Assembly (NCBI GenBank): GCA_965215145.1
Contig: OZ244038.1
Coordinates: 1,340,579 to 1,404,578 of the forward strand
Direction of reading: 5' to 3'
Length of the DNA stretch: 64,000 nucleotides
Source: Rhodothermales bacterium
Lineage (GTDB): Bacteria > Bacteroidota > Rhodothermia > Rhodothermales > JANQRZ01
Part shown: piece by piece, positions 1-64,000 of the stretch
Position numbering within the stretch: position 1 is the stretch's first letter
How the letters are laid out: each line of letters opens with the position of its first letter
Program-made: the position numbers and the translations under genes
Notes under the pieces: generated by a model
Databases searched by the model: none
The model's input: only the letters and a program-made list of their open reading frames with translations
Told to the model about the DNA's origin: nothing

Positions 1-365
1 AGCGCGTCTTCAGTGAGTACTCCGAGATGGGCGACGCCAAGGCGCTGCTGGAGAGCGTAGCCCGCTCGTTCGGGTACCGCCTCGGCCGCCGCGGCATCCG
101 CATCAACACCGTCTCCCAGAGCCCGACCCGGACCACGGCCGGCGGCGGCATCTCCGGCTTCGACGCCATGTTCGAGTTCGCGGACGAGATCGCCCCGCTC
201 GGCAACGCCGACGCCGCCTCCTGCGCCGATTACTGCACGACGCTGCTCTCGGACCTCTCGCGGATGGTGACGATGCAGAACCTCTTCCACGACGGCGGCT
301 TCTCGACGATGGGCATCTCGGAGGCCGTCATCGAGCGGATGATGGGGGAGAAGAGTGATGCGTAG
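1..365 (+). CDS. Enoyl-[acyl-carrier-protein] reductase, FabI-like (3' part; 5' end outside window)
   Basis: Frame is open from the window edge (nt 3) to TAG 363-365. Translation ..YSEMGDAKALLESVARSFGY..GIRINTVSQSPTRT..MQNLFHDGGFS matches the C-terminal half of FabI-type SDR reductases (Y-x6-K, G-I-R-I-N, DGG). Assigned from memory of the family. Confidence 0.75.
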   Translation, partial: RVFSEYSEMGDAKALLESVARSFGYRLGRRGIRINTVSQSPTRTTAGGGISGFDAMFEFADEIAPLGNADAASCADYCTTLLSDLSRMVTMQNLFHDGGFSTMGISEAVIERMMGEKSDA

Positions 366-367
366 TG

Positions 368-408
368 CGTGTTGCGTGTCGAAGGCAGGATCCAAAACAC
401 GCAACACG
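368..408. terminator. Hairpin downstream of the fabI-like gene
   Basis: Perfect 12-bp inverted repeat CGTGTTGCGTGT (368-379) / ACACGCAACACG (397-408), 3 nt after the stop. No clear T-tract. Confidence 0.4.
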
Positions 409-424
409 TGATGCGCAACGGACC

Positions 425-1180
425 ATGATCCGCCTCTTCCTCGCCGACATCGACGGCTGCCTCGCGGAGCCCTACCAGCCGTTCGACCTCGGCGGGTTCG
501 GGGAGCTGCGGGCGTGGGGGGAGCTGGCCGACATGGAGGTGGCGTATCCGGTGTTCGGGATCTGCTCTGGGCGGGCCTACCCCTACGTCGAGGCGACGGC
601 GCAGGCGCTCGGGCTGCGGGGGCCGGCGCTGTTCGAGAGCGGCGCCGGCCGGTTCGACCTGCGGACCGCCACGATCCGCTGGAGCGACGCCCTCACCGCC
701 GAGGTCGGGGAGCGGCTGGCCGAGGTGCGGCGGTTCTTCGAGGAGGAGCTGGTGCCGCGCGGCGGGTTCAACCTCAACTACGCCAAGCGCGGCCAGGTCA
801 GCATCGTGACGACCGACCAGGAGGCGCTGGCGCAGGCCGTGGAAGACGTAGAGCGGTACGCCGCCGATTTCCCCGACCTCATGGTCGCCCCGACGCACGT
901 CTCGATCGACGTGGTCCCGCACGCGCTCACGAAGCGGGCGGGGATCGAGGCCGCCGCCCGCGACGACGGGCTCGCGCCGGATGAGGTCGCCTTCATCGGC
1001 GACAGCCGCGGGGACGTGGTGGCGATGGAGGCCGTGGGGCTCGCCTTCGCGCCGGCCAACGCGCAGCCCGAGGCGAAGGCCGCCGCCGGCATCGTGACCG
1101 AGGCGGCGGGGCTCGCGGGGGTGATGGAGGCGTACCGGCACTGCGTCCGGCTCAACGAGTCCGCCCTGCGTGCGGCGTGA
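425..1180 (+). CDS. HAD-superfamily (Cof/IIB-like) phosphatase
   Basis: ATG at 425 gives MIRLFLADIDGCL (DxDG motif I). C-terminal FIGDSRGDVVAMEAVGLAFAPANA is a typical HAD motif IV region. ORF-track start 365 is probably too early. Confidence 0.7.
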   Translation: MIRLFLADIDGCLAEPYQPFDLGGFGELRAWGELADMEVAYPVFGICSGRAYPYVEATAQALGLRGPALFESGAGRFDLRTATIRWSDALTAEVGERLAEVRRFFEEELVPRGGFNLNYAKRGQVSIVTTDQEALAQAVEDVERYAADFPDLMVAPTHVSIDVVPHALTKRAGIEAAARDDGLAPDEVAFIGDSRGDVVAMEAVGLAFAPANAQPEAKAAAGIVTEAAGLAGVMEAYRHCVRLNESALRAA

Positions 1181-1256
1181 CGGCGGGCTCCGCCGGGCCG
1201 TAGATTCAGTCACGGCCGGAGAGGACGATTCTCCCGAAGGACCCACCACCCGCCCG

Positions 1257-2060
1257 ATGCTTCGCTGCTGCCTCGCCCTCCTCCTGCTCGCCGCGCTGCC
1301 GACCGCCGCCGCGGCGCAGCCCGATCCCCGCTCGGATGAGGAGCCGGCGCCGCAGCGCGAGCGCGCGGAGCTCCGGCCGACGGCGCCCGAGGACCGCCCG
1401 GTGTTCTACGTCGTGGACGAGCGCCCCGTGCTCCGGGCCGGCCCCGGCGTCGGCCGCACGCTCGGGCGGCTCGACTTCCGCACCGGCGTCCGCGTCCGCC
1501 GCGCCGACGGGGACTGGCGGCTCGTCGAGGGCCTCGAAGACGGGCAGCCCCTCGGGTGGGTCCGCGCCGCCGTGCTCTCCGACGTGTGGATGCTCGTAGA
1601 CAAGGAGACCCGGACGCTCTACGTCTACCGCGGCGCCGAGCTCGTCCGCGAGCTCGCCGCCGACGTCTCGCAGAACCCCGACGACGACAAGGTCCGCCGC
1701 GCCGCGCTCGGCGAGCAGGACCACTACCGCATCCCCGAGGGGACGTACCACGTCGTGCGGAAGAACCTCGCGAGCCAGTACTACCGCTCGTTCGTGCTGA
1801 GCTACCCCAACGCAGCGGACGCCGCCGCGGGCCTGGAGGCCGGGCTGATCTCCGAGGGGGAGCACGCCGCCATCGCCCGCGCAGCCGAGCGGTTCCAGGA
1901 GCCGCCCATGGGGACCCGGCTCGGCGGCGGCATCGCCATCCACGGGCAGGGCTCGGGGCGGCGGCGGGCGTGGACGCGCGGCTGCGTCGCCCTCCGCGAC
2001 GTCCACCTCGACGCGATCTGGGACCTCGTCCACGTCGGCACGCCGGTGTTTATCCGGTAG
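1257..2060 (+). CDS. L,D-transpeptidase (YkuD) family protein with SH3-like domain
   Basis: Signal peptide MLRCCLALLLLAALPTAAAAQ. C-terminal GIAIHGQGS..RAWTRGCVALRD matches the YkuD His/Cys catalytic motif. Confidence 0.7.
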   Translation: MLRCCLALLLLAALPTAAAAQPDPRSDEEPAPQRERAELRPTAPEDRPVFYVVDERPVLRAGPGVGRTLGRLDFRTGVRVRRADGDWRLVEGLEDGQPLGWVRAAVLSDVWMLVDKETRTLYVYRGAELVRELAADVSQNPDDDKVRRAALGEQDHYRIPEGTYHVVRKNLASQYYRSFVLSYPNAADAAAGLEAGLISEGEHAAIARAAERFQEPPMGTRLGGGIAIHGQGSGRRRAWTRGCVALRDVHLDAIWDLVHVGTPVFIR

Positions 2061-2119
2061 CGCGCAGGGGGCTGCGGGCGGCGAATCTTCGGGCAGGAGG
2101 CTGCGTACAGGCAGGCCAC

Positions 2120-3571
2120 ATGCCTCGCACCCCCATGCCCGCGCTCCTGCTCGCCGCCGTGCTCCTGCTCGCTGCGCCCGCCCTCGCGGCGGAAGCCGTG
2201 CAGCCGACCGCCGATGGGTCTCGGGGCCCCAGCGGCTCGCAGGACGCCGCCGAGACCGCGGCCGGCACGCTCGATCTCGCCCTCGGCGACGGCCCCGTCT
2301 TCGTCGTCCCCATCGAGGGAATGATCGACGCCGCCCTCGCCAACTACGTCGACCGCGCCCTCGCCGACGCCAAGGCCGCCGGGGCCAGCGCCGTCGTCTT
2401 CCACGTCAACACCTTCGGCGGGCTCGTGGACGCCGCCGACCAGATCCGCACGGCGCTCCTCCAGGCCGAGGTCCCGACCGTCGCCTTCGTCGACCCCAAC
2501 GCCGCCAGCGCGGGCGCGCTGATCTCGCTGGCCGCCGACCGGATCGTGATGGCGCCCGGCGCCTCCATCGGCGCGGCGACGGCCGTGGACGGCACGGGCA
2601 CCTACGCCAGCGAGAAGGTCCAGAGCTACATGCGCGGGCTGATGCGGTCCACCGCCGAGGCCACCGGCCGCGACCCCGAGCTCGCCGAGGCGATGGTGGA
2701 CGAGCGGCTCGTCGTCGAGGGCGTCGTCGAGGAGGGCGAGCTCCTGACGCTCTCGGCGAACGAGGCCGAGCGGCTGGGGCTCGCCGACGCCGTGCTCGCC
2801 ACCGAGGACGCCGTGCTCGTAGCTGTCGGGACGGGCGACCGCGAGGTCGTCCGCCACCGCGCCACCGGCGCCGAGCGGGCGCTCCGCTTCCTCGGCTCGC
2901 CGGTGCTCGCCTCGCTGCTCATGCTCGTGATGCTCGGCGGGCTCTACACCGAGGTCCGCACGCCCGGCGTCGGCTTCCCCGGCGCCGCCGCCCTCATCGC
3001 CGCCGCGCTGTTTTTCGCGCCGCACTACCTCCTCGGCCTCGCGGCGAGCTGGGAGATCGCGCTGTTCGTGCTGGGCGTGCTGCTCCTCGTGGCCGAGGTG
3101 TTCGTGCTGCCGGGGTTCGGCGTGGCCGGCGCCTCGGGGCTGCTGCTCATCGTGTTCTCGCTCGGGACGGCCCTCATCGGCAACGTCGCCTTCGACTTCC
3201 CCACGGGCGGCGCCGTCACGCAGGCCATCCTCACGCTCGCTGCGACGATGGTGCTGCTCGTCGTGCTCGGCGCATCGCTCAGCCGGTACCTCCCGCGCTC
3301 ACAAGCCTTCAGCCACCTCGTCCTTGCGCCCGAGCTCGCCGCGGCGGCGGGCTACACCTCGGCCGACACCGACGACACCCTCGTCGGCCAGCGCGGCGTC
3401 GCCGTCACGACGCTCCGCCCGTCGGGCGTGGCCGAGTTCGAGGGGCGCCGCGTGGACGTCGTGACGCAGGGGACGTTCATCGCGCCGGGCGAGCCCGTCG
3501 AGGTGGTGAGCGTGCGCGGCGCCCGCGTCGAGGTCCGCCCCGTGCGGGCCGCCAACGCCGCCCCGGCGTAG
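2120..3571 (+). CDS. NfeD-family membrane-bound ClpP-class serine protease (long form)
   Basis: ATG 2120 (MPRTPMPALLLAAVLLLAAPALA signal). ClpP-like VFHVNTFGGLVDAADQI..ASAGALISLAADRIVMAPGASIGAA, several TM helices and a C-terminal OB-like NfeD domain. The upstream 188 codons of ORF 1556..3571 overlap the previous gene and are discarded. Confidence 0.75.
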   Translation: MPRTPMPALLLAAVLLLAAPALAAEAVQPTADGSRGPSGSQDAAETAAGTLDLALGDGPVFVVPIEGMIDAALANYVDRALADAKAAGASAVVFHVNTFGGLVDAADQIRTALLQAEVPTVAFVDPNAASAGALISLAADRIVMAPGASIGAATAVDGTGTYASEKVQSYMRGLMRSTAEATGRDPELAEAMVDERLVVEGVVEEGELLTLSANEAERLGLADAVLATEDAVLVAVGTGDREVVRHRATGAERALRFLGSPVLASLLMLVMLGGLYTEVRTPGVGFPGAAALIAAALFFAPHYLLGLAASWEIALFVLGVLLLVAEVFVLPGFGVAGASGLLLIVFSLGTALIGNVAFDFPTGGAVTQAILTLAATMVLLVVLGASLSRYLPRSQAFSHLVLAPELAAAAGYTSADTDDTLVGQRGVAVTTLRPSGVAEFEGRRVDVVTQGTFIAPGEPVEVVSVRGARVEVRPVRAANAAPA

Positions 3572-3599
3572 CTTCCGCCGCCTCGCCTCCCCCGCGCCC

Positions 3600-4133
3600 G
3601 TGGACTTCGTCACGCCCATCGCCCTCGTCCTCCTCGGCCTCGCGCTGATCGGCGTCGAGGTCTACGCCATCCCGGGCCTGAACGTGGTCGGGATCGCGGG
3701 GGGCGTCGCCATCGCGGCGGGCGTGGTGATGGCGTTCCTCGCGGCGGGCCCGATGGGCGCGCTCGTCGTCGGCGTCGGCGCCATCGCGGCGGGGGGGGGG
3801 ATGTTCTACGCGATGTGGAGGAGCGGGGCGTGGGACCGGTTCATCCTCGCCGCCGACCTCGGCCGGGACGAGATGTCCGATGCCCGTGAGCACGACGCCC
3901 GCTCGCGCTACCTCGGCCGCGAGGGCGTGGCGGTGACGCCGCTCCGCCCCGGCGGCATCGCCGAGATCGACGGGGAGCGCGTGGAGGTCCAGACGGAGGG
4001 GGCGTTCTTCGCCGCCGGTAGCCGCGTCCGCATCGTGGCGATGGACCGGCGGCGCTTCTTCGTCCGCCTCGCCGACGAGGACCCCGGCGCCGCCGTCGCG
4101 CGCCCGGGCCTCGGCGGCCGGGCCTCGGCGTAG
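3600..4133 (+). CDS. NfeD-family protein (short form: TM helices + C-terminal OB domain)
   Basis: GTG start at 3600. Hydrophobic N-terminal half, then GREGVAVTPLRPGGIAEIDGERVEVQTEGAFFAAGSRVRIV, which is typical of the NfeD C-terminal domain. Confidence 0.6.
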   Translation: MDFVTPIALVLLGLALIGVEVYAIPGLNVVGIAGGVAIAAGVVMAFLAAGPMGALVVGVGAIAAGGGMFYAMWRSGAWDRFILAADLGRDEMSDAREHDARSRYLGREGVAVTPLRPGGIAEIDGERVEVQTEGAFFAAGSRVRIVAMDRRRFFVRLADEDPGAAVARPGLGGRASA

Positions 4134-4211
4134 CGCCCTTTTCTGCGGCCCTTCACGCGCTGAGCGGAGCCAGGACGTTTGTTTACGACGTCCCACTTGC
4201 CCGCCTGCTTC

Positions 4212-4901
4212 ATGGTCCGCCGCCTCTTCACTCCTGTGCTGCTCACCCTGCTCCTCGCCGCCTGCGGGGAGACCGCCGCCGACCTCGGCCCGCCGGAAGG
4301 GTGGGAGGCCGAGGGCGACCGCTGGTGGCAGACCGACGTGGACGCCGACCTCGCCTTCCGCGACCTCAGCGGGTTCGAGACGATGGGACTCGGCGGGCGG
4401 CCCGACGGGCTCCGCGACGAGGGGCCCGTCGTGCGGAACGTCCAGCGCCGGTTCCTCAAGCTTTACCGCAACCACCCCGAGGTCGTCGACTCCATCTTCG
4501 GCGCGGCCGTCGTGCCGCTCGTGGACGCCGAGGCGCGGCCGGGCGACGCCGACGAGGTCCGGGACGAGCTGGTCCGGCAGGTCAACCGCCGCATCCACGA
4601 GGCGTTCTACCCGCCGCAGCCGCTTCGGAGCGAGCGGGAGGACAACCCCATCGTCGTGCCCGATAGTCTCCAGGGGCGCATCAGCGGCACCCTCGAACTC
4701 CAGGTCTACCTCGACGCCGACGGCCGGCCCCTCGCCATCGAGAAGCTGCAAGGCATCCACCCAACCTTCGACGCCCTCGCCATGCGGAACTACGCCGAGC
4801 GGACGTGGCAGCCGGGGTACCTCGTCGCGCGCGGGCTCGGCGACGACGGCCGGAAGCCGGTCCCGTCGTGGGTCCGCACCGACCTCACCATCGGCGGATG
4901 A
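4212..4901 (+). CDS. Lipoprotein with possible TonB-C-like domain
   Basis: MVRRLFTPVLLTLLLAACGE lipobox at ATG 4212. The C-terminal segment LELQVYLDADGRPLAIEKLQGIHPTFDALAMRNYAERTWQPG resembles TonB C-terminal folds (weak). Confidence 0.4.
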   Translation: MVRRLFTPVLLTLLLAACGETAADLGPPEGWEAEGDRWWQTDVDADLAFRDLSGFETMGLGGRPDGLRDEGPVVRNVQRRFLKLYRNHPEVVDSIFGAAVVPLVDAEARPGDADEVRDELVRQVNRRIHEAFYPPQPLRSEREDNPIVVPDSLQGRISGTLELQVYLDADGRPLAIEKLQGIHPTFDALAMRNYAERTWQPGYLVARGLGDDGRKPVPSWVRTDLTIGG

Positions 4902-4938
4902 AGGGCGGCGTCCAACGCTCTCCCGGAAACATCCCACA

Positions 4939-4960
4939 GGGACGCAGCATGCTGCGTCCC
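4939..4960. terminator. Perfect 22-nt palindrome between convergent genes
   Basis: GGGACGCAGCATGCTGCGTCCC lies between stop 4901 (+) and stop 4997 (-). A related sequence occurs at 32446-32474. Confidence 0.5.
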
Positions 4961-4996
4961 TACCACCACTACAATGCGGAGGCCCTGGTCTGGCCG

Positions 4997-5653
4997 TTAT
5001 CGCGACGCTACCGCGGCGATCTCGTCGGATTCGTAGACGGTGAGGCCGAGGTCCGGATCGGCTGCGGCGCGGGCCATCGCAGCGGCGACGTCGGCGGCGG
5101 GGATGGCGCGGTACCTCCGCAAGGGGCCGACGAGGAGCGGGCCGATCACCCGGAACAGCACCGTCATCGCCGCTTCCTTCGGGCGCGACTCGGCGCGGTC
5201 GCCGAGGAGGAGGGCCGGGCGGAACACCCGGACCGCCTCGAAGGGCAGCGCCGCGGCGTCGCGCTCCATCTCGCCCTTGAGCCGGTTGTAGAAGATGCGC
5301 GAGTCGGGGTCGGCGCCCATCGCGCTGACGACGAAGAACCGCCGCGCCCGCACCTGCGCCACCGCCTCGCCGAACGCGAGCACGAAGTCGTAGTCCACCC
5401 GCCGGAACGCCTCCTCCGAGCCCGCCTTCTTGATCGTCGTGCCGAGGCAGCAGAAGGCGTCGTCGCAGGGCGGGAGGTCCGGGAGCGCGCCGAAGCCGGC
5501 GATGACCTCTTCCAACCGGTGATGCCTGAGCCCGAGGGGCCGGCGGCCGGCGGCGACGACGCGCTCGTAGCGACCGCCGTCGAGGAGGAGCGGGAGGAGG
5601 TGGCTACCGACGAGGCCGCTGGCCCCGGCGATGCAGGCGGTAGGGGTGGGCAC
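4997..5653 (-). CDS. NAD(P)-binding Rossmann-fold oxidoreductase (atypical SDR / HTATIP2-like)
   Basis: GTG at 5653 gives VPTPTACIAGASGLVGSHLL (GxxGxxG). Remainder includes FCCLGTT..VSAMGAD..YNRLKGE. Earlier in-frame starts (5710, 5782) would translate the CU-rich leader and seem less likely. Confidence 0.6.
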   Translation of the reverse strand: MPTPTACIAGASGLVGSHLLPLLLDGGRYERVVAAGRRPLGLRHHRLEEVIAGFGALPDLPPCDDAFCCLGTTIKKAGSEEAFRRVDYDFVLAFGEAVAQVRARRFFVVSAMGADPDSRIFYNRLKGEMERDAAALPFEAVRVFRPALLLGDRAESRPKEAAMTVLFRVIGPLLVGPLRRYRAIPAADVAAAMARAAADPDLGLTVYESDEIAAVASR

Positions 5654-5887
5654 GGAGGTGTGGAGGATGGATGATGGAGGATAGAAGGTGGGGAGAGGCG
5701 CTGGCAGCATCCCCCTCCCAATCTTCTCACGCCGTCGCGAGAGCAGGGAGTCCCAGGAAAGACAACACCGTAGCCCCGGCACGCCCGGCGAGCGGGCTGG
5801 TTCGGCGGTGGGCTGACACGGCGGGCGTCACCGGCGCCGCAGTAGGTTTGCGCCCGCCGCCCGAAGCCTCCAATCCCACTCCGTTCG

Positions 5888-7672
5888 ATGCCCCTCCCGC
5901 CCGCCGCCGCGCCGTCCCCGAGCGAAGCGAGCGCGGCGCTGCCGGGGATTACGCTTGGTGACGGGTTCCGGCTGCGGGACGGGCAGGCGGCGTTCCTGGA
6001 GAAGTGGGCTAAGGCGCTGGAGCGGGGGGAGCGGAACGCGCTCGGCGTGTTCGTGCCGGGGTACGGGAAGACGGTGACGGCGCTCGCCTCGTTCGTCGTC
6101 GCCAAGGAGCTCGGCGTCGCGGACCGGCTCGTGGTGTTCGTCCCGCGCGGCAACCTCCGCGACCAGTACGCCGACCCCGAGGAGCTAGCCGCGACCTTCC
6201 GCCGCCTCGGCGCGCCGCCCCTCGCCTTCTGCGTCGCCGACTCCGACCGGGTGTTCCTCAAGAACCTCGACACCGACCTCGTCGTCACCACCTACCAGTA
6301 CGCCTCCGGCGAGCGCGGCAACGACGCGCTGCTCGAATACTGCCGCGCCGGCCGCGCGCTGTTCGTCTTCGACGAGGTCCACCACCTCGCCGACGACGGG
6401 ACGTGGGCGCGGGCCGTCGAAAGATTCCCCCACGCCGCCAGCGTCGCCCTCAGCGGCACGCCCGTCCGCAGCGACAGCAAGACGCTGTTCGGGGTGCCCT
6501 TCACCGAGGGGCCGGACGGGGAGCAGTTCTACGAGGCGCTCCACGAGGTCACCATGCGCGAGGCCCACGCCGAGGGCGGCATCCTTAAGCGCGTCGACGC
6601 GCACGTCGTCGACTACGCGATCCGGATGGTCCACGGCGACACCGGCGAGGAGGCCGAGGTCACGCTCTCCGAGCTCCGCGAGGCCGCGCCCTCGGCGCAC
6701 GAGCTCGACGTGTACCTCGCCCGGCGGAAGCTCCGCTTCCACGAGGTCTACCTCGAGACCCTGCTCGGCCCGGCCTTCGCGCGGTTCGCCGAGAAGCGGC
6801 AGGCGCTCCAGGCCGCGATGCTCAAGAGCGGGCGCGCGGCGCGGGGGCCGTTCCGGAACCACCAGATGCTCGTCATCGCGATGAGCAACCGCCACGCCGC
6901 CGCCGTGCTGGAGTTCGTCCGCCGCCGGTTCCCGCGCTACGCCGCCGCGCGGATCGGGCAGGACCTCCCCGCCGCCGAGCGCGCCGAAGACCTCGCCGCC
7001 TACCGCGAGGGCCGCCTCGACGTGATGGTGCAGGTGGACATGATCGGGGAGGGGACCGACATCAAGCCGATCTCCGTCATCGTCAAGGCCGACCTCGTCC
7101 GCGCCCTCTCGAAGACAATGCAGCAGGTGTTCCGCGGGATGCGCCACGTCGCCGACTGGCCCGAGGACCAGAACCGCTGCGACATCTACGCCGCCGACGA
7201 CTCCGACGTCGTCCACACCCTCTGGTGGATCGCCGAGGAGCAGCGGGCCGGCGCGAAGCGGCGCCGAGAGACGGCCGCCCGTGAGGCTCCGGCCGGCGCT
7301 CCTCCCGAGGAGCGGAGCCCGTGGGAGGTCAAGGCCGTCCGCCACGCCGGCACCGGCTCGCACGCCCTCGAAGCGATGCCCGGCTACACCGCCCACCGCG
7401 ACTTCCACCGAGACATCCCCCGGCGCCAGGCCGCGCAGCCGCAGGTGACGGACGTGGGCGCGCGGGAGCGGGAGCTGCGGAAGGAGTGCGCGCGGCTGGC
7501 CTCCGAGCTCGCTTTCTTCCTCAGCGGGCGCGGGCAACCGGTGGACGCGCGCGAGGTCCACGCCCGCGCCAAGCGGCACCTCGCCGCGGCGCAGGGGGAG
7601 CTCAGCGTGCGCAAGCTGGAGCGGAAGCGGCGGTGGCTGGAGCGCTGCCTCCAGATGGGACGGCTCTTCTGA
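5888..7672 (+). CDS. Superfamily-2 DEAD/DEAH-type helicase (type III restriction Res-like core) with basic C-terminal extension
   Basis: Motif I PGYGKT, motif II FDEVHH, motif III LSGTP, motif VI-like QQVFRGMRH. About 150 aa of Arg/Glu-rich helical C-terminus. Confidence 0.7.
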   Translation: MPLPPAAAPSPSEASAALPGITLGDGFRLRDGQAAFLEKWAKALERGERNALGVFVPGYGKTVTALASFVVAKELGVADRLVVFVPRGNLRDQYADPEELAATFRRLGAPPLAFCVADSDRVFLKNLDTDLVVTTYQYASGERGNDALLEYCRAGRALFVFDEVHHLADDGTWARAVERFPHAASVALSGTPVRSDSKTLFGVPFTEGPDGEQFYEALHEVTMREAHAEGGILKRVDAHVVDYAIRMVHGDTGEEAEVTLSELREAAPSAHELDVYLARRKLRFHEVYLETLLGPAFARFAEKRQALQAAMLKSGRAARGPFRNHQMLVIAMSNRHAAAVLEFVRRRFPRYAAARIGQDLPAAERAEDLAAYREGRLDVMVQVDMIGEGTDIKPISVIVKADLVRALSKTMQQVFRGMRHVADWPEDQNRCDIYAADDSDVVHTLWWIAEEQRAGAKRRRETAAREAPAGAPPEERSPWEVKAVRHAGTGSHALEAMPGYTAHRDFHRDIPRRQAAQPQVTDVGARERELRKECARLASELAFFLSGRGQPVDAREVHARAKRHLAAAQGELSVRKLERKRRWLERCLQMGRLF

Positions 7673-7838
7673 GGCCACCGGCTCGGCCGACCCTACGCCG
7701 GGAGCCCGTCCTGAGGGGGATTCGAGGTAGGGTCTAACCCTGCAAGGCCGTTGGTCTAAGACCCGCCGGGCGGCGCGCGTTTCCCCCACCGGGGGGGTAG
7801 GGGGCGGACGGCGGCTGGGAGCCACGGGGAGGCGTTAC

Positions 7839-7867
7839 TTAAATGCTCGACGCCCGACTCCTATAAC
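7839..7867 (+). promoter_or_regulatory. Candidate promoter of the YceI cluster
   Basis: TTAAAT (7839-7844), 17-nt spacer, TATAAC (7862-7867), 24 nt before ATG 7891. AT-rich island in GC-rich DNA. By-eye match only. Confidence 0.3.
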
Positions 7868-7890
7868 CCCCGCCACCCGAACCCGAAACG

Positions 7891-8466
7891 ATGAACCGAC
7901 TCCGGCTCACCCTCCTCGCCGCCGCCCTCACGGCCCTCGCATGGGCCGGAGGGGACTCGCTCCAGCTTGAACCCGGCAGCAAGATCTGGATCGAGGGGAC
8001 CTCCACCGTCCACGACTGGACGTGCCAGGTCGAGCAGCTCGCCGGCGCGCTCGACGCGGAGCCGGGCCAGGACGGACTCGGGGAGCTAGGCGCCGCCCGC
8101 GTCACCGTCCCCGTGCAGGGGATCGACTGCGACAACGGGACGATGGACGGGAAGCTCCGCGACGCGCTGAAGGCATCCTCCAGCCCCGCCGTCCGCTACA
8201 CCCTCACCCGCGCCGAGGTCGGCGCACCCGGCGCCGACGGGTGGTTCACGCTCGACACGACCGGCCGGCTCAGCATGGCCGGCGCCACCCGGAACGTGGC
8301 GATGGAGGTGCGGGGGAAGGCCCTCGGCGGCGGCCGGTTCCGCTTCACCGGGCAACTCCCCCTCCGCATGACCGACTTCGGGATCGACCCGCCGACGGCG
8401 CTCCTCGGCGCGCTCAAGACGGGCGACCAGGTCACCGTCCACTTCGACGTCACGGCCGGCCGCTAG
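7891..8466 (+). CDS. YceI-like periplasmic lipid/polyisoprenoid-binding protein
   Basis: Signal peptide, then SKIWIEGTSTVHDWTCQV..GATRNVAMEV..LRMTDFGIDPP, the characteristic YceI pattern. Confidence 0.75.
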   Translation: MNRLRLTLLAAALTALAWAGGDSLQLEPGSKIWIEGTSTVHDWTCQVEQLAGALDAEPGQDGLGELGAARVTVPVQGIDCDNGTMDGKLRDALKASSSPAVRYTLTRAEVGAPGADGWFTLDTTGRLSMAGATRNVAMEVRGKALGGGRFRFTGQLPLRMTDFGIDPPTALLGALKTGDQVTVHFDVTAGR

Positions 8467-8470
8467 CCCG

Positions 8471-9070
8471 ATGGCGCTCCGCCACGCTCGCCTCGCGCTC
8501 GCCCTGGCCGCCGGGCTCCTCCTCGCTGGCGCCGGCGCCGCTCAATCCTCCGAGGCCCCCGGTAGCTACGCCCTCCAGGGCGAGAGTCGCTTCTGGATCG
8601 AGGGGACGACCACCGTGGACGACTTCGCGTGCACGGCCGCCCCGGTGCGGGGCCGCGCCGCCGTCGCCCCCCGGGCGGTCGGGGGCACCCTCGCCGTCCC
8701 CGTGGCGGCCTTCGACTGCGGGATCGGGCAGATGAACCGCGACCTCCAGGCCGCCCTCCGCGGCGACGCCCACCCCGAGATCCGCTTCGGGCTCCAGCGG
8801 GCCGAGGCGGCCGGTGCCACGGACGCCGGGGGGTGGGTCCCCGTCCGTGCGTGGGGAACCCTCAGCCTCGCCGGCGCCGAGCGCCTCGTCGCGCTGACGG
8901 CGCAGGGGCGCCGCTACCCCGACGGCCGCGTCCGCATCCGGGGTCGCCACCCCCTCCTCATGACCGACTTCGGCGTCGAGCCCCCCGCCCGGCTGCTCGG
9001 CCTCGTCCGCGTCCACGACCGCATCGTCGTCCACTTCGACCTCGTGGCGGCCCCGGCCGCCGAGGGATAG
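8471..9070 (+). CDS. YceI-like protein (paralogue)
   Basis: Starts 4 nt after the previous stop. SRFWIEGTTTVDDFACTA..LLMTDFGVEPP is parallel to the upstream gene. Confidence 0.75.
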   Translation: MALRHARLALALAAGLLLAGAGAAQSSEAPGSYALQGESRFWIEGTTTVDDFACTAAPVRGRAAVAPRAVGGTLAVPVAAFDCGIGQMNRDLQAALRGDAHPEIRFGLQRAEAAGATDAGGWVPVRAWGTLSLAGAERLVALTAQGRRYPDGRVRIRGRHPLLMTDFGVEPPARLLGLVRVHDRIVVHFDLVAAPAAEG

Positions 9071-9107
9071 ACCTCCTTTCCCCCACGACCACCCAACCTC
9101 ACCCGCC

Positions 9108-10433
9108 ATGCGCCACACCCTCCACGCCCTCCTCGCCGCCGTCCTCCTCGTGCTGCTCGCGCCGCTTGCCCCCGCGCAGGACTTCGGGAGCGACGACGAC
9201 GTCGGCTTCGAGGACATCCAGTACTACCGGCCGAACAGCCAGGCCGGCCTCAACATGTTCGAGGTGCCCAAGGCGGCCAACGCGCCGTTCGACGGCTTCG
9301 AGGTCCACCTCGGCGGCGACTTCGCCATCCAGTTCCAGGCCCTCTCGCAGTCCAACGACGCCGACACCCTCGTCGCCCTGGCGAACAACTTCGCGCTGCC
9401 GACGGCGAACCTCAACGTCGACGTCCAGATCGCCGAGGGGATGCGGATGCACCTCCGCACCTACCTCTCCTCGCGGCACCACCCCGAGGCGTGGGTGAAG
9501 GGCGGCTACTTCCAGATCGACAACCTCGACTTCATCCAGGAGGGCTTCCTGGACAAGGTCATGGAGGTCGCGCGCTTCCGGTTCGGCATGGACGACATCA
9601 ACTACGGCGACACCCACTTCCGCCGCTCGGACAACGCGCGGGCCATCTACAACCCGTTCGTCAGCAACTACATCATGGACGCCTTCTCGACGGAGCCCTT
9701 CGCGGAGGTGACGGTCCTCAGGTCCGGCTTCCTCGGCGTCGCCGGCCTCTCGAACGGCCGCCTCAACCAGAGCCCGCTCGAAGGGGACGATGGCGTCGCC
9801 TTCTACGGCAAGCTCGGCTACGACGGCCAGGTCAACGACGCGGTCCGCGCCCGCCTGACGGGGTCGGTCTACCACAGCACCGACGCCGGTACGCGGGACT
9901 ACCTCTACGGCGGCGACCGTGCGGGGGCCCGGTACTACAACGTCCTGGAGGTGGTCGACGAGGAGCGCCCCAGCGACTTCCTGCCCCGCTTCAACCCGCG
10001 CTTCCCGCACCAGACGGCCGTCATGGTCAACCCGTTCGTGCGGTACCAGGCGCTCGACAACCTGGCCGTCGAGTTCTTCGGTGTGGTCGAGCAGAGCATG
10101 GGTGGGGGTGAGGTCCAGTTGGGCGAGGGGCAGATGGTCAAAAACGGCGGCTTCACGCAGCTCGGCGGCGAGCTCATCCTGCGGCTCGGCCCCGACGACG
10201 ACTTCTACGTCGGCGGGCGCTACAACACCGTCACCGGCGAGCAGGTCGAGGACGGGCCGGAGATGGAGATCAGCCGGCTCAACGTCGGCGGCGGCTGGTA
10301 CCTCACGCAGAACGTGCTGGCGAAGGCGGAGTACGTGACCTCCTCCTACGACGGCGACGGGTTCGCCAACGACATCCGGTACGCCGGCGCCGAGTTCAGC
10401 GGGTTCGTCCTCGAAGCTGCTATCAGCTTCTGA
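9108..10433 (+). CDS. Porin-like outer-membrane beta-barrel protein
   Basis: Signal peptide ending APAQD, alternating amphipathic strands, aromatic C-terminus ..VLEAAISF. The stop is embedded in the palindrome GACCCCGCGGGGTC (10432-10445). Confidence 0.55.
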   Translation: MRHTLHALLAAVLLVLLAPLAPAQDFGSDDDVGFEDIQYYRPNSQAGLNMFEVPKAANAPFDGFEVHLGGDFAIQFQALSQSNDADTLVALANNFALPTANLNVDVQIAEGMRMHLRTYLSSRHHPEAWVKGGYFQIDNLDFIQEGFLDKVMEVARFRFGMDDINYGDTHFRRSDNARAIYNPFVSNYIMDAFSTEPFAEVTVLRSGFLGVAGLSNGRLNQSPLEGDDGVAFYGKLGYDGQVNDAVRARLTGSVYHSTDAGTRDYLYGGDRAGARYYNVLEVVDEERPSDFLPRFNPRFPHQTAVMVNPFVRYQALDNLAVEFFGVVEQSMGGGEVQLGEGQMVKNGGFTQLGGELILRLGPDDDFYVGGRYNTVTGEQVEDGPEMEISRLNVGGGWYLTQNVLAKAEYVTSSYDGDGFANDIRYAGAEFSGFVLEAAISF

Positions 10434-10585
10434 CCCCGCGGGGTCGGCGCCCGCCACGAGGAGGCCGACGGTCGCCAGGGTTTCCGCCGGGTGCTGGAGC
10501 ACACGCTTTAATTTGGCCCTCATGTTCGCGGCACGGCGGCGGCGCAGGTTGGGGCCTTCCCAAGCTGGCCCGCACCCGCCCCGCC

Positions 10586-11374
10586 GTGGCCGTCCCGCTC
10601 CGCCTTCTCCCCCCCCGGCCGGTGACCGACCCGCCGCGCCCGCGCCCCGAGGGCGCCCCATTGCGGCTGGCCCTCGCTCTGCTCGCGGAGCGGGACGTGG
10701 CCGCCGTGCGGGCGTGCTGCCCGCCCCCCGTCGCGGCGGAGGCCGTTGGGGAGGAGGCTCCGTTAAGCGGCGCCTTCGACGCCCTGCTCGTCGGGTGGGA
10801 CGAGGCGGGCGACGGCGACTTCCAACGGTGGGCGCTGCGGGCGCGGACCGCCGGGCTCTACGTCTTCGCCCTCTGCGGCCCGGCCGACCGCGCCGCCGCC
10901 CTCGACGCCGGCGCCGACGCGGCCGTCGCGCACCCCCTCGACCCGGAGGTGCTCCGCGCGCAGGTGCGCGCCCTCCGCCGCCTCACCACCGGCGAGGACA
11001 CCCCGACGCCGCCGGACGGGACGCCGCCGGACGGGCAGCGCGCCGCCGCGCAGCCCCCCGAAGCCCTCGGCCCGCTCCGGCTCGACCGGCGGGCGCGGAC
11101 GGCGACGGTGGCGGGCGCGGACCTCCCCCTCACACTCAAGGAGTTCGACCTCCTCGCCCACCTCCTCGACCACGCCGGGGCGTGCTGCTCGCGCGACGAG
11201 ATCCTCCGCGACGTCTGGGGGATCGACTTCGAGACCGGCACGAACACCATCGACGTCTTCGTCTACGCCCTCCGGCGGAAGCTCCGCAGCCGCGGGCTCT
11301 CCGGCGCGATCCAGACCGTCCGCGGCGTCGGCTACCGCCTCGCGCCGGACGCCCTCACGGCCCCGCCCTCCTGA
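10586..11374 (+). CDS. OmpR/PhoB-type winged-helix regulator with degenerate (pseudo-)receiver domain
   Basis: C-terminal LTLKEFDLLAHLLDHAG..SRDEILRDVWGIDFETGTNTIDVFVYALRRKL..IQTVRGVGYRL is a clear Trans_reg_C. The N-terminal receiver-like region lacks the usual DD pocket and has C and H where the conserved T/S and K normally sit. GTG start uncertain. Confidence 0.7.
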   Translation: MAVPLRLLPPRPVTDPPRPRPEGAPLRLALALLAERDVAAVRACCPPPVAAEAVGEEAPLSGAFDALLVGWDEAGDGDFQRWALRARTAGLYVFALCGPADRAAALDAGADAAVAHPLDPEVLRAQVRALRRLTTGEDTPTPPDGTPPDGQRAAAQPPEALGPLRLDRRARTATVAGADLPLTLKEFDLLAHLLDHAGACCSRDEILRDVWGIDFETGTNTIDVFVYALRRKLRSRGLSGAIQTVRGVGYRLAPDALTAPPS

Positions 11375-11379
11375 CCCCG

Positions 11380-11883
11380 ATGCCCGACTCCTCCACCGGC
11401 GCCGCCACGGGCGGCCAGGTCCGCGTCTCCGCCGCCGTGCTCGACCGGCTCACGACGGTCGCGGCCAGCGAGGTCCCCGGCGTGCTCCACACCGAGAGCT
11501 ACGTCGGCGGCGCCGTCGTGGGCGGGGTGATCGGCGGGGCCGTCGGGTTCGCGCAGGGCGGCCCGGCGGGCGCGGCGGCGGCGGCAGCGGCGGGCTCCGT
11601 CGCGGGGGCGGCGGCGGCCCACCTCCTCCACGAGCGGCGCCGCCAGCAGGAGCTGGCCCCCCTCGACGGCGACGTGGCGCCTGAGCTGGACGTCCGCATC
11701 GTCGCGCGGTACGGGGAGGACCTCCACGCCCTGGCCGAGCAGGTGCGCGGCAGCGTCGAGGCCGCGCTCCGGGAGACGCTGGGGCTCCGCCCGAGCGCCG
11801 TCCGCGTCGAGGTGGTCGATGTGGCGGACCCCGGCTCCGAGCCCGCCCCGGCTCCCTACCCCGGCCCGCCGGCACCGCCATGA
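11380..11883 (+). CDS. Asp23/Gls24-family protein with Gly/Ala-rich hydrophobic insertion
   Basis: ATG 5 nt after the regulator stop. VSAAVLDRLTTVAASEVPGV.. and ..ELDVRIVARYGEDLHALAEQVRGSVEAALRETLGLRPSAVRVEVVDV fit Asp23. The insert is YVGGAVVGGVIGGAVGFAQGGPAGAAAAAAAGSVAGAAAA. Confidence 0.65.
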   Translation: MPDSSTGAATGGQVRVSAAVLDRLTTVAASEVPGVLHTESYVGGAVVGGVIGGAVGFAQGGPAGAAAAAAAGSVAGAAAAHLLHERRRQQELAPLDGDVAPELDVRIVARYGEDLHALAEQVRGSVEAALRETLGLRPSAVRVEVVDVADPGSEPAPAPYPGPPAPP

Positions 11884-12293
11884 CGGCCGCCGACCCCGTC
11901 GAGGAGGCCCGGAGCTACCGCGCCGCGCTCGCCCCGATGCGGGGGAGCGGCTCGGAGGACGGGTGGCTCCTGGCCGCCGCCGCGCTCCGGCAGGCCGCCG
12001 TCGGGGTGCCCGAGGTGGACGGCCTCGCCGACGCGGGCGCGTTCCAGACCCGCGGGCGCGGCCCCGCCGTCCTCGGCATCGCCCTCTCACCCCGGCTCGA
12101 CGGGAGCGTCCGCGCCGACGTGGGGCTCGTGCTGGCATCCTCGGCGCTGGCCGAGCCGGATCGGTTCGCGGCGGCGCTGCGGCTCGTCCGGCAGCGCCTC
12201 CGGGCGACGTGGGAGCGGCTCGGCTCCGGCACCCCCCTGGACCTCCACCTCCACGTCGTGGACGTGGGGCCGCAGGCGCGGGAGGGGGTTTAA
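11880..12293 (+). CDS. Asp23-like protein (divergent)
   Basis: ATGA start/stop overlap with the previous gene. C-terminal VRADVGLVLASSALAEPDRFAAALRLVRQRLRATWERLG..LDLHLHVVDV follows the Asp23 pattern. Confidence 0.45.
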   Translation: MTAADPVEEARSYRAALAPMRGSGSEDGWLLAAAALRQAAVGVPEVDGLADAGAFQTRGRGPAVLGIALSPRLDGSVRADVGLVLASSALAEPDRFAAALRLVRQRLRATWERLGSGTPLDLHLHVVDVGPQAREGV

Positions 12294-12354
12294 TGCGCTC
12301 ATCATAAACCACTAAGCCGCTGCTCATGCACGCCTGCTACCGGCGCCGCCAGCT

Positions 12355-13008
12355 TTGGACCGCCCCTCTTCCGCAGCGGCGCCCGCCCGCCCCGTGAACC
12401 CCCGCCTCCTCTACGGCCTGCTCCGCCTCGCCGCCCTCCTCGTGGGCGCGGCGCTGCTGCTCGGCGGCCTCGTCCTGCTGGCCCACAGCCTCGACGCGAC
12501 GGGGCCCTTCCGCGCGCTGCTCGGCGGGGGCGGGCTCGCCCTCGGGCTCGACCTGACGGAGTTCCCGCTGCGCGAGCGGTGGGTGTGGGCCGCCGCCGCC
12601 GTGGGGGTCGCGCTGCTGGGCGGGGCGCTGCTCGCGCTGGCCCTCGCGCCGACGGCCGAGCAGCGCGAGCGGAGCCGGCGCGTCCGCCTCTCGGGGCACA
12701 GCCGCAACGGGCTCTACGGCAGCGGCGAGGTCACCGTCTCGATGCGGAGCCTCTACGCCCTCGTCGTCCACGAGGCCGAGCGCGACCCCGCCGTGCGCGA
12801 GGCCGACCCCTCGCTCCGGCTTCAGCGCGACGGGTGGCACCTCGCCTGCCGCCTCGTCGTCACGCCCGAGGCCGTGCTGCCGGAGGTGGCCGCCCGCCTG
12901 AAGCCCCGCCTCAAGGACGCCCTCGAGCGCCACACCGGCCTCCCCGTAGCCCGCACCGACCTCGACGTCCAGCTCTTCGCCCTCGACGCCCGCCAGCGCG
13001 TCTACTGA
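12355..13008 (+). CDS. AmaP-like membrane anchor protein (alkaline-shock operon type)
   Basis: Two N-terminal TM helices, then GEVTVSMRSLYALVVHEAERDPAVREA..LACRLVVTPEAVLPEVAARLKPRLKDALERHTGLPVARTDLDV. Sits directly before the DUF2273-like and Asp23 genes. Confidence 0.55.
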   Translation: MDRPSSAAAPARPVNPRLLYGLLRLAALLVGAALLLGGLVLLAHSLDATGPFRALLGGGGLALGLDLTEFPLRERWVWAAAAVGVALLGGALLALALAPTAEQRERSRRVRLSGHSRNGLYGSGEVTVSMRSLYALVVHEAERDPAVREADPSLRLQRDGWHLACRLVVTPEAVLPEVAARLKPRLKDALERHTGLPVARTDLDVQLFALDARQRVY

Positions 13009-13034
13009 GCGCGCCCCGCCCCGAGCCTGATCCG

Positions 13035-13340
13035 ATGGGACCCCACGACCCGTTCCCTCCCCGTACCGACCGCCCCGGCTCCGGCCTGGGGGCTCCGCCG
13101 CCAGCCCCTCCCAGCGGGGGCGCCTCTCCGGCGCCACGCTCGCCGCGCACGGGTGCCCTCGCCGGCCTCACGCTCGGGGCCGCGTTCGGGTTCGTCGTGG
13201 TGGTGGCGGGGGTGGGAGCCGCGCTGCTGGTCCTCTTCTGCGCCGCCGTCGGGGCCGCCCTCGGCGCCGTCGTCTACGGCGCCCTCGCCGGCCGGCTCGA
13301 CCCGGCGGCGGCGTGGCGCTCGCTCTGGCGCTCCCCCTGA
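13035..13340 (+). CDS. Small integral membrane protein, DUF2273-like
   Basis: ATG 13035. Pro-rich N-terminus, then GALAGLTLGAAFGFVVVVAGVGAALLVLFCAAVGAALGAVVYGAL (two Gly/Ala-rich TM helices). Positioned between the AmaP-like and Asp23 genes. Confidence 0.5.
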   Translation: MGPHDPFPPRTDRPGSGLGAPPPAPPSGGASPAPRSPRTGALAGLTLGAAFGFVVVVAGVGAALLVLFCAAVGAALGAVVYGALAGRLDPAAAWRSLWRSP

Positions 13341-13388
13341 CACTCTGGCGCTCCCCCTGACGCTCCCCTCACCCAACCCCCTCCCCTC

Positions 13389-13886
13389 ATGGCTAAGACC
13401 CAGACCACTCCCGAGAAGGCCGGCGGCAACACGGGCTCCCCCCGCCGCGCCGGCGCGGACCTGATCGTCCCCGACGGGGCCTCCGTGCTCACCGGCGACG
13501 ACGGCCGCACCATCGTCCACAACCAGGTCGTCGCCAAGATCGCCGGGCTGGCCGTGCAGGAGATCGAGGGGGTCAACCGGCTCGTGCCCTACGGCGCCGG
13601 GCAGGCCGTGACCTCGTTCGCCAAGAACATCACGCGCAGCGACATGCACGACCTCGGGGTGCACGTCGAGGTCGGGGAGCGCGAGGCGGCCGTGGACGTC
13701 CGCGTCGTGACGGACTACGGCGCCAGCATCCCCGCCATCGCCGACGCCGTGCGCCGGAACGTCTCGGACCGGATCGGGGGGATGACCGGGCTGAAGGTGG
13801 TCGAGGTCAACATCGACGTGATCGACCTGTACTTCCCCGAGGAGGAGCAGGAGCCGGCCCCCGCACCGACGACGCGCGTGCAGTAG
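13389..13886 (+). CDS. Asp23/Gls24-family envelope stress protein
   Basis: TIVHNQVVAKIAGLAVQEIEGVNRL..VHVEVGEREAAVDVRVVTDYGASIPAIADAVRRNVSDRIGGMTGLKVVEVNIDVIDL is a canonical Asp23 pattern. Confidence 0.8.
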   Translation: MAKTQTTPEKAGGNTGSPRRAGADLIVPDGASVLTGDDGRTIVHNQVVAKIAGLAVQEIEGVNRLVPYGAGQAVTSFAKNITRSDMHDLGVHVEVGEREAAVDVRVVTDYGASIPAIADAVRRNVSDRIGGMTGLKVVEVNIDVIDLYFPEEEQEPAPAPTTRVQ

Positions 13887-14053
13887 CCACATGCAGTAGC
13901 CACCGTGAGTAGCCGGACGCGGGCAGCGGCCCCGTCGATGGCCTGCGCCAGCGGCTCACGAACCTCGCCCGACCGGCGGCGTAACCCGGCCGGAGCGCGT
14001 CCCTCCCGGGTCGCCGGACCCCTCTTTCCCCCTCTGACAACGCCGTCCCTCCC

Positions 14054-14572
14054 ATGCTGCCATTCTCCCGACTCTCCCGCCTGCTCGTGCTCCTCGCCTT
14101 CGCGGGTGCAGGCCTCGTCGGCTGCGACTCCGAAGACCCCGTCGCCATCCCCACGCCGGAGGACCTCGAGGGCCTCTACGACTTCACCGAGTACCGGTTC
14201 GTGCCTGACGCCTCGGCCGTCGAGCCGGCCAACGTGCTCGACACACTCGTGGCGGCGCAGACGAGCATGGAGCTCTTCGGGAGTGGGCGGGTGATCTTCC
14301 GCTACAAGGTCGAGGAGGAGCCGAGCAACGCGCTCGACGGTTCCTTCGACCTCAACGCGACGCAGCTCCGGCTGCGCCTCGTGGGCGAGGGCGCGCTGAC
14401 GCGGCTGCTGCTCACCTCGCCCCTCATCTTCGAGCGGAACGACGAGGCCGGCCGGCTCACGCTGGACCAGGAGACCACGGCGAACCTCGCCGCCTACGAC
14501 CCCGACCGCTACGAGGGCCTGAACAGCGTCGACGGCACGCTCATGATCACCCTCGTCCGCCGCTCCGAGTAG
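14054..14572 (+). CDS. Lipoprotein of unknown function
   Basis: Lipobox LLAFAGAGLVGCDS. About 150-aa beta-rich mature part, no motif recognised. Confidence 0.5.
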   Translation: MLPFSRLSRLLVLLAFAGAGLVGCDSEDPVAIPTPEDLEGLYDFTEYRFVPDASAVEPANVLDTLVAAQTSMELFGSGRVIFRYKVEEEPSNALDGSFDLNATQLRLRLVGEGALTRLLLTSPLIFERNDEAGRLTLDQETTANLAAYDPDRYEGLNSVDGTLMITLVRRSE

Positions 14573-14668
14573 CACTGCCCGCTCCCCCTTTGGCCGTTCC
14601 ATGCGGAATGGCCTGCACCCGCCGGCTGCCGAAGGCGCGGCGTTCCCTTCTCTCGCACCTCCCCTCCT

Positions 14669-17266
14669 ATGATGCGCTCCCGCCCGCGTCCGGCCTCCCC
14701 GCGCCTTACCGGTCTCGTCCTGCTCCTCGCTCTCGCCTGTGCCACGGCGGCGCCCGCCGAAGCTCAGCTCCGCGGCGTCGGCTACCGGTTCTCGCCGACG
14801 GCCGGCTACGTCTCGTTCGAGGACAACGCCGGCCTCACCGACGGCTTCCTCTACGGCGGTGGGCTCGGCCTGAGCTTCGGGGAGTTCGTCGAGCTCGGCG
14901 GGCTCTACCTCGTCGGCAACGACTTCGAGACGGACTTCTCAGGCTTCTCGGGGCTCGAAGACGACACCGACCTCGCTGGCATGTTCGAGGCGATCCCGGC
15001 GCGCGAGGTGGACGTCCGCCGCTACGGCGGCGAGCTCACGCTCCGGCTCAGCAGCACCGGCCTCGCCCCCTTCCTCGTCGGCGGCGCCGGCGTCATCCGG
15101 TTCGACCCCGAGGGCCGGGACCCGAGCGAGAACATCTACCTCTCCGGCGGTGCGGGCATCCAGCTCACCGGGGCCGACCGGTTCGCGCTCGCGCTCCAGG
15201 GCCAGCTCCTGACCTACCGCTACAACCCCGCCAGCACCCTCCTCACCGCCGAGGATTTCGCCGGCCTCAGCACCGCGGACCGGATGGCCGTGAACCGGGA
15301 CCTCCTCGTCCGCAACCTCGCCTTGCGGGCCTCGCTCCGGCTCTACCTCGGCGGGCGCCGCCCCGGCGAGCTGACCGACGTCGACCGGGCCTACCTCGAG
15401 CAGTTCTCCGGCGGCCTCAGCGGGCTCAGCCTCCAGGTCGAGCCGTTCTACGGGCGGCTCAACTTCAACGACGACCTCCCCTACCGCGACCAGTCGTTCG
15501 TCGGCGCCGAGGCCGGCGTGAACCTCGGCCCGCTCGTGGGGCTCCGGGGGTTCTACATGCGCGGCGTGGACTCCGGCGACCCCTTCGACTTCCAGCCCAT
15601 CCAGCTCTTCGGCGGGCACGCCAAGCTCCGGCTCTCCGAGGGCGCCGGCGTCGTCCCCTTCATCACCGTCGGCGCCGGCTACCTCGACGTGCTGAGCGAC
15701 TACGGGGAGCTCGAGGCGGCCGAGCTTTTCGGCCCCCGCGGCGGCACCATCGGCTTCGTCGGGCAGGAGCGGTTCGAGGACAAGCCGTTCGCGCAGGGCG
15801 GCGCCGGGCTCGAGGTCCCGATCAGCCCGCGCCTCCGGCTCCACGGCGAGGCCCGCGCCTTCGTCATCTCGAACCAGGAGGCCGGCGACGTGAGCCGGCC
15901 GGAGGAGGTCAAGATCAGCCCGATGTACCGCGGCGGCCTCACCTTCGGCCTCGGCGGCTCGACGGGCGACGCGCCGGCCGTCGTCACGCGCGCGGAGCTC
16001 GAGCGGCAACTCGCCGAGGAGCGGCGCGAGGCCGCCGAGGAGTACGTCGCGCTCGAACAGGAGCTGGCCGAGGCCCGCCTCCGGGGGGACTCGCTCGCGG
16101 CGGCGCGGATCGAGGCTGAGCAGGCCCGCGCGCTCGAGATGGCGACGCAGCAGCCGGCGCCGGCCGCCCTGGAGGAGCCCGTGATGGTCCGGCAGCCGGA
16201 CGGCCGGGTGGTCGTGCAGCAGCCGGCCGAGCGCCGCTCCGGCGACCTCGTGGTGGTGGGGGAGGAGGTCCGCACCGCGCAGGGCGACCGGATCGTGACG
16301 ATCCCGCTGCCGGAGCAGGGCGAGCTCTACGTCCGCTACGGCGACCCCGGCGGGGTCCAGATCGAGTCCACCTTCGAGGGCGAGGAGGCCGGCGCCCGCG
16401 CCGCCGCCCCCGCCTCGGCACAGGCCGCGGCGCCGAGCGACGAGGAGCTGCGCGCCCTGATCCGCGAGGCCGTCGGCGACGCCGTCGCCGCCGAGGGCGA
16501 GGCCGCCGACGAGGACGCCCGTGTGGCCGACCTCGAACGGCAGCTCGAAGACCTCGTCCGCTCCGAGATCGAGCGCGAGCAGGTCGAGGGCGTCTCCGAG
16601 GCCGAGCTCGAGCTGATGGAGCGCCGCCTGCTCGACCGCCTCACCGACGAGATCCGCGACCTCCGCGGGGACGTCCGCGACGACCTGCGTGATGACCGGG
16701 ACGATGCCCCCGTGATCGTGCAGACCCCGCAGCCGGGCGTGGTCGCCCCCGTCACCGGCCAGGGTGCGGTGGCCGTGGCCGAGCCGGCGGTGGTGGAGCG
16801 GCAGGGGTTCGTCGGGATCTCGCCCGTGGCCGGGTTCGCCTTCGGGCGGGGGCCGGAGCAGGTGCTGATCGGCCTCCGCACCGAGTACCACCCCGGCGGC
16901 CTCTCCGACCTCCGGTACTACCCCGAGCTGCTGCTCGGCGTCGGCGGCGAGCGCTCGTTCGCCTTCAACGTGAACGGCATCTTCGGCGTCCCCGGCTTCG
17001 ACGACCAGCTCGCCCCCTATGCCGGCGTCGGCCTCGGCGTCGTCAGCTACGCCGGCGACGGCGACGACAGCGGCGGCAACACCGACCCCTTCTTCGGGAA
17101 CGTGGACGACGGCGGCGACGACGTACCGGGCTTCCTGCTCACGCTCAACCTCGCGCTCGGCGCCGAGTTCGAGGTGGGCCGGAACCGGGTCTTCACCGAG
17201 CTCAACACGGCCAACCTGACCCGGTTCTACCGGCTCCTCGTCGGCTACCGCTTCGACTTCGACTGA
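14669..17266 (+). CDS. 865-aa outer-membrane protein: beta-barrel-like modules flanking an acidic coiled-coil region
   Basis: Signal peptide ..AAPAEAQ. Residues about 35-445 and about 700-865 have Gly/aromatic-rich alternating strands typical of small OM barrels. Residues about 447-690 are Glu/Arg/Asp-rich heptad-like sequence (ELERQLAEERREAAEEYVALEQELAEARL.., DLERQLEDLVRSEIEREQVEG..). Confidence 0.6.
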   Translation: MMRSRPRPASPRLTGLVLLLALACATAAPAEAQLRGVGYRFSPTAGYVSFEDNAGLTDGFLYGGGLGLSFGEFVELGGLYLVGNDFETDFSGFSGLEDDTDLAGMFEAIPAREVDVRRYGGELTLRLSSTGLAPFLVGGAGVIRFDPEGRDPSENIYLSGGAGIQLTGADRFALALQGQLLTYRYNPASTLLTAEDFAGLSTADRMAVNRDLLVRNLALRASLRLYLGGRRPGELTDVDRAYLEQFSGGLSGLSLQVEPFYGRLNFNDDLPYRDQSFVGAEAGVNLGPLVGLRGFYMRGVDSGDPFDFQPIQLFGGHAKLRLSEGAGVVPFITVGAGYLDVLSDYGELEAAELFGPRGGTIGFVGQERFEDKPFAQGGAGLEVPISPRLRLHGEARAFVISNQEAGDVSRPEEVKISPMYRGGLTFGLGGSTGDAPAVVTRAELERQLAEERREAAEEYVALEQELAEARLRGDSLAAARIEAEQARALEMATQQPAPAALEEPVMVRQPDGRVVVQQPAERRSGDLVVVGEEVRTAQGDRIVTIPLPEQGELYVRYGDPGGVQIESTFEGEEAGARAAAPASAQAAAPSDEELRALIREAVGDAVAAEGEAADEDARVADLERQLEDLVRSEIEREQVEGVSEAELELMERRLLDRLTDEIRDLRGDVRDDLRDDRDDAPVIVQTPQPGVVAPVTGQGAVAVAEPAVVERQGFVGISPVAGFAFGRGPEQVLIGLRTEYHPGGLSDLRYYPELLLGVGGERSFAFNVNGIFGVPGFDDQLAPYAGVGLGVVSYAGDGDDSGGNTDPFFGNVDDGGDDVPGFLLTLNLALGAEFEVGRNRVFTELNTANLTRFYRLLVGYRFDFD

Positions 17267-17270
17267 GCCC

Positions 17271-18347
17271 ATGCGCGCGACCCGCCTCCTCCTGCCCCTC
17301 GCCGTGGTGACCCTCGCGGTTGCTCCCGTCCGAGCACAGACCGACACCACGGCCGCGCGGCCAACGGCGGGCGTGAGTGGCACCTCGGACCGCGTGGCGA
17401 CGGTGCCGCTCCCGAACGGCAGCGGGGTCTTCTACTACCGCTCGGGCCGGCCCGGCGGCGTCCGCATCCGCTCGCGCGCCGGCCGCCCGGCTCCGACGGA
17501 GCGGGGCCTCCGCGCTGACGACCTCCGCAGTGCCCTCGGCGACGTCGAGCCCGGTACGCGGGAGGCCCTCCGCAGCGGCGAGCCCGTCACCCGCCTCGAC
17601 CTGCTCCGCCTCGAGCTCGCGCTCCGCCGCGCCCTCGACGACAAGCTCGACGGCCTCCGCCTCCAGCCCTACGCCGCCGACCGCGACCGGGTCTACCGCG
17701 ACGGGAGCGGCCGGCCGGTGGTCGTCGTGCCGGGGCAGGGCGTGACCACGCTGCCGCAGGGGTTCGCGCCGACCCAGGGGACGCCAGCGCCGACCGGCCA
17801 GCCGTCTACGCCGCCGAGGGTGGAGGTCCCCCGGTCCGAGCTGGCGCCGGTCGCGCCGGGGGCGGTGACCGCGACGGAGGTGGAGCGTGCCTTGCTCGAC
17901 GCCGGGCTCTTCCGCGCCGTCGAGGTCCACTTCGAGTTCGACGAGGCCACGCTGCTGCCGACGGCGGAGCGGGCGCTCGACACCATCGGCGGGGTGCTCG
18001 TCCGGTACCCGAGCCTGGAGGTCGGCATCGGGGGGCACACCGACAGCATCGGCTCGGACGCCTACAACCTCCAGCTCTCGCAGGCCCGCGCCGCGGCCGT
18101 CCGCGCCTACCTCCTGGTCCGGTTCCCCGGCATCGCCCCCGAGCGCCTCGCCGCACGCGGGTTCGGCGAGGCGGAGCCCATCGCCACCAACGCCAACCCG
18201 ACGGGGCGGACGCTGAACCGCCGAGTGGAGTTCGTCGTGCTCAACCCGGAGGAGGTCCCGACGGTCGAGCCGGAGCCCGTGGAGGACCGGCTCCGGCGGC
18301 TGATCCAGGAGGAGCTGCGCGAGGCGCGCGAGGGGGACGACGGTTGA
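17271..18347 (+). CDS. OmpA-family peptidoglycan-binding protein
   Basis: Starts 4 nt after the previous stop. Signal peptide. C-terminal GGHTDSIGSDAYNLQLSQARAAAVRAYL..GFGEAEPIATNANPTGRTLNRRVEFVV is a canonical OmpA_C domain. Confidence 0.85.
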   Translation: MRATRLLLPLAVVTLAVAPVRAQTDTTAARPTAGVSGTSDRVATVPLPNGSGVFYYRSGRPGGVRIRSRAGRPAPTERGLRADDLRSALGDVEPGTREALRSGEPVTRLDLLRLELALRRALDDKLDGLRLQPYAADRDRVYRDGSGRPVVVVPGQGVTTLPQGFAPTQGTPAPTGQPSTPPRVEVPRSELAPVAPGAVTATEVERALLDAGLFRAVEVHFEFDEATLLPTAERALDTIGGVLVRYPSLEVGIGGHTDSIGSDAYNLQLSQARAAAVRAYLLVRFPGIAPERLAARGFGEAEPIATNANPTGRTLNRRVEFVVLNPEEVPTVEPEPVEDRLRRLIQEELREAREGDDG

Positions 18348-18359
18348 TGCGGGCAGCGG

Positions 18360-19157
18360 TCAGAGCCGGACCAGCTCCGCGTCGTCGTAGTCCCGGTCGG
18401 CGCCCGCCACGAGGTCGGCCTCGTCGTCGCGGCGGCGGAGGAGGCCGGGGAGGCCGGCGCTCCGCCAGATCCGCTTCATCGCCCGGAGCTCCTCGGCGAT
18501 GCCGTCGAGGTCGCGCTGGGGGATGAGCCCGCGGATCGCCTTCATCTCGCGGCGGCTGCCGCCCGAGAGGGCGGTGCCGCGGTTGTAGACGAGCGAGAGG
18601 AGCGCGCCCTGCGCGTCGGCCGGGAGGTCCTCGATGCCGGGGTAGGTGCGGCGGGTGCGGCGGGCGTACTCCGGCAGCGTCTGCGTGTAGAACACCCGCT
18701 CGGCCGCGTCGAGCGGCACCGTCACCGTCTTGACCCGGCCGACGGCGCGGCGGGCGTCGTCGCCCTTGAGCCCCGCCACGGTCAGCAGCTTGGCGAGGTC
18801 GGCGTCGGTGAGGAGCCCGCGCCACGTCTTCTCAATCTGGTTGGCCGCGGCGTACCCGAGGTCGTAGCCGATGCCGACGGTGACGCCGCTCTGCCCGCCC
18901 GGCCAGACGGGGTGCTGGAGCCGCCGCCAGTAGTTCGCCGCCGAGCCGATCTCGTGGTCCACGATGAGGCCGATGCTCCGCTTCGAAACGATGAGGTTGT
19001 GGGGCTCAGGGGCATCGGAGGCGTCGGGCACGGCGTCGCAGGCGTCGAGGACCGCCTCAAGCCGCGTCAGCGTGATCGGGCCGACGAGGCCGTCGGCGGA
19101 GACGCCGAGGCGGCGCTGGATGGCCTGGATACGCTCGCGGACGGTGAGGGTGCTCAT
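18360..19157 (-). CDS. Peptidoglycan-binding domain + lysozyme-like (phage/pesticin-type muramidase) protein
   Basis: ATG 19157 (MSTLTVRERIQAIQRRLGVSADGLVGPITL is PG_binding_1-like). Then SIGLIVDHEIGS..VWPGGQSGVTVGIGYDLGY resembles GH24/pesticin-type lysozymes. No signal peptide. Confidence 0.55.
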   Translation of the reverse strand: MSTLTVRERIQAIQRRLGVSADGLVGPITLTRLEAVLDACDAVPDASDAPEPHNLIVSKRSIGLIVDHEIGSAANYWRRLQHPVWPGGQSGVTVGIGYDLGYAAANQIEKTWRGLLTDADLAKLLTVAGLKGDDARRAVGRVKTVTVPLDAAERVFYTQTLPEYARRTRRTYPGIEDLPADAQGALLSLVYNRGTALSGGSRREMKAIRGLIPQRDLDGIAEELRAMKRIWRSAGLPGLLRRRDDEADLVAGADRDYDDAELVRL

Positions 19158-19206
19158 GGCGGCGGGGGTCTCTGCATCAAGACGCCGGCAGGATACGGAT
19201 CCGCCT

Positions 19207-20253
19207 TCAACACGAGAGCCGCCGCAGCCTGCGCGGAAGGTCGTCCGGCAGCCGCCACGGCGCGCGGGGGATCCGCTCCCACCCGAACCGGGAGACGAGC
19301 GCCTGTGGCACCACCGGCTCCGGGCGGTCGAGCAGGCCGAGCGAGTGGGCCAGCGCGCCGACGACAGCTTCGGGAGGGACACCGGCCTCGCGCAGCGCCC
19401 GCAGCGTCAGCGCCGCGTCCCGCTTCGACAGCTTCTCGCCGGCGGCGTTGACGACGAGGGGGAGGTGGGCGTAGGCGGGCCGGCCGCTGCCGAGGGCCCC
19501 GATGAGCTGGATCTGCCGCGCCGTCGAGTCCAGCAGGTCGGCGCCGCGGACGACCTCGGTGACGCCCATCGCGAGGTCGTCCACGACGACGGCGAGCTGG
19601 TAGGCGTAGAGCCCGTCGCGGCGCTTGAGGACGAAGTCGCCCACGACCTCGGCCACGTCATCCGCCTGCGGGCCCAGCACGCGGTCCTCCCACCGAACGA
19701 CACCGTCGGCCACGCGGAGGCGCAGCGCGGCGTCCGGCCGCTCGGCGGAGGAGAAGGCGTCGAACCAGTCAATCGGGAGACCCTTCGGGCGGAGCGAAGC
19801 CGGATAGGGGGGGAGCCCCGAGGCCCCGTGCGGCGCCGAGGCGATTTCTACCAAGTCCTTCCGGGAGACGCGGCAGGGGAACAGCCGCCCGGCCTCCGCC
19901 AGCCGCCGCAGCGCCGCCTCGTAGACCGGTCCGCGCTCGCTCTGCCGGTACGGCGCGTGCGGCCCGCCGTCGGGTCCGTTGCTGGACCCCGGCCCCTCGT
20001 CCCAGTCGAGCCCGAGCCAGCGGAGGTCGTCCAGCGCGGCCTCGGCCGTGCCGGGCACGACGCGCGGAGGGTCGAGGTCCTCAATGCGCCAGACGAACGC
20101 GCCATCCTGGCTCCGCGCTGAGAGCCACGCCGCCAGCGCCGTCCGCGCGCTGCCGACGTGGAGAAGGCCGGTGGGAGAGGGGGCCCATCGGCCTCGGAGG
20201 GGGGACGTGTGCGGGGGCACGAGCGTTGTACCTTCGTCTAACCACCGCTCCAT
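19207..20253 (-). CDS. gluQ: Glutamyl-Q tRNA(Asp) synthetase (truncated GluRS paralogue)
   Basis: [19 protein letters not shown] (HIGH region), WRIEDLD and GEKLSKRD (KMSKS-like). Its length lacks an anticodon-binding domain. The true start may be the GTG near 20220. Confidence 0.75.
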
Positions 20254-20379
20254 ACCGCGTCAGGGGCAGGCTGTAAGGAAGGCGACCCGAAGGTAAGGAA
20301 GGTCACGGCTCCTCCCGATACTCAGCTCTCCAGTCGTTCGGCGCACCGAATCCTCCATCTCCCCCCTCAGGGCCCCGCC

Positions 20380-25899
<5,520 letters not shown>

Positions 25900-25920
25900 G
25901 GCGCCTCAGGCCGTCTCCAT

Positions 25921-26946
25921 TCAGGCCGGCTCCAGCTCCCTGAGCTCGAACAGCCAGGGGTGGGCCGCCCGGAGGGCCTCCTCCACGGGCGCGTCCAGCT
26001 TGGCCTCGGCCAGGGAGCGGGCGTCGTCGAAGAAGGTGAGCAGGGCCCCGCCCTCGGGGAGGCGGGCGCCCGTGAGGTCGGCGCGGGTGAGGTCGGCGCG
26101 GGTGAGGTCGGCGCCGCGGAGGTCGGCCCCGTCGAGGTTGGCGCCGCGGAGGTTCGCGCTCTCGAAGATGACCCGGCGGAGGTCGGCCCCCTCGAGGTGG
26201 ACGCCGCGGAGGTTGGCGCCGAGGAGGCGGGCGTGCTGGAGGTCCGCGCCGGGGAGGGCGGCGAACTGGAGGTCGGCGGCGGTGAGGTTCGCGGCGCGGA
26301 GGTCGGCGTTCTCCAGGAAGGCCCGCTCGAGGTCCGCCTCGGTGAGGTCGGCGCCACGGAGGTCCGCCGCCGTCAGCGTGGCCCGCTCGAAGTCCACGTT
26401 GCGGAGGCCGGCGCCGGCGAGGCGAGCGCCGGCGAGGCGGGCGCCGTGGAGGTTCGCGCCGGTGAGGTCGGCGCCCCAGAGGTCGGCCTCGGTGAGGTCG
26501 GCGTCGGCCAGGTTCACGCCCTGGAGGAACGCCTCGGTCAGCCGGAGCGGCGCCCCCAGGCCGAGGCGGTTGAGCCGGCGGACGTTGCCGGCGATCCGGA
26601 GGGCGGCCTCCGAGGAGCGCCAGCCTAGGAAGTCCTCGATCTCTTCGCGGTAGCGGTTGGCCCGGAGGCGGCGCTCGCCGCGGCGGTTGAGCCACAGCAT
26701 GAACCACCCGATCACGAGCAGGTCGAAGAGCATCCCGTGCGCCTCGCTCAGGACGCCCTCGGCGAAGCCGGTCGGGTCCGAGAGGTAGAACGGTACCGAG
26801 AGCGGGAGGACGAGGGCCGCCGCCCCGAGGAACACGTAGAAGGCGAGGCGGACCGGGTGCTCGGCGGCGAGCAGCTCAAGGCGCGCACGCCACCGGACGA
26901 GGGCGGCGCGGACGCGGCGGAAGGGGCGGGGGGAGGTGTCAGGCAT
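25921..26946 (-). CDS. Membrane-anchored pentapeptide-repeat protein
   Basis: Two N-terminal TM helices, then about 40 pentapeptide units (ADLTEADLWGADLTGANLHGARLAGARL..). The DNA shows 15-nt periodicity, e.g. 3 x GCGGGTGAGGTCGGC near 26076-26115. Confidence 0.8.
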   Translation of the reverse strand: MPDTSPRPFRRVRAALVRWRARLELLAAEHPVRLAFYVFLGAAALVLPLSVPFYLSDPTGFAEGVLSEAHGMLFDLLVIGWFMLWLNRRGERRLRANRYREEIEDFLGWRSSEAALRIAGNVRRLNRLGLGAPLRLTEAFLQGVNLADADLTEADLWGADLTGANLHGARLAGARLAGAGLRNVDFERATLTAADLRGADLTEADLERAFLENADLRAANLTAADLQFAALPGADLQHARLLGANLRGVHLEGADLRRVIFESANLRGANLDGADLRGADLTRADLTRADLTGARLPEGGALLTFFDDARSLAEAKLDAPVEEALRAAHPWLFELRELEPA

Positions 26947-27035
26947 GGGTAGCTCCGGGTTCTACGCACGTTCTGTGCCGAGGAACCCCACCAGCCCCGG
27001 CACCCGCTGCCCTCGGACCCGAGGGGTAGCCACGG

Positions 27036-28355
27036 CTAAACCCCGAACGTCCCGATGAGGGCGCCCGCGATGGTCGCCGTCATCCACGAGGCCAGCGCGC
27101 CGCCGAGCACCGCCAGCAGCCCCAGTCGCGCGATGTCGCTCCGGCGGGTCGGGGCCAGCTCGCCGATGCCGCCGATCTGGATGGCGATGGAGGAGAAGTT
27201 GGCGAAGCCGCACAGCGCGTAGGCCCCGATGATCAGCGTCCGCGGGCTCACCGTCGCCGCCTCGCGGAGCTCGCCGAGCGAGGCGTAGGCCACGAACTCG
27301 TTGATGGCGACCTTCTCGCCGAGCAGCCGCCCGAACTCCAGCACGTCGGCGGCCTCGACCCCCATCGCCCAGGCCAGCGGGGCGAACACGTACCCGAAGA
27401 TCGCCTGGAGCGAGAGCCCGTCGAACCGCCCACCCGAGGCGTCGGCGACGGCGGCGTTCAGCCCGACGAGCCCGCCGAGCCACCCGAGCAGCGCGTTGAT
27501 GAGCGCGATGATGGCGATGAACGCCAGGAGCATCGCGCCGACGTTGAGGGCCAGCTTGAGCCCCTCGGCCGCGCCCGCCGCCGCCGCCTCGATGGCGTTG
27601 GCCTCGGTCTTCTCGTGCGCCACCTCGACGACGCCGAGCGTCGCGGGCCGCCCGGCCTCGGGGACGAGGATCTTGGCGAGCACGATGGACGCCGGCGCGC
27701 TCATGATCGAGGCCGAGAGGAGGTGCCCCGCGAAGACCGCCTGCGTCGCGGGGTCGTCCCCGCCGAGGAAGCCGACGTAGGCCGCGAGCACGCTCCCCGC
27801 GATCGTCGCCATGCCGCCGGTCATCAGCGTCATCAGCTCGCTCCGCGTCATCCCCGCGATGTAGGGGCGGACGACGAGGGGCGCCTCGGTCTGCCCGATA
27901 AACACGTTGGCCGCCGCGCTGAGCGCCTCGGCCCCGGAGATCCGGAGCGTCTTCGCCATCAGCCACCCGAGCCCGCGGACGACGGGCTGGAGCGCGCCGA
28001 GGTGGTAGAGCAGCGCCGTCAGCGACGCGAAGAAGATGATGACCGGGAGGATCCCGAAGGCGAACGAGAAGAGGAGGTTCTCCGGCCCCGGCGCTCCCCC
28101 GAGCGGGCCGAGCACGAACCCCGCCCCGTCGTAGGTGAACGAGAGGAGGGTGACGAACAGCCCCCCCACGAAGTCGAAGAGGGAGCGACCGAACGAGGTA
28201 CCGAGGATGAGCCCGGCGAAGAGGAGCTGGAGCCCGAGCCCCGCCGCCACGAGCCGCCAGTCGATGGCGCGGCGGTCGGTCGAGAACAGCACGGCGAGGC
28301 CGAGCAGCACGGTGAGGCCGAAGAGGCCGCGCAGGAGGAAGACGACGGCGTCCAT
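27036..28355 (-). CDS. NupC/CNT-family nucleoside transporter
   Basis: ATG 28355 (MDAVVFLLRGLFGL..). Polytopic. Conserved CNT stretches GTSFGRSLFDFVGG.., ..ANVFIGQTEAPLVVRPY.., ..GFANFSSIAIQIGGIG... Confidence 0.8.
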   Translation of the reverse strand: MDAVVFLLRGLFGLTVLLGLAVLFSTDRRAIDWRLVAAGLGLQLLFAGLILGTSFGRSLFDFVGGLFVTLLSFTYDGAGFVLGPLGGAPGPENLLFSFAFGILPVIIFFASLTALLYHLGALQPVVRGLGWLMAKTLRISGAEALSAAANVFIGQTEAPLVVRPYIAGMTRSELMTLMTGGMATIAGSVLAAYVGFLGGDDPATQAVFAGHLLSASIMSAPASIVLAKILVPEAGRPATLGVVEVAHEKTEANAIEAAAAGAAEGLKLALNVGAMLLAFIAIIALINALLGWLGGLVGLNAAVADASGGRFDGLSLQAIFGYVFAPLAWAMGVEAADVLEFGRLLGEKVAINEFVAYASLGELREAATVSPRTLIIGAYALCGFANFSSIAIQIGGIGELAPTRRSDIARLGLLAVLGGALASWMTATIAGALIGTFGV

Positions 28356-28435
28356 CGGGCGGGGAGACGGCGGGTGAGGGAGGGGCCGCGCACGGCCGCG
28401 CGAAGATACCCGCCGCCCGAGGAACGGCTTCCGGC

Positions 28436-28996
28436 TCAGAAGTAGCGCTCGATCCCGTACCCAAACGGCTTCCCCCGTGCCGACTGCCGGACGAGGTGGC
28501 GCAGCCGCTTGGCGAACTCCTCCGGCCGACCCCGCGCCGCGTCGACGTAGGCCGCGCGGATCCGCTGGTAGGCCGGCGACGTGGCCTCGAAGAAGGCCCA
28601 CGCTTCCCCCTCCGACTGGAGGGCCGCGCGGATGTCACTCGGGATCTCGTACCGCTCGGGGCGCACGTCGCCGAGCCCGGCGAGGACGGAGGGCAGCACC
28701 TGCCCAGCGGCGATGAGCCGGGCCAGCCGCTCCTGGTTGGTTTGCGAGAACGCGCTCCCCGCCCGGCGGGGCGTGAACCGCTGCGCGTAGCGGTCCCCGT
28801 CGAGCCCCTTGCGGATGCCGTCGATCCACCCGAAGCAGAGCGCCTCCTCAACGGCGTCGTTGTACGGCACGCTGGGGCGCCCGGTGTGCTTCCGGTACGA
28901 GACGAGCCAGACCTCGGGCTCGTCCGCGTGGTGAGCGGCGAGCCAGTCTCGCCACGCCGCGCGGGCGGGGACGTAGAGCGTCTTGGTGATGAGCAT
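28436..28996 (-). CDS. YdeI/OmpD-associated family protein
   Basis: ATG 28996. WRDWLAAHHADEPEVWLVSYRKHTGRPSVPYNDAVEEALCFGWIDG is the typical YdeI N-terminal pattern. Confidence 0.65.
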   Translation of the reverse strand: MLITKTLYVPARAAWRDWLAAHHADEPEVWLVSYRKHTGRPSVPYNDAVEEALCFGWIDGIRKGLDGDRYAQRFTPRRAGSAFSQTNQERLARLIAAGQVLPSVLAGLGDVRPERYEIPSDIRAALQSEGEAWAFFEATSPAYQRIRAAYVDAARGRPEEFAKRLRHLVRQSARGKPFGYGIERYF

Positions 28997-29126
28997 GGGC
29001 GGTCCGCGAGGCCCCCACGATACGCCATCGCCCTTACGTTTCGCGCGAAACGCGCCGTCCGCCCGCATCCCCCCGTCCGGGTGGACGTATCCCCGGCGAT
29101 CTTCCGACCTCACCGCGCACCCGATC

Positions 29127-29960
29127 ATGGCGAACACGTATCCCAACCTCACCCGCGCTGCCGGCCGCATCGGCGTCATCGCCGGTGCCGTTCTCATCCT
29201 CATGCTCGCTGCGGCGGGCTGCATGACCGCCTCCATCGGGGCCGGCGAGCAGGGCGTCAAGTACAGCTACTTCAGCGGGACCGACCTCGGCGAGAGCTAC
29301 GACGAGGGCTTCCACGTCTTCTTCCCCTGGGAGCGCATGGTCGACTACGACGTCCGTGTCAACAACGCCGACGAGGAGATCGAGGTGCTCTCCTCGAACG
29401 GCCTCACCATCGGGATGGACATCTCCGTCCGGTACCGGCCGGAGGTGAGCGCGCTGCCGCAGCTCCACACGACCTACGGGCAGGAGTACTACGAGCGGCT
29501 GATCCGGCCGGAGTTGCGGAGCGTGGCCCGCGAGGTCGTCGGGCAGTTCACGCCCGAGGAGCTGTACTCGACGCGCCGGGCCGAGCTGCAGGAGCAGATC
29601 GAGCAGCGGATGACGGCGGCCGTCGAGGCCGACTACGTCGAGCTCGAGGCGGTGCTGATCCGCGACATCGAGCTGCCGGAGCAGATCCGCCGGGCCATCG
29701 AGAACAAGCTCGAGGAGCAGCAGCTCGTCGAGCAGGCGCGGCTCTCGATCCAGCGCGCCGAGCAGGAGGCCGAGCGCAAGCGCGTCGAGGCCTCCGGCGA
29801 CGCCGACCGGGCGCGGATCATCGCGCAGAGCCTGTCACCGCAGTTCCTGCAGTTCCAGGGCATCCAGGCCACCCGCGAGCTCGCGCAGTCGAACAACGCG
29901 AAGGTCGTCATCGTCGGCGGCGGGGGCGACGGCCTCCCCGTCATCCTCGGCGACCAGTAG
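29127..29960 (+). CDS. SPFH/band-7 (prohibitin/HflC-like) membrane protein
   Basis: ATG 29127. N-terminal anchor, then GEQGVKYSYFSGT..GFHVFFPWERMVDYDVR..YRPEV..EYYERLIRPELRSVAREVVGQFTPEELYS.. and a coiled-coil tail. Confidence 0.8.
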   Translation: MANTYPNLTRAAGRIGVIAGAVLILMLAAAGCMTASIGAGEQGVKYSYFSGTDLGESYDEGFHVFFPWERMVDYDVRVNNADEEIEVLSSNGLTIGMDISVRYRPEVSALPQLHTTYGQEYYERLIRPELRSVAREVVGQFTPEELYSTRRAELQEQIEQRMTAAVEADYVELEAVLIRDIELPEQIRRAIENKLEEQQLVEQARLSIQRAEQEAERKRVEASGDADRARIIAQSLSPQFLQFQGIQATRELAQSNNAKVVIVGGGGDGLPVILGDQ

Positions 29961-29995
29961 AGGCCCGACGGCGCCGGCTCGGGGCCGCTGGGGGT

Positions 29996-30355
29996 TCAAC
30001 GCTGTGCCTCCCCCGGCGGCGCCTCGCTACGCTCGAACCCGAGGGCGAGCGCTCCCTCTTCGGTCTCGGCGCTGACGAGCGCGTAGTGCACGGCCGCATA
30101 GGACGAGGCCCCGCACACGGCGATGACGCCGAGGTGCTCGACGGCGGTGTCGAGCACCTGCACGCCGGCCTCCTCGAGGAGGCTACGCGTGTCGGGCGGG
30201 TCGTACTCGACGGAGGGGTCGCACTGGACGCCGCCGCTGAACGTCTGAGCCACCCAGACGGGGCCGGAGGCCTGGTCGGAGGTTCGGTCGGGGTCCAGGG
30301 AGCGGCAGCCGGCGGTCCCGATGAGGCTGAGGAGGACGAAGAGTAGAGTTCGCAT
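29996..30355 (-). CDS. Small lipoprotein, unknown function
   Basis: Lipobox LLSLIGTAGCRS. 119 aa, no motif recognised. Confidence 0.45.
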   Translation of the reverse strand: MRTLLFVLLSLIGTAGCRSLDPDRTSDQASGPVWVAQTFSGGVQCDPSVEYDPPDTRSLLEEAGVQVLDTAVEHLGVIAVCGASSYAAVHYALVSAETEEGALALGFERSEAPPGEAQR

Positions 30356-30374
30356 GGTCGGGGGCTGCGGGACT

Positions 30375-32375
30375 TCAGTTCCCGTTCGAGCCGTTCGTGG
30401 TGCCGTTCATCGGGAAGGCGTCGTTGGCGAGGTCGGTGTCGGGGAGGGCGCCGTCGGGGTTGAGGCGGACGCCCGTGACCCGGCCCTCGACGCCGAGCTC
30501 GAACGTGTCGGCGTTGAAGAACGCCTCGGCGGGGACGCGCCGCCGCTCGGTTCTCCCGTCGGCAAAGGTCAGTTCGAGGTCGATAGGGAAGAGGAGGCCG
30601 CCGGCCTGCGACAGCGAGACCACCGTCTGCCCGTCCTCCTCCCGCACGCCGTCGATCCGCTGGTCGAGGGTGTCGGTCGAGTAGAACCACGCGCGCCAGA
30701 ACCACCCGAGCTCCTCGCCCGACACGTCCTCGATGGTGCGGAAGAAGTCGGCGGGCTGGGGGTGCTTGAAGGCCCACCGCTCGGTGTAGGCCCGGAACCC
30801 CTCGTCGAAGCGCTCGGGGCCGAGGATCGTCTCGCGGAGGATCTGGAGGCCCTTCGACGGCTTCCGGTAGCCGAGGAAGCCGAGGGCCGCGCGGCGCACC
30901 GCGTCCGAGGTTGTGGCGATCGGCTGGTCGGCCATCAGCGCCTCCTGCATCCGCCCGGCGACGTAGGGCGAGCGCGTCAGCCGGTACATCCTCACCTCGG
31001 CGCCCCGGCCGTAGCCGGCGATGGTGGGGTCGGCGTTCTCGTCGTAGAAGGCCGGGCCGGAGAGGGCGTTCATGAACGAGGCGAACCCCTCGTCCATCCA
31101 CACGTGCCGCCGCTCGTCGGAGCCGACGATCATGGGGAACCAGTTGTGGGCGACCTCGTGGTCGACGACGCCCTGGAGCGGGAACCCCCGGTCGGTCACG
31201 TCGGAGAAGTGGATCATCGGGTACTCCATCCCCCCGACGACGCCGGCCACGCTGATGGCGACGGGGTAGGGATAGGGGAACCATTGCTCGGAGTTGTACT
31301 GGACCGACTGCCGCCCGAACCGGGTAGCCTCCTCCCAGCCTGGCTCGGCGGGGTCGCTGCCGACGCCCTCGGGCGGGTAGGCCGAGAGGATGAGGACGTC
31401 GTTGCCGGCGGGGGTGGTGTAGCCGGCGCCGTCGAGGATGAACTGCTGGGAGGCGGCCCACGCGAAGTCGCGCACGTCCTCGGCGCGGTAGCGCCACGTC
31501 GTCGTGCCGCCGCCCGGCCGGGTGCCGGCTTCCTCGGGGCGGACGATGTAGACGCGCTCGGCGGAGCGCCGCGCCTCGGCGAGCCGGCCGAGCTGCTCCG
31601 CGTCCCACGTCTCCTCGGGGTTCGTCTGCTCGCCCGTGGCGACGACGACGAACTCGCTCGGCACCGTGATCGCCACGTCGTAGTCGCCGTAGCCGAGGTA
31701 GAACTCGCCCTGGCCGAGGTAGGGCAGCGCGTTCCAGCCCTCGACGTCGTCGTAGACCAGCACTTGCGGGAACCACTGCGCGATCTCGTAGACGGCGCCG
31801 CCCTCGACGGGGAGGATCCCCATCCGGTCCGCCCCGCGCTCCGGCACCCGGAAGCTCCACGCGATGTCGATCGTCACGGTCGAGCCGCCCGGCGCCATCG
31901 GCTCGGCGAGGTCGATGCGGAGGCGGGTGTCGTCTATGAGGGTCTCCGGCTCGTAGGGCTGGCCGCCCTGGCGCACGGCGATCGTGCCCAGCTCGATGCC
32001 GCCGCCGGGGAAGGCCCCGCTGAAGCGCGTCCCGGCTGGCGTCGTCAGCGCGCCGCGGCTGCCCTCGCGGAACAGGTTCTGCTCCAGCGAGAGCCACAGG
32101 AAGTCCAGCGGGTCCGGGCTGTTGTTCGTGTACGTGATGGTCTCCGAGCCGCGGACGGTGTTCGTCGCCGGGTCGAGCGAGACGGCGATGTCGTAGTCGG
32201 CCTCCTGCTGCCAGTAGGCCGGGCCGGGCTTGCCGGAGGCCGAGCGGTACTGGTTCGGCGTCGGGAGGTCGAGCGGGGCGAAGTACGGCGCGTTGGTTTC
32301 GGGGAGCGGCGCGTCCTGCGCCTCGGCAGGAAGAGCGAGGAGAGCGACGGCCAGGAGGAGGGGGAGGCGGGGCAT
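30375..32375 (-). CDS. M1-family zinc metallopeptidase (aminopeptidase N-like), secreted
   Basis: ATG 32375 with signal MPRLPLLLAVALLALPAEAQ. Gluzincin motif HEVAHNWF followed by WMDEGFASF. Confidence 0.85.
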   Translation of the reverse strand: MPRLPLLLAVALLALPAEAQDAPLPETNAPYFAPLDLPTPNQYRSASGKPGPAYWQQEADYDIAVSLDPATNTVRGSETITYTNNSPDPLDFLWLSLEQNLFREGSRGALTTPAGTRFSGAFPGGGIELGTIAVRQGGQPYEPETLIDDTRLRIDLAEPMAPGGSTVTIDIAWSFRVPERGADRMGILPVEGGAVYEIAQWFPQVLVYDDVEGWNALPYLGQGEFYLGYGDYDVAITVPSEFVVVATGEQTNPEETWDAEQLGRLAEARRSAERVYIVRPEEAGTRPGGGTTTWRYRAEDVRDFAWAASQQFILDGAGYTTPAGNDVLILSAYPPEGVGSDPAEPGWEEATRFGRQSVQYNSEQWFPYPYPVAISVAGVVGGMEYPMIHFSDVTDRGFPLQGVVDHEVAHNWFPMIVGSDERRHVWMDEGFASFMNALSGPAFYDENADPTIAGYGRGAEVRMYRLTRSPYVAGRMQEALMADQPIATTSDAVRRAALGFLGYRKPSKGLQILRETILGPERFDEGFRAYTERWAFKHPQPADFFRTIEDVSGEELGWFWRAWFYSTDTLDQRIDGVREEDGQTVVSLSQAGGLLFPIDLELTFADGRTERRRVPAEAFFNADTFELGVEGRVTGVRLNPDGALPDTDLANDAFPMNGTTNGSNGN

Positions 32376-32445
32376 CGGCGGTATGGGAATAGGAGGCGCG
32401 CGAAGATAGCGCGGCGTCCCACCGTGCCGCGTTGCTCCGCCTACC

Positions 32446-32474
32446 GTAGGGACGCGACACGTCGCGTTTCTACC
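32446..32474. terminator. Hairpin after the mscS-like gene, related to the 4939-4960 palindrome
   Basis: GTAGGGACGCGACACGTCGCGTTTCTACC has stem ACGCGAC/GTCGCGT. It lies 14 nt downstream of stop 32488 on the minus strand. It shares AGGGACGC..GCGT..CTACC with the other copy. Confidence 0.4.
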
Positions 32475-32487
32475 CCGCACGGCCTCG

Positions 32488-33930
32488 TCAGAGCTCGAAG
32501 AACAGACGGATGCGGTGGAGGAGGCCCTCGTGCGGCATCCCCGCGCCGTCGCCCTGGGCCGAGGCGCGGGCCTCGCGGCGCGCGTCGAGCCCGCCCTGCC
32601 GCTCGGCGATCAGCCGGCTGAAGGCCTCCGCCAGCGCGGCGTTCTTGGTGACGACCTCGCGCACGGCCTCCTTCCCAATCTCCAGCAGCTCGACCTCGCC
32701 CACGGCCACGGCGTCGGCGTTCCGGGGCTCGCCGGTGAAGAGCGCCATCTCGCCGAAGAAGTCGCCGGGGCCGAGGCGGGCCACGGGCAGCGGCGGGTCG
32801 CGGTCGTCTCGGACGCCGTCGCCGGCGGGCGGGGGGAGGCGGATCTCGACGTACCCCTCGCGGACGATGAACATCGAGCTCCCGGGGGCGCCCGCGCGGA
32901 GGATCGGCTCGCCGGGGCCGTAGACGACCGGCTCGATCCCGTCGGCCACCTCGGCCCGCTGCTCCGGCGTGAGCGGCGCGAAGAACGGGTTGGCCGCGAG
33001 GTCGGCACCGTAGGAGGCGCGGGCCTCCTGCGTCGGCGGGGCGGCCTGCCGCTGCGGGCGGAGGAGCTGGACGTGCGGGAACGGAATCTCGATGCCCACG
33101 CGGCTGTAGAGGTACCACACCCGCTTGCGGACGGTCGCGTCGATGCCCTCGACGTCGAGGTAGTCCCGCGTCCAGTAGACCACCTCGTAGTCCACGTTCG
33201 AGTCGGCGAAGCCCTTGACGCGGACGAGCGGCGGGCGCTCGTGGGCCACCTTCGGGACGGAGCGGACGGCGTCCTCGACGAGGGCGACCACGCGCTCGGG
33301 CGGCACGTCGTAGGGGGCCGGCAGGACGAGCAGGCGGCGGTTGAGCTCGGCCGCCCGGTAGACCTCCAGCGGCTCCCGCGCCACCGACGCGTTCGGCAGC
33401 ACGACGACGGTGTTGTCGAGGGTGCGGATCGAGGTCGTCCGCCAGTCGAACGCCTCGACGCGCCCGAGCCGGTCCGCGATCCGGATCGTGTCGCCGATTA
33501 AAAAAGGCTGCTCGATCTGAATGGATATACCGGAGAAGAAGTTGCCCAGCGTCTCCTGCAGCGCGAAGCCGAGCACGACGGTGGCGACGGCGCTCGTCGC
33601 TGCGAGCCCGCTGAGGTCCTGCTCGAACACCGCCGAGAGGATCAGCGCGAACGCGGCGAAGTAGAGGATGACGGCGGCCAGCGCGTGGAGCAGCCTCGGC
33701 GCCTCGGTCCCCTTCACCCGGCGGAAGAGGACGTCGAGCGCGAGGAACCCCACGACGCGGACGACGACGACGGCCAGCGCCATCAGCAGCGCGGCCCGGA
33801 GGTACGGCTCGGCCTCGCGCTCCGTCCACCCCGGCACGAACAGCGCCAGCGCGAAGTAGACGGCCAGGAGCACCCCGCTGAGGAACAGCGAGAAGCGGAT
33901 CTGCTGGACGGTGCGGCGGGCGGAGTGCAT
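32488..33930 (-). CDS. MscS-family mechanosensitive channel with C-terminal cyclic-nucleotide-binding domain
   Basis: N-terminal TM helices. MscS core ..LGNFFSGISIQIEQPFLIGDTIRI... C-terminal cNMP domain ..GDFFGEMALFTGEPRNADAVAVGEVELLEIGK... Confidence 0.85.
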   Translation of the reverse strand: MHSARRTVQQIRFSLFLSGVLLAVYFALALFVPGWTEREAEPYLRAALLMALAVVVVRVVGFLALDVLFRRVKGTEAPRLLHALAAVILYFAAFALILSAVFEQDLSGLAATSAVATVVLGFALQETLGNFFSGISIQIEQPFLIGDTIRIADRLGRVEAFDWRTTSIRTLDNTVVVLPNASVAREPLEVYRAAELNRRLLVLPAPYDVPPERVVALVEDAVRSVPKVAHERPPLVRVKGFADSNVDYEVVYWTRDYLDVEGIDATVRKRVWYLYSRVGIEIPFPHVQLLRPQRQAAPPTQEARASYGADLAANPFFAPLTPEQRAEVADGIEPVVYGPGEPILRAGAPGSSMFIVREGYVEIRLPPPAGDGVRDDRDPPLPVARLGPGDFFGEMALFTGEPRNADAVAVGEVELLEIGKEAVREVVTKNAALAEAFSRLIAERQGGLDARREARASAQGDGAGMPHEGLLHRIRLFFEL

Positions 33931-34061
33931 CGGAGGTTGGGGAGGGGCCAGCCCTGCGGCTACAACCCGCTAACTAACTGAATCCGGGGCGGTTTTGCAA
34001 ATGGCGCGCGCCGCGCTCCTACTCCAGACGCGTCCTCCCCGATTCTGCAGCCCGCGCTCGT

Positions 34062-34150
34062 TCAGCATCTAGCCCGCGCCAGCAGCCAGAGCGCGAGGCC
34101 GAGGAAGAGGGCGTGCGTCCGCCGTGTGCTTGCCGGCGGCGGGGTGGGAC
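34062..34150 (-). pseudogene. Remnant of an LptF/G-type permease 3' end (duplicate of 41195-41286)
   Basis: The minus-strand reading HALFLGLALWLLARARC* (34115..34062) aligns codon-for-codon with the lptF/G end HAVFLGLALWLLLRARR* (41248..41195). My count is 43/54 nt and 14/17 aa identical, with the stop in the same register. Weaker similarity continues about 35 nt further upstream. Confidence 0.6.
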
Positions 34151-34234
34151 GCAGGAATATTCGTCTCCCCCCTTGCACGCGGATGCCTCGCGCCTTACGT
34201 TGGGGTGTCCCCGTTCGAATAGAAGGTCACTCTC

Positions 34235-35851
34235 ATGCGACGCTGCCCTCGCTCCGTGCTCCTTCTCACGCTTGCGGCCCTCTCGGCAGCGCCTGTGCAG
34301 GCGCAGGAGGTGCTGACGGAGGACGCGAAGCTCGTCGGCTCCGAGGCCGACCCCGCCTCGACGGTGGGGTGGAGCGTCAGCGCGGCCGAGGGCCTCGTCG
34401 TGGTGGGGGCGTGGCGCGACGACGAGTTCGGGGCGCTGGCCGGGGCGGCGTACGTCTTCGGCGAGGGGGCGGGGGGCTGGGCGGAGGAGGCGAAGCTCGT
34501 GGCTTCGGACGCCGCAGCGGGGGACACGTTCGGGTTCGCCGTGGCGGCGGGGTCCGAGTCGGGCTCGGACGTGGTGGTGGGGGCGCCGGGGACCTCGAGC
34601 GACCCGCGGAGCGACGCGGCCTACGTGTTCCGCCGTGGGGAAGAGGGGGCGTGGGCGGAGGAGGCGAAGCTGACCCCGTCGGATGGGGAGGAGACCAACG
34701 ACCAGTTCGGCCGCGCCGTCGCTGTGGCTGACAGCCTCGCTCTGATCACGGCCTACGGGGTGGTCAATCCGAACGGGACAACTGGGGCAGCCTACGCTTT
34801 CCGTCGCACCACGGAAGGGGGATGGGTAGAAGAGGCAAGGCTCACTACCACCGAAGGCACTGCCTTCAACGGGTTCGGTCGATCCGTCGCTGTTACCCCC
34901 GCCGACGGGGCGGGTCGTCCGGCCACAGCACTCATTGGCGCTCATGTTGATGAGAGCCAGATGGGTGCGGCCTATGCCTTCCGCCGTGCGCCCGATGGCA
35001 CATGGGTTGAGGAGGCGAAGCTCACCGCTCCTGACGGGGAACCTTTCGACCTCTTCGGCCTCGGCGTCTCCCTCGCCGTCACGGCCACCGGGGACCTCCT
35101 CGCCCTCGTCGGCTCCCTCGGCGACGACGGCGCCGGGGAGCAGACCGGGGCCGCCTACGTCTTCCGCCGCGAGCCCTCCGCCGCGCCCGGTGCCGACGGC
35201 ACCTGGGCCTTCGAGGCGAAGCTCACCGCCGCCGACGGCCAGATCGGCCAGCGCCTCGGCTGGGCCGTCGCCCTAGCCTCTGCGGAGGAGTCTGACGCCG
35301 ACGCCGTGGCCGTGCTCGGCGCCGACGGGGCCTACGGCTTCGCCGGCACCGTCCGCCTCTTCCGCCGTGACCTCGCCAGCGGTGCCGCGGGTGGGGAGCC
35401 GGTGTGGACGGAGGCGGCGGAGCTGTGGGCGAGCGACCGCGCGCCGGGCATGGAGCTCGGCTACTCGGTGGGAGTCTCGGGTACGTTTGCGGTGGCGGGG
35501 GCGCCGTACGCGGACCCGATGGGGGGGGCGGCCTACGTGTGGGACCTCCGGCGGGCGCTCCCGAGCGAGGCCCCCCCGCTTGCGGGCGGTCGGGAGGTCG
35601 AGCTCTCGGCGTGGCCGAACCCGGCGCGGGGGGCGGCGACGGTGGCGCTCCGCCTCGCGGCGTCGGCGCACGTCCGCCTCGTGGTCTACGACGGGCTCGG
35701 CCGCGCGGTCGGCGTGCTCTACGAGGGGCCGGCCGCGGCGGGGGAGACACTCGTCCGGCTCGACGCGGGGGAGTGGGCCCCGGGGGTGTACTTCCTCCGG
35801 CTCGAAGCGGAAGATGCGGTGGTGACGGTCCCCGTTACGGTTCTCGACTGA
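34235..35851 (+). CDS. Secreted FG-GAP-like beta-propeller repeat protein with T9SS C-terminal sorting domain
   Basis: Signal peptide. About seven repeats of ..EEAKL.A.D....D.FG.AVA......ALVGA..D.....GAAYVFRR... C-terminus AWPNPARGAATVALRL..VRLVVYDGLGRAVGVLYEG..LDAGEWAPGVYFLRLEA.. is Por secretion tail-like. Confidence 0.75.
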   Translation: MRRCPRSVLLLTLAALSAAPVQAQEVLTEDAKLVGSEADPASTVGWSVSAAEGLVVVGAWRDDEFGALAGAAYVFGEGAGGWAEEAKLVASDAAAGDTFGFAVAAGSESGSDVVVGAPGTSSDPRSDAAYVFRRGEEGAWAEEAKLTPSDGEETNDQFGRAVAVADSLALITAYGVVNPNGTTGAAYAFRRTTEGGWVEEARLTTTEGTAFNGFGRSVAVTPADGAGRPATALIGAHVDESQMGAAYAFRRAPDGTWVEEAKLTAPDGEPFDLFGLGVSLAVTATGDLLALVGSLGDDGAGEQTGAAYVFRREPSAAPGADGTWAFEAKLTAADGQIGQRLGWAVALASAEESDADAVAVLGADGAYGFAGTVRLFRRDLASGAAGGEPVWTEAAELWASDRAPGMELGYSVGVSGTFAVAGAPYADPMGGAAYVWDLRRALPSEAPPLAGGREVELSAWPNPARGAATVALRLAASAHVRLVVYDGLGRAVGVLYEGPAAAGETLVRLDAGEWAPGVYFLRLEAEDAVVTVPVTVLD

Positions 35852-35930
35852 CGCTGTCATGAACCCCACAAGCTCTCGTTCGCGGCGCTCTCCCGCCCTC
35901 GACTCATCGCGCCCTCCACCCCTCCTCACG

Positions 35931-37595
35931 ATGCCACTACGTACGATGCCACGCCTCCCGCTCCTCCTCTCCTTCCTCCTCACGCTCATCGTGGCCGTCG
36001 CGCTCGTGTCCCCGGCGTGGGCGCAGGAGGTGCTGACGGAGGACGCGAAGCTCGTCGGCTCCGACGCCGACTCGGTGGCGACCGCGGGGTGGAGCGTGGC
36101 CGCCGCGGACGGGCTCGTCGTGATGGGGGCGTGGCGCGACGACGAGTTCGGGCTCCAGGCCGGTGCCGCCTACATCTTTCGCGAGGGCGCGGGGGGCTGG
36201 GAGGAGGAGGCGAAGCTCGTGGCGAGCGATGCTGAGGCGTGGGACACGTTCGGGTGGGCCGTGGCAGCGGGGTCCGCGCCGGGCTCGGACGTGGTGGTCG
36301 TGGGGGCGCGGGGTACTGCGAGCGACCCCACGAGCGACGCCGCCTACGTCTTCCGCCACGAGGGGGGGGGGGCGTGGGTGGAGGAGGTAAAGCTCATTCC
36401 CACCGACGGTGATGGTGCCCACGATGCCTTTGGCGATGCCGTCGCCGTCGCCAACAACCTAGCCCTCGTCGGGGCCTTCGGCGCGGACGACTTCGGCGAC
36501 ACCTCCGGGGCGGCCTACACGTTCCGGCGCACTTTCGACGGAGAGTGGATCCAAGAATCTCGCCTCCTCGCCTCCGACGGAGCCGCCGGTGACGGGTTCG
36601 GCAGGAGCGTGGCTGTCTTCGCCCCAGGCGGCGCGAGCGGTCCACCCATCGCCCTAGTCGGAGCTCCGACGAAGGACGGGCCCTCGGAGAAGATCCAAAC
36701 GGGCGCGACCTACGCCTTCCGCCGCGCCGAAAACGGAGCGTGGGTGGAGGAGGCGAAGCTCACTGCCCCCGGTGCCGAAGCCTTCGACTCCTTCGGCATC
36801 GACGTCTCCATCGCTACTACACCCAGCGGGAACCTTCTCGCCCTCATCGGTGCTTACGGTGATGCTGAGGAAGAGCCGCAGACCGGCGCCGCTTACGTCT
36901 TCCGCCGCGAGCCTGCTACTACATCAGGCGGGGATGGGAGGTGGGTCTTCGAGGCCAAGCTCGCCGCCGCCGACGGCTCGGCCGGCCAGCGCCTCGGATG
37001 GTCCGTCGCTTTGGCCCCTGCGGAGGAGTCTGGCGCCGAGGCCGTCGCCGTGCTCGGCGCCGACGGGGCCTATGGCCTCACCGGCACCGTCCGCCTCTTC
37101 CGCCGCACCACCGTCGGCGGCGTGCCGGTGTGGGCGGAGGAGGCCGAGCTGTGGGCCTCCGACCGCGTGCCAGGGATGCGGCTCGGCCACGGCGTTGGGG
37201 CCTCGGGCGCTTATGCTGTCGCGGGCGCCCCGTACGTGGACGGCCTCGGCGGCCCGGCGGGCCGGGGTGCGGCCTACGTGTGGGACCTCCGCCGCGCCCT
37301 CCCGAACGAGGCGCCTCCCCCGCTCGGGGGCGGTGCCCCGCTCGGGCTCGTGGCTTACCCGAACCCCTCGGCGGGGGCCGCCACCGTCGCGCTCCGCCTC
37401 GTGGCGCCGTCGCACGTCCGCCTCGTGGTCTACGACGGGCTCGGCCGCGCGGTCGGCGTGCTCTACGAGGGGCCGGCCGCGGTGGGGGAGACACTCGTCC
37501 GGCTCGACGCGGGGGAGTGGGCCCCGGGGGTGTACTTCCTCCGGCTCCAGGCTGGCTCCGGGGCGGTGACGGCCCCCCTCACGATCCTTGACTGA
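35931..37595 (+). CDS. Secreted FG-GAP-like repeat protein with T9SS C-terminal domain (tandem paralogue)
   Basis: Start at ATG 35931 or 35946 (MPRLPLLLSFLL..). Same repeat architecture and C-terminal domain as the upstream gene. 56/70 residues are identical in the N-terminal stretch I aligned. Confidence 0.75.
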   Translation: MPLRTMPRLPLLLSFLLTLIVAVALVSPAWAQEVLTEDAKLVGSDADSVATAGWSVAAADGLVVMGAWRDDEFGLQAGAAYIFREGAGGWEEEAKLVASDAEAWDTFGWAVAAGSAPGSDVVVVGARGTASDPTSDAAYVFRHEGGGAWVEEVKLIPTDGDGAHDAFGDAVAVANNLALVGAFGADDFGDTSGAAYTFRRTFDGEWIQESRLLASDGAAGDGFGRSVAVFAPGGASGPPIALVGAPTKDGPSEKIQTGATYAFRRAENGAWVEEAKLTAPGAEAFDSFGIDVSIATTPSGNLLALIGAYGDAEEEPQTGAAYVFRREPATTSGGDGRWVFEAKLAAADGSAGQRLGWSVALAPAEESGAEAVAVLGADGAYGLTGTVRLFRRTTVGGVPVWAEEAELWASDRVPGMRLGHGVGASGAYAVAGAPYVDGLGGPAGRGAAYVWDLRRALPNEAPPPLGGGAPLGLVAYPNPSAGAATVALRLVAPSHVRLVVYDGLGRAVGVLYEGPAAVGETLVRLDAGEWAPGVYFLRLQAGSGAVTAPLTILD

Positions 37596-37690
37596 GTCCC
37601 AACGGAATCCCACGCGCGGGCCGCTCCGCTTGCGGCCTCTCGCCTCAACAAAGGCAACCCCGACGGCACCTCCACTCAACCCGCACTGCC

Positions 37691-40600
37691 ATGCGTACCA
37701 CCCCGCTCTGCCTCGCTGCTCTCCCCACTGTCCTCCTCGCACTCGCCCTGTCGCCGCCGTCCGCGGCACAGGTAGACGAGGAATGCTTCCTCCCGACACC
37801 CCCTCCCGGCGTTGACCGCAACGTCAACCCCGGCGCCAACCTCTACTTTCCCAATGAAGGCCGCATCAACGCCCTCTACGTCTTCGTCCAGCACAAGGAC
37901 GACCTCGGCGACGACGCCTCCACCACAGACCCCGTGACAGAGTGGCCTGCCATGCGAAGCCGGGGACCCGACCGGCTCCTCCCCGCCTGGGGACCGGACC
38001 GCCTCGCACTTCCCGGCAGTGACCCAGGTGACTACGCTGAGGGCTCCCTCAGCCATTACTACCACATGGTCTCGGGCGGGCGGTTCAAGCTCGAAGGGTA
38101 CGTCTACCCCGGGGTTTACATCCCCCCGCAGGACAAGGACTGGTACGGGGACAACCCCAGTACCTTCCCCAACGGGCAGGTCCGTCTCTCCCACGAGATC
38201 CTTTCGTGGGTGAACCAAAACCCTGAGGGCATTCCCTTCGACGAGCTCGACCGGTGGCAGAATGGGACAGCAGACGCGACGGAGGATACTGAAGATGGTT
38301 TTGTGGACATGGTCATCCTGCACTTCCGCAGCAACAACCTCGACGCGATGGGGGTCGGTTGTACAAACCCGTCAAACCCGGCGATAACGTCTCTGGGCTC
38401 AGGGTCATGCGCCGGAGGCCCCTACCGAACTCCCGACACCGATGGCTTCGAATCAGACCCCCTATTTCTAGGTTCGAAGCAGGTAATCGATAACATCGTC
38501 AACGGCTCCGGCGTCCTCAGCGCGGGGCGCGCCGTCGTCGGGAAAACGACCCCGCACGAGGTCGGTCACCGCCAGTTCGGCTACTACCACACGAGCGGCA
38601 CCAACACCTTCAGCGTCATGCACGGGAACTCCGCTCAGATGCTCATGGGCGCGTCTGACCGCGCGAAGCTCGGGTGGATCGAACTCGACACCCTCGACGC
38701 TTCCACCCTGACCCATCAGACTCTCACACTCGAAGACACCTTTGAGAGCGGACGCGCGCTCTACGTCATGGACGGGACGCCGGGCGAAGGCGACCTCATC
38801 ATCGAGGCGCGGGCGGGGACGAACTTCTGGGACCGACCCCCGGACGGGCAGAACTATGATGCCCACGACCCGCCCCTCGACGCGGCTCTGTATCTCCACC
38901 AGCCCGGCCTCATGGTCTATAAGCGGAACTCCTCAGGCTCGTTCTACTCCAGCATGGAGCGGACGGGCCTCGACTTCCGCCCCATGTACTACCTCCTTGT
39001 TGCTGACGGCTTCTCGGGTGCGCCCTACGCCGGCAACGTCCCCATCTACCTCACGCCCGGCTCCTCCTACACGCCCCTCTCTGTCTACCGATTCGGCTTC
39101 TACAATTCCGGCGGCGCTCTCGACGACCTCTTCGCTCTGACTGACATCGCTGCCACGGGCGACGGCTTCACCTTCGACGTGTGGGGGCAGGGCCGCTTCC
39201 TGTCCCAAGATGTGGTGGCGGCGAAGGAGGTAGCAGGTGTCTCTACGTTCACCACCGATGAGGCGCTCGGACGGGAGGCAGCTTGGGAGCTCCGAGGAGA
39301 GTTCGTGTTTAGTGATAGCGTGAAGGCCGCGGCTGACGGCGATCCCCTAAACATCCTTCTCGGTCCAGACGCGACTCTCACCTTCGACGGACCCGCCGCG
39401 TGGGCGGGCGAGCCGGACGCTCCCGTTCGTGTTGGCCGAGCCGACGCCGGTGCAGCGTGGGGCCGGCTCATCCTCCGCGATGACCCCGGCGGCACCCACA
39501 CCCTCCGCCACGTCCGCATCGAGGGCGGCACCGTCGGCCTCGACGTCCGGGCGCGCGGGAGCGCCGACCCCGCCGCTGTCGGCGCCGCCGTCACCGACGC
39601 CGCCCTCGTCGGCAACACCGTCGGCGTGCTCACGGACTTCGCCGGGTGCGGCACGGACTGCCGCGCCCAGCGCGCGCGGCTCGTGCTCGACCGCGTCCTC
39701 GTGGACTCCAGCGCCTGGTACGGCCTCTACGCCCGCAACGCCGACGTCGCCCTCTACGCCTCCACCGTCCGGAACAGCGGGCGCCACGGCGTCGTCTTCA
39801 CCAACGCCACCGCGACCGGCTTCGCCGAGAACGTGATCGAGGCGAACGGCGCCCCCGGCTCCTCCTACGACGGCCTCCGCGTCGCCGCCAACGGGAGCGT
39901 CCGCTCCGGGGCACGCGGGAACTTCGTCGGGCTGCCGGGGGGGCCGAGGCTGGCGGGGCGGAACCGGATCGCCGACAACGCCGACCACCAGGTGGCCTAC
40001 CTCGACGGCGGCTACCTCTTCCTCGGCGACGCCACCTCCGGCGGGTTCGACACCATCACCGAGCCCGGCACGGGCTGCCGTGTCTACAACGCCTCCGGGA
40101 GCATCCTCGAGGCGGAGTACACCTACTGGGGGACGACGACGGCCCCGCCAGCGAGCTTCTTCTGCGGGCCGTACCCCGTGGACGTGAGCCCCTTCCTCAC
40201 GGCCGACTCCACGGCCGGCTCCGGCTACCGCCCCGGCGAGGGCGCTCTGGTCGCCGCCCTCCCGGAGTCGGGCGGGCCGCGCGGCGACGTGGGTGGGGGG
40301 TACACCCTGGAGGCCCTCGCCGCCGAGATCCGCGCCGTCCGCGATGCCGTCGCAGCCGACGTGGCGGCGCCCGAGGCGGCCGGGAGCCTCCGTCTCCTCG
40401 GCGCGCTCCACCGCCTCGACGAGGCCGACCTCACCGGCGAGCGCGGAGCGACCACGGCGCTGCTCGAAGCCCTCCGCGCCGACCTCCACGCTGGCGGCCT
40501 CGCGCCTGCCCACCAGGCCACGGCGGAGCAGGCGCTGCTGGTCGAGGTGGAGTTCGCCCTCGGGGCCGAGCGCTACGACGTGGCGGACGACCTCGTGACG

Positions 40601-41131
40601 GCCTCCGCAGCCCTCGTGACGGGGGCGGACGAGGCACGGACGCTGGAGCTCAACGCGGCGGCCGTGGACGAGGCGCTGGGGCGCTACGACGCGGCGCTGG
40701 CCCGGCTCGACGGGCTCCTCGCCGCGGGGCTCGACGACGCTGAGCTCGCCGAGGACGTGGCGTACATGGCGGAGATGATCGCGCTGAAGGCGGGGCTCGG
40801 CGGTCTAGAAGGCCGTGGTGCGTCCGCGAGCCGGGCGGTCAGTGATCTGCCGGCGGCGTTCGGGCTCGGGGCGCCGTACCCGAACCCGACCGCCGGCGGG
40901 GCGACGGTGCCGTTCATGCTGCCGGAGGCGGCCGAGGTCCGCGTGGAGGTCGTAGACCTGCTCGGGCGGCGGGTGGCGCTGCTGGCCGAGGGGGAGCACG
41001 CGGCCGGCCGCCACGTGGCCCGGCTCGCCGGGGGCCGCCTCGCGGCCGGGGTCTACGTGGTGCGCGCGGCGCTGAGTCCGGCGAGCGGGACCCCGCAGGT
41101 GCTCGTGCAGAAGCTGACGCTGCTGCGGTAG
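37691..41131 (+). CDS. 1146-aa secreted multidomain protein: M6/immune-inhibitor-A-like metalloprotease, parallel beta-helix, helical region, T9SS C-terminal domain
   Basis: Signal peptide. GSLSHYYHMVSGGRFKLEGYVY resembles the M6 N-terminal domain. HEVGH at nt 38555-38569. Central repeats (..NADVALYASTVRNSGRHGVVFTNATATGFAENVIEANG..) look like a right-handed beta-helix. C-terminus ..PYPNPTAGGATVPFML..VEVVDLLGRRVA..LAAGVYVVRA... Confidence 0.7.
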   Translation: MRTTPLCLAALPTVLLALALSPPSAAQVDEECFLPTPPPGVDRNVNPGANLYFPNEGRINALYVFVQHKDDLGDDASTTDPVTEWPAMRSRGPDRLLPAWGPDRLALPGSDPGDYAEGSLSHYYHMVSGGRFKLEGYVYPGVYIPPQDKDWYGDNPSTFPNGQVRLSHEILSWVNQNPEGIPFDELDRWQNGTADATEDTEDGFVDMVILHFRSNNLDAMGVGCTNPSNPAITSLGSGSCAGGPYRTPDTDGFESDPLFLGSKQVIDNIVNGSGVLSAGRAVVGKTTPHEVGHRQFGYYHTSGTNTFSVMHGNSAQMLMGASDRAKLGWIELDTLDASTLTHQTLTLEDTFESGRALYVMDGTPGEGDLIIEARAGTNFWDRPPDGQNYDAHDPPLDAALYLHQPGLMVYKRNSSGSFYSSMERTGLDFRPMYYLLVADGFSGAPYAGNVPIYLTPGSSYTPLSVYRFGFYNSGGALDDLFALTDIAATGDGFTFDVWGQGRFLSQDVVAAKEVAGVSTFTTDEALGREAAWELRGEFVFSDSVKAAADGDPLNILLGPDATLTFDGPAAWAGEPDAPVRVGRADAGAAWGRLILRDDPGGTHTLRHVRIEGGTVGLDVRARGSADPAAVGAAVTDAALVGNTVGVLTDFAGCGTDCRAQRARLVLDRVLVDSSAWYGLYARNADVALYASTVRNSGRHGVVFTNATATGFAENVIEANGAPGSSYDGLRVAANGSVRSGARGNFVGLPGGPRLAGRNRIADNADHQVAYLDGGYLFLGDATSGGFDTITEPGTGCRVYNASGSILEAEYTYWGTTTAPPASFFCGPYPVDVSPFLTADSTAGSGYRPGEGALVAALPESGGPRGDVGGGYTLEALAAEIRAVRDAVAADVAAPEAAGSLRLLGALHRLDEADLTGERGATTALLEALRADLHAGGLAPAHQATAEQALLVEVEFALGAERYDVADDLVTASAALVTGADEARTLELNAAAVDEALGRYDAALARLDGLLAAGLDDAELAEDVAYMAEMIALKAGLGGLEGRGASASRAVSDLPAAFGLGAPYPNPTAGGATVPFMLPEAAEVRVEVVDLLGRRVALLAEGEHAAGRHVARLAGGRLAAGVYVVRAALSPASGTPQVLVQKLTLLR

Positions 41132-41151
41132 CCCCCGAGGCAGGCAAGCAC

Positions 41152-41190
41152 GAGGGGGGCCGCGTCGGGCGGAAGCCGGCGCGGCCCCTC
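41152..41190. terminator. Hairpin between convergent genes
   Basis: GAGGGGGGCCGCG (41152-41164) pairs with CGCGGCCCCTC (41180-41190) with a 2-nt bulge. It lies between stop 41131 (+) and stop 41195 (-). Confidence 0.45.
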
Positions 41191-41194
41191 GGCG

Positions 41195-42319
41195 TCAGCG
41201 CCGCGCCCGCAGGAGCAGCCACAGCGCGAGCCCAAGGAAGACGGCGTGCGGCAGCCACGCCACCACCAGCGGCGGCAGCGTCCCCGCATACCCGAACGGC
41301 TCGGTCAGCTTCTGCACAGCGAGGTAGACGAAGGCGATGAACAGCCCCGCCCCGAACTGCACGGCCTGCCCCCCGCGCCGCCGCGCCGCCGCCAGCGGCA
41401 CCCCGATCAGCACGAGGATCAGGTTGGCGAAGGGGTAGGCGAACTTCGTGTAGTACCCCACGAGCGGGCGCCCGAGGTCGTCGGCGCCGGCCCGTTCGAG
41501 GGCGGCGACGTAGGCGGCGGCCTCGGGGATCGTGAGGCGGTCGGCGTCGCGCTCGGTGCGGGCGAGGTCGCGGGGGCGCACCGTCAGCACGGTGTCGAGC
41601 TGGGGGATCGCCCGGCGCCCGGTCTCGCCCCCGTCGCCGAACGTGCGGAGCGTGGCGTCGCGCATCCGCCAGACGCCGAGCGAGTCCACCCACGTCATCT
41701 CCTGCGCGTCGAGCCGCCGGGCGAGGCGGTCGGCCGCGCCTTCTGGGGCCCCGGTGGGTGCGCGGGTGGAGTCGGCCTCGAAGTCCTGGAGGCTGACGCG
41801 GAAGGCCCGCCCCTCGCGGCGGTCGAAGAACCCGACCGAGAGGACGGAGCCCGGCGCGTTCTGCCGGAAGATCTGGCTCGTCTCGGCCTCCTCCGGGGCG
41901 TCCTTGAAGTACCGGTTCTGGAACTCCAGCACGACGGCCTGCGACGGCGGCACGACCCACCCGTTGAACCACAGCATGAAACCGGTCATCAGGAGCCCGA
42001 CGGCGAGGTAGGGCACGAGGAGCCGCCCGAGCGAGACCCCCGCCGAGCGCAGCGCGACGATCTGCATCGACTGCGCGAGCCTCCCGGTGACGTAGATCAC
42101 CGCGAGGAAGACGGCGAGCGGGCTCATCAGCTTCACCATCTCCGGGAGGTAGTTCACGTAGTACGTCCCGAGCACCTCGCGCGTCGTCGCGCCGCGGTCC
42201 ATGAAGTCGTCCACGCGCTCGAGGTAGTCGAGCACGACGAAGAACACGAGCAGCACGCCGACGAGCGGCACGAGCGCCCCGAGCAGCCGGCGGATGATGT
42301 GGCGGTCGAAGGTGGTCAG
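41195..42319 (-). CDS. LptF/LptG (YjgP/YjgQ) family LPS export permease; apparent CTG start
   Basis: Polytopic protein ending ..AWLPHAVFLGLALWLLLRARR. The family-typical N-terminus TTFDRHIIRRLLGALVPLVGVLLVFFVVLDYLERVDDF is encoded only if translation starts at CTG 42319. An in-frame TGA sits two codons upstream, and the first ATG/GTG is at 42271. Confidence 0.75.
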   Translation of the reverse strand: MTTFDRHIIRRLLGALVPLVGVLLVFFVVLDYLERVDDFMDRGATTREVLGTYYVNYLPEMVKLMSPLAVFLAVIYVTGRLAQSMQIVALRSAGVSLGRLLVPYLAVGLLMTGFMLWFNGWVVPPSQAVVLEFQNRYFKDAPEEAETSQIFRQNAPGSVLSVGFFDRREGRAFRVSLQDFEADSTRAPTGAPEGAADRLARRLDAQEMTWVDSLGVWRMRDATLRTFGDGGETGRRAIPQLDTVLTVRPRDLARTERDADRLTIPEAAAYVAALERAGADDLGRPLVGYYTKFAYPFANLILVLIGVPLAAARRRGGQAVQFGAGLFIAFVYLAVQKLTEPFGYAGTLPPLVVAWLPHAVFLGLALWLLLRARR

Positions 42320-42390
42320 GGGTCAGTAGACGGTGAACAGTAGACAGTGGACGGTGGGGGAGCGTTGGCTGCTACGGTCTCACCCTCATG

Positions 42391-42532
42391 GTCATCCTGA
42401 GCGAAGGCGAGCACAGTGAGCCACAGCCGAAGGATCTCTGATGGATCCGCCCTCGTGGGAGGGGCTTCGCCGAGCCCTGCGGGGTTCTCCGACTGTGCTT
42501 CGGGCTGCGCTCTTCGCTTCGCTCAGGATGAC
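42391..42532. repeat. About 140-nt palindromic intergenic element (REP/MITE-like)
   Basis: Terminal inverted repeats GTCATCCTGAGCGAAG (42391-42406) and CTTCGCTCAGGATGAC (42517-42532). Imperfect internal complementarity includes GGATC..GATCC. Located between the divergent lptF/G and sucC genes. Confidence 0.6.
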
Positions 42533-42664
42533 AAGTTAGAGGGGGAGGGAGTCGGCGGAGGCGTGGTTCACGAACAAGGGACAAAGGGCGGGGGACCGGA
42601 GACCAACCCGCGCCGTAGCTTCCCGGAAGCTCACCCTTCACCCCCTCCAACGCCCCCATCCCCC

Positions 42665-43837
42665 ATGAAAGTCCACGAGTACCAGGCCAAGGACCTCCTC
42701 GCCGAGTACGGCGTCGCCGTGCAGCGCGGCGAGGTCGCCGAGACGGTCGAGGAGGCCGTCGCCATCGCGGAGAAGATGAAGGGGGAGGGCGTCGGGATGT
42801 GGGTCGTCAAGGCGCAGATCCACGCCGGCGGGCGCGGCAAGGGCGGCGGCGTCAAGCTCGCCAAGTCGGTGGACGAGGTCCGCGAGAAGGCCGAGGCCAT
42901 CCTCGGGATGCAGCTCGTTACCCCACAGACCGGCGCCGAGGGGCAGAGGGTCCGCAAGGTGCTCGTCACCGCCGCCGAGGACATCGCCCACGAGTACTAC
43001 GTCGGCGTGACCCTCGACCGCGCCGAGAAGATGGACGTCATCATGGCCTCGACGGAGGGCGGCGTCGAGATCGAGGAGGTGGCCGCGGAGACGCCGGAGA
43101 AGATCGTGAAGGTGTGGGTGGACCCCGCCATCGGCCTCCGCCCCTTCCAGGCCCGCTACGTCGCCGACCGGCTCGGGTTCGAGGGCGCCCAGCTCAAGCA
43201 GGCCGCGAAGTTCGTCGCCGCGCTCTACGAGTCGTACCGCGGCAGCGACGCCACCATCGCCGAGATCAACCCGCTCGTGCTCACCGACGACGGCGACGTG
43301 ATCGCGCTCGACGCGAAGGTGAACCTCGACGACAACGCCCTCTTCCGGCATGAGGACCTCGCCGACCTCCGGGACGAGCACGAGGAGGACCCCCTCGAGG
43401 TCGAGGCCGGCGAGCACAACCTCAACTACATCAAGCTCGACGGCAACGTCGGCTGCATGGTCAACGGCGCCGGCCTCGCGATGGCGACGATGGACCTCAT
43501 CAAGCTCGCCGGCGGCGAGCCCGCCAACTTCCTCGACGTCGGCGGCACCGCCAGCGCCGAGACCGTCGAGGCCGGGTTCCGGATCATCCTCCGCGACCCC
43601 AACGTCGAGGCCATCCTCGTCAACATCTTCGGCGGCATCGTCCGCTGCGACCGGGTCGCGCGCGGCGTGGTGGAGGCGGCGAAGAACGTGGACATCCAGG
43701 TCCCGCTCATCGTCCGGCTTCAGGGCACGAACGCGGAGGAGGGCATGGAGATCATCCGCAACAGCGGCATCGAGATCGAGAGCGCGATCCAGCTCAAGGA
43801 GGCCGCCGAGAAGGTGACGCAGGCATTGCAGCAGTGA
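42665..43837 (+). CDS. sucC: Succinyl-CoA synthetase (ADP-forming) beta subunit
   Basis: [19 protein letters not shown].. ..[19 protein letters not shown].. ..[28 protein letters not shown].. ..[11 protein letters not shown] is canonical SucC. Confidence 0.95.
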
Positions 43838-43841
43838 GGGG

Positions 43842-44912
43842 ATGGGGAATAGGAGAGGGGAGATGGAGGCGGCGATGACCCCCCCATCTCCCAACTCCCA
43901 CAGCCCATCCCCTGACGGCGTCCGGCTGGACGCCGTCACCAAGCGCTACGGCGCGCTCGCTGCCGTAGACGACGTGTCGCTGACGGTCGGGCGCGGCGAG
44001 CTCGTCGCGCTGCTCGGGCCGAGCGGGTGCGGGAAGACGACGCTGCTCCGGCTCGTCGGCGGCTTCGAGACGCCGGACGCCGGGCGCGTCACGATCGCCG
44101 GGCGCGACGTAACGGCCGCACCGCCGCAGGAGCGCCCGACGGCGATGGTGTTCCAGAGCTACGCCCTCTTCCCGAACCTCTCCGTCGGGGAGAACGTGGC
44201 CTACGGGCTCCGCGTCCAGAAGCGGCCGAAAGCGGAGATCACGGAGCGCGTTGCCGCGGCACTGGACCGGGTGGACCTCGACGGGATGGAGGACCGCAGC
44301 GTGGGGCAGCTCTCCGGCGGGCAGCAGCAGCGGGTCGCCCTGGCGCGCGCCCTCGCCGTCGAGCCCGCCGTGCTGCTCTTCGACGAGCCGCTCTCGAACC
44401 TCGACCTCGCCCTCCGCGAGGAGACCCGCCGCGAGCTCAAGGCGCTCCAGGCCGAGCTCGGCACGACGAGCCTCTACGTCACCCACGACCAGCAGGAGGC
44501 CCTCGCCCTCGCCGACCGGATCGCGGTGATGCGCGCCGGGCGGATCGTCGAGACGGGCACGCCGCAGCGGCTCTACGACGAGCCCGAGACGGCCTTCGTC
44601 GCCGGCTTCCTCGGCGGCACCAACCTCGTCACCGACCCCGCCCTCATCGAGCGGATGGTCGAGGAGCCGCGCCCGGAGGGCCGCGTCCTCGCCGTGCAGC
44701 CGACCTCGTTCCGGGTCGCGGAGGAGGGGCAGCCCGGCGCCGTCCCCGCGCGGATGCGCGCGCGCCAGTTCCTCGGCCCGTACTCGGAGTGGGCCTTCGA
44801 GCTCGACGGCGCCGCCGGCCCGCAGCGGCTCCGGCTCTGGACGAGCCCGCTCACCGCGGTCCCCGACCGGCTCTTCGTCCGCGCCGCCGGCTATCGCTGG
44901 GTCAAGGAATAG
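43842..44912 (+). CDS. ABC importer ATP-binding protein (PotA/CysA/FbpC type with C-terminal TOBE-like domain)
   Basis: Walker [11 protein letters not shown]-loop VFQSYALFP, signature [15 protein letters not shown], Walker B LLFDEPLS. The start could be 43842, 43863 or 43875. Confidence 0.85.
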
Positions 44913-45006
44913 TTTGCGGTTCTCAGCTCGCAGTTTTCAGTTCGGGGAGCCGCGCCTCGGGACCGCAGTAAACTGCAAACCGCAAACTCCCAAACTGCAA
45001 ACTCCC
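44911..45006. repeat. Low-GC palindromic/word-repeat spacer
   Basis: AGTTTGCGGTT (44911-44921) pairs perfectly with AACCGCAAACT (44978-44988), and GCAGTT (44930-35) pairs with AACTGC (44971-76). Direct repeats GCAAACTCCC occur at 44982 and 44997. Confidence 0.5.
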
Positions 45007-45009
45007 ACT

Positions 45010-45411
45010 GTGCTTCCCGAGATCGAGATCCGCGAGGGGACCGACGGGCTCACGCCGGCCCGCATCGCCACGCTCTACCGCCGCGCCCCGCTCCTCCGCC
45101 CCACGGCCGACCGCGACGCCATCCGCCGGGTCTTCGAGGCGTCGCAGCTCGTGCTCGCGGCGTGGCAGGGGGACCGCCTCGTCGGCGTCGCCCGCGTGCT
45201 CACCGACGGCGCCCTCACGGCCTACCTCGCCGACCTCGCCGTCGAGCCGGACGTGCAGGGGCTCGGCCTCGGCAAGCGGCTCATCGAGGAGGTCATCGCC
45301 CGGTGCAAGGGCGCCGACCTCGTCCTCCGCGACTCGGACCTCTCGGCGGGGTTCTACGAGCGGCTCGGGTTCCACCGCGTCGAGAACGCGTGGATGAAGC
45401 CGCTTCGGTGA
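45010..45411 (+). CDS. GNAT-family N-acetyltransferase
   Basis: GTG 45010. ..LVGVARVLTDGALTAYLADLAVEPDVQGLGLGKRLIEEV.. (acetyl-CoA binding Q/R-x-x-G-x-G) ..FYERLGF. The ORF-track start 44914 would translate the repeat spacer. Confidence 0.75.
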   Translation: MLPEIEIREGTDGLTPARIATLYRRAPLLRPTADRDAIRRVFEASQLVLAAWQGDRLVGVARVLTDGALTAYLADLAVEPDVQGLGLGKRLIEEVIARCKGADLVLRDSDLSAGFYERLGFHRVENAWMKPLR

Positions 45412-45564
45412 ACCGGTCCGGCAAGGAGCCGGCAAGGGGAAGGTGGAGCTGCTGCACGTTGCGTGATGCGCGCCGGGGGCCTACTCAGACGAACGTCCCC
45501 CTCGGGGCCAACACGCAATACGCGCTACGCAACACCGACTCGTTAAGCCAGTGACAGCGAGACC

Positions 45565-45864
45565 CTAACCCACCAGCACCGTGAGGTGGTCGGCGATGCG
45601 GGTGGCGCCGGGGAGGCCGGTCAGCGCGTCCATCACCGCGTCGCGGTCGCCGCCGGTCGAGACGGCGCCGTAGACGGAGATGGCGCCGTCGAACACGTAG
45701 AGGTGCAGGCCGTGGACGTGCGGTGCGTCTGGAGCCTCGAAGGCGTCGCGGACGCGCCCGGCCAGGGCGCGGTCATCGCTCGTCCGCGCCCGGCGGGCTT
45801 TGAGCCCGTCGACCAGCGTGCGTACGCCGACGCGGGGGAGGGAGAGGGGGGGGGGAGAGGACAT
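45565..45864 (-). CDS. BON-domain-like small protein
   Basis: ..LHLYVFDGAISVYGAVSTGGDRDAVMDALTGLPGATRIADHLTV fits the BON pattern. Start 45864 (ATG) or 45909. Confidence 0.45.
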   Translation of the reverse strand: MSSPPPLSLPRVGVRTLVDGLKARRARTSDDRALAGRVRDAFEAPDAPHVHGLHLYVFDGAISVYGAVSTGGDRDAVMDALTGLPGATRIADHLTVLVG

Positions 45865-45967
45865 CGAAGGGGAGGTAGCGGCCCGAGCAGCCGAACCGAG
45901 AATTACCACGGGGCGCGGGTACGGTTCCGTGCCCGTTACGCCCGGTATCGTCCGGCGCCGGCGGTCG

Positions 45968-48841
45968 TTAAAACTGCCCCCCGGTGAGGCTCCCGAACCG
46001 GTCCGTCTGGTCCGAGCGCGGGACGTCGAGGCGGAGGAGGTCCCGGAGGTAGCCGCTCTTGACGTAGATCGAGAACCCGAACGAGCGGTACGTCCCGAAC
46101 GGCGTCCAGTTGAAGCTCATCTCCCAGCAGTGGAGGTCGCGGAGGATCGAGATCTCGGTCGGCGTGATCTCCTTGTTCTCGAAGTCGTAGCCGGAGCGCC
46201 CGCTGAGGCGCCAGTTCGGCGTGAGGCCGAGGTTGAACCGGCCGTTGAGCGTGAACGTCTGCCGGTCGTCGCGGTCGGGGACGAAGCTGCGGTCGTAGCT
46301 GTAGGCGAGGTCGAGCGTGAGCGACCACGGCACCGAGAAGTCCACGAAGTCGAGGTCACTCCGGCGGTAATCGTAGGGGTAGAGCCCCCCGTTGTCGGAG
46401 AGGTCGGGGACGCGGGGGCGCCGCCGCCGGCCGGGGGCGAGCTCGGGCGAGCCGCCGTCCTCCCCGCCCCGGAGCGAGGTGGAGGCCGAGAACCCCGCGT
46501 CGAGGAACCGGAACGGCACGCCGGTCTGATCGAGGTAGAGGCGGTCGAACTGGCGCCCCTGGGGGTCCACGGCGTAGGGGGAGTACGTCGCGTCGAACCG
46601 GACGCGGACGCGCCCGGCGATCTCCGTGGTGCCGTTGAGGCTGAGGTCGCTCCAGCGCAGGGAGTCGGCGGCGAAGTCGTAGCCCGCGCTGAGGTCGAGG
46701 TCGAGGAGGTCGAGGGCGTCCCGCGTCACCTCGCCGGTGGAGTCCTCGCGGACGCGGCGGGTCTGGAACTCGTTGCGGAGGCGGAGCGAGAGCCGCCGCC
46801 GCTCCTGGCGGGCGATGCCGTTGATGATGGGGGTCTCCTCCTCGACCACGCCGCCGTCGGCGGTGCGGCGCTTGTAGGTCTGGAAGTAGCCCCAGAAGTC
46901 GTCCGTGTAGTCCGGCGCGAACGAGAGGCTGGCCGTGGGGCTGAGGATGTGGCGGAGCCCGTCGAACGGGCCGACGCGCCACGGGAACGTGCCGTAGACG
47001 CGGGACGAGGCGCTGAGGCTGGCGGTGACCTGGCGGATCGCCGTGAACCCCGTGACCCGCTCCTCGACGGTCGGCGCGAACCGCCCCGTCGAGTCCTCGG
47101 TGATGACCCCGCCGTCCTCGTCGAGCGCGAACCCGTCGCCGTCGGTGACGACGCGGCGGGAGCGGGCGTACCAGTCCTCGTCGTAGGTCAGGTTCGGCGT
47201 GAGGTTGAGCTGGAGCGGCACGCCGACGAGGGGCAGCCGCTCGACGGAGAACGTGGCGCGGACGGGGACGCTGTGGCTCGCCTCCGTCTGGAAGCGCTCG
47301 ACCTCGCCGGTGGCCTCGCGGTAGGCGTCGTAGTCGAGGATGCCGTCGAGCCACGACACGTCCGGCGCGACGGCGTTGCCGAGGGAGTCCTCCTGGGGGC
47401 GGAAGGCGTAGGTGTTCGAGAGCGAGCCGGTGTACTGCACCGAGATCTTCTCGTACCACCGCCGCCCCCGGCTCCCCTCCGGCCGGAAGGGGAACCGCTG
47501 CGGCTGGGAGAACGAGAGCGTCGGGAGGGTGAGGTTGGCCTGCCCCGTCGAGAAGTCCTGGCTCTGGCGGAGGTTGAGCGAGAGCTGCCGCCCGCTGCGC
47601 CACCGCTTCGAGAACGAGACCGTGGACGTGGTCGACTGCCGGACGCGGTCGTCGAAGTCGGACTGCGCCGTGCGGAAGTAGTCGGCGGAGCTGAGGTTGA
47701 CGTTGCCGGTCAGCCGCGCCGTCTCGGCGGCGTCGAGGGTCTGCTGGTGCTGCCAGCCGACGCGGACGGAGCGCTGCCGGGTGAAGTTCGGGTCCTGCGC
47801 CTCGCCGCGCCGCTCGACGCGGTAGCCGAGCGTGAGGTTGCCGGAGTACCAGTAGCGGCGGGCGTAGCGCCAGCGGGCGTCGCCCTCGTAGCTGCCGGAG
47901 GTGTAGAGCCCGCCGGAGAGCTGGAGGTCGGTGTAGTCCGAGATCGCCCAGTAGTAGCCGAGGTTGCGGAGGTAGAACCCGAGCTGGTCCTGCTCGCCGT
48001 AGTCCGGGGGGAGCGGCCCGCTGCGGCGGCCCTCGGCGGCGGGGAAGAACCCGAACGGGAGCCACAGCGGCGTCGGGATGCCGAGGAGGTAGAGCCGCGC
48101 GGGGCCGGTGTAGACCCAGTCGCCGCCGACGATCTTCATGCGGTGGGCGTGGAGCCCCCAGTGCGGGTGGTCCTCGTACTCGCACGTCGTGTAGGCCACG
48201 TCGGCGGCGTAGGTCGTCCGGGGGCCGACCTGCTTGACGACGCCGCCGAGGAGGAACCCGTCGTCGAGGGCCGTCCGCGCCCCGACGACGCGGCCCCGCT
48301 CGGAGCGGAGGTTGTAGGCGAGCTCGCGCCCGGTGAACCCCTCGCTGCCCTTGGCGAACGCCGGGCGGCCCGCAGCCGAGGTGTCGGTCTCCGCGTCGGG
48401 GTCGCCGCGGGCGCGGAGGGTCTCCCGGTCGAAGAGGAGGTCGATCTCGCGGGCCGTGAGGGTGGCGTCGTCGTAGGTGGCCGTCGCGCCCCCGAAGAGC
48501 GTGGCGACGTCGCCCTCCCCGTCCCCGTCTGCGCCCTCCGGGGCGAAGGTGATGACGAGGGAGTCCCGCGCGGTGAAGGTGATCGGGTGCTCCAACCCCC
48601 GCCCCTCGCCCGACGGCGGCGGGCTCCCCGGCTCCCCGCTCGTCGGCAGCCCGACGGGCGCGCGGATGGCTACCGTGTCTGGTACGAGCAGCGCCGAGTC
48701 CGGCGGCGCCTCGCCCACCTCAACCCAGGCGGAGTCCGCGCGGGCGGGGTCGGCCGGCACGCCCTGCGCGGCGGCTGCGCGCGGCAGCAACGCTGCCAGC
48801 GCGGCGCAGCAGAGACAGAACGTGTGGTGGGGTCGGCGCAC
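45968..48841 (-). CDS. LptD/OstA-like large outer-membrane protein
   Basis: Signal peptide. N-terminal OstA-like beta-jellyroll segment (..ITFTARDSLVITF..ATLFGGATATYDDATLTAREIDLLF..). About 700-aa beta-barrel with GFFPAAEGRRSGPLPPDYG..GFYLRNLGYYWAISDY, resembling Bacteroidota LptD-like proteins. Confidence 0.65.
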   Translation of the reverse strand: MRRPHHTFCLCCAALAALLPRAAAAQGVPADPARADSAWVEVGEAPPDSALLVPDTVAIRAPVGLPTSGEPGSPPPSGEGRGLEHPITFTARDSLVITFAPEGADGDGEGDVATLFGGATATYDDATLTAREIDLLFDRETLRARGDPDAETDTSAAGRPAFAKGSEGFTGRELAYNLRSERGRVVGARTALDDGFLLGGVVKQVGPRTTYAADVAYTTCEYEDHPHWGLHAHRMKIVGGDWVYTGPARLYLLGIPTPLWLPFGFFPAAEGRRSGPLPPDYGEQDQLGFYLRNLGYYWAISDYTDLQLSGGLYTSGSYEGDARWRYARRYWYSGNLTLGYRVERRGEAQDPNFTRQRSVRVGWQHQQTLDAAETARLTGNVNLSSADYFRTAQSDFDDRVRQSTTSTVSFSKRWRSGRQLSLNLRQSQDFSTGQANLTLPTLSFSQPQRFPFRPEGSRGRRWYEKISVQYTGSLSNTYAFRPQEDSLGNAVAPDVSWLDGILDYDAYREATGEVERFQTEASHSVPVRATFSVERLPLVGVPLQLNLTPNLTYDEDWYARSRRVVTDGDGFALDEDGGVITEDSTGRFAPTVEERVTGFTAIRQVTASLSASSRVYGTFPWRVGPFDGLRHILSPTASLSFAPDYTDDFWGYFQTYKRRTADGGVVEEETPIINGIARQERRRLSLRLRNEFQTRRVREDSTGEVTRDALDLLDLDLSAGYDFAADSLRWSDLSLNGTTEIAGRVRVRFDATYSPYAVDPQGRQFDRLYLDQTGVPFRFLDAGFSASTSLRGGEDGGSPELAPGRRRRPRVPDLSDNGGLYPYDYRRSDLDFVDFSVPWSLTLDLAYSYDRSFVPDRDDRQTFTLNGRFNLGLTPNWRLSGRSGYDFENKEITPTEISILRDLHCWEMSFNWTPFGTYRSFGFSIYVKSGYLRDLLRLDVPRSDQTDRFGSLTGGQF

Positions 48842-48971
48842 GTGGAGCAGGGGGTTCTCAGGTCCAGCCGCAGGGGCTCGTGCGGGCGTAACGGCTTTCT
48901 GGGCAACGGCGGGGCCGCGCCCGTTCGTGCAGGAGCGGGTATCGGCAGCCTCACCCCGCCTGCTTCGGTCT

Positions 48972-49943
48972 CTACGCGCTCCCCTCCCGTTCTTCCCCGT
49001 CGCGCTCGAAGGCCAGCCGCGCCGCGCCGAGCAGGGCGACCTCGTTGCCGAGCGTCTCGCGCACGAGTTCGACGCCGTTGGCGAGGCCGGGCATCACGAA
49101 CCGGCGGAGCGCCGCGCGCGCCGGCTCCAGCAGGTACGGCCCCGCCGCCGAGATCCCCCCGCCGACGACGACCTTGCGGATGTCGAGCACGTTGACGACG
49201 GAGCCGAGCGCGCAGCCGAGCTTGTGGCCCGCCCACGCCAGCATCTCGACGGCGGCCTCATCGCCGCCGCACGCCGCCTCGTGGAGCATCCGCGGGGTGA
49301 CGCCTTCGAGGTCGCGCTCGGTCATGTCGTGGAGGGCGCTCTCGCGGCGGAGGAGGTGGGCGCGGGCGTGGTGGGAGAGGAAGTGGAGCCCGAGGTACGC
49401 CTCGACGGCACCGGCCACGCCGCTCCGGGCGTACGGCCCCTCGTAGTCGATGGAGACGTGGCCGAGCTCGCCGGCCGCGCCGTGGGCGCCTCGGAAGATC
49501 TTCTTCTCATAGATGATGGCCCCGCCGACGCCGGTGCCGAGCGTGACCATGATGAAGTGCTCGAAGGGCCGCCCCGCGCCGTAGAACGCCGAGCCAAGCC
49601 CCGCCGCATTCGCGTCGTTCTCGACGACGGTCGGGAGGCCGAGCCGGCCTTCGAGCGCGCCCGCGAGGTCGAGGTCGCCCCAGCCGGGGAAGTTCGGCGG
49701 CTTCGAGACGGTCCGGCGGTCCCACGAGATCGCCCCCGGCGCGCCGACGCCGAGGCCGGCGGGCGGGGCCGCGTCGTCCCACACGTCGCGCACGGCGCGC
49801 TCGATCTGAGCGACGACGTGCTCGGGGCCGCGGTCGGCTTCGGTGGGGACGTGGGCCCGGCGGACGACCCCCGCGGCGCGCTCGACGAGCGCCGCCTTCA
49901 CGGTCGTCCCCCCGAGGTCCACGCCGATGGCGTGCTGCGCCAT
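48972..49943 (-). CDS. ROK-family sugar kinase (glucokinase-like)
   Basis: MAQHAIGVDLGGTTVKAALV.. ..VENDANAAGLGSAFYGAG.. ..GAAGELGHVSID... The Cys-rich zinc motif is reduced. Confidence 0.8.
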   Translation of the reverse strand: MAQHAIGVDLGGTTVKAALVERAAGVVRRAHVPTEADRGPEHVVAQIERAVRDVWDDAAPPAGLGVGAPGAISWDRRTVSKPPNFPGWGDLDLAGALEGRLGLPTVVENDANAAGLGSAFYGAGRPFEHFIMVTLGTGVGGAIIYEKKIFRGAHGAAGELGHVSIDYEGPYARSGVAGAVEAYLGLHFLSHHARAHLLRRESALHDMTERDLEGVTPRMLHEAACGGDEAAVEMLAWAGHKLGCALGSVVNVLDIRKVVVGGGISAAGPYLLEPARAALRRFVMPGLANGVELVRETLGNEVALLGAARLAFERDGEEREGSA

Positions 49944-50041
49944 GAACTATGAGGATGGAGGGTGGAGGATGGAAGATAGAAGGGCGGCCCGTGCGTGGGA
50001 GCCTTCCCAAAGCCGAGACCGCTAACCTCTATTCCGTCTTC

Positions 50042-50197
50042 TCAATCCGTCGTGGCAAGCAGGAAACCCTGCTGCACGACGACCATCCCACCCACGACGA
50101 CGTACCGGGCACCGACTGCGTTTAACGCTCGGCAGAGCGAGGCGAGGTCGGCGCGTTGGGGCGGGCGGGATGGCTCGCCCGTCGCTCCGTGTTCCAT
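50042..50197 (-). pseudogene. Possible truncated fragment of a nucleotidyltransferase-like gene
   Basis: The 51-codon ORF MEHGATGEPSRPPQRADLASLCRALNAVGARYVVVGGMVVVQQGFLLATTD* resembles only the N-terminal part of small nucleotidyltransferase-fold proteins. It sits in an unusually long 415-nt spacer. Confidence 0.25.
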
Positions 50198-50358
50198 GCT
50201 TCGAGCTCGGCGTGGCTCTTGAAACGGAAGAGCCTTCGGGGGGCGCGGTGTAGCCGGGGAGCGCGTGCCCGTCCGCTGGAGCCGGTCGAACCGCTCCGAG
50301 TAGGGCGGCAGGTTGCGCCCCCCGAGGACCCGCATCGAGCGTTCCGCGTCCGCCACGG

Positions 50359-50661
50359 TCAGTCCTCGACGGCCCCGACGGGGTAGACGGTCTCGCCGGC
50401 CCGGCGCATCCCGTACTGCTCGCGCGCGACCTCCTCGACGAGCGCGTCCGACAGCCCCGCCTCGATGCGCGTCTCCAGCGCCGCGTTGGCCGCCTCCAGC
50501 TCCCGGATCTCCTCCGTGAGCGCGGCGCGCTCCTGGGCGTACTGCACCCGCTTCAGCACGCTCGACCCGTCGAAGAACGCGAACCACAGCGCGACGGCAA
50601 CCAGCCCGACGAAGGCGAGTCGGCGGCGGAGCGTGGGGGAGAGGGTCGGGCGGACGGGCAT
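50359..50661 (-). CDS. ftsB: Septum formation initiator FtsB/DivIC family
   Basis: ATG 50661. Single TM (LAFVGLVAVALWFAFF), coiled coil (AQERAALTEEIRELEAANAALETRIE), then ..EEVAREQYGMRRAGETVY. Lies directly downstream of eno, the classic arrangement. Confidence 0.8.
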   Translation of the reverse strand: MPVRPTLSPTLRRRLAFVGLVAVALWFAFFDGSSVLKRVQYAQERAALTEEIRELEAANAALETRIEAGLSDALVEEVAREQYGMRRAGETVYPVGAVED

Positions 50662-50705
50662 CGCAGAGCGGCCGGGTTCGGCACAAGCTACGGCGGGCGA
50701 GCCCC

Positions 50706-52196
<1,491 letters not shown>

Positions 52197-53555
52197 TCAG
52201 CGCACGGCGGTGCGGCAGGAGCCCCAGCCGTAGGAGGCGCTGATCGTCTGGCCCGGCTTCCAGCCGAGGAAGAAGTACTCGTCGGACGTCGGGCCGGCGC
52301 GGTTGGATTGGGCGGCGGCCTGCGCGGCGGCGCGGGCGAGGTCGTCCTTGCCGGCGGCGCGGGCGGCCGAGGCGGCGCGGTTGAACCGGTCGGCGGCGCA
52401 CCAGTGACCGGCGCGGGCGCGGGCGTCGCCGCGGCCGACGGAGCGGGAGACGCTGCTGGCGATGAGGTAGAGCGACTCGGCGTGGTTGCCGTCGATCTCG
52501 AGGGCCTGGTTGGCGTAGTTCCGCGCGGCGGCGAGCTGGCCCTGCTCCTGCTTCACCGTGGCGATGGTGTAGTACACGTCGCGGCGCTGCGAGTCCTCCT
52601 CGGCCAGCTCGATGGCGCGCTCGTAGAACGAGAGGGCCTGCCCGTCATCCCCCTCCTCCTGCGCGGCCCGGGCGAGGCTCATCATCCGGCCGTAGGTCGG
52701 GTTGAGCTCGGCGACCAGGGGGAGGAGTTCGCGGCGGAGGGCGCTCGCCTCCTCGGGCGTCTCGAAGTACTCGCCGCCGAGCTGGGAGACGAAGGTGAAG
52801 AACTGCTCCAGCTCCTCGTCGCTGAGGGCGGCGCGGCCCCCCTCGCGGTACTTCTCGACGAGGTAGTCCATCTGCTCACGCGGGGTCGAGATGAGCGTCG
52901 AGAGGATGTTCTCCTCGATGTAGCTCGGGTCGTCGGCCAGCGGCATCAGCTCCTCCTCGATGAAGATCCGCGTCCCGCGCTTGGCCTCGGGGGTGTTCTC
53001 CGCGAGGGCGTCCTGGGCGCGGACGCCCGCGACGTAGTTGATGTAGTAGTCGCTGACCTCGTCGGGCTTGAGTTCGATGGCCTGGAGGTAGAGGTCGTCC
53101 ACCTCGGCCTGGCGGTCGGGGAAGTCCTCGGGGTGCTCGCGGAGGAACGAGCCCTGCTTGATGTACCAGTAGTAGGGGTCGACGTCGGCGCCGGCGTCCT
53201 GCATCGTGGGCACCGCCGTGTCCAGCACGTTCATCGCCTTGGCGAGGAAGTCGGCGCGCCGGTCGGGGGTGCGGACGGCGAGGCTGTCGTAGACCTCGAC
53301 GGCGCGGCGGAGGTTGCGGTCGTCGGGGCTCGGGCCGCCGAAGGCGGGGGCGCAGGCCAGGAGCCACTCGAGGTCCGAGAGGGCGGCGTCGTAGGCCTCG
53401 GCCTTGTAGTTCTCGTAGTAGAGGCTGTACTTGACGCGCTTCTCCTGCTCCTCGACCTCGCAGTCCGGGTCGGCCGTCTGCGCGGACGCGGCGGCCGGGG
53501 CCAGCCCGAGGGCGGCGAAGGGGAGCAGAATCAGGGCGAGCAGCAGGCGATTCAT
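52197..53555 (-). CDS. Secreted TPR-repeat protein
   Basis: ATG 53555 with signal MNRLLLALILLPFAALGLAPAAASAQ. Multiple TPR-like helical pairs (..ALSFYERAIELAEEDSQRRDVYYTIATVKQEQGQLAAARNYANQALEIDG..). Confidence 0.6.
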   Translation of the reverse strand: MNRLLLALILLPFAALGLAPAAASAQTADPDCEVEEQEKRVKYSLYYENYKAEAYDAALSDLEWLLACAPAFGGPSPDDRNLRRAVEVYDSLAVRTPDRRADFLAKAMNVLDTAVPTMQDAGADVDPYYWYIKQGSFLREHPEDFPDRQAEVDDLYLQAIELKPDEVSDYYINYVAGVRAQDALAENTPEAKRGTRIFIEEELMPLADDPSYIEENILSTLISTPREQMDYLVEKYREGGRAALSDEELEQFFTFVSQLGGEYFETPEEASALRRELLPLVAELNPTYGRMMSLARAAQEEGDDGQALSFYERAIELAEEDSQRRDVYYTIATVKQEQGQLAAARNYANQALEIDGNHAESLYLIASSVSRSVGRGDARARAGHWCAADRFNRAASAARAAGKDDLARAAAQAAAQSNRAGPTSDEYFFLGWKPGQTISASYGWGSCRTAVR

Positions 53556-53596
53556 CGGAGGGGAGTGCGGTCTGGCGGGGTGGGGGTCGGGCGGCC

Positions 53597-54934
53597 TCAG
53601 CCGAAGCGGCGGCGGACGAACCACCGCTCGCCGAAGTTGATCGTGGCCGTGGCCTTAATAAACAAATCCCGAACCAATCCCGCCTCCGTCGTGCCGCGCG
53701 TGCCGGCCTCGAAGCCGAGGTCGAAGCGGGTGCCGGGGCGGACGGCGGGGAGGCTGAGGCCGCCGGTCACGGCGAGGGTCGAGAGGGGCTCGCCGCCGGG
53801 GGCGTAGAAGGCGCGGTCGTAGTAGCCGCCGAGGCGGTAGGCCGTGCGGGCGAAGTAGCCCGCCGTCCGGTCCACGCCGCCGGGGACGAACTGGAAGCCG
53901 CCGCCGAGGCGGAGGCGGTCGCGGAGGTCGTCGACGGCGGCCTCGCCGCCGGCCGCCGGGGCGAAGCCGCCGAGCGCGAGCGTGCTCTCGAAGGCGCTCC
54001 ACGGCTCGTAGGTCGCGTCGGCGGCGAGGGTCCACCGCTCGTTGGGGAGGTACGAGAAGCCGGCCTGGAGCTGGAGCGGGAGCGTGGCGTCGCCGGCGAT
54101 CTCGGTGCGGAGGGTGTCCTGGTCGAGCGAGATCCCGCGGGTCCGGACGCGGCGGAGCTCGAGCGCCGTCGGCAGCGTGAGGGCTGCGCCGACGGAGAGC
54201 GCGTCGCGCTCGCCGAGGAGGCGGCGCGCCGAGACCAGGGCGCCGAGGGTGGCGCCGAACCCCCACATCTGCGTGCGCCGCGTCGTCCGCGTCTCGCCGA
54301 GGCCGCCGCTGAGGAACGCCGTCCGCTGGCGGTCCTCGATGACCCCGAAGAGCGCGTTCGCGCTGGCCCCCACGGCGACGGCCTGCGAGAGCCGCCAGCC
54401 CACGCCGAGCTTGACCTCCTGGAGCCCGCCGTCCCCCTCGAGGTTGAGGTCGTAGTCGATGGCGCCGTCCGGGAGGTCGTCGTTCTCGATGGTCCCCTCG
54501 CGCACGACGAGGTAGCTCACGCGGCTGTACGGCCGGAAGGCGAGCGTGGCGCCGATCCGGTTGCTCTGGATGGGCAGGCTCAGCTGGAGCCCCGAGATCC
54601 CCGTCTCCGTCAGCCGGGCGTCCTCGCCCGTGGCGTCCTCGGCCCGGAGGCCCTGCACGCGCGCGCCGAGCGAGAGCTGCACGAGCGACTGGTCGCTCCA
54701 GAGGGCGGGGTTCGCGAGGCCGGCGTACGTGCCCGAGCGGATCGCCACGGCGGCGCCCCCCATCATCTCGGCCTGCGACGACGCGAACGAGAGCCGCTCG
54801 CCGACGCCGAAGCGGGAGTAGACGCTGCCGGCGTTCCTATTGGTCTGAGCAAGCGCGGCGGGCGCGCTCAGGGCGCCGGCGGTGAGGACACATCCCAGCG
54901 CCAGAGCTGGGATCAGAAGGGGGCGGAGGCGCAT
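53597..54934 (-). CDS. Outer-membrane beta-barrel protein, FadL/PorV-superfamily-like
   Basis: Signal peptide. N-terminal ..SSQAEMMGGAAVAIRSGTYAGLANPALWS resembles the hatch/first-strand motif of FadL/PorV-type barrels. C-terminal ..INFGERWFVRRRFG. Confidence 0.5.
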   Translation of the reverse strand: MRLRPLLIPALALGCVLTAGALSAPAALAQTNRNAGSVYSRFGVGERLSFASSQAEMMGGAAVAIRSGTYAGLANPALWSDQSLVQLSLGARVQGLRAEDATGEDARLTETGISGLQLSLPIQSNRIGATLAFRPYSRVSYLVVREGTIENDDLPDGAIDYDLNLEGDGGLQEVKLGVGWRLSQAVAVGASANALFGVIEDRQRTAFLSGGLGETRTTRRTQMWGFGATLGALVSARRLLGERDALSVGAALTLPTALELRRVRTRGISLDQDTLRTEIAGDATLPLQLQAGFSYLPNERWTLAADATYEPWSAFESTLALGGFAPAAGGEAAVDDLRDRLRLGGGFQFVPGGVDRTAGYFARTAYRLGGYYDRAFYAPGGEPLSTLAVTGGLSLPAVRPGTRFDLGFEAGTRGTTEAGLVRDLFIKATATINFGERWFVRRRFG

Positions 54935-54976
54935 GGGCTCGGCGGGGCGGTCGGGCGTCCGGGGAACGGTCGCGGG

Positions 54977-56206
54977 TCAGTCGTCGGTCGGGACGGTGAG
55001 GATGACGGCGCGGGGGCGGGCCGCGCACGCGGCGCTCGCCTCGGCGCACAGCGCGATGGCGGCCAGCTCCGAGGGGTTCGAGGGGAACCCGACCGCGAAC
55101 GCGTCGAAGTCGGCCTCGTCGGGCCCGCTGAGGAGGACGTTCTGGAGCACGGCGGCGAGGCCGGCGGACGAGAACGCGTACTGCTGCGTCTCGGGGTCGA
55201 GCTCGGCGTCGGTGATGGCGACGGGCACGCTCTGGCCGAGGCCGTAGAGCGTGAGCGTCCGCGCCACCGGGCGCTCGAAGCCCTCCGGCGCCGGCAGCGT
55301 CGTGTCGGCCTCCAGAAGGACGAAGGCGCCGGTCACGGCGGGCCGGTTGAGCCCGGCGAAGTCGAAGGTGAGCTCCAGCCCCACGCCGCCGCCGTCTACG
55401 AGGGGGACCAGCCCGGCCGGGAGCGCGCCTGCCTCGGCGTCGCGCTCGACGTTGGTGAAGAGCTCGACGGCGCCGAAGTCCAGCGTGTCCGGCCCGTCCG
55501 CGTCGGCGTCGAAGTCGCTGATGAGCCGGAGCTCCGAGCGCCCGAGGACGCCGCGGGCGAAGCCGTTCTCCTCGCGGGGGCGGATCTCGAAGCCGTGGAA
55601 GTTCTGGCCGGCCTCTAGGCTGCGGAGGGTCGCGTCGTTCTCGGCCACCCACTCCGCCGGGAGCCGCACCTCGACGAGCGAGTCCTCCGGCGCGATCTCG
55701 AACGAGAGGATCGCCTCCTCCTCGGTCGGCAGCGTGGAGTCCGAGCGGACGGCGGGCGCGTTCCACTCCTCCGCCACCTGGTACAGGTCCACCGTGATGG
55801 GCGCCCCCGTCTCGCCGTAGAGCCCGTCGAGCTGGAGGGCGAGGATGGCCGCGTCGAGCGCGATCTGGCGGAACCGGCTCGGGACGTCGGAAGGCGGGGA
55901 GAAGTCGGCGTAGGCGCGGGCCGTGGTGACGCCGAAGGCCGGGTCGTCCACGCGGCCCGCCCAGGCCCGGAACGTCCCGAAAGCGGGGTCGAGCGCGGAG
56001 GCGCCCCCCGTTGCGTCGGCGAGCGAGTCGGCCTCGGCGGTCTCGGCGGCGAAGGTGCGCGCGCGCGGGTCGCTCTCGCCGGAGTCGAGCACGTCGAGCC
56101 CGACGGCGGAGGGGTCCTCGCAGGCGGCCAGCGCGAGGGCGGCGAGCAGGAAGCAGGACGCGGCGAGGCGGGGGGACGGCCGGCGGCCGGCGCGGGGTGG
56201 GGTCAT
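54977..56206 (-). CDS. DUF4270-like lipoprotein
   Basis: ATG 56206, lipobox LLAALALAACED. Its position immediately downstream of the short GlgA-like gene matches the Bacteroidota synteny I recall. The family call is from context and is weak. Confidence 0.4.
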   Translation of the reverse strand: MTPPRAGRRPSPRLAASCFLLAALALAACEDPSAVGLDVLDSGESDPRARTFAAETAEADSLADATGGASALDPAFGTFRAWAGRVDDPAFGVTTARAYADFSPPSDVPSRFRQIALDAAILALQLDGLYGETGAPITVDLYQVAEEWNAPAVRSDSTLPTEEEAILSFEIAPEDSLVEVRLPAEWVAENDATLRSLEAGQNFHGFEIRPREENGFARGVLGRSELRLISDFDADADGPDTLDFGAVELFTNVERDAEAGALPAGLVPLVDGGGVGLELTFDFAGLNRPAVTGAFVLLEADTTLPAPEGFERPVARTLTLYGLGQSVPVAITDAELDPETQQYAFSSAGLAAVLQNVLLSGPDEADFDAFAVGFPSNPSELAAIALCAEASAACAARPRAVILTVPTDD

Positions 56207-56456
56207 CAAGGCGGGCTGCTGAGGCCGCCCCCAGGGCGGCACGGCGGGAGGGGGTGCGGCGTGCGGACGCCGCACGGTGGGCGCTCCCGTGAACGGGCGG
56301 CCCGCGCCGATCCGTGTGTGCGGGCGGGCTCGGGTAGTAAAGAACGGCCCCGTGCCGCGCCAGGAGGGGGGAAGAGTTGGCGAAATGCCGGCTCCCCGCG
56401 CGTGGCGTGCGGGCCGGTGTCTCCCGACCCGCACGGGCGACGCTGTACGTGCCGCG

Positions 56457-57218
56457 CTAGGCTGTGATCTCCGCGCCGGTGAGCCGCTGGTAGAGTGCCG
56501 TCGCCCGCTCGGCGGCCTCGTCGGCATCGCCGGAGAGGTCCGTGGCGCCGTCGGTCGCCGTGCCCTCGACGCCCACCGCCACGGCGTCGGCGTAGGCGGC
56601 GCCGACCTCGCGGATCTCCTGCCCGGCCACGTCGGCGGGCAGCCCGAGCGCGGCGGCCTCCTCGGCGGTGAGGCGGACTTCGACCTCGGCCTCGTCGGGG
56701 GTGTAGACGGCCTTCGCGTCCTTGAACAGCTCGTCGTCGGCCCGCTCCGTCTTCAGCAGCGCCGGCACGAGCCCGGCGATCCACCCGCTGGCGTGGACGA
56801 CGTCCGGCGCCCAGCCGAGGTTCTCGACCGTCTTCAGCGCCGTCCGCGCGAAGTAGAGCGCGCGCTCGGCGTTGTCCTCGAAGAGCTGGTCGGTCTTCCG
56901 GTCCTTAAACGTCCCCTTCCGCTTGAAGTAGTGGACGTTGTCCATGAAGTAGACCTGGAGGCGGATGCCGGGGATCGAGGCGACCTTCACCTTCAGCGTC
57001 TCCTCCCGGTCCCCCACGGCGATCACGTCGCCGGAGAGGCGGATCACCTCGTGGAGCCGGTTCCGCCGCTCCGAGACGGTGCCGTAGCGCGGCATCACGA
57101 TGCGGACCTCGCAGCCGCCGGCCTCTTGGAGCCGCTCGGGGAGCTCGCGGAGCAGCTGGGCCACCTCCGTCGTCTTCGAGAAGGGGGCGACTTCGCCGGC
57201 AACGAACAGCACGCGCAT
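56457..57218 (-). CDS. Short glycogen/starch synthase-like protein (GT5 N-terminal domain type)
   Basis: MRVLFVAGEVAPFSKTTEVAQLLRELPERLQEAGGCEVRIVMPRYG.. matches the GlgA N-terminus. It is only 253 aa, as in the Bacteroidota short form. Confidence 0.65.
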   Translation of the reverse strand: MRVLFVAGEVAPFSKTTEVAQLLRELPERLQEAGGCEVRIVMPRYGTVSERRNRLHEVIRLSGDVIAVGDREETLKVKVASIPGIRLQVYFMDNVHYFKRKGTFKDRKTDQLFEDNAERALYFARTALKTVENLGWAPDVVHASGWIAGLVPALLKTERADDELFKDAKAVYTPDEAEVEVRLTAEEAAALGLPADVAGQEIREVGAAYADAVAVGVEGTATDGATDLSGDADEAAERATALYQRLTGAEITA

Positions 57219-57350
57219 AGGACAACGACCTCTGGTTCCGCCGCAGGACTCTTCGGGGCGGGGCGGCCTGCGGACACGCCCCAAACGGGCGGAATTTACG
57301 CCGTCGCGGCCTCCAATTCCAACCCCCGTATTCTTCGCCGGGCGGCGGCC

Positions 57351-58022
57351 TCAGCGGTACGGGTAGTACCGCGCCACGCGCTCGGGCGCGACGCCGGCCA
57401 GCCACGCCGCCCACAGCGCGAGGTTGCGGAGCTGCTGCCGGAGCGGCCCCACCGCCGCGAAACGCCGCGCCGAGGTCGTGACCGCCGCGTCGAGGAACAC
57501 GAACCGCCCGCGCCGCCGCACGGCCCGGACGAGGTCGAGGTCCTCGAAGAGCGGCTGCTCGGGGAAGCCGCCGGCCGCCTCGAACACGGCCCGCCGGACG
57601 AACAGCGCGCGGTCCCCGAAGGCGAACCGGTGCCAGCGCATCCACAGCGGCAGCGACCAGAGCCGGAGCCACAGCCCGCCCCGGTCGAAGGCGAGCCGGA
57701 AGCAGCCGCCGGCCACGGCCGGGTCTGCCAGCGCCTCCCGGACGTGGTCGAGAGCGCCCTCCGGGAGGCGGGTATCGGCGTGGAGGAAGAGGAGGGCGCC
57801 GCCGCCGGTCGCTGCCGCGCCCGCGTTCATCTGCCGCGCCCGCCCCCGCCCAGCCCGGAGCACCCGGACCCCGGCGTCCTCGGCCGCCCCCGGCGTCCCG
57901 TCTCCCGAGCCCCCGTCTACCACCACGGCGGACTTCGGCCCCGGCTGCCGCGCCACGCTCGCCAGCGTCCCAGGCAGGAGGGCCTCCTCGTTCAGCGCGG
58001 GGATGACGACGTCAACGGTCAT
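57351..58022 (-). CDS. Family-2 glycosyltransferase (small, TIGR04283-like)
   Basis: MTVDVVIPALNEE.. ..VVDGGSGDGT.. ..GRARQMNAGAA..LLFLHADTRLP.. ..FGDRALFVRR... ATG 58022 (alternative GTG 58043). Confidence 0.7.
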   Translation of the reverse strand: MTVDVVIPALNEEALLPGTLASVARQPGPKSAVVVDGGSGDGTPGAAEDAGVRVLRAGRGRARQMNAGAAATGGGALLFLHADTRLPEGALDHVREALADPAVAGGCFRLAFDRGGLWLRLWSLPLWMRWHRFAFGDRALFVRRAVFEAAGGFPEQPLFEDLDLVRAVRRRGRFVFLDAAVTTSARRFAAVGPLRQQLRNLALWAAWLAGVAPERVARYYPYR

Positions 58023-58086
58023 CCGTCCTCCGTCATCGGTCACCAGGGCACCCGCAAAGGGCGAATAACGAAGGACCAGGGACCCG

Positions 58087-58977
58087 TCACCAGTACATCA
58101 GCTTCATGCAGAACACGGAGCCGCCGGCCTTGAGGAACTCGCCGGTCTCGACCTCGATGGGCTCGAACCCCGCGTCGCGGAGCTGCCGGGCCGTCTCGCC
58201 GCAGCCGCGCTGGATGACGACGTGCTGGCCGTCCGGCGAGTGGGCGTTGCAGGCGAAGAGCCCGCGCGCCTCGTCCTCCGGCGCCTCGATGAGCCGCTCG
58301 AAGTAGTGCCCGATGAGGGCGCGGCCGTCGGCGTCGAAGGCGTCGGGGAAGAGGACGGCCGTGTGCTCGTCGAGCGGGCAGAGGCAGGTGTCGAGGTGGT
58401 AGAAGTCGGGGTCGGTGAGGCGGAGGGCGCAGACGGGGAAGCCGAGCTTGTCGCTCATCCGCTCGTAGACGGCGAGGTCGGTGCGGAAGCCGTAGCCGCC
58501 CCAGAGGAGGTACCGGCCGGGGTGCCAGATCGCGTCGCCCATGCCCTCGAAGTCGCCGGGGAGGTCGGGGTCGAGGCCGTGGACCTCGTAGCCCTCGGCC
58601 TCGAAGAACCGCGCGTAGTGCTCGACCTCCGGCTTCCGCTGGTCCGCGTGCATCCGGCTCATCAGCGCGCCCTTCTCCCCGCCGGGGGTCTGGTAGGGGA
58701 GGGTCTGGTTCGCGCAGAACACCATGTCCGGCAGCCCCTCCGCCCCGCCCACCTCCGCGACCTCGACGCCGATCTGCTCGTAGGTGCCGCGGAGCGCGTC
58801 CCACTGCCGCCGCGCCTCCTCGACGTCCACGGTGCCGACGTTGCCGGCCATGTGGGGGTTGATGACGTAGGCGACCCGGAAGTGCTCCGGGGTCGTGAGG
58901 AGGACCCGGTCCGGGCGGGGGATCTGCGGGAGGGCGTCGAGCGCGGGGAGCGCGTCACCCACGCGGGTGTGGACCAT
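58087..58977 (-). CDS. Amidinotransferase/DDAH-superfamily (guanidino-group modifying) enzyme
   Basis: ATG 58977. ..FRVAYVINPHM.. ..PDMVFCANQ.. ..FYHLDTCLCPL.. ..KAGGSVFCMKLMYW carries a C-terminal nucleophile Cys context. Confidence 0.7.
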   Translation of the reverse strand: MVHTRVGDALPALDALPQIPRPDRVLLTTPEHFRVAYVINPHMAGNVGTVDVEEARRQWDALRGTYEQIGVEVAEVGGAEGLPDMVFCANQTLPYQTPGGEKGALMSRMHADQRKPEVEHYARFFEAEGYEVHGLDPDLPGDFEGMGDAIWHPGRYLLWGGYGFRTDLAVYERMSDKLGFPVCALRLTDPDFYHLDTCLCPLDEHTAVLFPDAFDADGRALIGHYFERLIEAPEDEARGLFACNAHSPDGQHVVIQRGCGETARQLRDAGFEPIEVETGEFLKAGGSVFCMKLMYW

Positions 58978-59036
58978 CGGCGTGCGGAGCGGGGGGCGAG
59001 AACGGCGCGCGGAATCTACGCCGCGCCCGCCATGCC

Positions 59037-59993
59037 TCACACGTCCTCGTAGTCGCTCAGCGTGCGGAGCACGTCGTTGCCCACGAACCCCCGCACGGTG
59101 ACGCCGTCGGCGGTCTCGCGGACGCGGACGTCGTCGAGGGCGTCGAGGACGGCGGGCTCCGAGGCCGCCGAGATCTTCATCGCCGCGACGCCGCCGCGGA
59201 CGAGGTCGGCCACGGCCTTCCGGTCGGCGTCGGGGGCGGTCAGGCCGACGGCGGAGACGGTGAGCCCGTCGCGCTCGAACCCGACCGAGATCACCGCGTC
59301 GCGGACCATCCGCCCGGCCTCGCCGAAGGGGCTGTCGGTCCGCTCGGCGGAGGCCGCCTCGACGTTGCGGATGAAGGCCCACATCCCGTCGGGGTAGGTG
59401 GCGCGGCGGATGAGCGCCATCGCGTCCGCGTCGGCGGCGAGGCCGGTGCCGTTGCCGGCGAGGCGGTCCAGCATCGCCTCGACGCCGGCCCGGTCCGAGG
59501 CGACGATCATGTCGTCGTTGACGAGGGCGAACGCCATCTCGTCGTCGTCCTCGTAGTAGACGGGCACGTCGGCGTAGGTCGTGCGCCGGAGCTCCCCCTC
59601 GGCCTCCTCGCTCACGTAGGCGTCGAGGCGCGTGCGGTCGTAGTCGGCATAGATGACGAGCGCGGGCGGGGCGCCCTCGCGCGCGGCGGCGAAGTAGACC
59701 CGGCGGACGTCCTCCTCGGGGTCGAACCCGGTGGCGCGGACGAAGTCGTCGAAGCGGGCGGCGCTCTCCGGGTCGAGGCCCGACATCGGCGAGTCGCCCT
59801 CAGTGAACAGCGTGTAGGCGGCCGAGGACTGGACGGCCTCCATGTCGACCATGCCGACCATCTGGACGTCGGCGGGGAGGACCTCGAGCGCGCTCCGGGT
59901 CTGGAGGGTGAGCTCGGCGGGGGCCTCGACGGCGCTCTCGCAGGCCGCGAGGCCGAGGGCGAGCGGGAGGAGGAGAAGCGGGCGGACGCGCAT
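59037..59993 (-). CDS. Lipoprotein, unknown function
   Basis: Lipobox LALGLAACES. Acidic 300-aa mature part, no motif recognised. Confidence 0.5.
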   Translation of the reverse strand: MRVRPLLLLPLALGLAACESAVEAPAELTLQTRSALEVLPADVQMVGMVDMEAVQSSAAYTLFTEGDSPMSGLDPESAARFDDFVRATGFDPEEDVRRVYFAAAREGAPPALVIYADYDRTRLDAYVSEEAEGELRRTTYADVPVYYEDDDEMAFALVNDDMIVASDRAGVEAMLDRLAGNGTGLAADADAMALIRRATYPDGMWAFIRNVEAASAERTDSPFGEAGRMVRDAVISVGFERDGLTVSAVGLTAPDADRKAVADLVRGGVAAMKISAASEPAVLDALDDVRVRETADGVTVRGFVGNDVLRTLSDYEDV

Positions 59994-60141
59994 GGGGCGG
60001 AGAGTCTACGAGGAGGGAGCGGACGTATTCGAGTCGAGCGGAGGCTAGGTTGCAGGGGCACCGAGTTTTGAGTCGCGGGTTGTGAGTTCTGGGTGATGAG
60101 TCCTCCTACGAGCCCCGCGGTGGGGGGCGCTTCATAGGTTC

Positions 60142-60246
60142 GATCCCCGATCCCCGATCCCCGATCCCCGATCCCCGATCCCCGATCCCCGATCCCCGAT
60201 CCCCGATCCCCGATCCCCGATCCCCGATCCCCGATCCCCGATCCCC
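60142..60246. repeat. Perfect heptanucleotide microsatellite (GATCCCC) x 15
   Basis: 105 nt of uninterrupted GATCCCC units ending 3 nt before the hprK ATG (60250). They contain 15 GATC sites spaced 7 nt apart. Confidence 0.98.
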
Positions 60247-60249
60247 AGC

Positions 60250-61320
60250 ATGGACCAGCCCAAGCCGTACCGGAAGGAAGCCATCTCGGTCGCGTTCATG
60301 GTCGCGCAGCTCCGCGAGCGCGTCGGCGTCGAGGTCGAGGACGTGAACGCGGGCGAGGCCGGCGTCGAGCCGGCGGGCCGCGCCGTGACCGACAGCGCGC
60401 TCCACCGCCCCGGCCTCGCGCTCGCCGGCTACACCGAGCTCTTCACGCACCAGCGCGTCCAGGTGCTCGGTAACACCGAGACCCAGTACCTCGAGCACCT
60501 CGACGCGGGCGGGCGGCGCACGGCCTTCGAGCACCTCGCCCAGTTCGACGTGCCGTGCCTGGTCCTGACCGAGAGCAACCGCCTCGCCCCCGACCTCGTC
60601 GCGCTGGCGACGGAGCGGGGCATCCCCGTCTACTACACCCCGGAGCCCTCGACGGACTTCATGTACCACCTCCGGGACTTCCTGGAGGACCAGTTCGCCT
60701 TCCAGCAGACGCTCCACGCCTCGCTCGTGGACGTCTACGGCATCGGGCTGCTGCTGGTCGGCAAGAGCGGGATCGGGAAGAGCGAGGTCGCCCTCGACCT
60801 CGTCGAGCGCGGCCACCGCCTCGTGGCCGACGACGTGGTGGTCGTGACGAAGAAGGGGGGCGGCGTCCTGATGGGCTCCGGGACCGAGCTCACCCAGCAC
60901 ATGATGGAGATCCGCGGGCTCGGCATCGTCGACGTCCGGGCGATGTTCGGGATCCGCGCCATCCGGTTCCAGAAGCGCGTCGAGGTCGTCGTCCAGATGG
61001 AGGTGTGGGACCCCGACCGGGAGTACACCCGGCTCGGGATGGTGGATGAGCATCGCGGCGTGCTCGGCGTCGAGCTCCCGCTGGTGAAGCTGCCCATCGT
61101 GCCGGGCAAGAACGTGACGGTGATCTGCGAGGTGATCGCGATGAACCACCTCCTCCGGCACTACGGCTACGACCCCGCGCAGGTCCTCGCCGAGCGGCTC
61201 GCCGAGCAGATCCAGGCCAAGAGCGCGGCGACGCTGGAGGCCCCGGCCGACGCGCCGGGCGCGGGCCGGGCCGGCCGCCCCCGCCGCAGCACGGAGTACT
61301 TCGAGCACGACGTGGAGTAG
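60250..61320 (+). CDS. hprK: HPr kinase/phosphorylase
   Basis: ..HRPGLALAGY.. ..LHASLVDVYGIGLLLVGKSGIGKSEVALDLVERGHRLVADDVV.. ..EIRGLGIVDV.. Canonical P-loop and K3 signature, plus a basic/acidic C-terminal tail. Confidence 0.88.
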   Translation: MDQPKPYRKEAISVAFMVAQLRERVGVEVEDVNAGEAGVEPAGRAVTDSALHRPGLALAGYTELFTHQRVQVLGNTETQYLEHLDAGGRRTAFEHLAQFDVPCLVLTESNRLAPDLVALATERGIPVYYTPEPSTDFMYHLRDFLEDQFAFQQTLHASLVDVYGIGLLLVGKSGIGKSEVALDLVERGHRLVADDVVVVTKKGGGVLMGSGTELTQHMMEIRGLGIVDVRAMFGIRAIRFQKRVEVVVQMEVWDPDREYTRLGMVDEHRGVLGVELPLVKLPIVPGKNVTVICEVIAMNHLLRHYGYDPAQVLAERLAEQIQAKSAATLEAPADAPGAGRAGRPRRSTEYFEHDVE

Positions 61321-61416
61321 GGGGCGCCGGCCGGGGGGACCCACCGCGGCGTCTCGAAATGGGAACGCAGAGCGGCGCCGGCGGGGAGAAAGATTCCGGA
61401 AGGGGGTGCCACACCG

Positions 61417-61445
61417 TTGACATTCCCACCCGTGCCGGATATATT
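61417..61445 (+). promoter_or_regulatory. Near-consensus sigma-70-type promoter in a 454-nt gene-free gap
   Basis: TTGACA (61417-61422), 17-nt spacer, TATATT (61440-61445). It lies 330 nt upstream of the M23 peptidase ATG and about 100 nt downstream of the hprK stop. Confidence 0.5.
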
Positions 61446-61517
61446 CCTCGCGCGCGGGTTCCCCCGCGAGAGCGCAGTTGCGAGCCCCCGCCAGGCTCCC
61501 TGCCGCGTTACGGTGAC

Positions 61518-61544
61518 AAAGCCGGGCAGTGATGGCCCGGCTTT
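61518..61544 (+). other. Perfect 10-bp stem hairpin downstream of the candidate promoter
   Basis: AAAGCCGGGC (61518-27), loop AGTGATG, GCCCGGCTTT (61535-44). It could terminate a transcript of roughly 90-100 nt from the 61417-61445 promoter, or be part of a longer leader. Confidence 0.4.
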
Positions 61545-61774
61545 GCCGTAGCCGGTGGCGACGCTTTAGGTGGAAGGTTTGGGAGCCCGATACGGGTTTC
61601 AGGATGGGACCCGTCCCGTCCCGACTTCGATCTCGGGAACCCCCGCCTCTCCATGCGCGGGACGCTCGCGGGCCGCTCGCCGGTGGCCTCCGACCCGCCG
61701 CGTCCCGCGCACGGAGAGCGCATGCGGCCCGCCCCGGCGGCGCCGCTCACCCACCACGCTCGCCCTGCTAATCG

Positions 61775-62749
61775 ATGCCGAAGAACAGCTACTACTTCTA
61801 TGACCACGAGGCCTGCACCTTCCGCGAAGTCGAGCCGCGCCCGCTGAGGGCCGCGCTCCGCGGCGGCGCCTGGCTCGCGCTCGCGCTCGTGCTGGCCGCC
61901 GCCGGCGCCTGGGGCCTCGCCGAGACGCGGACGACGCCGCAGGAGCTCGCGCTCCAGCAGGAGAACCGGACGCTCCAGCAGCAGATCGCCCGGAGCGGCG
62001 AGCGGTTCGAGGCCCTGAGCACCCGGCTCGACGACCTCGCCGACACCGACCGCGACCTCTACCGCACCATCTTCCAGGCTGACCCCATCGCCGACGACGT
62101 GCGGCAGGTCGGCGTCGGTGGCGCGGCCGACGACGACTTCGACCACCTCAGCGCCTCGACGGCCGACCTCCTCCGCGACAACGCCAGCGCGCTCGACAAG
62201 CTGGAGCGGCAGATGAGCCTCCAGCGCGAGAGCTACGACGACCTCCTCGCCCTCGCCCGCGAGCGCGCCGAGGCCATCCCCCAGATGCCCGCCATCCTCC
62301 CCGTCGCGGGCACGCTCACGAGCGGGTTCGGCATGCGGCGCCACCCGATCCTCAAGGTCTACCGGATGCACAAGGGCGTCGACTTCTCCGTCCCCACCGG
62401 CACCCCCGTCTACGCCACCGGCGACGGCGTCGTGCAGCAGGCCGGGAGCTCCTCGGGCTACGGCCTCAACGTCCGCATCCGCCACCCGAAGGCCGACCGG
62501 AGGACGCTCTACGCCCACCTCTCCCGCTTCGCCGAGGGCGTCCGGCCGGGGGCGCGCGTCGAGCGCGGGCAGCTCATCGGCTACAGCGGCAACACCGGCC
62601 TCTCGACGGCCCCCCACCTCCACTACGAGATCCACGAGCTCGGCGGCGCCCCGGTCAACCCGATCTACTCGTTCGCGCCGGGCGTCCGGCCGGCGGAGTA
62701 CCGCGGGCTCGTCGCGGCGGCCGAGAGCGACAACGCGCCGCTCGACTGA
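61775..62749 (+). CDS. M23-family (LytM-type) peptidoglycan metalloendopeptidase
   Basis: N-terminal TM, coiled coil, then ..GFGMRRHPILKVYRMHKGVDFSVPTGTPVYATGDGVV.. ..GNTGLSTAPHLHYEI (HxxxD and HxH motifs). Confidence 0.85.
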   Translation: MPKNSYYFYDHEACTFREVEPRPLRAALRGGAWLALALVLAAAGAWGLAETRTTPQELALQQENRTLQQQIARSGERFEALSTRLDDLADTDRDLYRTIFQADPIADDVRQVGVGGAADDDFDHLSASTADLLRDNASALDKLERQMSLQRESYDDLLALARERAEAIPQMPAILPVAGTLTSGFGMRRHPILKVYRMHKGVDFSVPTGTPVYATGDGVVQQAGSSSGYGLNVRIRHPKADRRTLYAHLSRFAEGVRPGARVERGQLIGYSGNTGLSTAPHLHYEIHELGGAPVNPIYSFAPGVRPAEYRGLVAAAESDNAPLD

Positions 62750-62781
62750 CCGCCCGCTGTAGCGCCTGCGTCTGCACCCTG

Positions 62782-62817
62782 GAGGGAGCGTGTTCGTTCA
62801 CGCTCCCTCTTGGTTTG
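62782..62817 (+). terminator. Rho-independent terminator after the M23 peptidase gene
   Basis: GAGGGAGCGTG (62782-92), loop TTCGTT, CACGCTCCCTC (62799-809), followed by TTGGTTTG. Lies 33 nt after the stop. Confidence 0.7.
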
Positions 62818-62955
62818 CCCTCCCCGTCTGTACCGGGGCCACACTGAATTCGCCCGGGGCGCGTTGCTTTTAGCGGGACCGCGCCGTATCGTGCAGCCCG
62901 AGCCGCCGCGGAGCCCGCGGCGGCCTCCGCCCCTCCCGACCCGCCCCCTCCTCCC

Positions 62956-63177
62956 ATGTTCTGGACGCTGGAACTGGCGGCGTACCTCGAAGACGCCCCC
63001 TGGCCGGCCACCAAAGACGAACTCCTCGACTACGCCGAGCGCACCGGCGCCCCGTCGGAGGTCATGCAGAACCTCGAAGAGATGGAGGACGACGGCGAGC
63101 CCTACGAGAGCATCGAGGAGATCTGGCCGGACTACCCCATGACGAGCGACGACTTCTACTTCGAGGACGACGAGTAG
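62956..63177 (+). CDS. DUF2795-like small acidic protein
   Basis: LAAYLEDAPWPATKDELLDYAERTGAPSEVMQNLEEM.. matches the DUF2795 pattern (x-Y-L-x-x-x-x-(F/Y/W)-P-A-x-K-x-E-L). Acidic tail. Confidence 0.65.
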   Translation: MFWTLELAAYLEDAPWPATKDELLDYAERTGAPSEVMQNLEEMEDDGEPYESIEEIWPDYPMTSDDFYFEDDE

Positions 63178-63203
63178 GGGGTGAGGGATTCCTGAGGCGC
63201 CGA

Positions 63204-64000
63204 GTGCGACCGCTCACCGCGTGGGTCCTGACGGGGCTGCTGCTCGCCGCCAGCGCGCACGCGCAGGACCAGCCCGAGCAGGCAGCCGGCGTGCTGCGCC
63301 TCGCGGACGTGGAGGTCCGGGGGGAGCTCGGGCCGTTCGAGCGCGTCGAGCTGGAGGAGCTGCTGCGGACCCGCTCGGACCGCCGCCTCCTCGGCATCCC
63401 CGGCGTGACGCCGGGGCGGTGGATCTACGAGTTGGGCTCGGAGCGGAGCGCCGTCGGGCGCGCGCTGCGGCGGGCCGGTGAGCCCCCGGCCCTGTACGAC
63501 CCCGCTCTCGTCGCCGCCGACCGGGAGCGGCTGGAGGGGCTCTACCGGCAGGCCGGCTTCCTCACCCCCGAGGTGACGGCGACGGCGGACGCCCTGCGCG
63601 GGGAGCGGGTCCGCGTCGTCTTCCGGGTCGCGCCCGGTCCGGCCTCGGTGCTGCGGCGGGTGCGCTACGACGGGCTCGGCGCGCTGACGCCGGACGAGCG
63701 CCGCCGGATCGCCCGCCGCTCGGCCCTCGCGCTCGACCTGCCGCCCGCGCCCGACAGCCTCGCCGCGCTCACCTTCCGCGCCCGCCCCGGCCAGCGGCTC
63801 GCCGAGGCCGCGCTGCTGGAGGAGCGCCGCCGCCTCCTCGCCGACCTCCGCGACCTCGGCTTCGCCCGCGTCACCCGCGACTCGATCCGCGCCGTGGCCT
63901 TCCCCGGTGACACCCTCGCGGACGGGCGGCCCCTCTTCGAGGCGGCCTTCGAGGTCAGCCCCGGCCCCCGGTTCGCCTTCGGCGACGTGCGGTTCGTGGT
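63204..64000 (+). CDS. POTRA-domain outer-membrane assembly protein (BamA/TamA family), 5' part; continues past window
   Basis: Not in the ORF track because it has no stop. The frame from GTG 63204 is open to nt 64000 (checked codon by codon for the first 350 nt). VRPLTAWVLTGLLLAASAHAQ signal, then POTRA-like ..LYDPALVAADRERLEGLYRQAGFLTPEVTATAD..VRVVFRVAPGP... Confidence 0.55.
   Translation, partial: MRPLTAWVLTGLLLAASAHAQDQPEQAAGVLRLADVEVRGELGPFERVELEELLRTRSDRRLLGIPGVTPGRWIYELGSERSAVGRALRRAGEPPALYDPALVAADRERLEGLYRQAGFLTPEVTATADALRGERVRVVFRVAPGPASVLRRVRYDGLGALTPDERRRIARRSALALDLPPAPDSLAALTFRARPGQRLAEAALLEERRRLLADLRDLGFARVTRDSIRAVAFPGDTLADGRPLFEAAFEVSPGPRFAFGDVRFV

What the first reader, a model, noticed from the sequence alone, without database searches (positions are those of the whole stretch)
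7891..18347. 12-gene same-strand envelope cluster joining YceI pair, three OM proteins, a pseudo-receiver regulator and an Asp23/AmaP module
Seen in sequence: twelve consecutive plus-strand genes with very short gaps (4 nt at 8466/8471, 5 nt at 11374/11380, an ATGA overlap at 11880-11883, 4 nt at 17266/17271). The only larger spacers are about 150-170 nt (10434-10585, 13887-14053). Contents are two signal-peptide YceI proteins, a porin-like OMP, an OmpR-type regulator with degenerate receiver, Asp23, Asp23-like, AmaP-like, DUF2273-like, Asp23, a lipoprotein, an 865-aa OMP and an OmpA-domain protein. Established knowledge: Asp23/AmaP/DUF2273 is a membrane-anchored cell-envelope stress module characterised in Firmicutes. 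YceI proteins bind isoprenoid or lipid ligands in the periplasm. OmpA_C domains tether the OM to peptidoglycan. Inference: the cytoplasmic-face Asp23 scaffold, periplasmic lipid binders and dedicated OM proteins form one regulon for envelope or lipid homeostasis in a diderm. I do not know of a described system with this composition.
Basis: partly seen in the sequence, partly recalled or inferred. Interest (0 to 1): 0.7.

Follow-up and report, generated by a model that had tools for sequence, protein, structure and literature searches.

The report
Two envelope gene modules, side by side
The 12-gene run is real, but it is two independent envelope modules that happen to be adjacent in this genome; the second is an undescribed Gram-negative version of the Asp23 stress module, tied to its own regulator and to outer-membrane and cell-wall-binding proteins.

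Summary
Twelve plus-strand genes lie at 7891-18347 with the stated gaps, and most domain calls survive profile or fold tests.

The "one regulon" reading is only partly right. Genes 1-3 (YceI, YceI, a 16-strand porin) form a separate module. It is conserved across Bacteroidota and Rhodothermota without any Asp23 genes nearby. It is absent from all 13 related Asp23 loci, including the nearest relative.

Genes 4-12 form a nine-gene block conserved in every informative Rhodothermales locus, despite different flanks and a relocated regulator gene. The block holds:
- an OmpR-type regulator whose receiver lacks the phospho-acceptor Asp and the conserved Lys in all orthologues;
- four Asp23-fold proteins, including an AmaP-like anchor, plus a DUF2273-like membrane protein;
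- a lipoprotein, a 24-strand barrel protein with a long periplasmic insert, and a periplasmic OmpA-domain protein that shares a motif with that insert.

Conserved AT-rich cis-elements occur almost only inside the block. A similar set (Asp23, AmaP, DUF2273, barrel, OmpA-lipoprotein), with an ECF sigma factor as regulator in two of the five loci, recurs independently in Myxococcota-type genomes.

Verdict: a new diderm variant of a known module. The mechanism is inferred, not shown.

The parts
7891..8466 (+). Module A: periplasmic YceI-family protein (g01), with signal peptide
   Evidence: Pfam YceI 54.4 bits, E 2.4e-14
8471..9070 (+). Module A: YceI paralogue (g02), with signal peptide
   Evidence: No Pfam hit, but 40% identity to g01 over 168 aa, E 2e-39
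9108..10433 (+). Module A: 16-strand porin of a very conserved, unnamed Bacteroidota/Rhodothermota family (g03)
   Evidence: More than 6500 homologues at 57-80% identity with no Pfam domain. AF2 pLDDT 79.8, pTM 0.79. Foldseek matches to OmpT/OmpF/OmpK36/DcaP/OprO, probability 1.0, TMt 0.55-0.67.
10507..10523 (+). Conserved cis-element TTTAAT-N6-CTCAT(GTT), 63 nt upstream of the g04 start (measured from the element's 3' end)
   Evidence: The same element sits at the same position in L001-L006, L027 and L042. AT-rich 8-mers form only 11 clusters in the 64 kb.
10586..11374 (+). Module B: OmpR/PhoB-family regulator with a phosphorylation-dead pseudo-receiver (g04)
   Evidence: Trans_reg_C 83.9 bits and no Response_reg hit. 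Only the C-terminal half of a receiver aligns to PrrA/RegX3. The acceptor Asp and the conserved Lys are absent in all 12 orthologues.
11380..11883 (+). Module B: Asp23-domain protein split by a glycine-zipper hydrophobic insert (g05)
   Evidence: Pfam Asp23 43.2 bits (residues 100-148) and Gly-zipper_Omp at residues 43-86. Orthologues in 11 loci.
11880..12293 (+). Module B: divergent Asp23-like protein of a tiny lineage-specific family (g06)
   Evidence: Only 24 representatives among 1.84 billion proteins. hhalign against Asp23: 79% probability, E 1.5e-5, 88 columns. No Pfam hit.
12289..12305 (+). Second copy of the cis-element (TTTAAT-GCGCTC-ATCAT). It overlaps the g06 stop codon and ends 49 nt upstream of the g07 start.
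   Evidence: Orthologous sites lie upstream of AmaP in L001-L006, L027 and L042.
12355..13008 (+). Module B: AmaP-like anchor with two TM helices and a C-terminal Asp23-like domain (g07)
   Evidence: NCBIfam anchor_AmaP E 2.2e-10, profile positions 6-166 of 166, below the cut-off. The Rhodocaloribacter orthologue hits DUF6286 weakly.
13035..13340 (+). Module B: DUF2273-like small two-TM protein with a conserved MGPxDPF N-terminus (g08)
   Evidence: Pfam DUF2273 16.6 bits, weak. The L042 orthologue also has a weak DUF2273 hit. Orthologues listed.
13389..13886 (+). Module B: canonical Asp23/Gls24 protein (g09)
   Evidence: Pfam Asp23 84.5 bits. 1118 homologues; the nearest named one is Rubrivirga.
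14054..14572 (+). Module B: lipoprotein (lipobox LVGC followed by acidic DSEDP) (g10)
   Evidence: Read from the sequence. Lipobox and C-D-S/T start conserved in 9 orthologues. No family hit.
14669..17266 (+). Module B: 865-aa outer-membrane protein with 16 + 8 beta-strands flanking a ~270-aa periplasmic helical/disordered insert (g11)
   Evidence: Pfam OMP_b-brl 46.5 bits. AF2 pLDDT 78.5, 24 strands, helices at 441-675. About 152 homologues, nearly all Rhodothermales.
17271..18347 (+). Module B: periplasmic OmpA-domain (peptidoglycan-binding) protein. Its N-terminal motif is shared with the g11 insert (g12).
   Evidence: Pfam OmpA 73.7 bits. g11 residues 540-612 versus g12 residues 40-99: 40% identity, E 4e-6.

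Best explanation
The run is a lineage-specific juxtaposition of two independently conserved envelope modules. Module A (7891-10433) holds two periplasmic YceI-type lipid or isoprenoid binders and a 16-strand porin. Module B (10586-18347) is a nine-gene unit found across Rhodothermales, with three parts. (i) An OmpR-family DNA-binding regulator whose receiver cannot be phosphorylated. (ii) A scaffold on the cytoplasmic face of the inner membrane: an AmaP-like anchor, a DUF2273-like protein and three further Asp23-fold proteins, one with a glycine-zipper membrane hairpin. (iii) An outer-membrane set: a lipoprotein, a 24-strand barrel protein with a long periplasmic helical insert, and a soluble OmpA-domain protein. 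The OmpA-domain protein probably docks on that insert through a shared ~30-residue motif, which would give a two-piece outer-membrane-to-peptidoglycan tether. Proposed working (inferred): the Asp23 scaffold reports inner-membrane or envelope state and controls the pseudo-receiver regulator by binding rather than by phosphorylation. This mirrors what has been suggested for ECF-sigma-linked Asp23 clusters. The regulator would then act on AT-rich repeat elements in front of the cluster's sub-operons to adjust the scaffold and, probably, the tether. Shown: gene content, domain and fold calls, conserved linkage, the dead receiver, the cis-elements and the shared motif. Inferred: protein contacts, who binds the cis-elements, the direction of signalling and co-transcription.
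For: The g04-g12 block is syntenic in L001-L009, L027, L040 and L042 (Rubrivirga, Rubricoccaceae MAGs, Roseithermus, Rhodocaloribacter, Rhodothermaceae MAGs); L026 is cut off at Asp23c. Flanking genes differ in every genus, and the regulator gene moves between three positions while staying in the block. g01-g03 never occur in these loci. The porin with YceI genes occurs elsewhere without Asp23. The receiver lacks the acceptor Asp and the conserved Lys in 12 of 12 orthologues. Repeats of [TA]TTAA-N6-[TA]TTAA with an 11-bp period, in 2-3 copies, occur only in the cluster's intergenic spots in L007, L008, L009, L026 and L040, against a shuffle expectation of 0.00. The Rubricoccaceae variant TTTAAT-N6-CTCATGTT occurs upstream of the regulator and of AmaP: both sites were found in eight relatives (L001-L006, L027, L042), and in the window the AmaP-side copy is a shorter, diverged version. 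The g11/g12 shared motif scores E 4e-6 and its core residues are at least 90% conserved in the g11 family. Independent recurrence: L011, L013, L015, L020 and L023 carry Asp23, AmaP and an OmpA-domain lipoprotein; DUF2273 was detected in L013 and L023, and a barrel-type protein in four of the five. An ECF sigma factor was found in L011 and L023, and an MscS-like protein in L011, L015 and L023. ECF groups that neighbour several Asp23 copies are published, with Asp23 proposed as an anti-sigma-like factor (PMC7826278). In S. aureus, AmaP anchors Asp23 to the inner face of the membrane, and its loss triggers cell-wall stress (PMC6954212).
Against: In the window and in L007 no cis-element lies upstream of the lipoprotein gene. 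Where one does (L008, L009, L040) it sits in the spacer shared with the divergent regulator gene, so it could serve only autoregulation. The Rubricoccaceae element resembles a -10 box plus a start region and may be a promoter rather than an operator. Operon boundaries cannot be read from the sequence: there are no sigma-70 or terminator calls, and spacer folds are no better than shuffles. The Asp23 proteins have almost no periplasmic exposure, so a physical link to the outer-membrane set is not evident. The AmaP and DUF2273 calls are below curated thresholds. The g11 model does not resolve whether there is one barrel or several (TM about 0.1-0.3).
Confidence: 0.6

Rival explanations
1. One reading: all twelve genes, including the YceI pair and the porin, form one envelope or lipid-homeostasis regulon.
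For: All are on the same strand with short gaps. All products belong to the envelope. An AT-rich island also lies 52 nt upstream of g01.
Against: g01-g03 are absent from all 13 related Asp23 loci. The porin with YceI genes recurs without Asp23 in L037, L038, L043 and L044, and the porin stands alone in L036. The 80%-identity relatives keep the modules apart. The island upstream of g01 lacks the CTCAT half and is not conserved in L043. A 152-nt spacer separates g03 from g04.
Confidence: 0.08
2. Within module B, the Asp23 part and the lipoprotein-barrel-OmpA trio are functionally unrelated neighbours kept together only by inherited synteny.
For: There is a 167-nt spacer and no shared cis-element upstream of g10 in the window or in L007. 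The regulator gene sits between the two parts on the opposite strand in L008, L009 and L040, so they are separate transcripts there. A g11 homologue stands alone in Neolewinella.
Against: The two parts are adjacent in every informative Rhodothermales locus, while both flanks turn over and the regulator relocates. g11 identity falls to about 31-35%, so the lineages are old. OmpA-domain and barrel genes are interleaved between Asp23 and AmaP in Myxococcota-type loci with unrelated architectures.
Confidence: 0.2
3. The AT-rich elements are ordinary promoter or UP-type elements of a very GC-rich genome, not binding sites of the cluster's regulator. The regulator may act elsewhere.
For: AT-rich islands are rare and tend to lie in intergenic spots across the window. 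TTTAAT resembles a -10 hexamer, and the conserved ATG lies 9 nt downstream of it.
Against: Other promoters in the 20-kb loci lack the element; the repeat pairs occur only inside the cluster. The 11-bp period in 2-3 direct copies is the geometry used by OmpR/PhoB-family dimers (established knowledge).
Confidence: 0.3

Closest known systems
Staphylococcus aureus asp23 operon (amaP, DUF2273 gene, asp23; Mueller et al. 2014, as cited in PMC6954212)
   Same: The gene order AmaP-like, then DUF2273-like, then Asp23 (g07-g08-g09) is the same. The anchor has two TM helices and places Asp23 at the cytoplasmic face. The theme is cell-envelope stress.
   Different: This organism is a diderm with 72-76% GC. 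It has two extra Asp23-fold proteins (one with a glycine-zipper insert, one highly divergent). A pseudo-receiver OmpR-type regulator takes the place of sigma-B control. A lipoprotein, a barrel protein and an OmpA-domain protein are conserved neighbours. There is no opuD2 gene.
ECF286/ECF292 sigma-factor neighbourhoods with several Asp23 copies (Casas-Pastor et al. 2021, PMC7826278)
   Same: Several Asp23 paralogues sit next to a dedicated transcription regulator, with the idea that Asp23 proteins control that regulator. The Myxococcota-type loci found here include an ECF sigma factor in two cases (L011, L023).
   Different: In the window the regulator is an OmpR-family protein, not a sigma factor. 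Outer-membrane and OmpA partners are not mentioned in the passages of that paper that name Asp23. Whether the ECF sigma factors in L011 and L023 belong to ECF286 or ECF292 was not tested.
Atypical (phosphorylation-independent) OmpR/PhoB-family response regulators
   Same: A winged-helix Trans_reg_C output domain is combined with a receiver-like domain lacking the acceptor Asp and the Lys. No partner kinase is encoded in the conserved block.
   Different: No sequence relationship to a characterised atypical regulator was tested. The N-terminal half of the receiver is too diverged to align.
OmpA-type outer-membrane-to-peptidoglycan tethers (OmpA, Pal)
   Same: g12 carries a canonical OmpA_C peptidoglycan-binding domain. 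g11 supplies beta-barrel membrane anchoring.
   Different: Barrel and OmpA domain are on two polypeptides that share a short motif. The barrel protein has 24 strands and a ~270-aa periplasmic insert. g12 is neither a lipoprotein nor a barrel protein.
YceI family (periplasmic polyisoprenoid/lipid-binding lipocalin-like proteins) and general 16-strand porins (OmpF/OmpT/OprO)
   Same: g01 passes the Pfam YceI threshold. The g03 model superposes on general porins.
   Different: g03 belongs to an unnamed family with unusually high conservation (57-80% identity from Rhodothermales to Cytophagales). Its recurrent pairing with YceI genes was not found described in the searches made here.

Membership tests
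Asp23 family (Pfam PF03780) | Score above the Pfam gathering threshold (28 bits) | tested here: met
   g09 scores 84.5 bits over the full domain. g05 scores 43.2 bits over the C-terminal half only, because the domain is interrupted by a glycine-zipper insert.
Asp23 family (Pfam PF03780) | g06 recognisable as an Asp23 domain | tested here: inconclusive
   No Pfam hit for g06 or for 20 relatives. hhalign with 7 sequences gave 12.7% probability. With 21 sequences it gave 79.4%, E 1.5e-5, 88 aligned columns.
AmaP (NCBIfam NF033218) | Score above the curated cut-off (55 bits) | tested here: not met
   g07 scores 40.6 bits, E 2.2e-10, aligned to profile positions 6-166 of 166. It is therefore AmaP-like, not a curated equivalog.
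AmaP (NCBIfam NF033218) | Architecture of N-terminal TM helices plus a C-terminal Asp23-like domain, encoded next to asp23 and a DUF2273 gene | tested here: met
   Two hydrophobic helices (about residues 18-43 and 76-98) are followed by an Arg-rich stretch and a domain that the AmaP model also matches in g09. The gene order is g07-g08-g09.
DUF2273 (Pfam PF10031) | Score above the gathering threshold (25.4 bits) | tested here: not met
   g08 scores 16.6 bits, E 0.008. The L042 orthologue has a weak hit. Size, the two-TM hairpin and the gene position agree with the family.
YceI (Pfam PF04264) | Score above the gathering threshold (23.7 bits) | tested here: met
   g01 scores 54.4 bits. g02 has no hit itself but is 40% identical to g01, E 2e-39.
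OmpR/PhoB-family response regulator | Trans_reg_C winged-helix DNA-binding domain | tested here: met
   83.9 bits. It aligns to PrrA and RegX3.
OmpR/PhoB-family response regulator | Receiver domain with a phospho-acceptor Asp and a conserved Lys | tested here: not met
   No Response_reg hit. The acceptor column holds G/S/W/A/H and the Lys column holds H/L/F/P across 12 orthologues.
OmpA_C-like peptidoglycan-binding domain (Pfam PF00691) | Score above the gathering threshold (27.2 bits) | tested here: met
   g12 scores 73.7 bits over profile positions 2-98 of 98.
Outer-membrane beta-barrel (Pfam PF13505; fold) | Pfam threshold, an even number of amphipathic strands and a signal peptide | tested here: met
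   g11 scores 46.5 bits. AF2 gives 24 strands. Foldseek finds only generic barrel matches.
General 16-strand porin fold | Structural superposition on solved porins | tested here: met
   The g03 model (pTM 0.79) matches OmpT, OmpF, OmpK36, DcaP and OprO at probability 1.0, TMt 0.55-0.67. Trimer formation was not tested.
Bacterial lipoprotein | Signal peptide ending in a lipobox with an invariant Cys | tested here: met
   g10 reads ...AGLVG-C-DSEDP. A Cys preceded by A/G and followed by D-S/T is present in all 9 orthologues. No dedicated predictor was run.
Single operon or regulon of all 12 genes | Conserved linkage of all members in relatives | tested here: not met
   g01-g03 are unlinked from g04-g12 in every relative examined.

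The most novel reading that the evidence does not exclude
Module B and its Myxococcota-type counterparts define an undescribed envelope-monitoring system of diderm bacteria. In it, an inner-membrane Asp23/AmaP/DUF2273 scaffold acts as an anti-sigma-like controller of a dedicated transcription factor that needs no phosphorylation: a pseudo-receiver OmpR-type protein in Rhodothermales, an ECF sigma factor in Myxococcota. The system's dedicated partners are a barrel protein, an OmpA-domain protein and a lipoprotein that tether the outer membrane to peptidoglycan. This would give the enigmatic Asp23 family a testable signalling role.
Probability: 0.3. Interest if true: 0.75.

Novelty: new variant of a known kind. 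Interest (0 to 1): 0.55.

Why it matters
[quoted passage not shown] A diderm version would give concrete, testable hypotheses about what Asp23 scaffolds do. This version is locked to a regulator that cannot be phosphorylated, to recognisable cis-elements, and to an outer-membrane/peptidoglycan tether. It would also point to how two-membrane bacteria that lack the classical E. coli pathways couple inner-membrane state to outer-membrane attachment. Separately, the porin family found with YceI genes is very large, very conserved and unnamed.

Tried and rejected
1. Exact-sequence look-ups of the window's own Asp23c and of its 100%-identical database copy returned nothing. Context therefore came from relatives.
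2. The sigma-70 promoter and intrinsic terminator scan gave 0 promoters and 1 terminator-like site on the wrong strand, no more than in shuffles.
3. RNA folding of the spacers after g03, g09 and g12 and of the g04 leader gave z-scores between +0.2 and -1.5. This is not informative in such GC-rich DNA, so the CCCCGCGGGG hairpin after g03 cannot be called a terminator.
4. An Rfam scan of the whole window found no family.
5. The first hhalign of g06 against Asp23, with 7 sequences, was too weak (12.7%). It was repeated with 21 sequences.
6. Foldseek of the g11 model against the PDB gave only generic barrels with poor TM-scores. Whether g11 forms one barrel or three is unresolved.
7. I tested whether the conserved ATG inside the cis-element is the regulator's start codon. 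It is out of frame in the window and in L005, so this was rejected.
8. I tested whether the AT-rich island upstream of g01 is the same element. It lacks the second half and is not conserved in L043, L044 or L037, so this was rejected.
9. Literature searches for Asp23 in Myxococcus, Rhodothermus, Salinibacter or Bacteroidota, or together with OmpA, found nothing relevant. Most 'Asp23' hits refer to residue Asp23 of TolR.
Full report
**Observation**

The window is 72-76% GC, so every frame carries long spurious ORFs. The gaps are as stated: 4 nt, 37 nt, 152 nt, 5 nt, a 4-nt ATGA overlap, 61, 26, 48, 167, 96 and 4 nt.

Profile searches support most of the calls.
- g01 is YceI, at 54 bits.
- g04 has Trans_reg_C only, at 84 bits.
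- g05 has the C-terminal half of an Asp23 domain (43 bits) plus a glycine zipper.
- g09 is Asp23, at 84.5 bits.
- g11 is OMP_b-brl, at 46.5 bits.
- g12 is OmpA, at 73.7 bits.
- g02 has no Pfam hit but is a clear paralogue of g01 (40% identity, E 2e-39).
- g07 matches the NCBIfam AmaP model over its whole length, but below the curated cut-off (40.6 versus 55 bits, E 2e-10).
- g08 matches DUF2273 only weakly (16.6 bits).
- g10 has a lipobox (LVG-C) that is conserved in nine orthologues.

Flanking genes are a helicase (5888-7672, +), a lysozyme-like gene (18360-19382, -) and a class I Glu/Gln tRNA-synthetase-family gene (19207-20253, -).

**Where the window comes from**

The Asp23 gene g09 has a 100%-identical copy on a 3.67-Mb contig. 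Its nearest named relatives are Rubrivirga and other Rhodothermales.

**Test of linkage**

I anchored a genome scan on g09, which returned 33 loci with 10 kb on each side. I then searched them with all twelve proteins and three flanking proteins.

- Genes g04 to g12 occur together and in order in L001-L009 and L027; L026 is cut off at Asp23c.
- Look-ups added Rubrivirga (L034), a Rhodothermales MAG (L035), Rhodocaloribacter litoris (L040) and the nearest relative, L042, whose Asp23c is 80% identical.
- The genes outside the block differ in every genus. Upstream neighbours include Aminotran_4, PAD_porph, OprB and an Xre/RES pair. Downstream neighbours include HicB/rpmH, a CCC permease, DciA and a thioesterase.
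- None of the window's three flanking proteins has a hit in any locus.
- The regulator gene changes place. It is co-directional at the head of the block in the Rubricoccaceae type. It is divergent upstream in Roseithermus (L007). It lies on the opposite strand between Asp23c and the lipoprotein gene in L008, L009 and L040. It never leaves the block.
- g11 identity falls to 31-35% in the distant members.

This conservation goes well beyond inherited synteny.

**The YceI pair and the porin are a separate module**

None of g01-g03 is found in any of these loci.
- The porin g03 belongs to a very large family without a Pfam model. It has more than 6500 homologues at 57-80% identity, from Rhodothermales to Cytophagales, Saprospirales and Balneolales.
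- Its contexts are: porin-YceI-YceI in a Rubricoccaceae MAG (L037), YceI-porin-YceI in Roseivirga (L038), and the porin alone in Roseithermus (L036).
- In the closest homologue (80% identity, L043/L044) the order YceI-YceI-porin is the same as in the window. It is followed there by an ATP-grasp gene and a CCC permease, not by the regulator and Asp23 genes.
- No Asp23 gene is near any of them.
- An AlphaFold model built from 32 sequences (pLDDT 79.8, pTM 0.79) superposes on 16-strand general porins: OmpT, OmpF, OmpK36, DcaP and OprO, at probability 1.0 and TMt 0.55-0.67.

So "porin-like" is right. But A (g01-g03) and B (g04-g12) are two modules whose adjacency is private to this genome.

**Anatomy of module B: the regulator**

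The regulator aligns to solved OmpR-family proteins (PrrA, RegX3) only from the fourth strand of the receiver onwards. In an alignment of twelve orthologues, the phospho-acceptor column holds G, S, W, A or H. The conserved Lys column holds H, L, F or P. The "degenerate receiver" is therefore real and conserved. No histidine kinase is part of the conserved block.

**Anatomy of module B: the Asp23 set**

There are four Asp23-fold units.
- g05 is interrupted by a Gly/Ala-rich hydrophobic hairpin.
- g06 belongs to a tiny family, with 24 representatives among 1.84 billion proteins. It matches Asp23 only by profile-profile comparison (79% probability, E 1.5e-5, 88 columns).
- The C-terminal domain of g07 is Asp23-like.
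- g09 is a canonical Asp23.

g07 has two TM helices followed by an Arg-rich stretch, so its Asp23-like domain should face the cytoplasm, as AmaP does in S. aureus (PMC6954212). The order g07-g08-g09 equals amaP, the DUF2273 gene, then asp23.

**Anatomy of module B: the outer-membrane set**

- g11 was modelled from 67 sequences (pLDDT 78.5). It has 16 strands (37-428), then helices and disorder (441-712), then 8 more strands (713-863). The even strand counts place the ~270-residue insert in the periplasm. Foldseek gives only generic barrel matches, so the number of barrels is unresolved.
- g12 has a signal peptide, a linker and an OmpA domain. It has no barrel and no lipobox.
- Residues 40-99 of g12 resemble residues 540-612 of g11 (40% identity, E 4e-6). 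The core is DR-x-T-[IV]-P-[LV]-P-x-G-x-x-Y-x-R-x-G-x-PGGV. The P, G, E, Y and R positions of that core are at least 90% conserved in the g11 family.

I infer that g12 docks on the g11 insert, giving a two-piece outer-membrane-to-peptidoglycan tether with g10 as a third partner.

**Cis-elements**

In the Rhodothermaceae-type loci, direct repeats of [TA]TTAA-N6-[TA]TTAA occur in two or three copies with an 11-bp period, all on the plus strand. They are found only inside the cluster.
- Upstream of Asp23a: L007 8303-8329, L008 200, L026 3820, L040 4747.
- Upstream of Asp23c: L007 9862-9888, L008 2034, L040 6579.
- In the spacer between the divergent regulator gene and the lipoprotein gene: L008 3681-3707, L009 2063-2090, L040 8322-8348.

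The expectation from shuffles is 0.00.

In the Rubricoccaceae type the element is [TA]TTAA[TC]-N6-(C)CTCATGTT. It lies upstream of the regulator and upstream of AmaP. Both sites were found by a loose pattern in L001-L006, L027 and L042. In the window the regulator-side site is at 10507-10523. The AmaP-side site at 12289-12305 is a shorter, diverged copy that the loose pattern missed and that I identified by eye and with a pattern derived from the two sites.

An 11-bp direct-repeat geometry is what OmpR/PhoB-family dimers use (established knowledge), so the cluster's own regulator is the obvious candidate binder. There are caveats.
- The Rubricoccaceae form could be a -10-like box plus a start region.
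- No element lies upstream of g10 in the window or in L007.
- The element in the regulator/lipoprotein spacers could serve only autoregulation.
- Promoter, terminator, RNA-fold and Rfam scans gave nothing usable.

**Independent recurrence**

Five of the non-Rhodothermales diderm loci carry an Asp23 gene, an AmaP-like gene and a lipoprotein of 375-1303 aa ending in an OmpA domain: L011, L013, L015, L020 and L023 (Myxococcota, Bradymonadales, "Deltaproteobacteria").
- DUF2273 was detected in L013 and L023.
- A secreted protein of about 510-570 aa with weak barrel signals is present in L011, L013, L015 and L023.
- A 246-260 aa OMP_b-brl protein is present in L011, L013 and L015, and a small lipoprotein in L011 and L013.
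- In L011, L013 and L015 these genes lie between Asp23 and AmaP on one strand.
- L011 and L023 add an ECF sigma factor. L011, L015 and L023 add an MscS-like membrane protein.
- The proteins are not orthologous to g10-g12 apart from the OmpA domain, so the composition has arisen or been kept independently.
- Chloroflexota and Actinomycetota loci have Asp23, in some cases with AmaP, and no OmpA hit.

Published work already notes ECF286 and ECF292 sigma factors next to several Asp23 copies. It proposes that Asp23 proteins act as a new kind of anti-sigma factor (PMC7826278).

**How it most likely works**

Shown:
- two modules;
- a conserved nine-gene block;
- a dead receiver;
- four Asp23-fold units with a membrane anchor;
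- a barrel protein with a periplasmic insert;
- an OmpA protein that shares a motif with that insert;
- cluster-specific cis-elements.

Inferred:
- The Asp23 scaffold at the inner face of the inner membrane senses or stabilises membrane or envelope state.
- It holds or releases the pseudo-receiver regulator by protein contact.
- The regulator acts at the AT-rich repeats to tune the scaffold genes and, probably, the tether genes.
- The tether adjusts attachment of the outer membrane to the wall.

I give about 0.8 to the two-module structure and to the functional unity of module B. I give about 0.35 to the specific signalling scheme.

**Comparison and novelty**

The Asp23/AmaP/DUF2273 core is the known Firmicute module, and Asp23 clusters with dedicated ECF regulators are known. 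Three things were not found described in the searchable literature.
- The diderm form has conserved barrel, OmpA and lipoprotein partners.
- A phosphorylation-dead OmpR-type regulator takes the place of a sigma factor.
- The cluster has its own cis-elements.

I class it as a new variant of a known kind. The Asp23/outer-membrane link and the pseudo-receiver hold up. The inclusion of YceI and the porin, and hence the lipid-homeostasis framing built on them, does not.

Noticed in passing
window 9108-10433; loci L036-L038, L043, L044: The porin g03 belongs to a very large family (more than 6500 homologues) that is unusually conserved (57-80% identity across Rhodothermota and several Bacteroidota orders) and has no Pfam or NCBIfam model. 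It usually sits next to one or two YceI genes, in varying order. Neighbouring genes include anion transporters: Na/Pi cotransporter with PhoU in L037, and SulP in L038. The best TM-scores relative to the query are to the phosphate porin OprO.
   Followed up: partly
window 10507-10523 and 12289-12305; L007 8303-8329 and 9862-9888; L040 4747, 6579 and 8322-8348; L008 200, 2034 and 3681-3707: Cluster-specific AT-rich cis-elements. They are 11-bp-period TTTAA direct repeats in Rhodothermaceae-type loci, and TTTAAT-N6-CTCATGTT in Rubricoccaceae-type loci. They are absent from the rest of each 20-kb locus.
   Followed up: yes
window 16286-16504 (g11 residues 540-612) and 17388-17567 (g12 residues 40-99): The periplasmic insert of the barrel protein and the N-terminus of the OmpA-domain protein share a motif (DR-x-T-[IV]-P-[LV]-P-x-G-x-x-Y-x-R-x-G-x-PGGV; 40% identity, E 4e-6). 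It is a candidate docking element.
   Followed up: partly
window 13323-13361: A 19-bp sequence, CTCTGGCGCTCCCCCTGAC, occurs twice with a 20-bp period. It spans the g08 stop codon and the spacer before g09, so the second copy repeats the stop context.
   Followed up: no
window 13879-13914: Directly after the g09 stop, GCAGTAGCCAC occurs twice 14 bp apart, followed by AGTAGCC. L002 instead has an inverted repeat (GCCACGCGGTGGC) at the same place. The meaning is unknown.
   Followed up: no
L011, L013, L015, L020, L023: Myxococcota/Bradymonadales-type Asp23 clusters. Asp23, AmaP and an OmpA-ending lipoprotein of 375-1303 aa occur in all five loci. A ~510-570 aa barrel-like protein occurs in four, a 246-260 aa OMP_b-brl protein in three, DUF2273 in two, an ECF sigma factor in L011 and L023, and an MscS-like TM protein (PF05552) in L011, L015 and L023.
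   Followed up: partly
L039 and L041 (Neolewinella), 8081-11913: The only g11 homologues found outside Rhodothermales (967-970 aa, about 30% identity) stand alone. Each is divergent from an ECF sigma factor / DUF4097 pair, with no Asp23 or OmpA neighbour.
   Followed up: no
window 14054-14572 (g10) and its orthologues: The lipoprotein Cys is always followed by D-S/T and more acidic or small residues (CDSEDP, CDSGD, CDSSD). This resembles the acidic surface-export signal of Bacteroidota lipoproteins (from memory, not tested), so g10 might be surface-exposed.
   Followed up: no
window 18360-19382 (- strand): A 340-aa gene converges on g12 with a 12-nt gap. It has sub-threshold Phage_lysozyme and Pesticin hits (about 21 and 18 bits). 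It is not present next to the block in any relative.
   Followed up: no
window 20380-25899 (+ strand): A very long ORF (1839 aa) lies just downstream of the region. It was not examined.
   Followed up: no

Follow-up and report, generated by a model that had tools for sequence, protein, structure and literature searches.

The locus and its genes

Three genes follow one another on the forward strand of the window, which is the whole 64,000-nucleotide stretch of the Rhodothermales bacterium contig analysed here. They encode a 172-aa lipoprotein, an 865-aa outer membrane protein (OMP) and a 358-aa protein with an OmpA_C domain, referred to below as the partner (Table 1). The OMP frame is stop-free over all 865 codons, and proteins identical to both the OMP and the lipoprotein are already present as called genes in public collections. 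The signal peptide that the sequence-only reading had assigned to the OMP is confirmed by its cleavage site, AEA/Q, where A32 is nearly invariant and Q33 invariant among 53 homologues; the mature protein thus begins with Gln. Profile searches returned no PDB sequence match for the OMP family or for the lipoprotein, and no Pfam match for the latter. TIGR04565 (OMP_myx_plus) aligned with the OMP over aa 135-188 only, at 25.3 bits against a curated cut-off of 60 bits. An antisense open reading frame of 814 aa (14939-17383) was put down to the high G+C content, approximately 70-78% here.

Table 1. Coordinates of the lipoprotein, OMP and partner genes and of their features in the window
Feature	Position	Strand	Basis
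Lipoprotein gene (172 aa; Cys24 in lipobox LVGC), first member of the conserved trio	14054..14572	+	Translation, conservation
865-aa OMP gene, three predicted barrels	14669..17266	+	Translation, Pfam, homologues, AlphaFold2
OMP signal peptide, aa 1-32, cleavage AEA/Q	14669..14764	+	Sequence, conservation, predicted helix 11-26 (AlphaFold2)
First barrel module (B1), aa 37-228, eight strands predicted	14777..15352	+	PF13505, AlphaFold2 pLDDT ~90, hairpin covariation
Inter-barrel linker, 25 aa, aa 229-253, LGGRRPGELTDVDRAYLEQFSGG, conserved	15353..15427	+	Conservation; short helix 237-247 (AlphaFold2)
Second barrel module (B2), aa 254-428, eight strands predicted, tandem copy of B1	15428..15952	+	PF13505 (split query), hhalign, AlphaFold2
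Helix H1, aa 441-493, acidic, pLDDT ~92	15989..16147	+	AlphaFold2, composition
Shared motif, OMP copy, aa 536-606, DRIVTIPLPEQGELYVRYGDPGGVQIES...SDEELRALIREAVGD, low AlphaFold2 confidence	16274..16486	+	BLASTP, hhalign, near-invariant residues
Helical segment H2, aa 591-675, three predicted helices, second shared motif aa 639-667 VSEAELELMERRLLDRL	16439..16693	+	AlphaFold2, hhalign
Third barrel module (B3), aa 713-863, eight strands predicted	16805..17257	+	AlphaFold2
Partner gene (358 aa) encoding a signal peptide, the shared motif, a Pro-rich linker and OmpA_C	17271..18347	+	Pfam, NCBIfam, sequence, orthologues
Shared motif, partner copy, aa 36-91, DRVATVPLPNGSGVFYYRSGRPGGVRIRS...LRADDLRSALGD	17376..17543	+	BLASTP, hhalign, per-locus comparison
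OmpA_C peptidoglycan-binding domain, aa 221-317, HTD...NxxLSxxRA residues conserved	17931..18221	+	PF00691, E 1.6e-20

Three predicted barrels in one polypeptide

The AlphaFold2 model of the OMP, built on an alignment of 53 sequences, has a mean pLDDT of 77 and reaches about 90 in the barrels. Its strands fall into three blocks of exactly eight (B1, B2 and B3), with helices between B2 and B3. The model thereby agrees with the earlier view of several barrels in one OMP, set apart by a long helical spacer, and, where small barrels of 8-10 strands had been expected, keeps the three small barrels and fixes the predicted number at eight in each. Pfam OMP_b-brl (PF13505) matches aa 18-174 and, once the protein is split, a second stretch at approximately 262-405. 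Over their whole length, B1 and B2 are copies of one another in tandem (hhalign probability 99.4%, E 5.6e-21). B3 displays no sequence relationship to either that hhalign could detect and has no Pfam match, its assignment as a barrel coming from the AlphaFold2 model alone; the family consensus at its C-terminus is GYRFxF. B3 is absent from the two-barrel variants P0058, P0065, P0072 and P0052. The 865-aa protein is thus a real and conserved OMP, for which three small barrels and an extended acidic, helical region are predicted.

Another way to read such a protein would be as one conventional large barrel (16 or 24 strands) carrying a long loop, or as two genes joined into one open reading frame by an assembly error or frameshift. 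Foldseek did align the strand order with 14-18-stranded barrels at significant E-values, but these matches fail to superpose: a two-module AlphaFold model (pLDDT 89, pTM 0.83) gave TM values of at most 0.21 by query and an rmsd of 19-26 Å. Covariation was followed by mean-field DCA (323 sequences, Neff 229, 557 columns), a noisy analysis which recovers the hairpins. Strand closure inside each module is only weakly visible (z 0.9-2.0), as a large barrel would allow, yet 20 of the 21 hairpins within modules have z of at least 1.1 as opposed to no covariation (z -0.4) at the B1-B2 junction. Moreover, B1 and B2 are each a complete tandem copy of the eight-strand unit, and a frameshift fusion of two genes is ruled out by more than 250 collinear full-length homologues in separate genomes. 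We consider this whole class of explanations very improbable, and the multi-barrel claim has come through both of the objections first raised against it. The indirect evidence from superposition, covariation and duplication suggests that the barrels close separately and are not fused into one larger barrel.

The acidic helical region

The region between B2 and B3 comprises about 280 aa, longer than the approximately 240 aa first estimated, and is acidic and mostly helical. Residues 436-712 include 64 D+E and 31 K+R, giving a net charge of -33, and AlphaFold2 places helices at 441-493, 591-608, 615-637 and 644-675. The sequence-only reading had described an acidic coiled coil; acidity and helices are both found, whereas the heptad signal is weak in our own crude scan (scores 0.3-0.5). 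At 1.5 Å per residue, the 53 aa of H1 and the 73 aa in the helices of H2 would extend over roughly 8-11 nm, which by this estimate of ours lies within the range of distances between outer membrane and peptidoglycan. Within the region there is a non-helical stretch of low AlphaFold2 confidence, which contains a conserved motif (aa 541-562): P546 is invariant and G551, E552, Y554, R556 and G558 are each found in at least 90% of the 53 homologues. The pLDDT of the motif in the monomer model is 40-48 although it is nearly invariant, a combination that fits a segment folding upon binding.

In outer membrane barrels with an even strand count the barrel ends, and hence any linker between barrels, are in the periplasm. 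Since the predicted strand numbers are even and the termini periplasmic, the central region of the OMP should be periplasmic and not surface-exposed; both locations had been left open earlier, and this reasoning favours the first.

The partner and the shared motif

The OMP gene and the partner gene are separated by four nucleotides (TGA-gccc-ATG). The partner is, as had been noted from the sequence, an OmpA_C protein which itself lacks a barrel: in its OmpA_C domain D258, N266 and R273 are invariant in three orthologues, its signal peptide is of type I with cleavage at VRA/Q, and neither a Cys lipobox in the sequence nor a barrel match in profile searches was found. The partner therefore lacks a membrane anchor. 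Its N-terminal region evolves fast, the N-terminal 215 aa used as a query retrieving only seven proteins. Identification as a TraB-like outer-membrane exchange protein, T6SS TssL, MotB, PorE or similar was rejected, as the NCBIfam matches are to generic OmpA_C only and far below the cut-offs.

The OMP motif recurs close to the N-terminus of the partner. OMP aa 536-606 match partner aa 36-91 by BLASTP (E 2e-8), and the two family profiles match at the same place in hhalign (probability 95%, E 3.5e-8). A second, collinear match between OMP aa 639-667 and partner aa 103-131 is weak (hhalign E 4.9e-4, probability 32%), with pairwise matches of this helix motif present at loci L010, L031 and L066. 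In Saprospiraceae the sequence of the shared motif differs and its positions in OMP and partner are the same as here: the OMP mid-region IRMSPAEFENLIEEILE matches the mature N-terminus of the partner VQMSPAEYQNLIEIILKA at six loci, with E-values from 2e-6 to 1e-2. Across gene pairs, in locus-by-locus BLASTP with shuffled controls, similarity between OMP and partner exceeded the controls in approximately 13 of 35. Judged by these alignments, the motif in the OMP central region and that in the partner N-terminus are homologous. Their likeness could reflect common descent, or binding of a common third component. The two-barrel variants without B3 (e.g., at L010) retain both the central region and the partner, which suggests that the motif outweighs B3 in importance.

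Family distribution and gene order

Full-length homologues of the OMP number more than 250, with 462 clusters at 50% identity, and come from Rhodothermales, Balneolales, Saprospiraceae, Chitinophagales, Cytophagales and Gemmatimonadota. Judged by homology, the source organism of the window is Rubricoccaceae-like. A partner gene lies directly downstream at 35 of the 68 loci that could be assessed (27/34 in Rhodothermales and Balneolales, 6/18 in Saprospiraceae and Chitinophagales). No adjacent partner was found at the seven loci of Cytophagales or the three of Gemmatimonadota, nor at many of those in Saprospiraceae. Elsewhere the paired genes mostly overlap, abut or are separated by gaps that range from a few to approximately 200 nt, start positions being approximate. 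The OMP of the window has no PF00691 match, and fusion of PF00691 to the OMP was seen in none of 252 family proteins. The conserved adjacency, together with the motif shared with the spacer, upholds the view of the barrel-less OmpA_C neighbour as a probable working partner gene.

The lipoprotein gene also belongs to the conserved gene order: in Rubrivirga and Rhodocaloribacter it immediately precedes the OMP gene and its product has an invariant Cys, and tblastn detected it at approximately 33 Rhodothermales and Balneolales loci. To what was known, the present analysis adds this upstream lipoprotein, the partner gene adjacent at about half of the loci and never fused, and the motif common to the OMP central region and the partner N-terminus, encountered again in the gene pairs of Saprospiraceae.

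A proposed split tether and other readings

On the basis of the predicted domains, the conservation of gene order and the homology of the motifs, we propose that the lipoprotein, the OMP and the OmpA_C protein form one envelope module, in which membrane anchor and cell-wall binder would be carried by separate polypeptides. The OMP would sit in the outer membrane as three separate eight-stranded barrels. With all barrel ends in the periplasm, the acidic helical region would hang between B2 and B3 as a handle, presenting near its middle the conserved non-helical motif and then the helix motif. The partner, soluble in the periplasm, would have the homologous motif just after its signal peptide and at its other end the OmpA_C domain, through which it would bind peptidoglycan. 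Through pairing of the two motifs, the partner on the wall would be attached to the stalk held in the membrane, resulting in a non-covalent tether between outer membrane and peptidoglycan with a length set by the helical region.

We give this reading of the OMP and partner as a split, non-covalent tether a probability of about 45%. Counted for it are the 8+8+8 anatomy, the partner without an anchor, the gene linkage, the shared motif and its recurrence in Saprospiraceae, the helix length, and the B3-less variants that keep motif and partner; counted against it are the many loci with no adjacent partner, the limited share of pairs with similarity above controls, and the weak match of the helix motif. 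A split tether with the OmpA_C partner had already been put forward from the sequence; adjacency and motif fit it, and the two proteins may pair physically. Slightly more tentative is the extension that pairing of homologous motifs makes this a heteromeric, previously undescribed 'split OmpA', widespread in Rhodothermales and Balneolales and found in some Saprospiraceae, with the lipoprotein possibly as a third subunit. The model explains neither the need for three barrels nor the role of the lipoprotein.

It is also conceivable, if rather unlikely, that the multi-barrel OMP acts alone in a structural or adhesive role, its helical region self-associating or spacing the barrels, with the OmpA_C gene a co-regulated neighbour and the motif an ancestral relic. 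The large family retains its architecture where the partner is missing, no adjacent partner is present at about half of the assessable loci, including all of those in Cytophagales and Gemmatimonadota, and roles in avidity or adhesion have been suggested for poly-8 proteins (Solan et al., 2021; PMC8346858). On the other hand, near invariance of the OMP motif argues for a binding function and not a relic, gene pairs of Saprospiraceae again share a motif, though one of different sequence, most pairs have closely coupled stop and start codons, and the partner has no anchor. The surroundings of the trio offer a further and improbable interpretation, that together with the Asp23 and DUF6286 genes and an OmpR-type regulator, all upstream, it makes up an envelope-stress module of which it would be the part in the outer membrane; its main task would then be to protect against stress or sense it, and not to act as a constitutive tether. 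In the window the Asp23 and DUF6286 genes immediately precede the trio in the same orientation, and the same linkage occurs at eight loci from at least three genera (L002, L005, L007, L012, L014, L044, L046 and L075), but neither Rubrivirga marina (L001) nor loci outside Rhodothermales show it. In the species where they have been studied, Asp23 proteins reside in the cytoplasm or at the inner membrane, and therefore no physical link to the trio is evident. Such a module would in any case be compatible with the tether and not exclusive of it.

To our knowledge, multi-barrel OMPs are known from sequence catalogues only, no member of the group with helical linkers has a function, partner or structure, and the host bacterial group is without Braun's lipoprotein. 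For one such family the locus yields a specific hypothesis that can be tested, namely a two-chain tether in which anchor and wall binder recognise each other via a shared motif. If this is true, outer membrane and cell wall would be coupled in a new manner, and the system would help in studying how several barrels of one chain are inserted by BAM and what determines the width of the periplasm in Bacteroidota-like bacteria.

Comparison with known envelope proteins

The sequence-only reading did not recognise the architecture, which is nevertheless not new: proteins that combine an alpha-helical linker with either two barrels or three were catalogued as part of the Bacteroidetes poly-8 superfamily by Solan, Pereira, Lupas, Kolodny and Ben-Tal (2021, PNAS; PMC8346858). 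That superfamily contains 8-8 and 8-8-8 forms related by deletion, and its helical-linker members stand in a computational catalogue with no function, partner or operon assigned (PMC8346858). Poly-8 chains are recognised by at least two non-overlapping, full-length matches to eight-stranded OMBB families, to which correspond here the two PF13505 matches and the 8+8+8 modelled strands; the alpha-helical linker has its counterpart in the four predicted helices, and two- and three-barrel forms are both seen in the OMP family, whose Bacteroidetes members come from Rhodothermales, Saprospiraceae, Chitinophagales and Cytophagales. The likeness concerns the described features, and the family here also occurs in Gemmatimonadota.

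OmpA of the E. coli type likewise combines an eight-stranded PF13505-type barrel anchor with a PF00691 peptidoglycan-binding domain. It does so in one chain with a single N-terminal barrel, unlike the separate polypeptides, three predicted barrels and 280-aa helical region of the present system. Tethers of the OmpM/SlpA type in Negativicutes and Deinococcus-Thermus consist of a barrel anchor, a long periplasmic helical stalk and a wall-binding SLH domain. The joining of barrel and wall binder via a periplasmic helical stalk is what we propose here as well, and OmpM1 is among the weak Foldseek matches of the OMP model. Those proteins differ in having a single large barrel, a single chain and trimeric coiled coils, against three small predicted barrels, a separate partner chain and a weak heptad signal in the crude scan; profile searches found no SLH domain in OMP or partner. 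The OmpA_C lipoproteins Pal, YiaD, YfiB and LptF resemble the partner over the OmpA_C domain only. All its scores are under the curated cut-offs (for Pal, YiaD and YfiB, at best 109.8 bits against 175), it has no lipobox Cys, and in contrast to them it bears its own N-terminal motif, the one in common with the OMP.

The Open Reading Frame and the Protein

The region around the gene of the outer-membrane protein (OMP) has a G+C content of approximately 70–78%, and long spurious ORFs are therefore frequent in it. Unlike these, the 865-codon ORF, which contains no stop, is a real gene: the identical 865-aa protein is already a called gene in public collections, and when 1.84 billion cluster representatives were searched with a family profile, 462 clusters scored E ≤ 1e-30. 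Two antisense ORFs overlapping real genes, of 814 aa (14939–17383, −) and 295 aa (13715–14602, −; no match in a Pfam search), are read as high-G+C by-products.

The OMP begins with a type-I signal peptide, and Q33, which follows the cleavage site, is invariant among 53 homologues. Gln is the predicted first mature residue of both the OMP and the OmpA_C protein encoded downstream (the partner), in each case after an AxA-type site (AEA↓Q and VRA↓Q), consistent with a preference reported for Bacteroidetes, in which cleavage by signal peptidase I tends to expose Gln as the new N-terminus. Pfam OMP_b-brl (PF13505) matches aa 18–174, with an additional match at approximately aa 262–405 when the query is cut; the final 161 aa have no Pfam match. 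In the AlphaFold2 model, built from a 53-sequence alignment (mean pLDDT 77, approximately 90 in the beta regions), the protein consists of three blocks of exactly eight strands each. The region between the second and the third block (aa 436–712) contains 64 acidic and 31 basic residues and gives a weak signal in a heptad scan. The sequence-only reading, which described barrel-like modules, an acidic helical spacer and an adjacent barrel-less OmpA_C gene, was right after three adjustments: the small barrels have eight strands rather than 8–10, the long spacer measures approximately 280 aa rather than 240, and the acidic, helical stretch is at most a possible coiled coil, its heptad signal being weak.

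Features of the OMP locus and protein (window coordinates in nt unless marked aa)
Feature	Position	Strand	Description
OmpR-type winged-helix gene	~11069–11341	+	upstream of the trio
Gly-zipper/Asp23-like gene	11413–11832	+	upstream of the trio
Small ORF	12009–12272	+	upstream of the trio
DUF6286-like gene	12667–13002	+	upstream of the trio
Asp23 gene	13473–13883	+	upstream of the trio
Lipoprotein gene, 172 aa	14054–14572	+	lipobox LVGC
OMP gene	14669–17266	+	
OMP signal peptide	14669–14764	+	AEA↓Q cleavage
Barrel module B1	aa 37–228		8 strands, AlphaFold2
B1–B2 linker			conserved 25 aa with short helix, AlphaFold2 and conservation
Barrel module B2	aa 254–428		8 strands, AlphaFold2
Central-region helix	aa 441–493		53 residues, AlphaFold2
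Low-confidence stretch	aa 498–590		AlphaFold2
Further helices	aa 591–608, 615–637, 644–675		AlphaFold2
Pro/Val-rich disordered stretch	aa 676–712		AlphaFold2
Barrel module B3	aa 713–863		8 strands, AlphaFold2
Partner gene	17271–18347	+	
Partner signal peptide	17271–17336	+	VRA↓Q cleavage

Three Barrels or One

By hhalign, B2 is a tandem duplicate of B1 over its whole length (probability 99.4%, E 5.6e-21); no relationship of B3 to either was detectable. The sequence-only reading had itself raised a single large barrel and a frameshift fusion of two genes as alternatives. When aa 30–435 are modelled alone (pLDDT 89, pTM 0.83), their strand order aligns in Foldseek searches of the PDB with the 14–18-stranded barrels OmpG, FadL, CymA, Omp32 and OmpM1. 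Superposition on these barrels fails (TM ≤ 0.21 by query, rmsd 19–26 Å), as it does for the full-length model and its larger-barrel matches. Since a fused 16-stranded barrel would be expected to superpose on such targets, the failure counts against fusion and suggests, indirectly, that B1 and B2 do not form one 16-stranded barrel. In our mean-field DCA (Neff 229), z was at least 1.1 in 20 of 21 intra-module hairpins and 0.9, 2.0 and 1.1 for closure within each module; the pairings predicted by fused barrels gave −0.4, 1.3, 0.5 and −0.5, and the last strand of B1 against the first of B2 gave −0.4. This covariation points weakly to separately closed modules. A frameshift fusion is ruled out by the collinear full-length homologues, which are known from 72 further genomes and number more than 250 proteins; one large barrel and an artefactual fusion are together highly improbable.

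The OMP Family

The family is present in Rubricoccaceae, Salinibacter/Salinivenus, Rhodocaloribacter and other Rhodothermales, and also in Balneolales, Saprospiraceae, Chitinophagales and Cytophagales (Persicitalea, Arundinibacter); a Gemmatimonadaceae locus (L070) encodes a complete B1-B2-central-B3 protein. The central region varies from approximately 220 to 440 aa, the long forms being strongly helical, and two-barrel variants without B3 occur, such as the 645-aa P0058 of Rubricoccus marinus. The consensus C-terminus is GYRFxF, an aromatic ending typical of OMPs, and in 169 of 252 members at least one of the last three positions is aromatic. The Rhodothermales MAG MFD03250.bin.2.54 carries two OMP copies on different contigs (L032, L074), each with a downstream OmpA_C gene.

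Judged by description rather than by member list, the OMP has every feature stated for the helical-linker group of computationally catalogued "poly-8" proteins, to which no function, partner or operon was assigned and in which catalogue 8-8 forms arise from 8-8-8 forms by deletion (Solan et al., 2021, PMC8346858). Later work on this group was not found in a full-text literature search. The OMP is a real feature of a kind already catalogued computationally but never studied experimentally.

Gene Neighborhood

The OMP gene is part of a conserved trio encoding a 172-aa lipoprotein, the OMP and the partner. Four nucleotides separate the OMP stop from the partner start (TGA gccc ATG), and overlaps of 1–4 nt between the two gene calls are frequent across loci. 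The partner (358 aa) has a type-I signal peptide, neither Cys nor barrel, and an OmpA_C domain (PF00691) at aa 221–317. With the OmpA_C HMM, 68 loci could be assessed, and in 35 of them a same-strand partner immediately follows the OMP gene: in 27 of 34 loci from Rhodothermales/Balneolales and 6 of 18 from Saprospiraceae/Chitinophagales, but in none of the 7 Cytophagales and 3 Gemmatimonadota loci. OmpA_C occurs in none of the 252 family proteins, so the two parts are always separate chains. In the lipoprotein, acidic residues follow the lipobox Cys (C-DSEDP, its first three residues Cys-Asp-Ser being kept in three aligned orthologues), vaguely resembling the surface-export signal of Bacteroidetes lipoproteins; sequence searches assigned it no fold.

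A five-gene stretch (11069–13886, +) adjoins the trio on its 5' side on the same strand. The Asp23/DUF6286 cluster lies directly upstream, also on the same strand, in the window and eight other Rhodothermales loci (L002, L005, L007, L012, L014, L044, L046 and L075 have the pair before the trio; L001 does not), and an OmpR-type regulator is upstream in the window and L002. Convergent with the partner gene is a 340-aa ORF (18360–19382, −) whose Pfam matches, phage lysozyme/pesticin and PG_binding_1, are weak and fall below threshold; it may encode a peptidoglycan hydrolase beside a peptidoglycan-binding protein, a pairing not kept in L001 or L002.

A Motif Common to the OMP and the Partner

OMP aa 536–606 and partner aa 36–91 are 39% identical (E 2e-8; DRIVTIPLPEQGELYVRYGDPGGVQIES...SDEELRALIREAVGD in the OMP, DRVATVPLPNGSGVFYYRSGRPGGVRIRS...LRADDLRSALGD in the partner), and the family profile of the central region matches that of 32 partner N-termini (probability 95%, E 3.5e-8). 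Collinear with it is a further helix motif, for which OMP 639–667 (VSEAELELMERRLLDRL) and partner 103–131 (VTRLDLLRLELALRRAL) align weakly at E 4.9e-4. P546, G551, E552, Y554, R556 and G558 of the OMP motif are near-invariant, and pLDDT there is 40–48 in the AlphaFold2 monomer. Six Saprospiraceae loci show the relationship again in another sequence: 'S.IRMSPAEFENLIEEILE', from the middle of the OMP, aligns with 'VQMSPAEYQNLIEIILKA' at the mature N-terminus of the partner (E 2e-6 to 1e-2; shuffled controls approximately 21 bits or less). The OMPs of these loci are mostly two-barrel, and their partners have a long helical region ahead of OmpA_C.

A Possible Split Tether

The termini of OMPs face the periplasm and 8-stranded barrels are too narrow for chain passage; with 8+8 strands preceding it, the central region should, from this established topology, be periplasmic. 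The partner is exported yet has no anchor, and its OmpA_C domain retains the HTD...NxxLSxxRA residues that bind diaminopimelate in OmpA and Pal. An OmpA-like tether split between two chains is the most economical model, and we give it a probability of approximately 0.45. In this model the barrels would serve as the outer-membrane anchor, the helical region (helices of 53 and approximately 73 aa, roughly 8–11 nm) would extend toward the cell wall, the homologous motifs would pair with each other and the partner's OmpA_C domain would bind peptidoglycan. The sequence-only reading had already proposed such a tether; conserved gene order and the common motif lend real support to what is still a hypothesis.

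This model leaves unexplained why three barrels are needed, what the lipoprotein does and why some loci have no partner. An autonomous OMP, with the neighboring OmpA_C gene merely co-regulated, would sit easily with those loci and less so with the common motif; we consider it rather unlikely. Less likely again is that the trio and the Asp23 cluster, adjacent in the window and eight other loci and not so in L001, form an envelope-stress module, which would be compatible with the tether. In its proposed mode of action the system resembles two known tethers: OmpA, which combines the same two domain types within a single chain, and the OmpM/SlpA stalk tethers, in which an SLH domain is joined to one barrel through a trimeric coiled coil. 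It departs from the defining features of both, being divided over two chains and showing three barrels, no SLH match in either protein and a weak heptad signal.

Other Observations in the Window

A 1839-aa hybrid histidine kinase (20380–25899, +) carries a long HAMP/HAMP_2 array (7–8 matched stretches per Pfam model) together with GAF, HisKA, HATPase and three receiver domains. Within 35612–41128, three stretches are similar to the C-terminal portion of a small protein from Rhodocaloribacter that bears the annotation FlgD_ig/Por_Secre_tail; these genes probably encode cargo of type IX secretion, consistent with a Bacteroidota-like organism.
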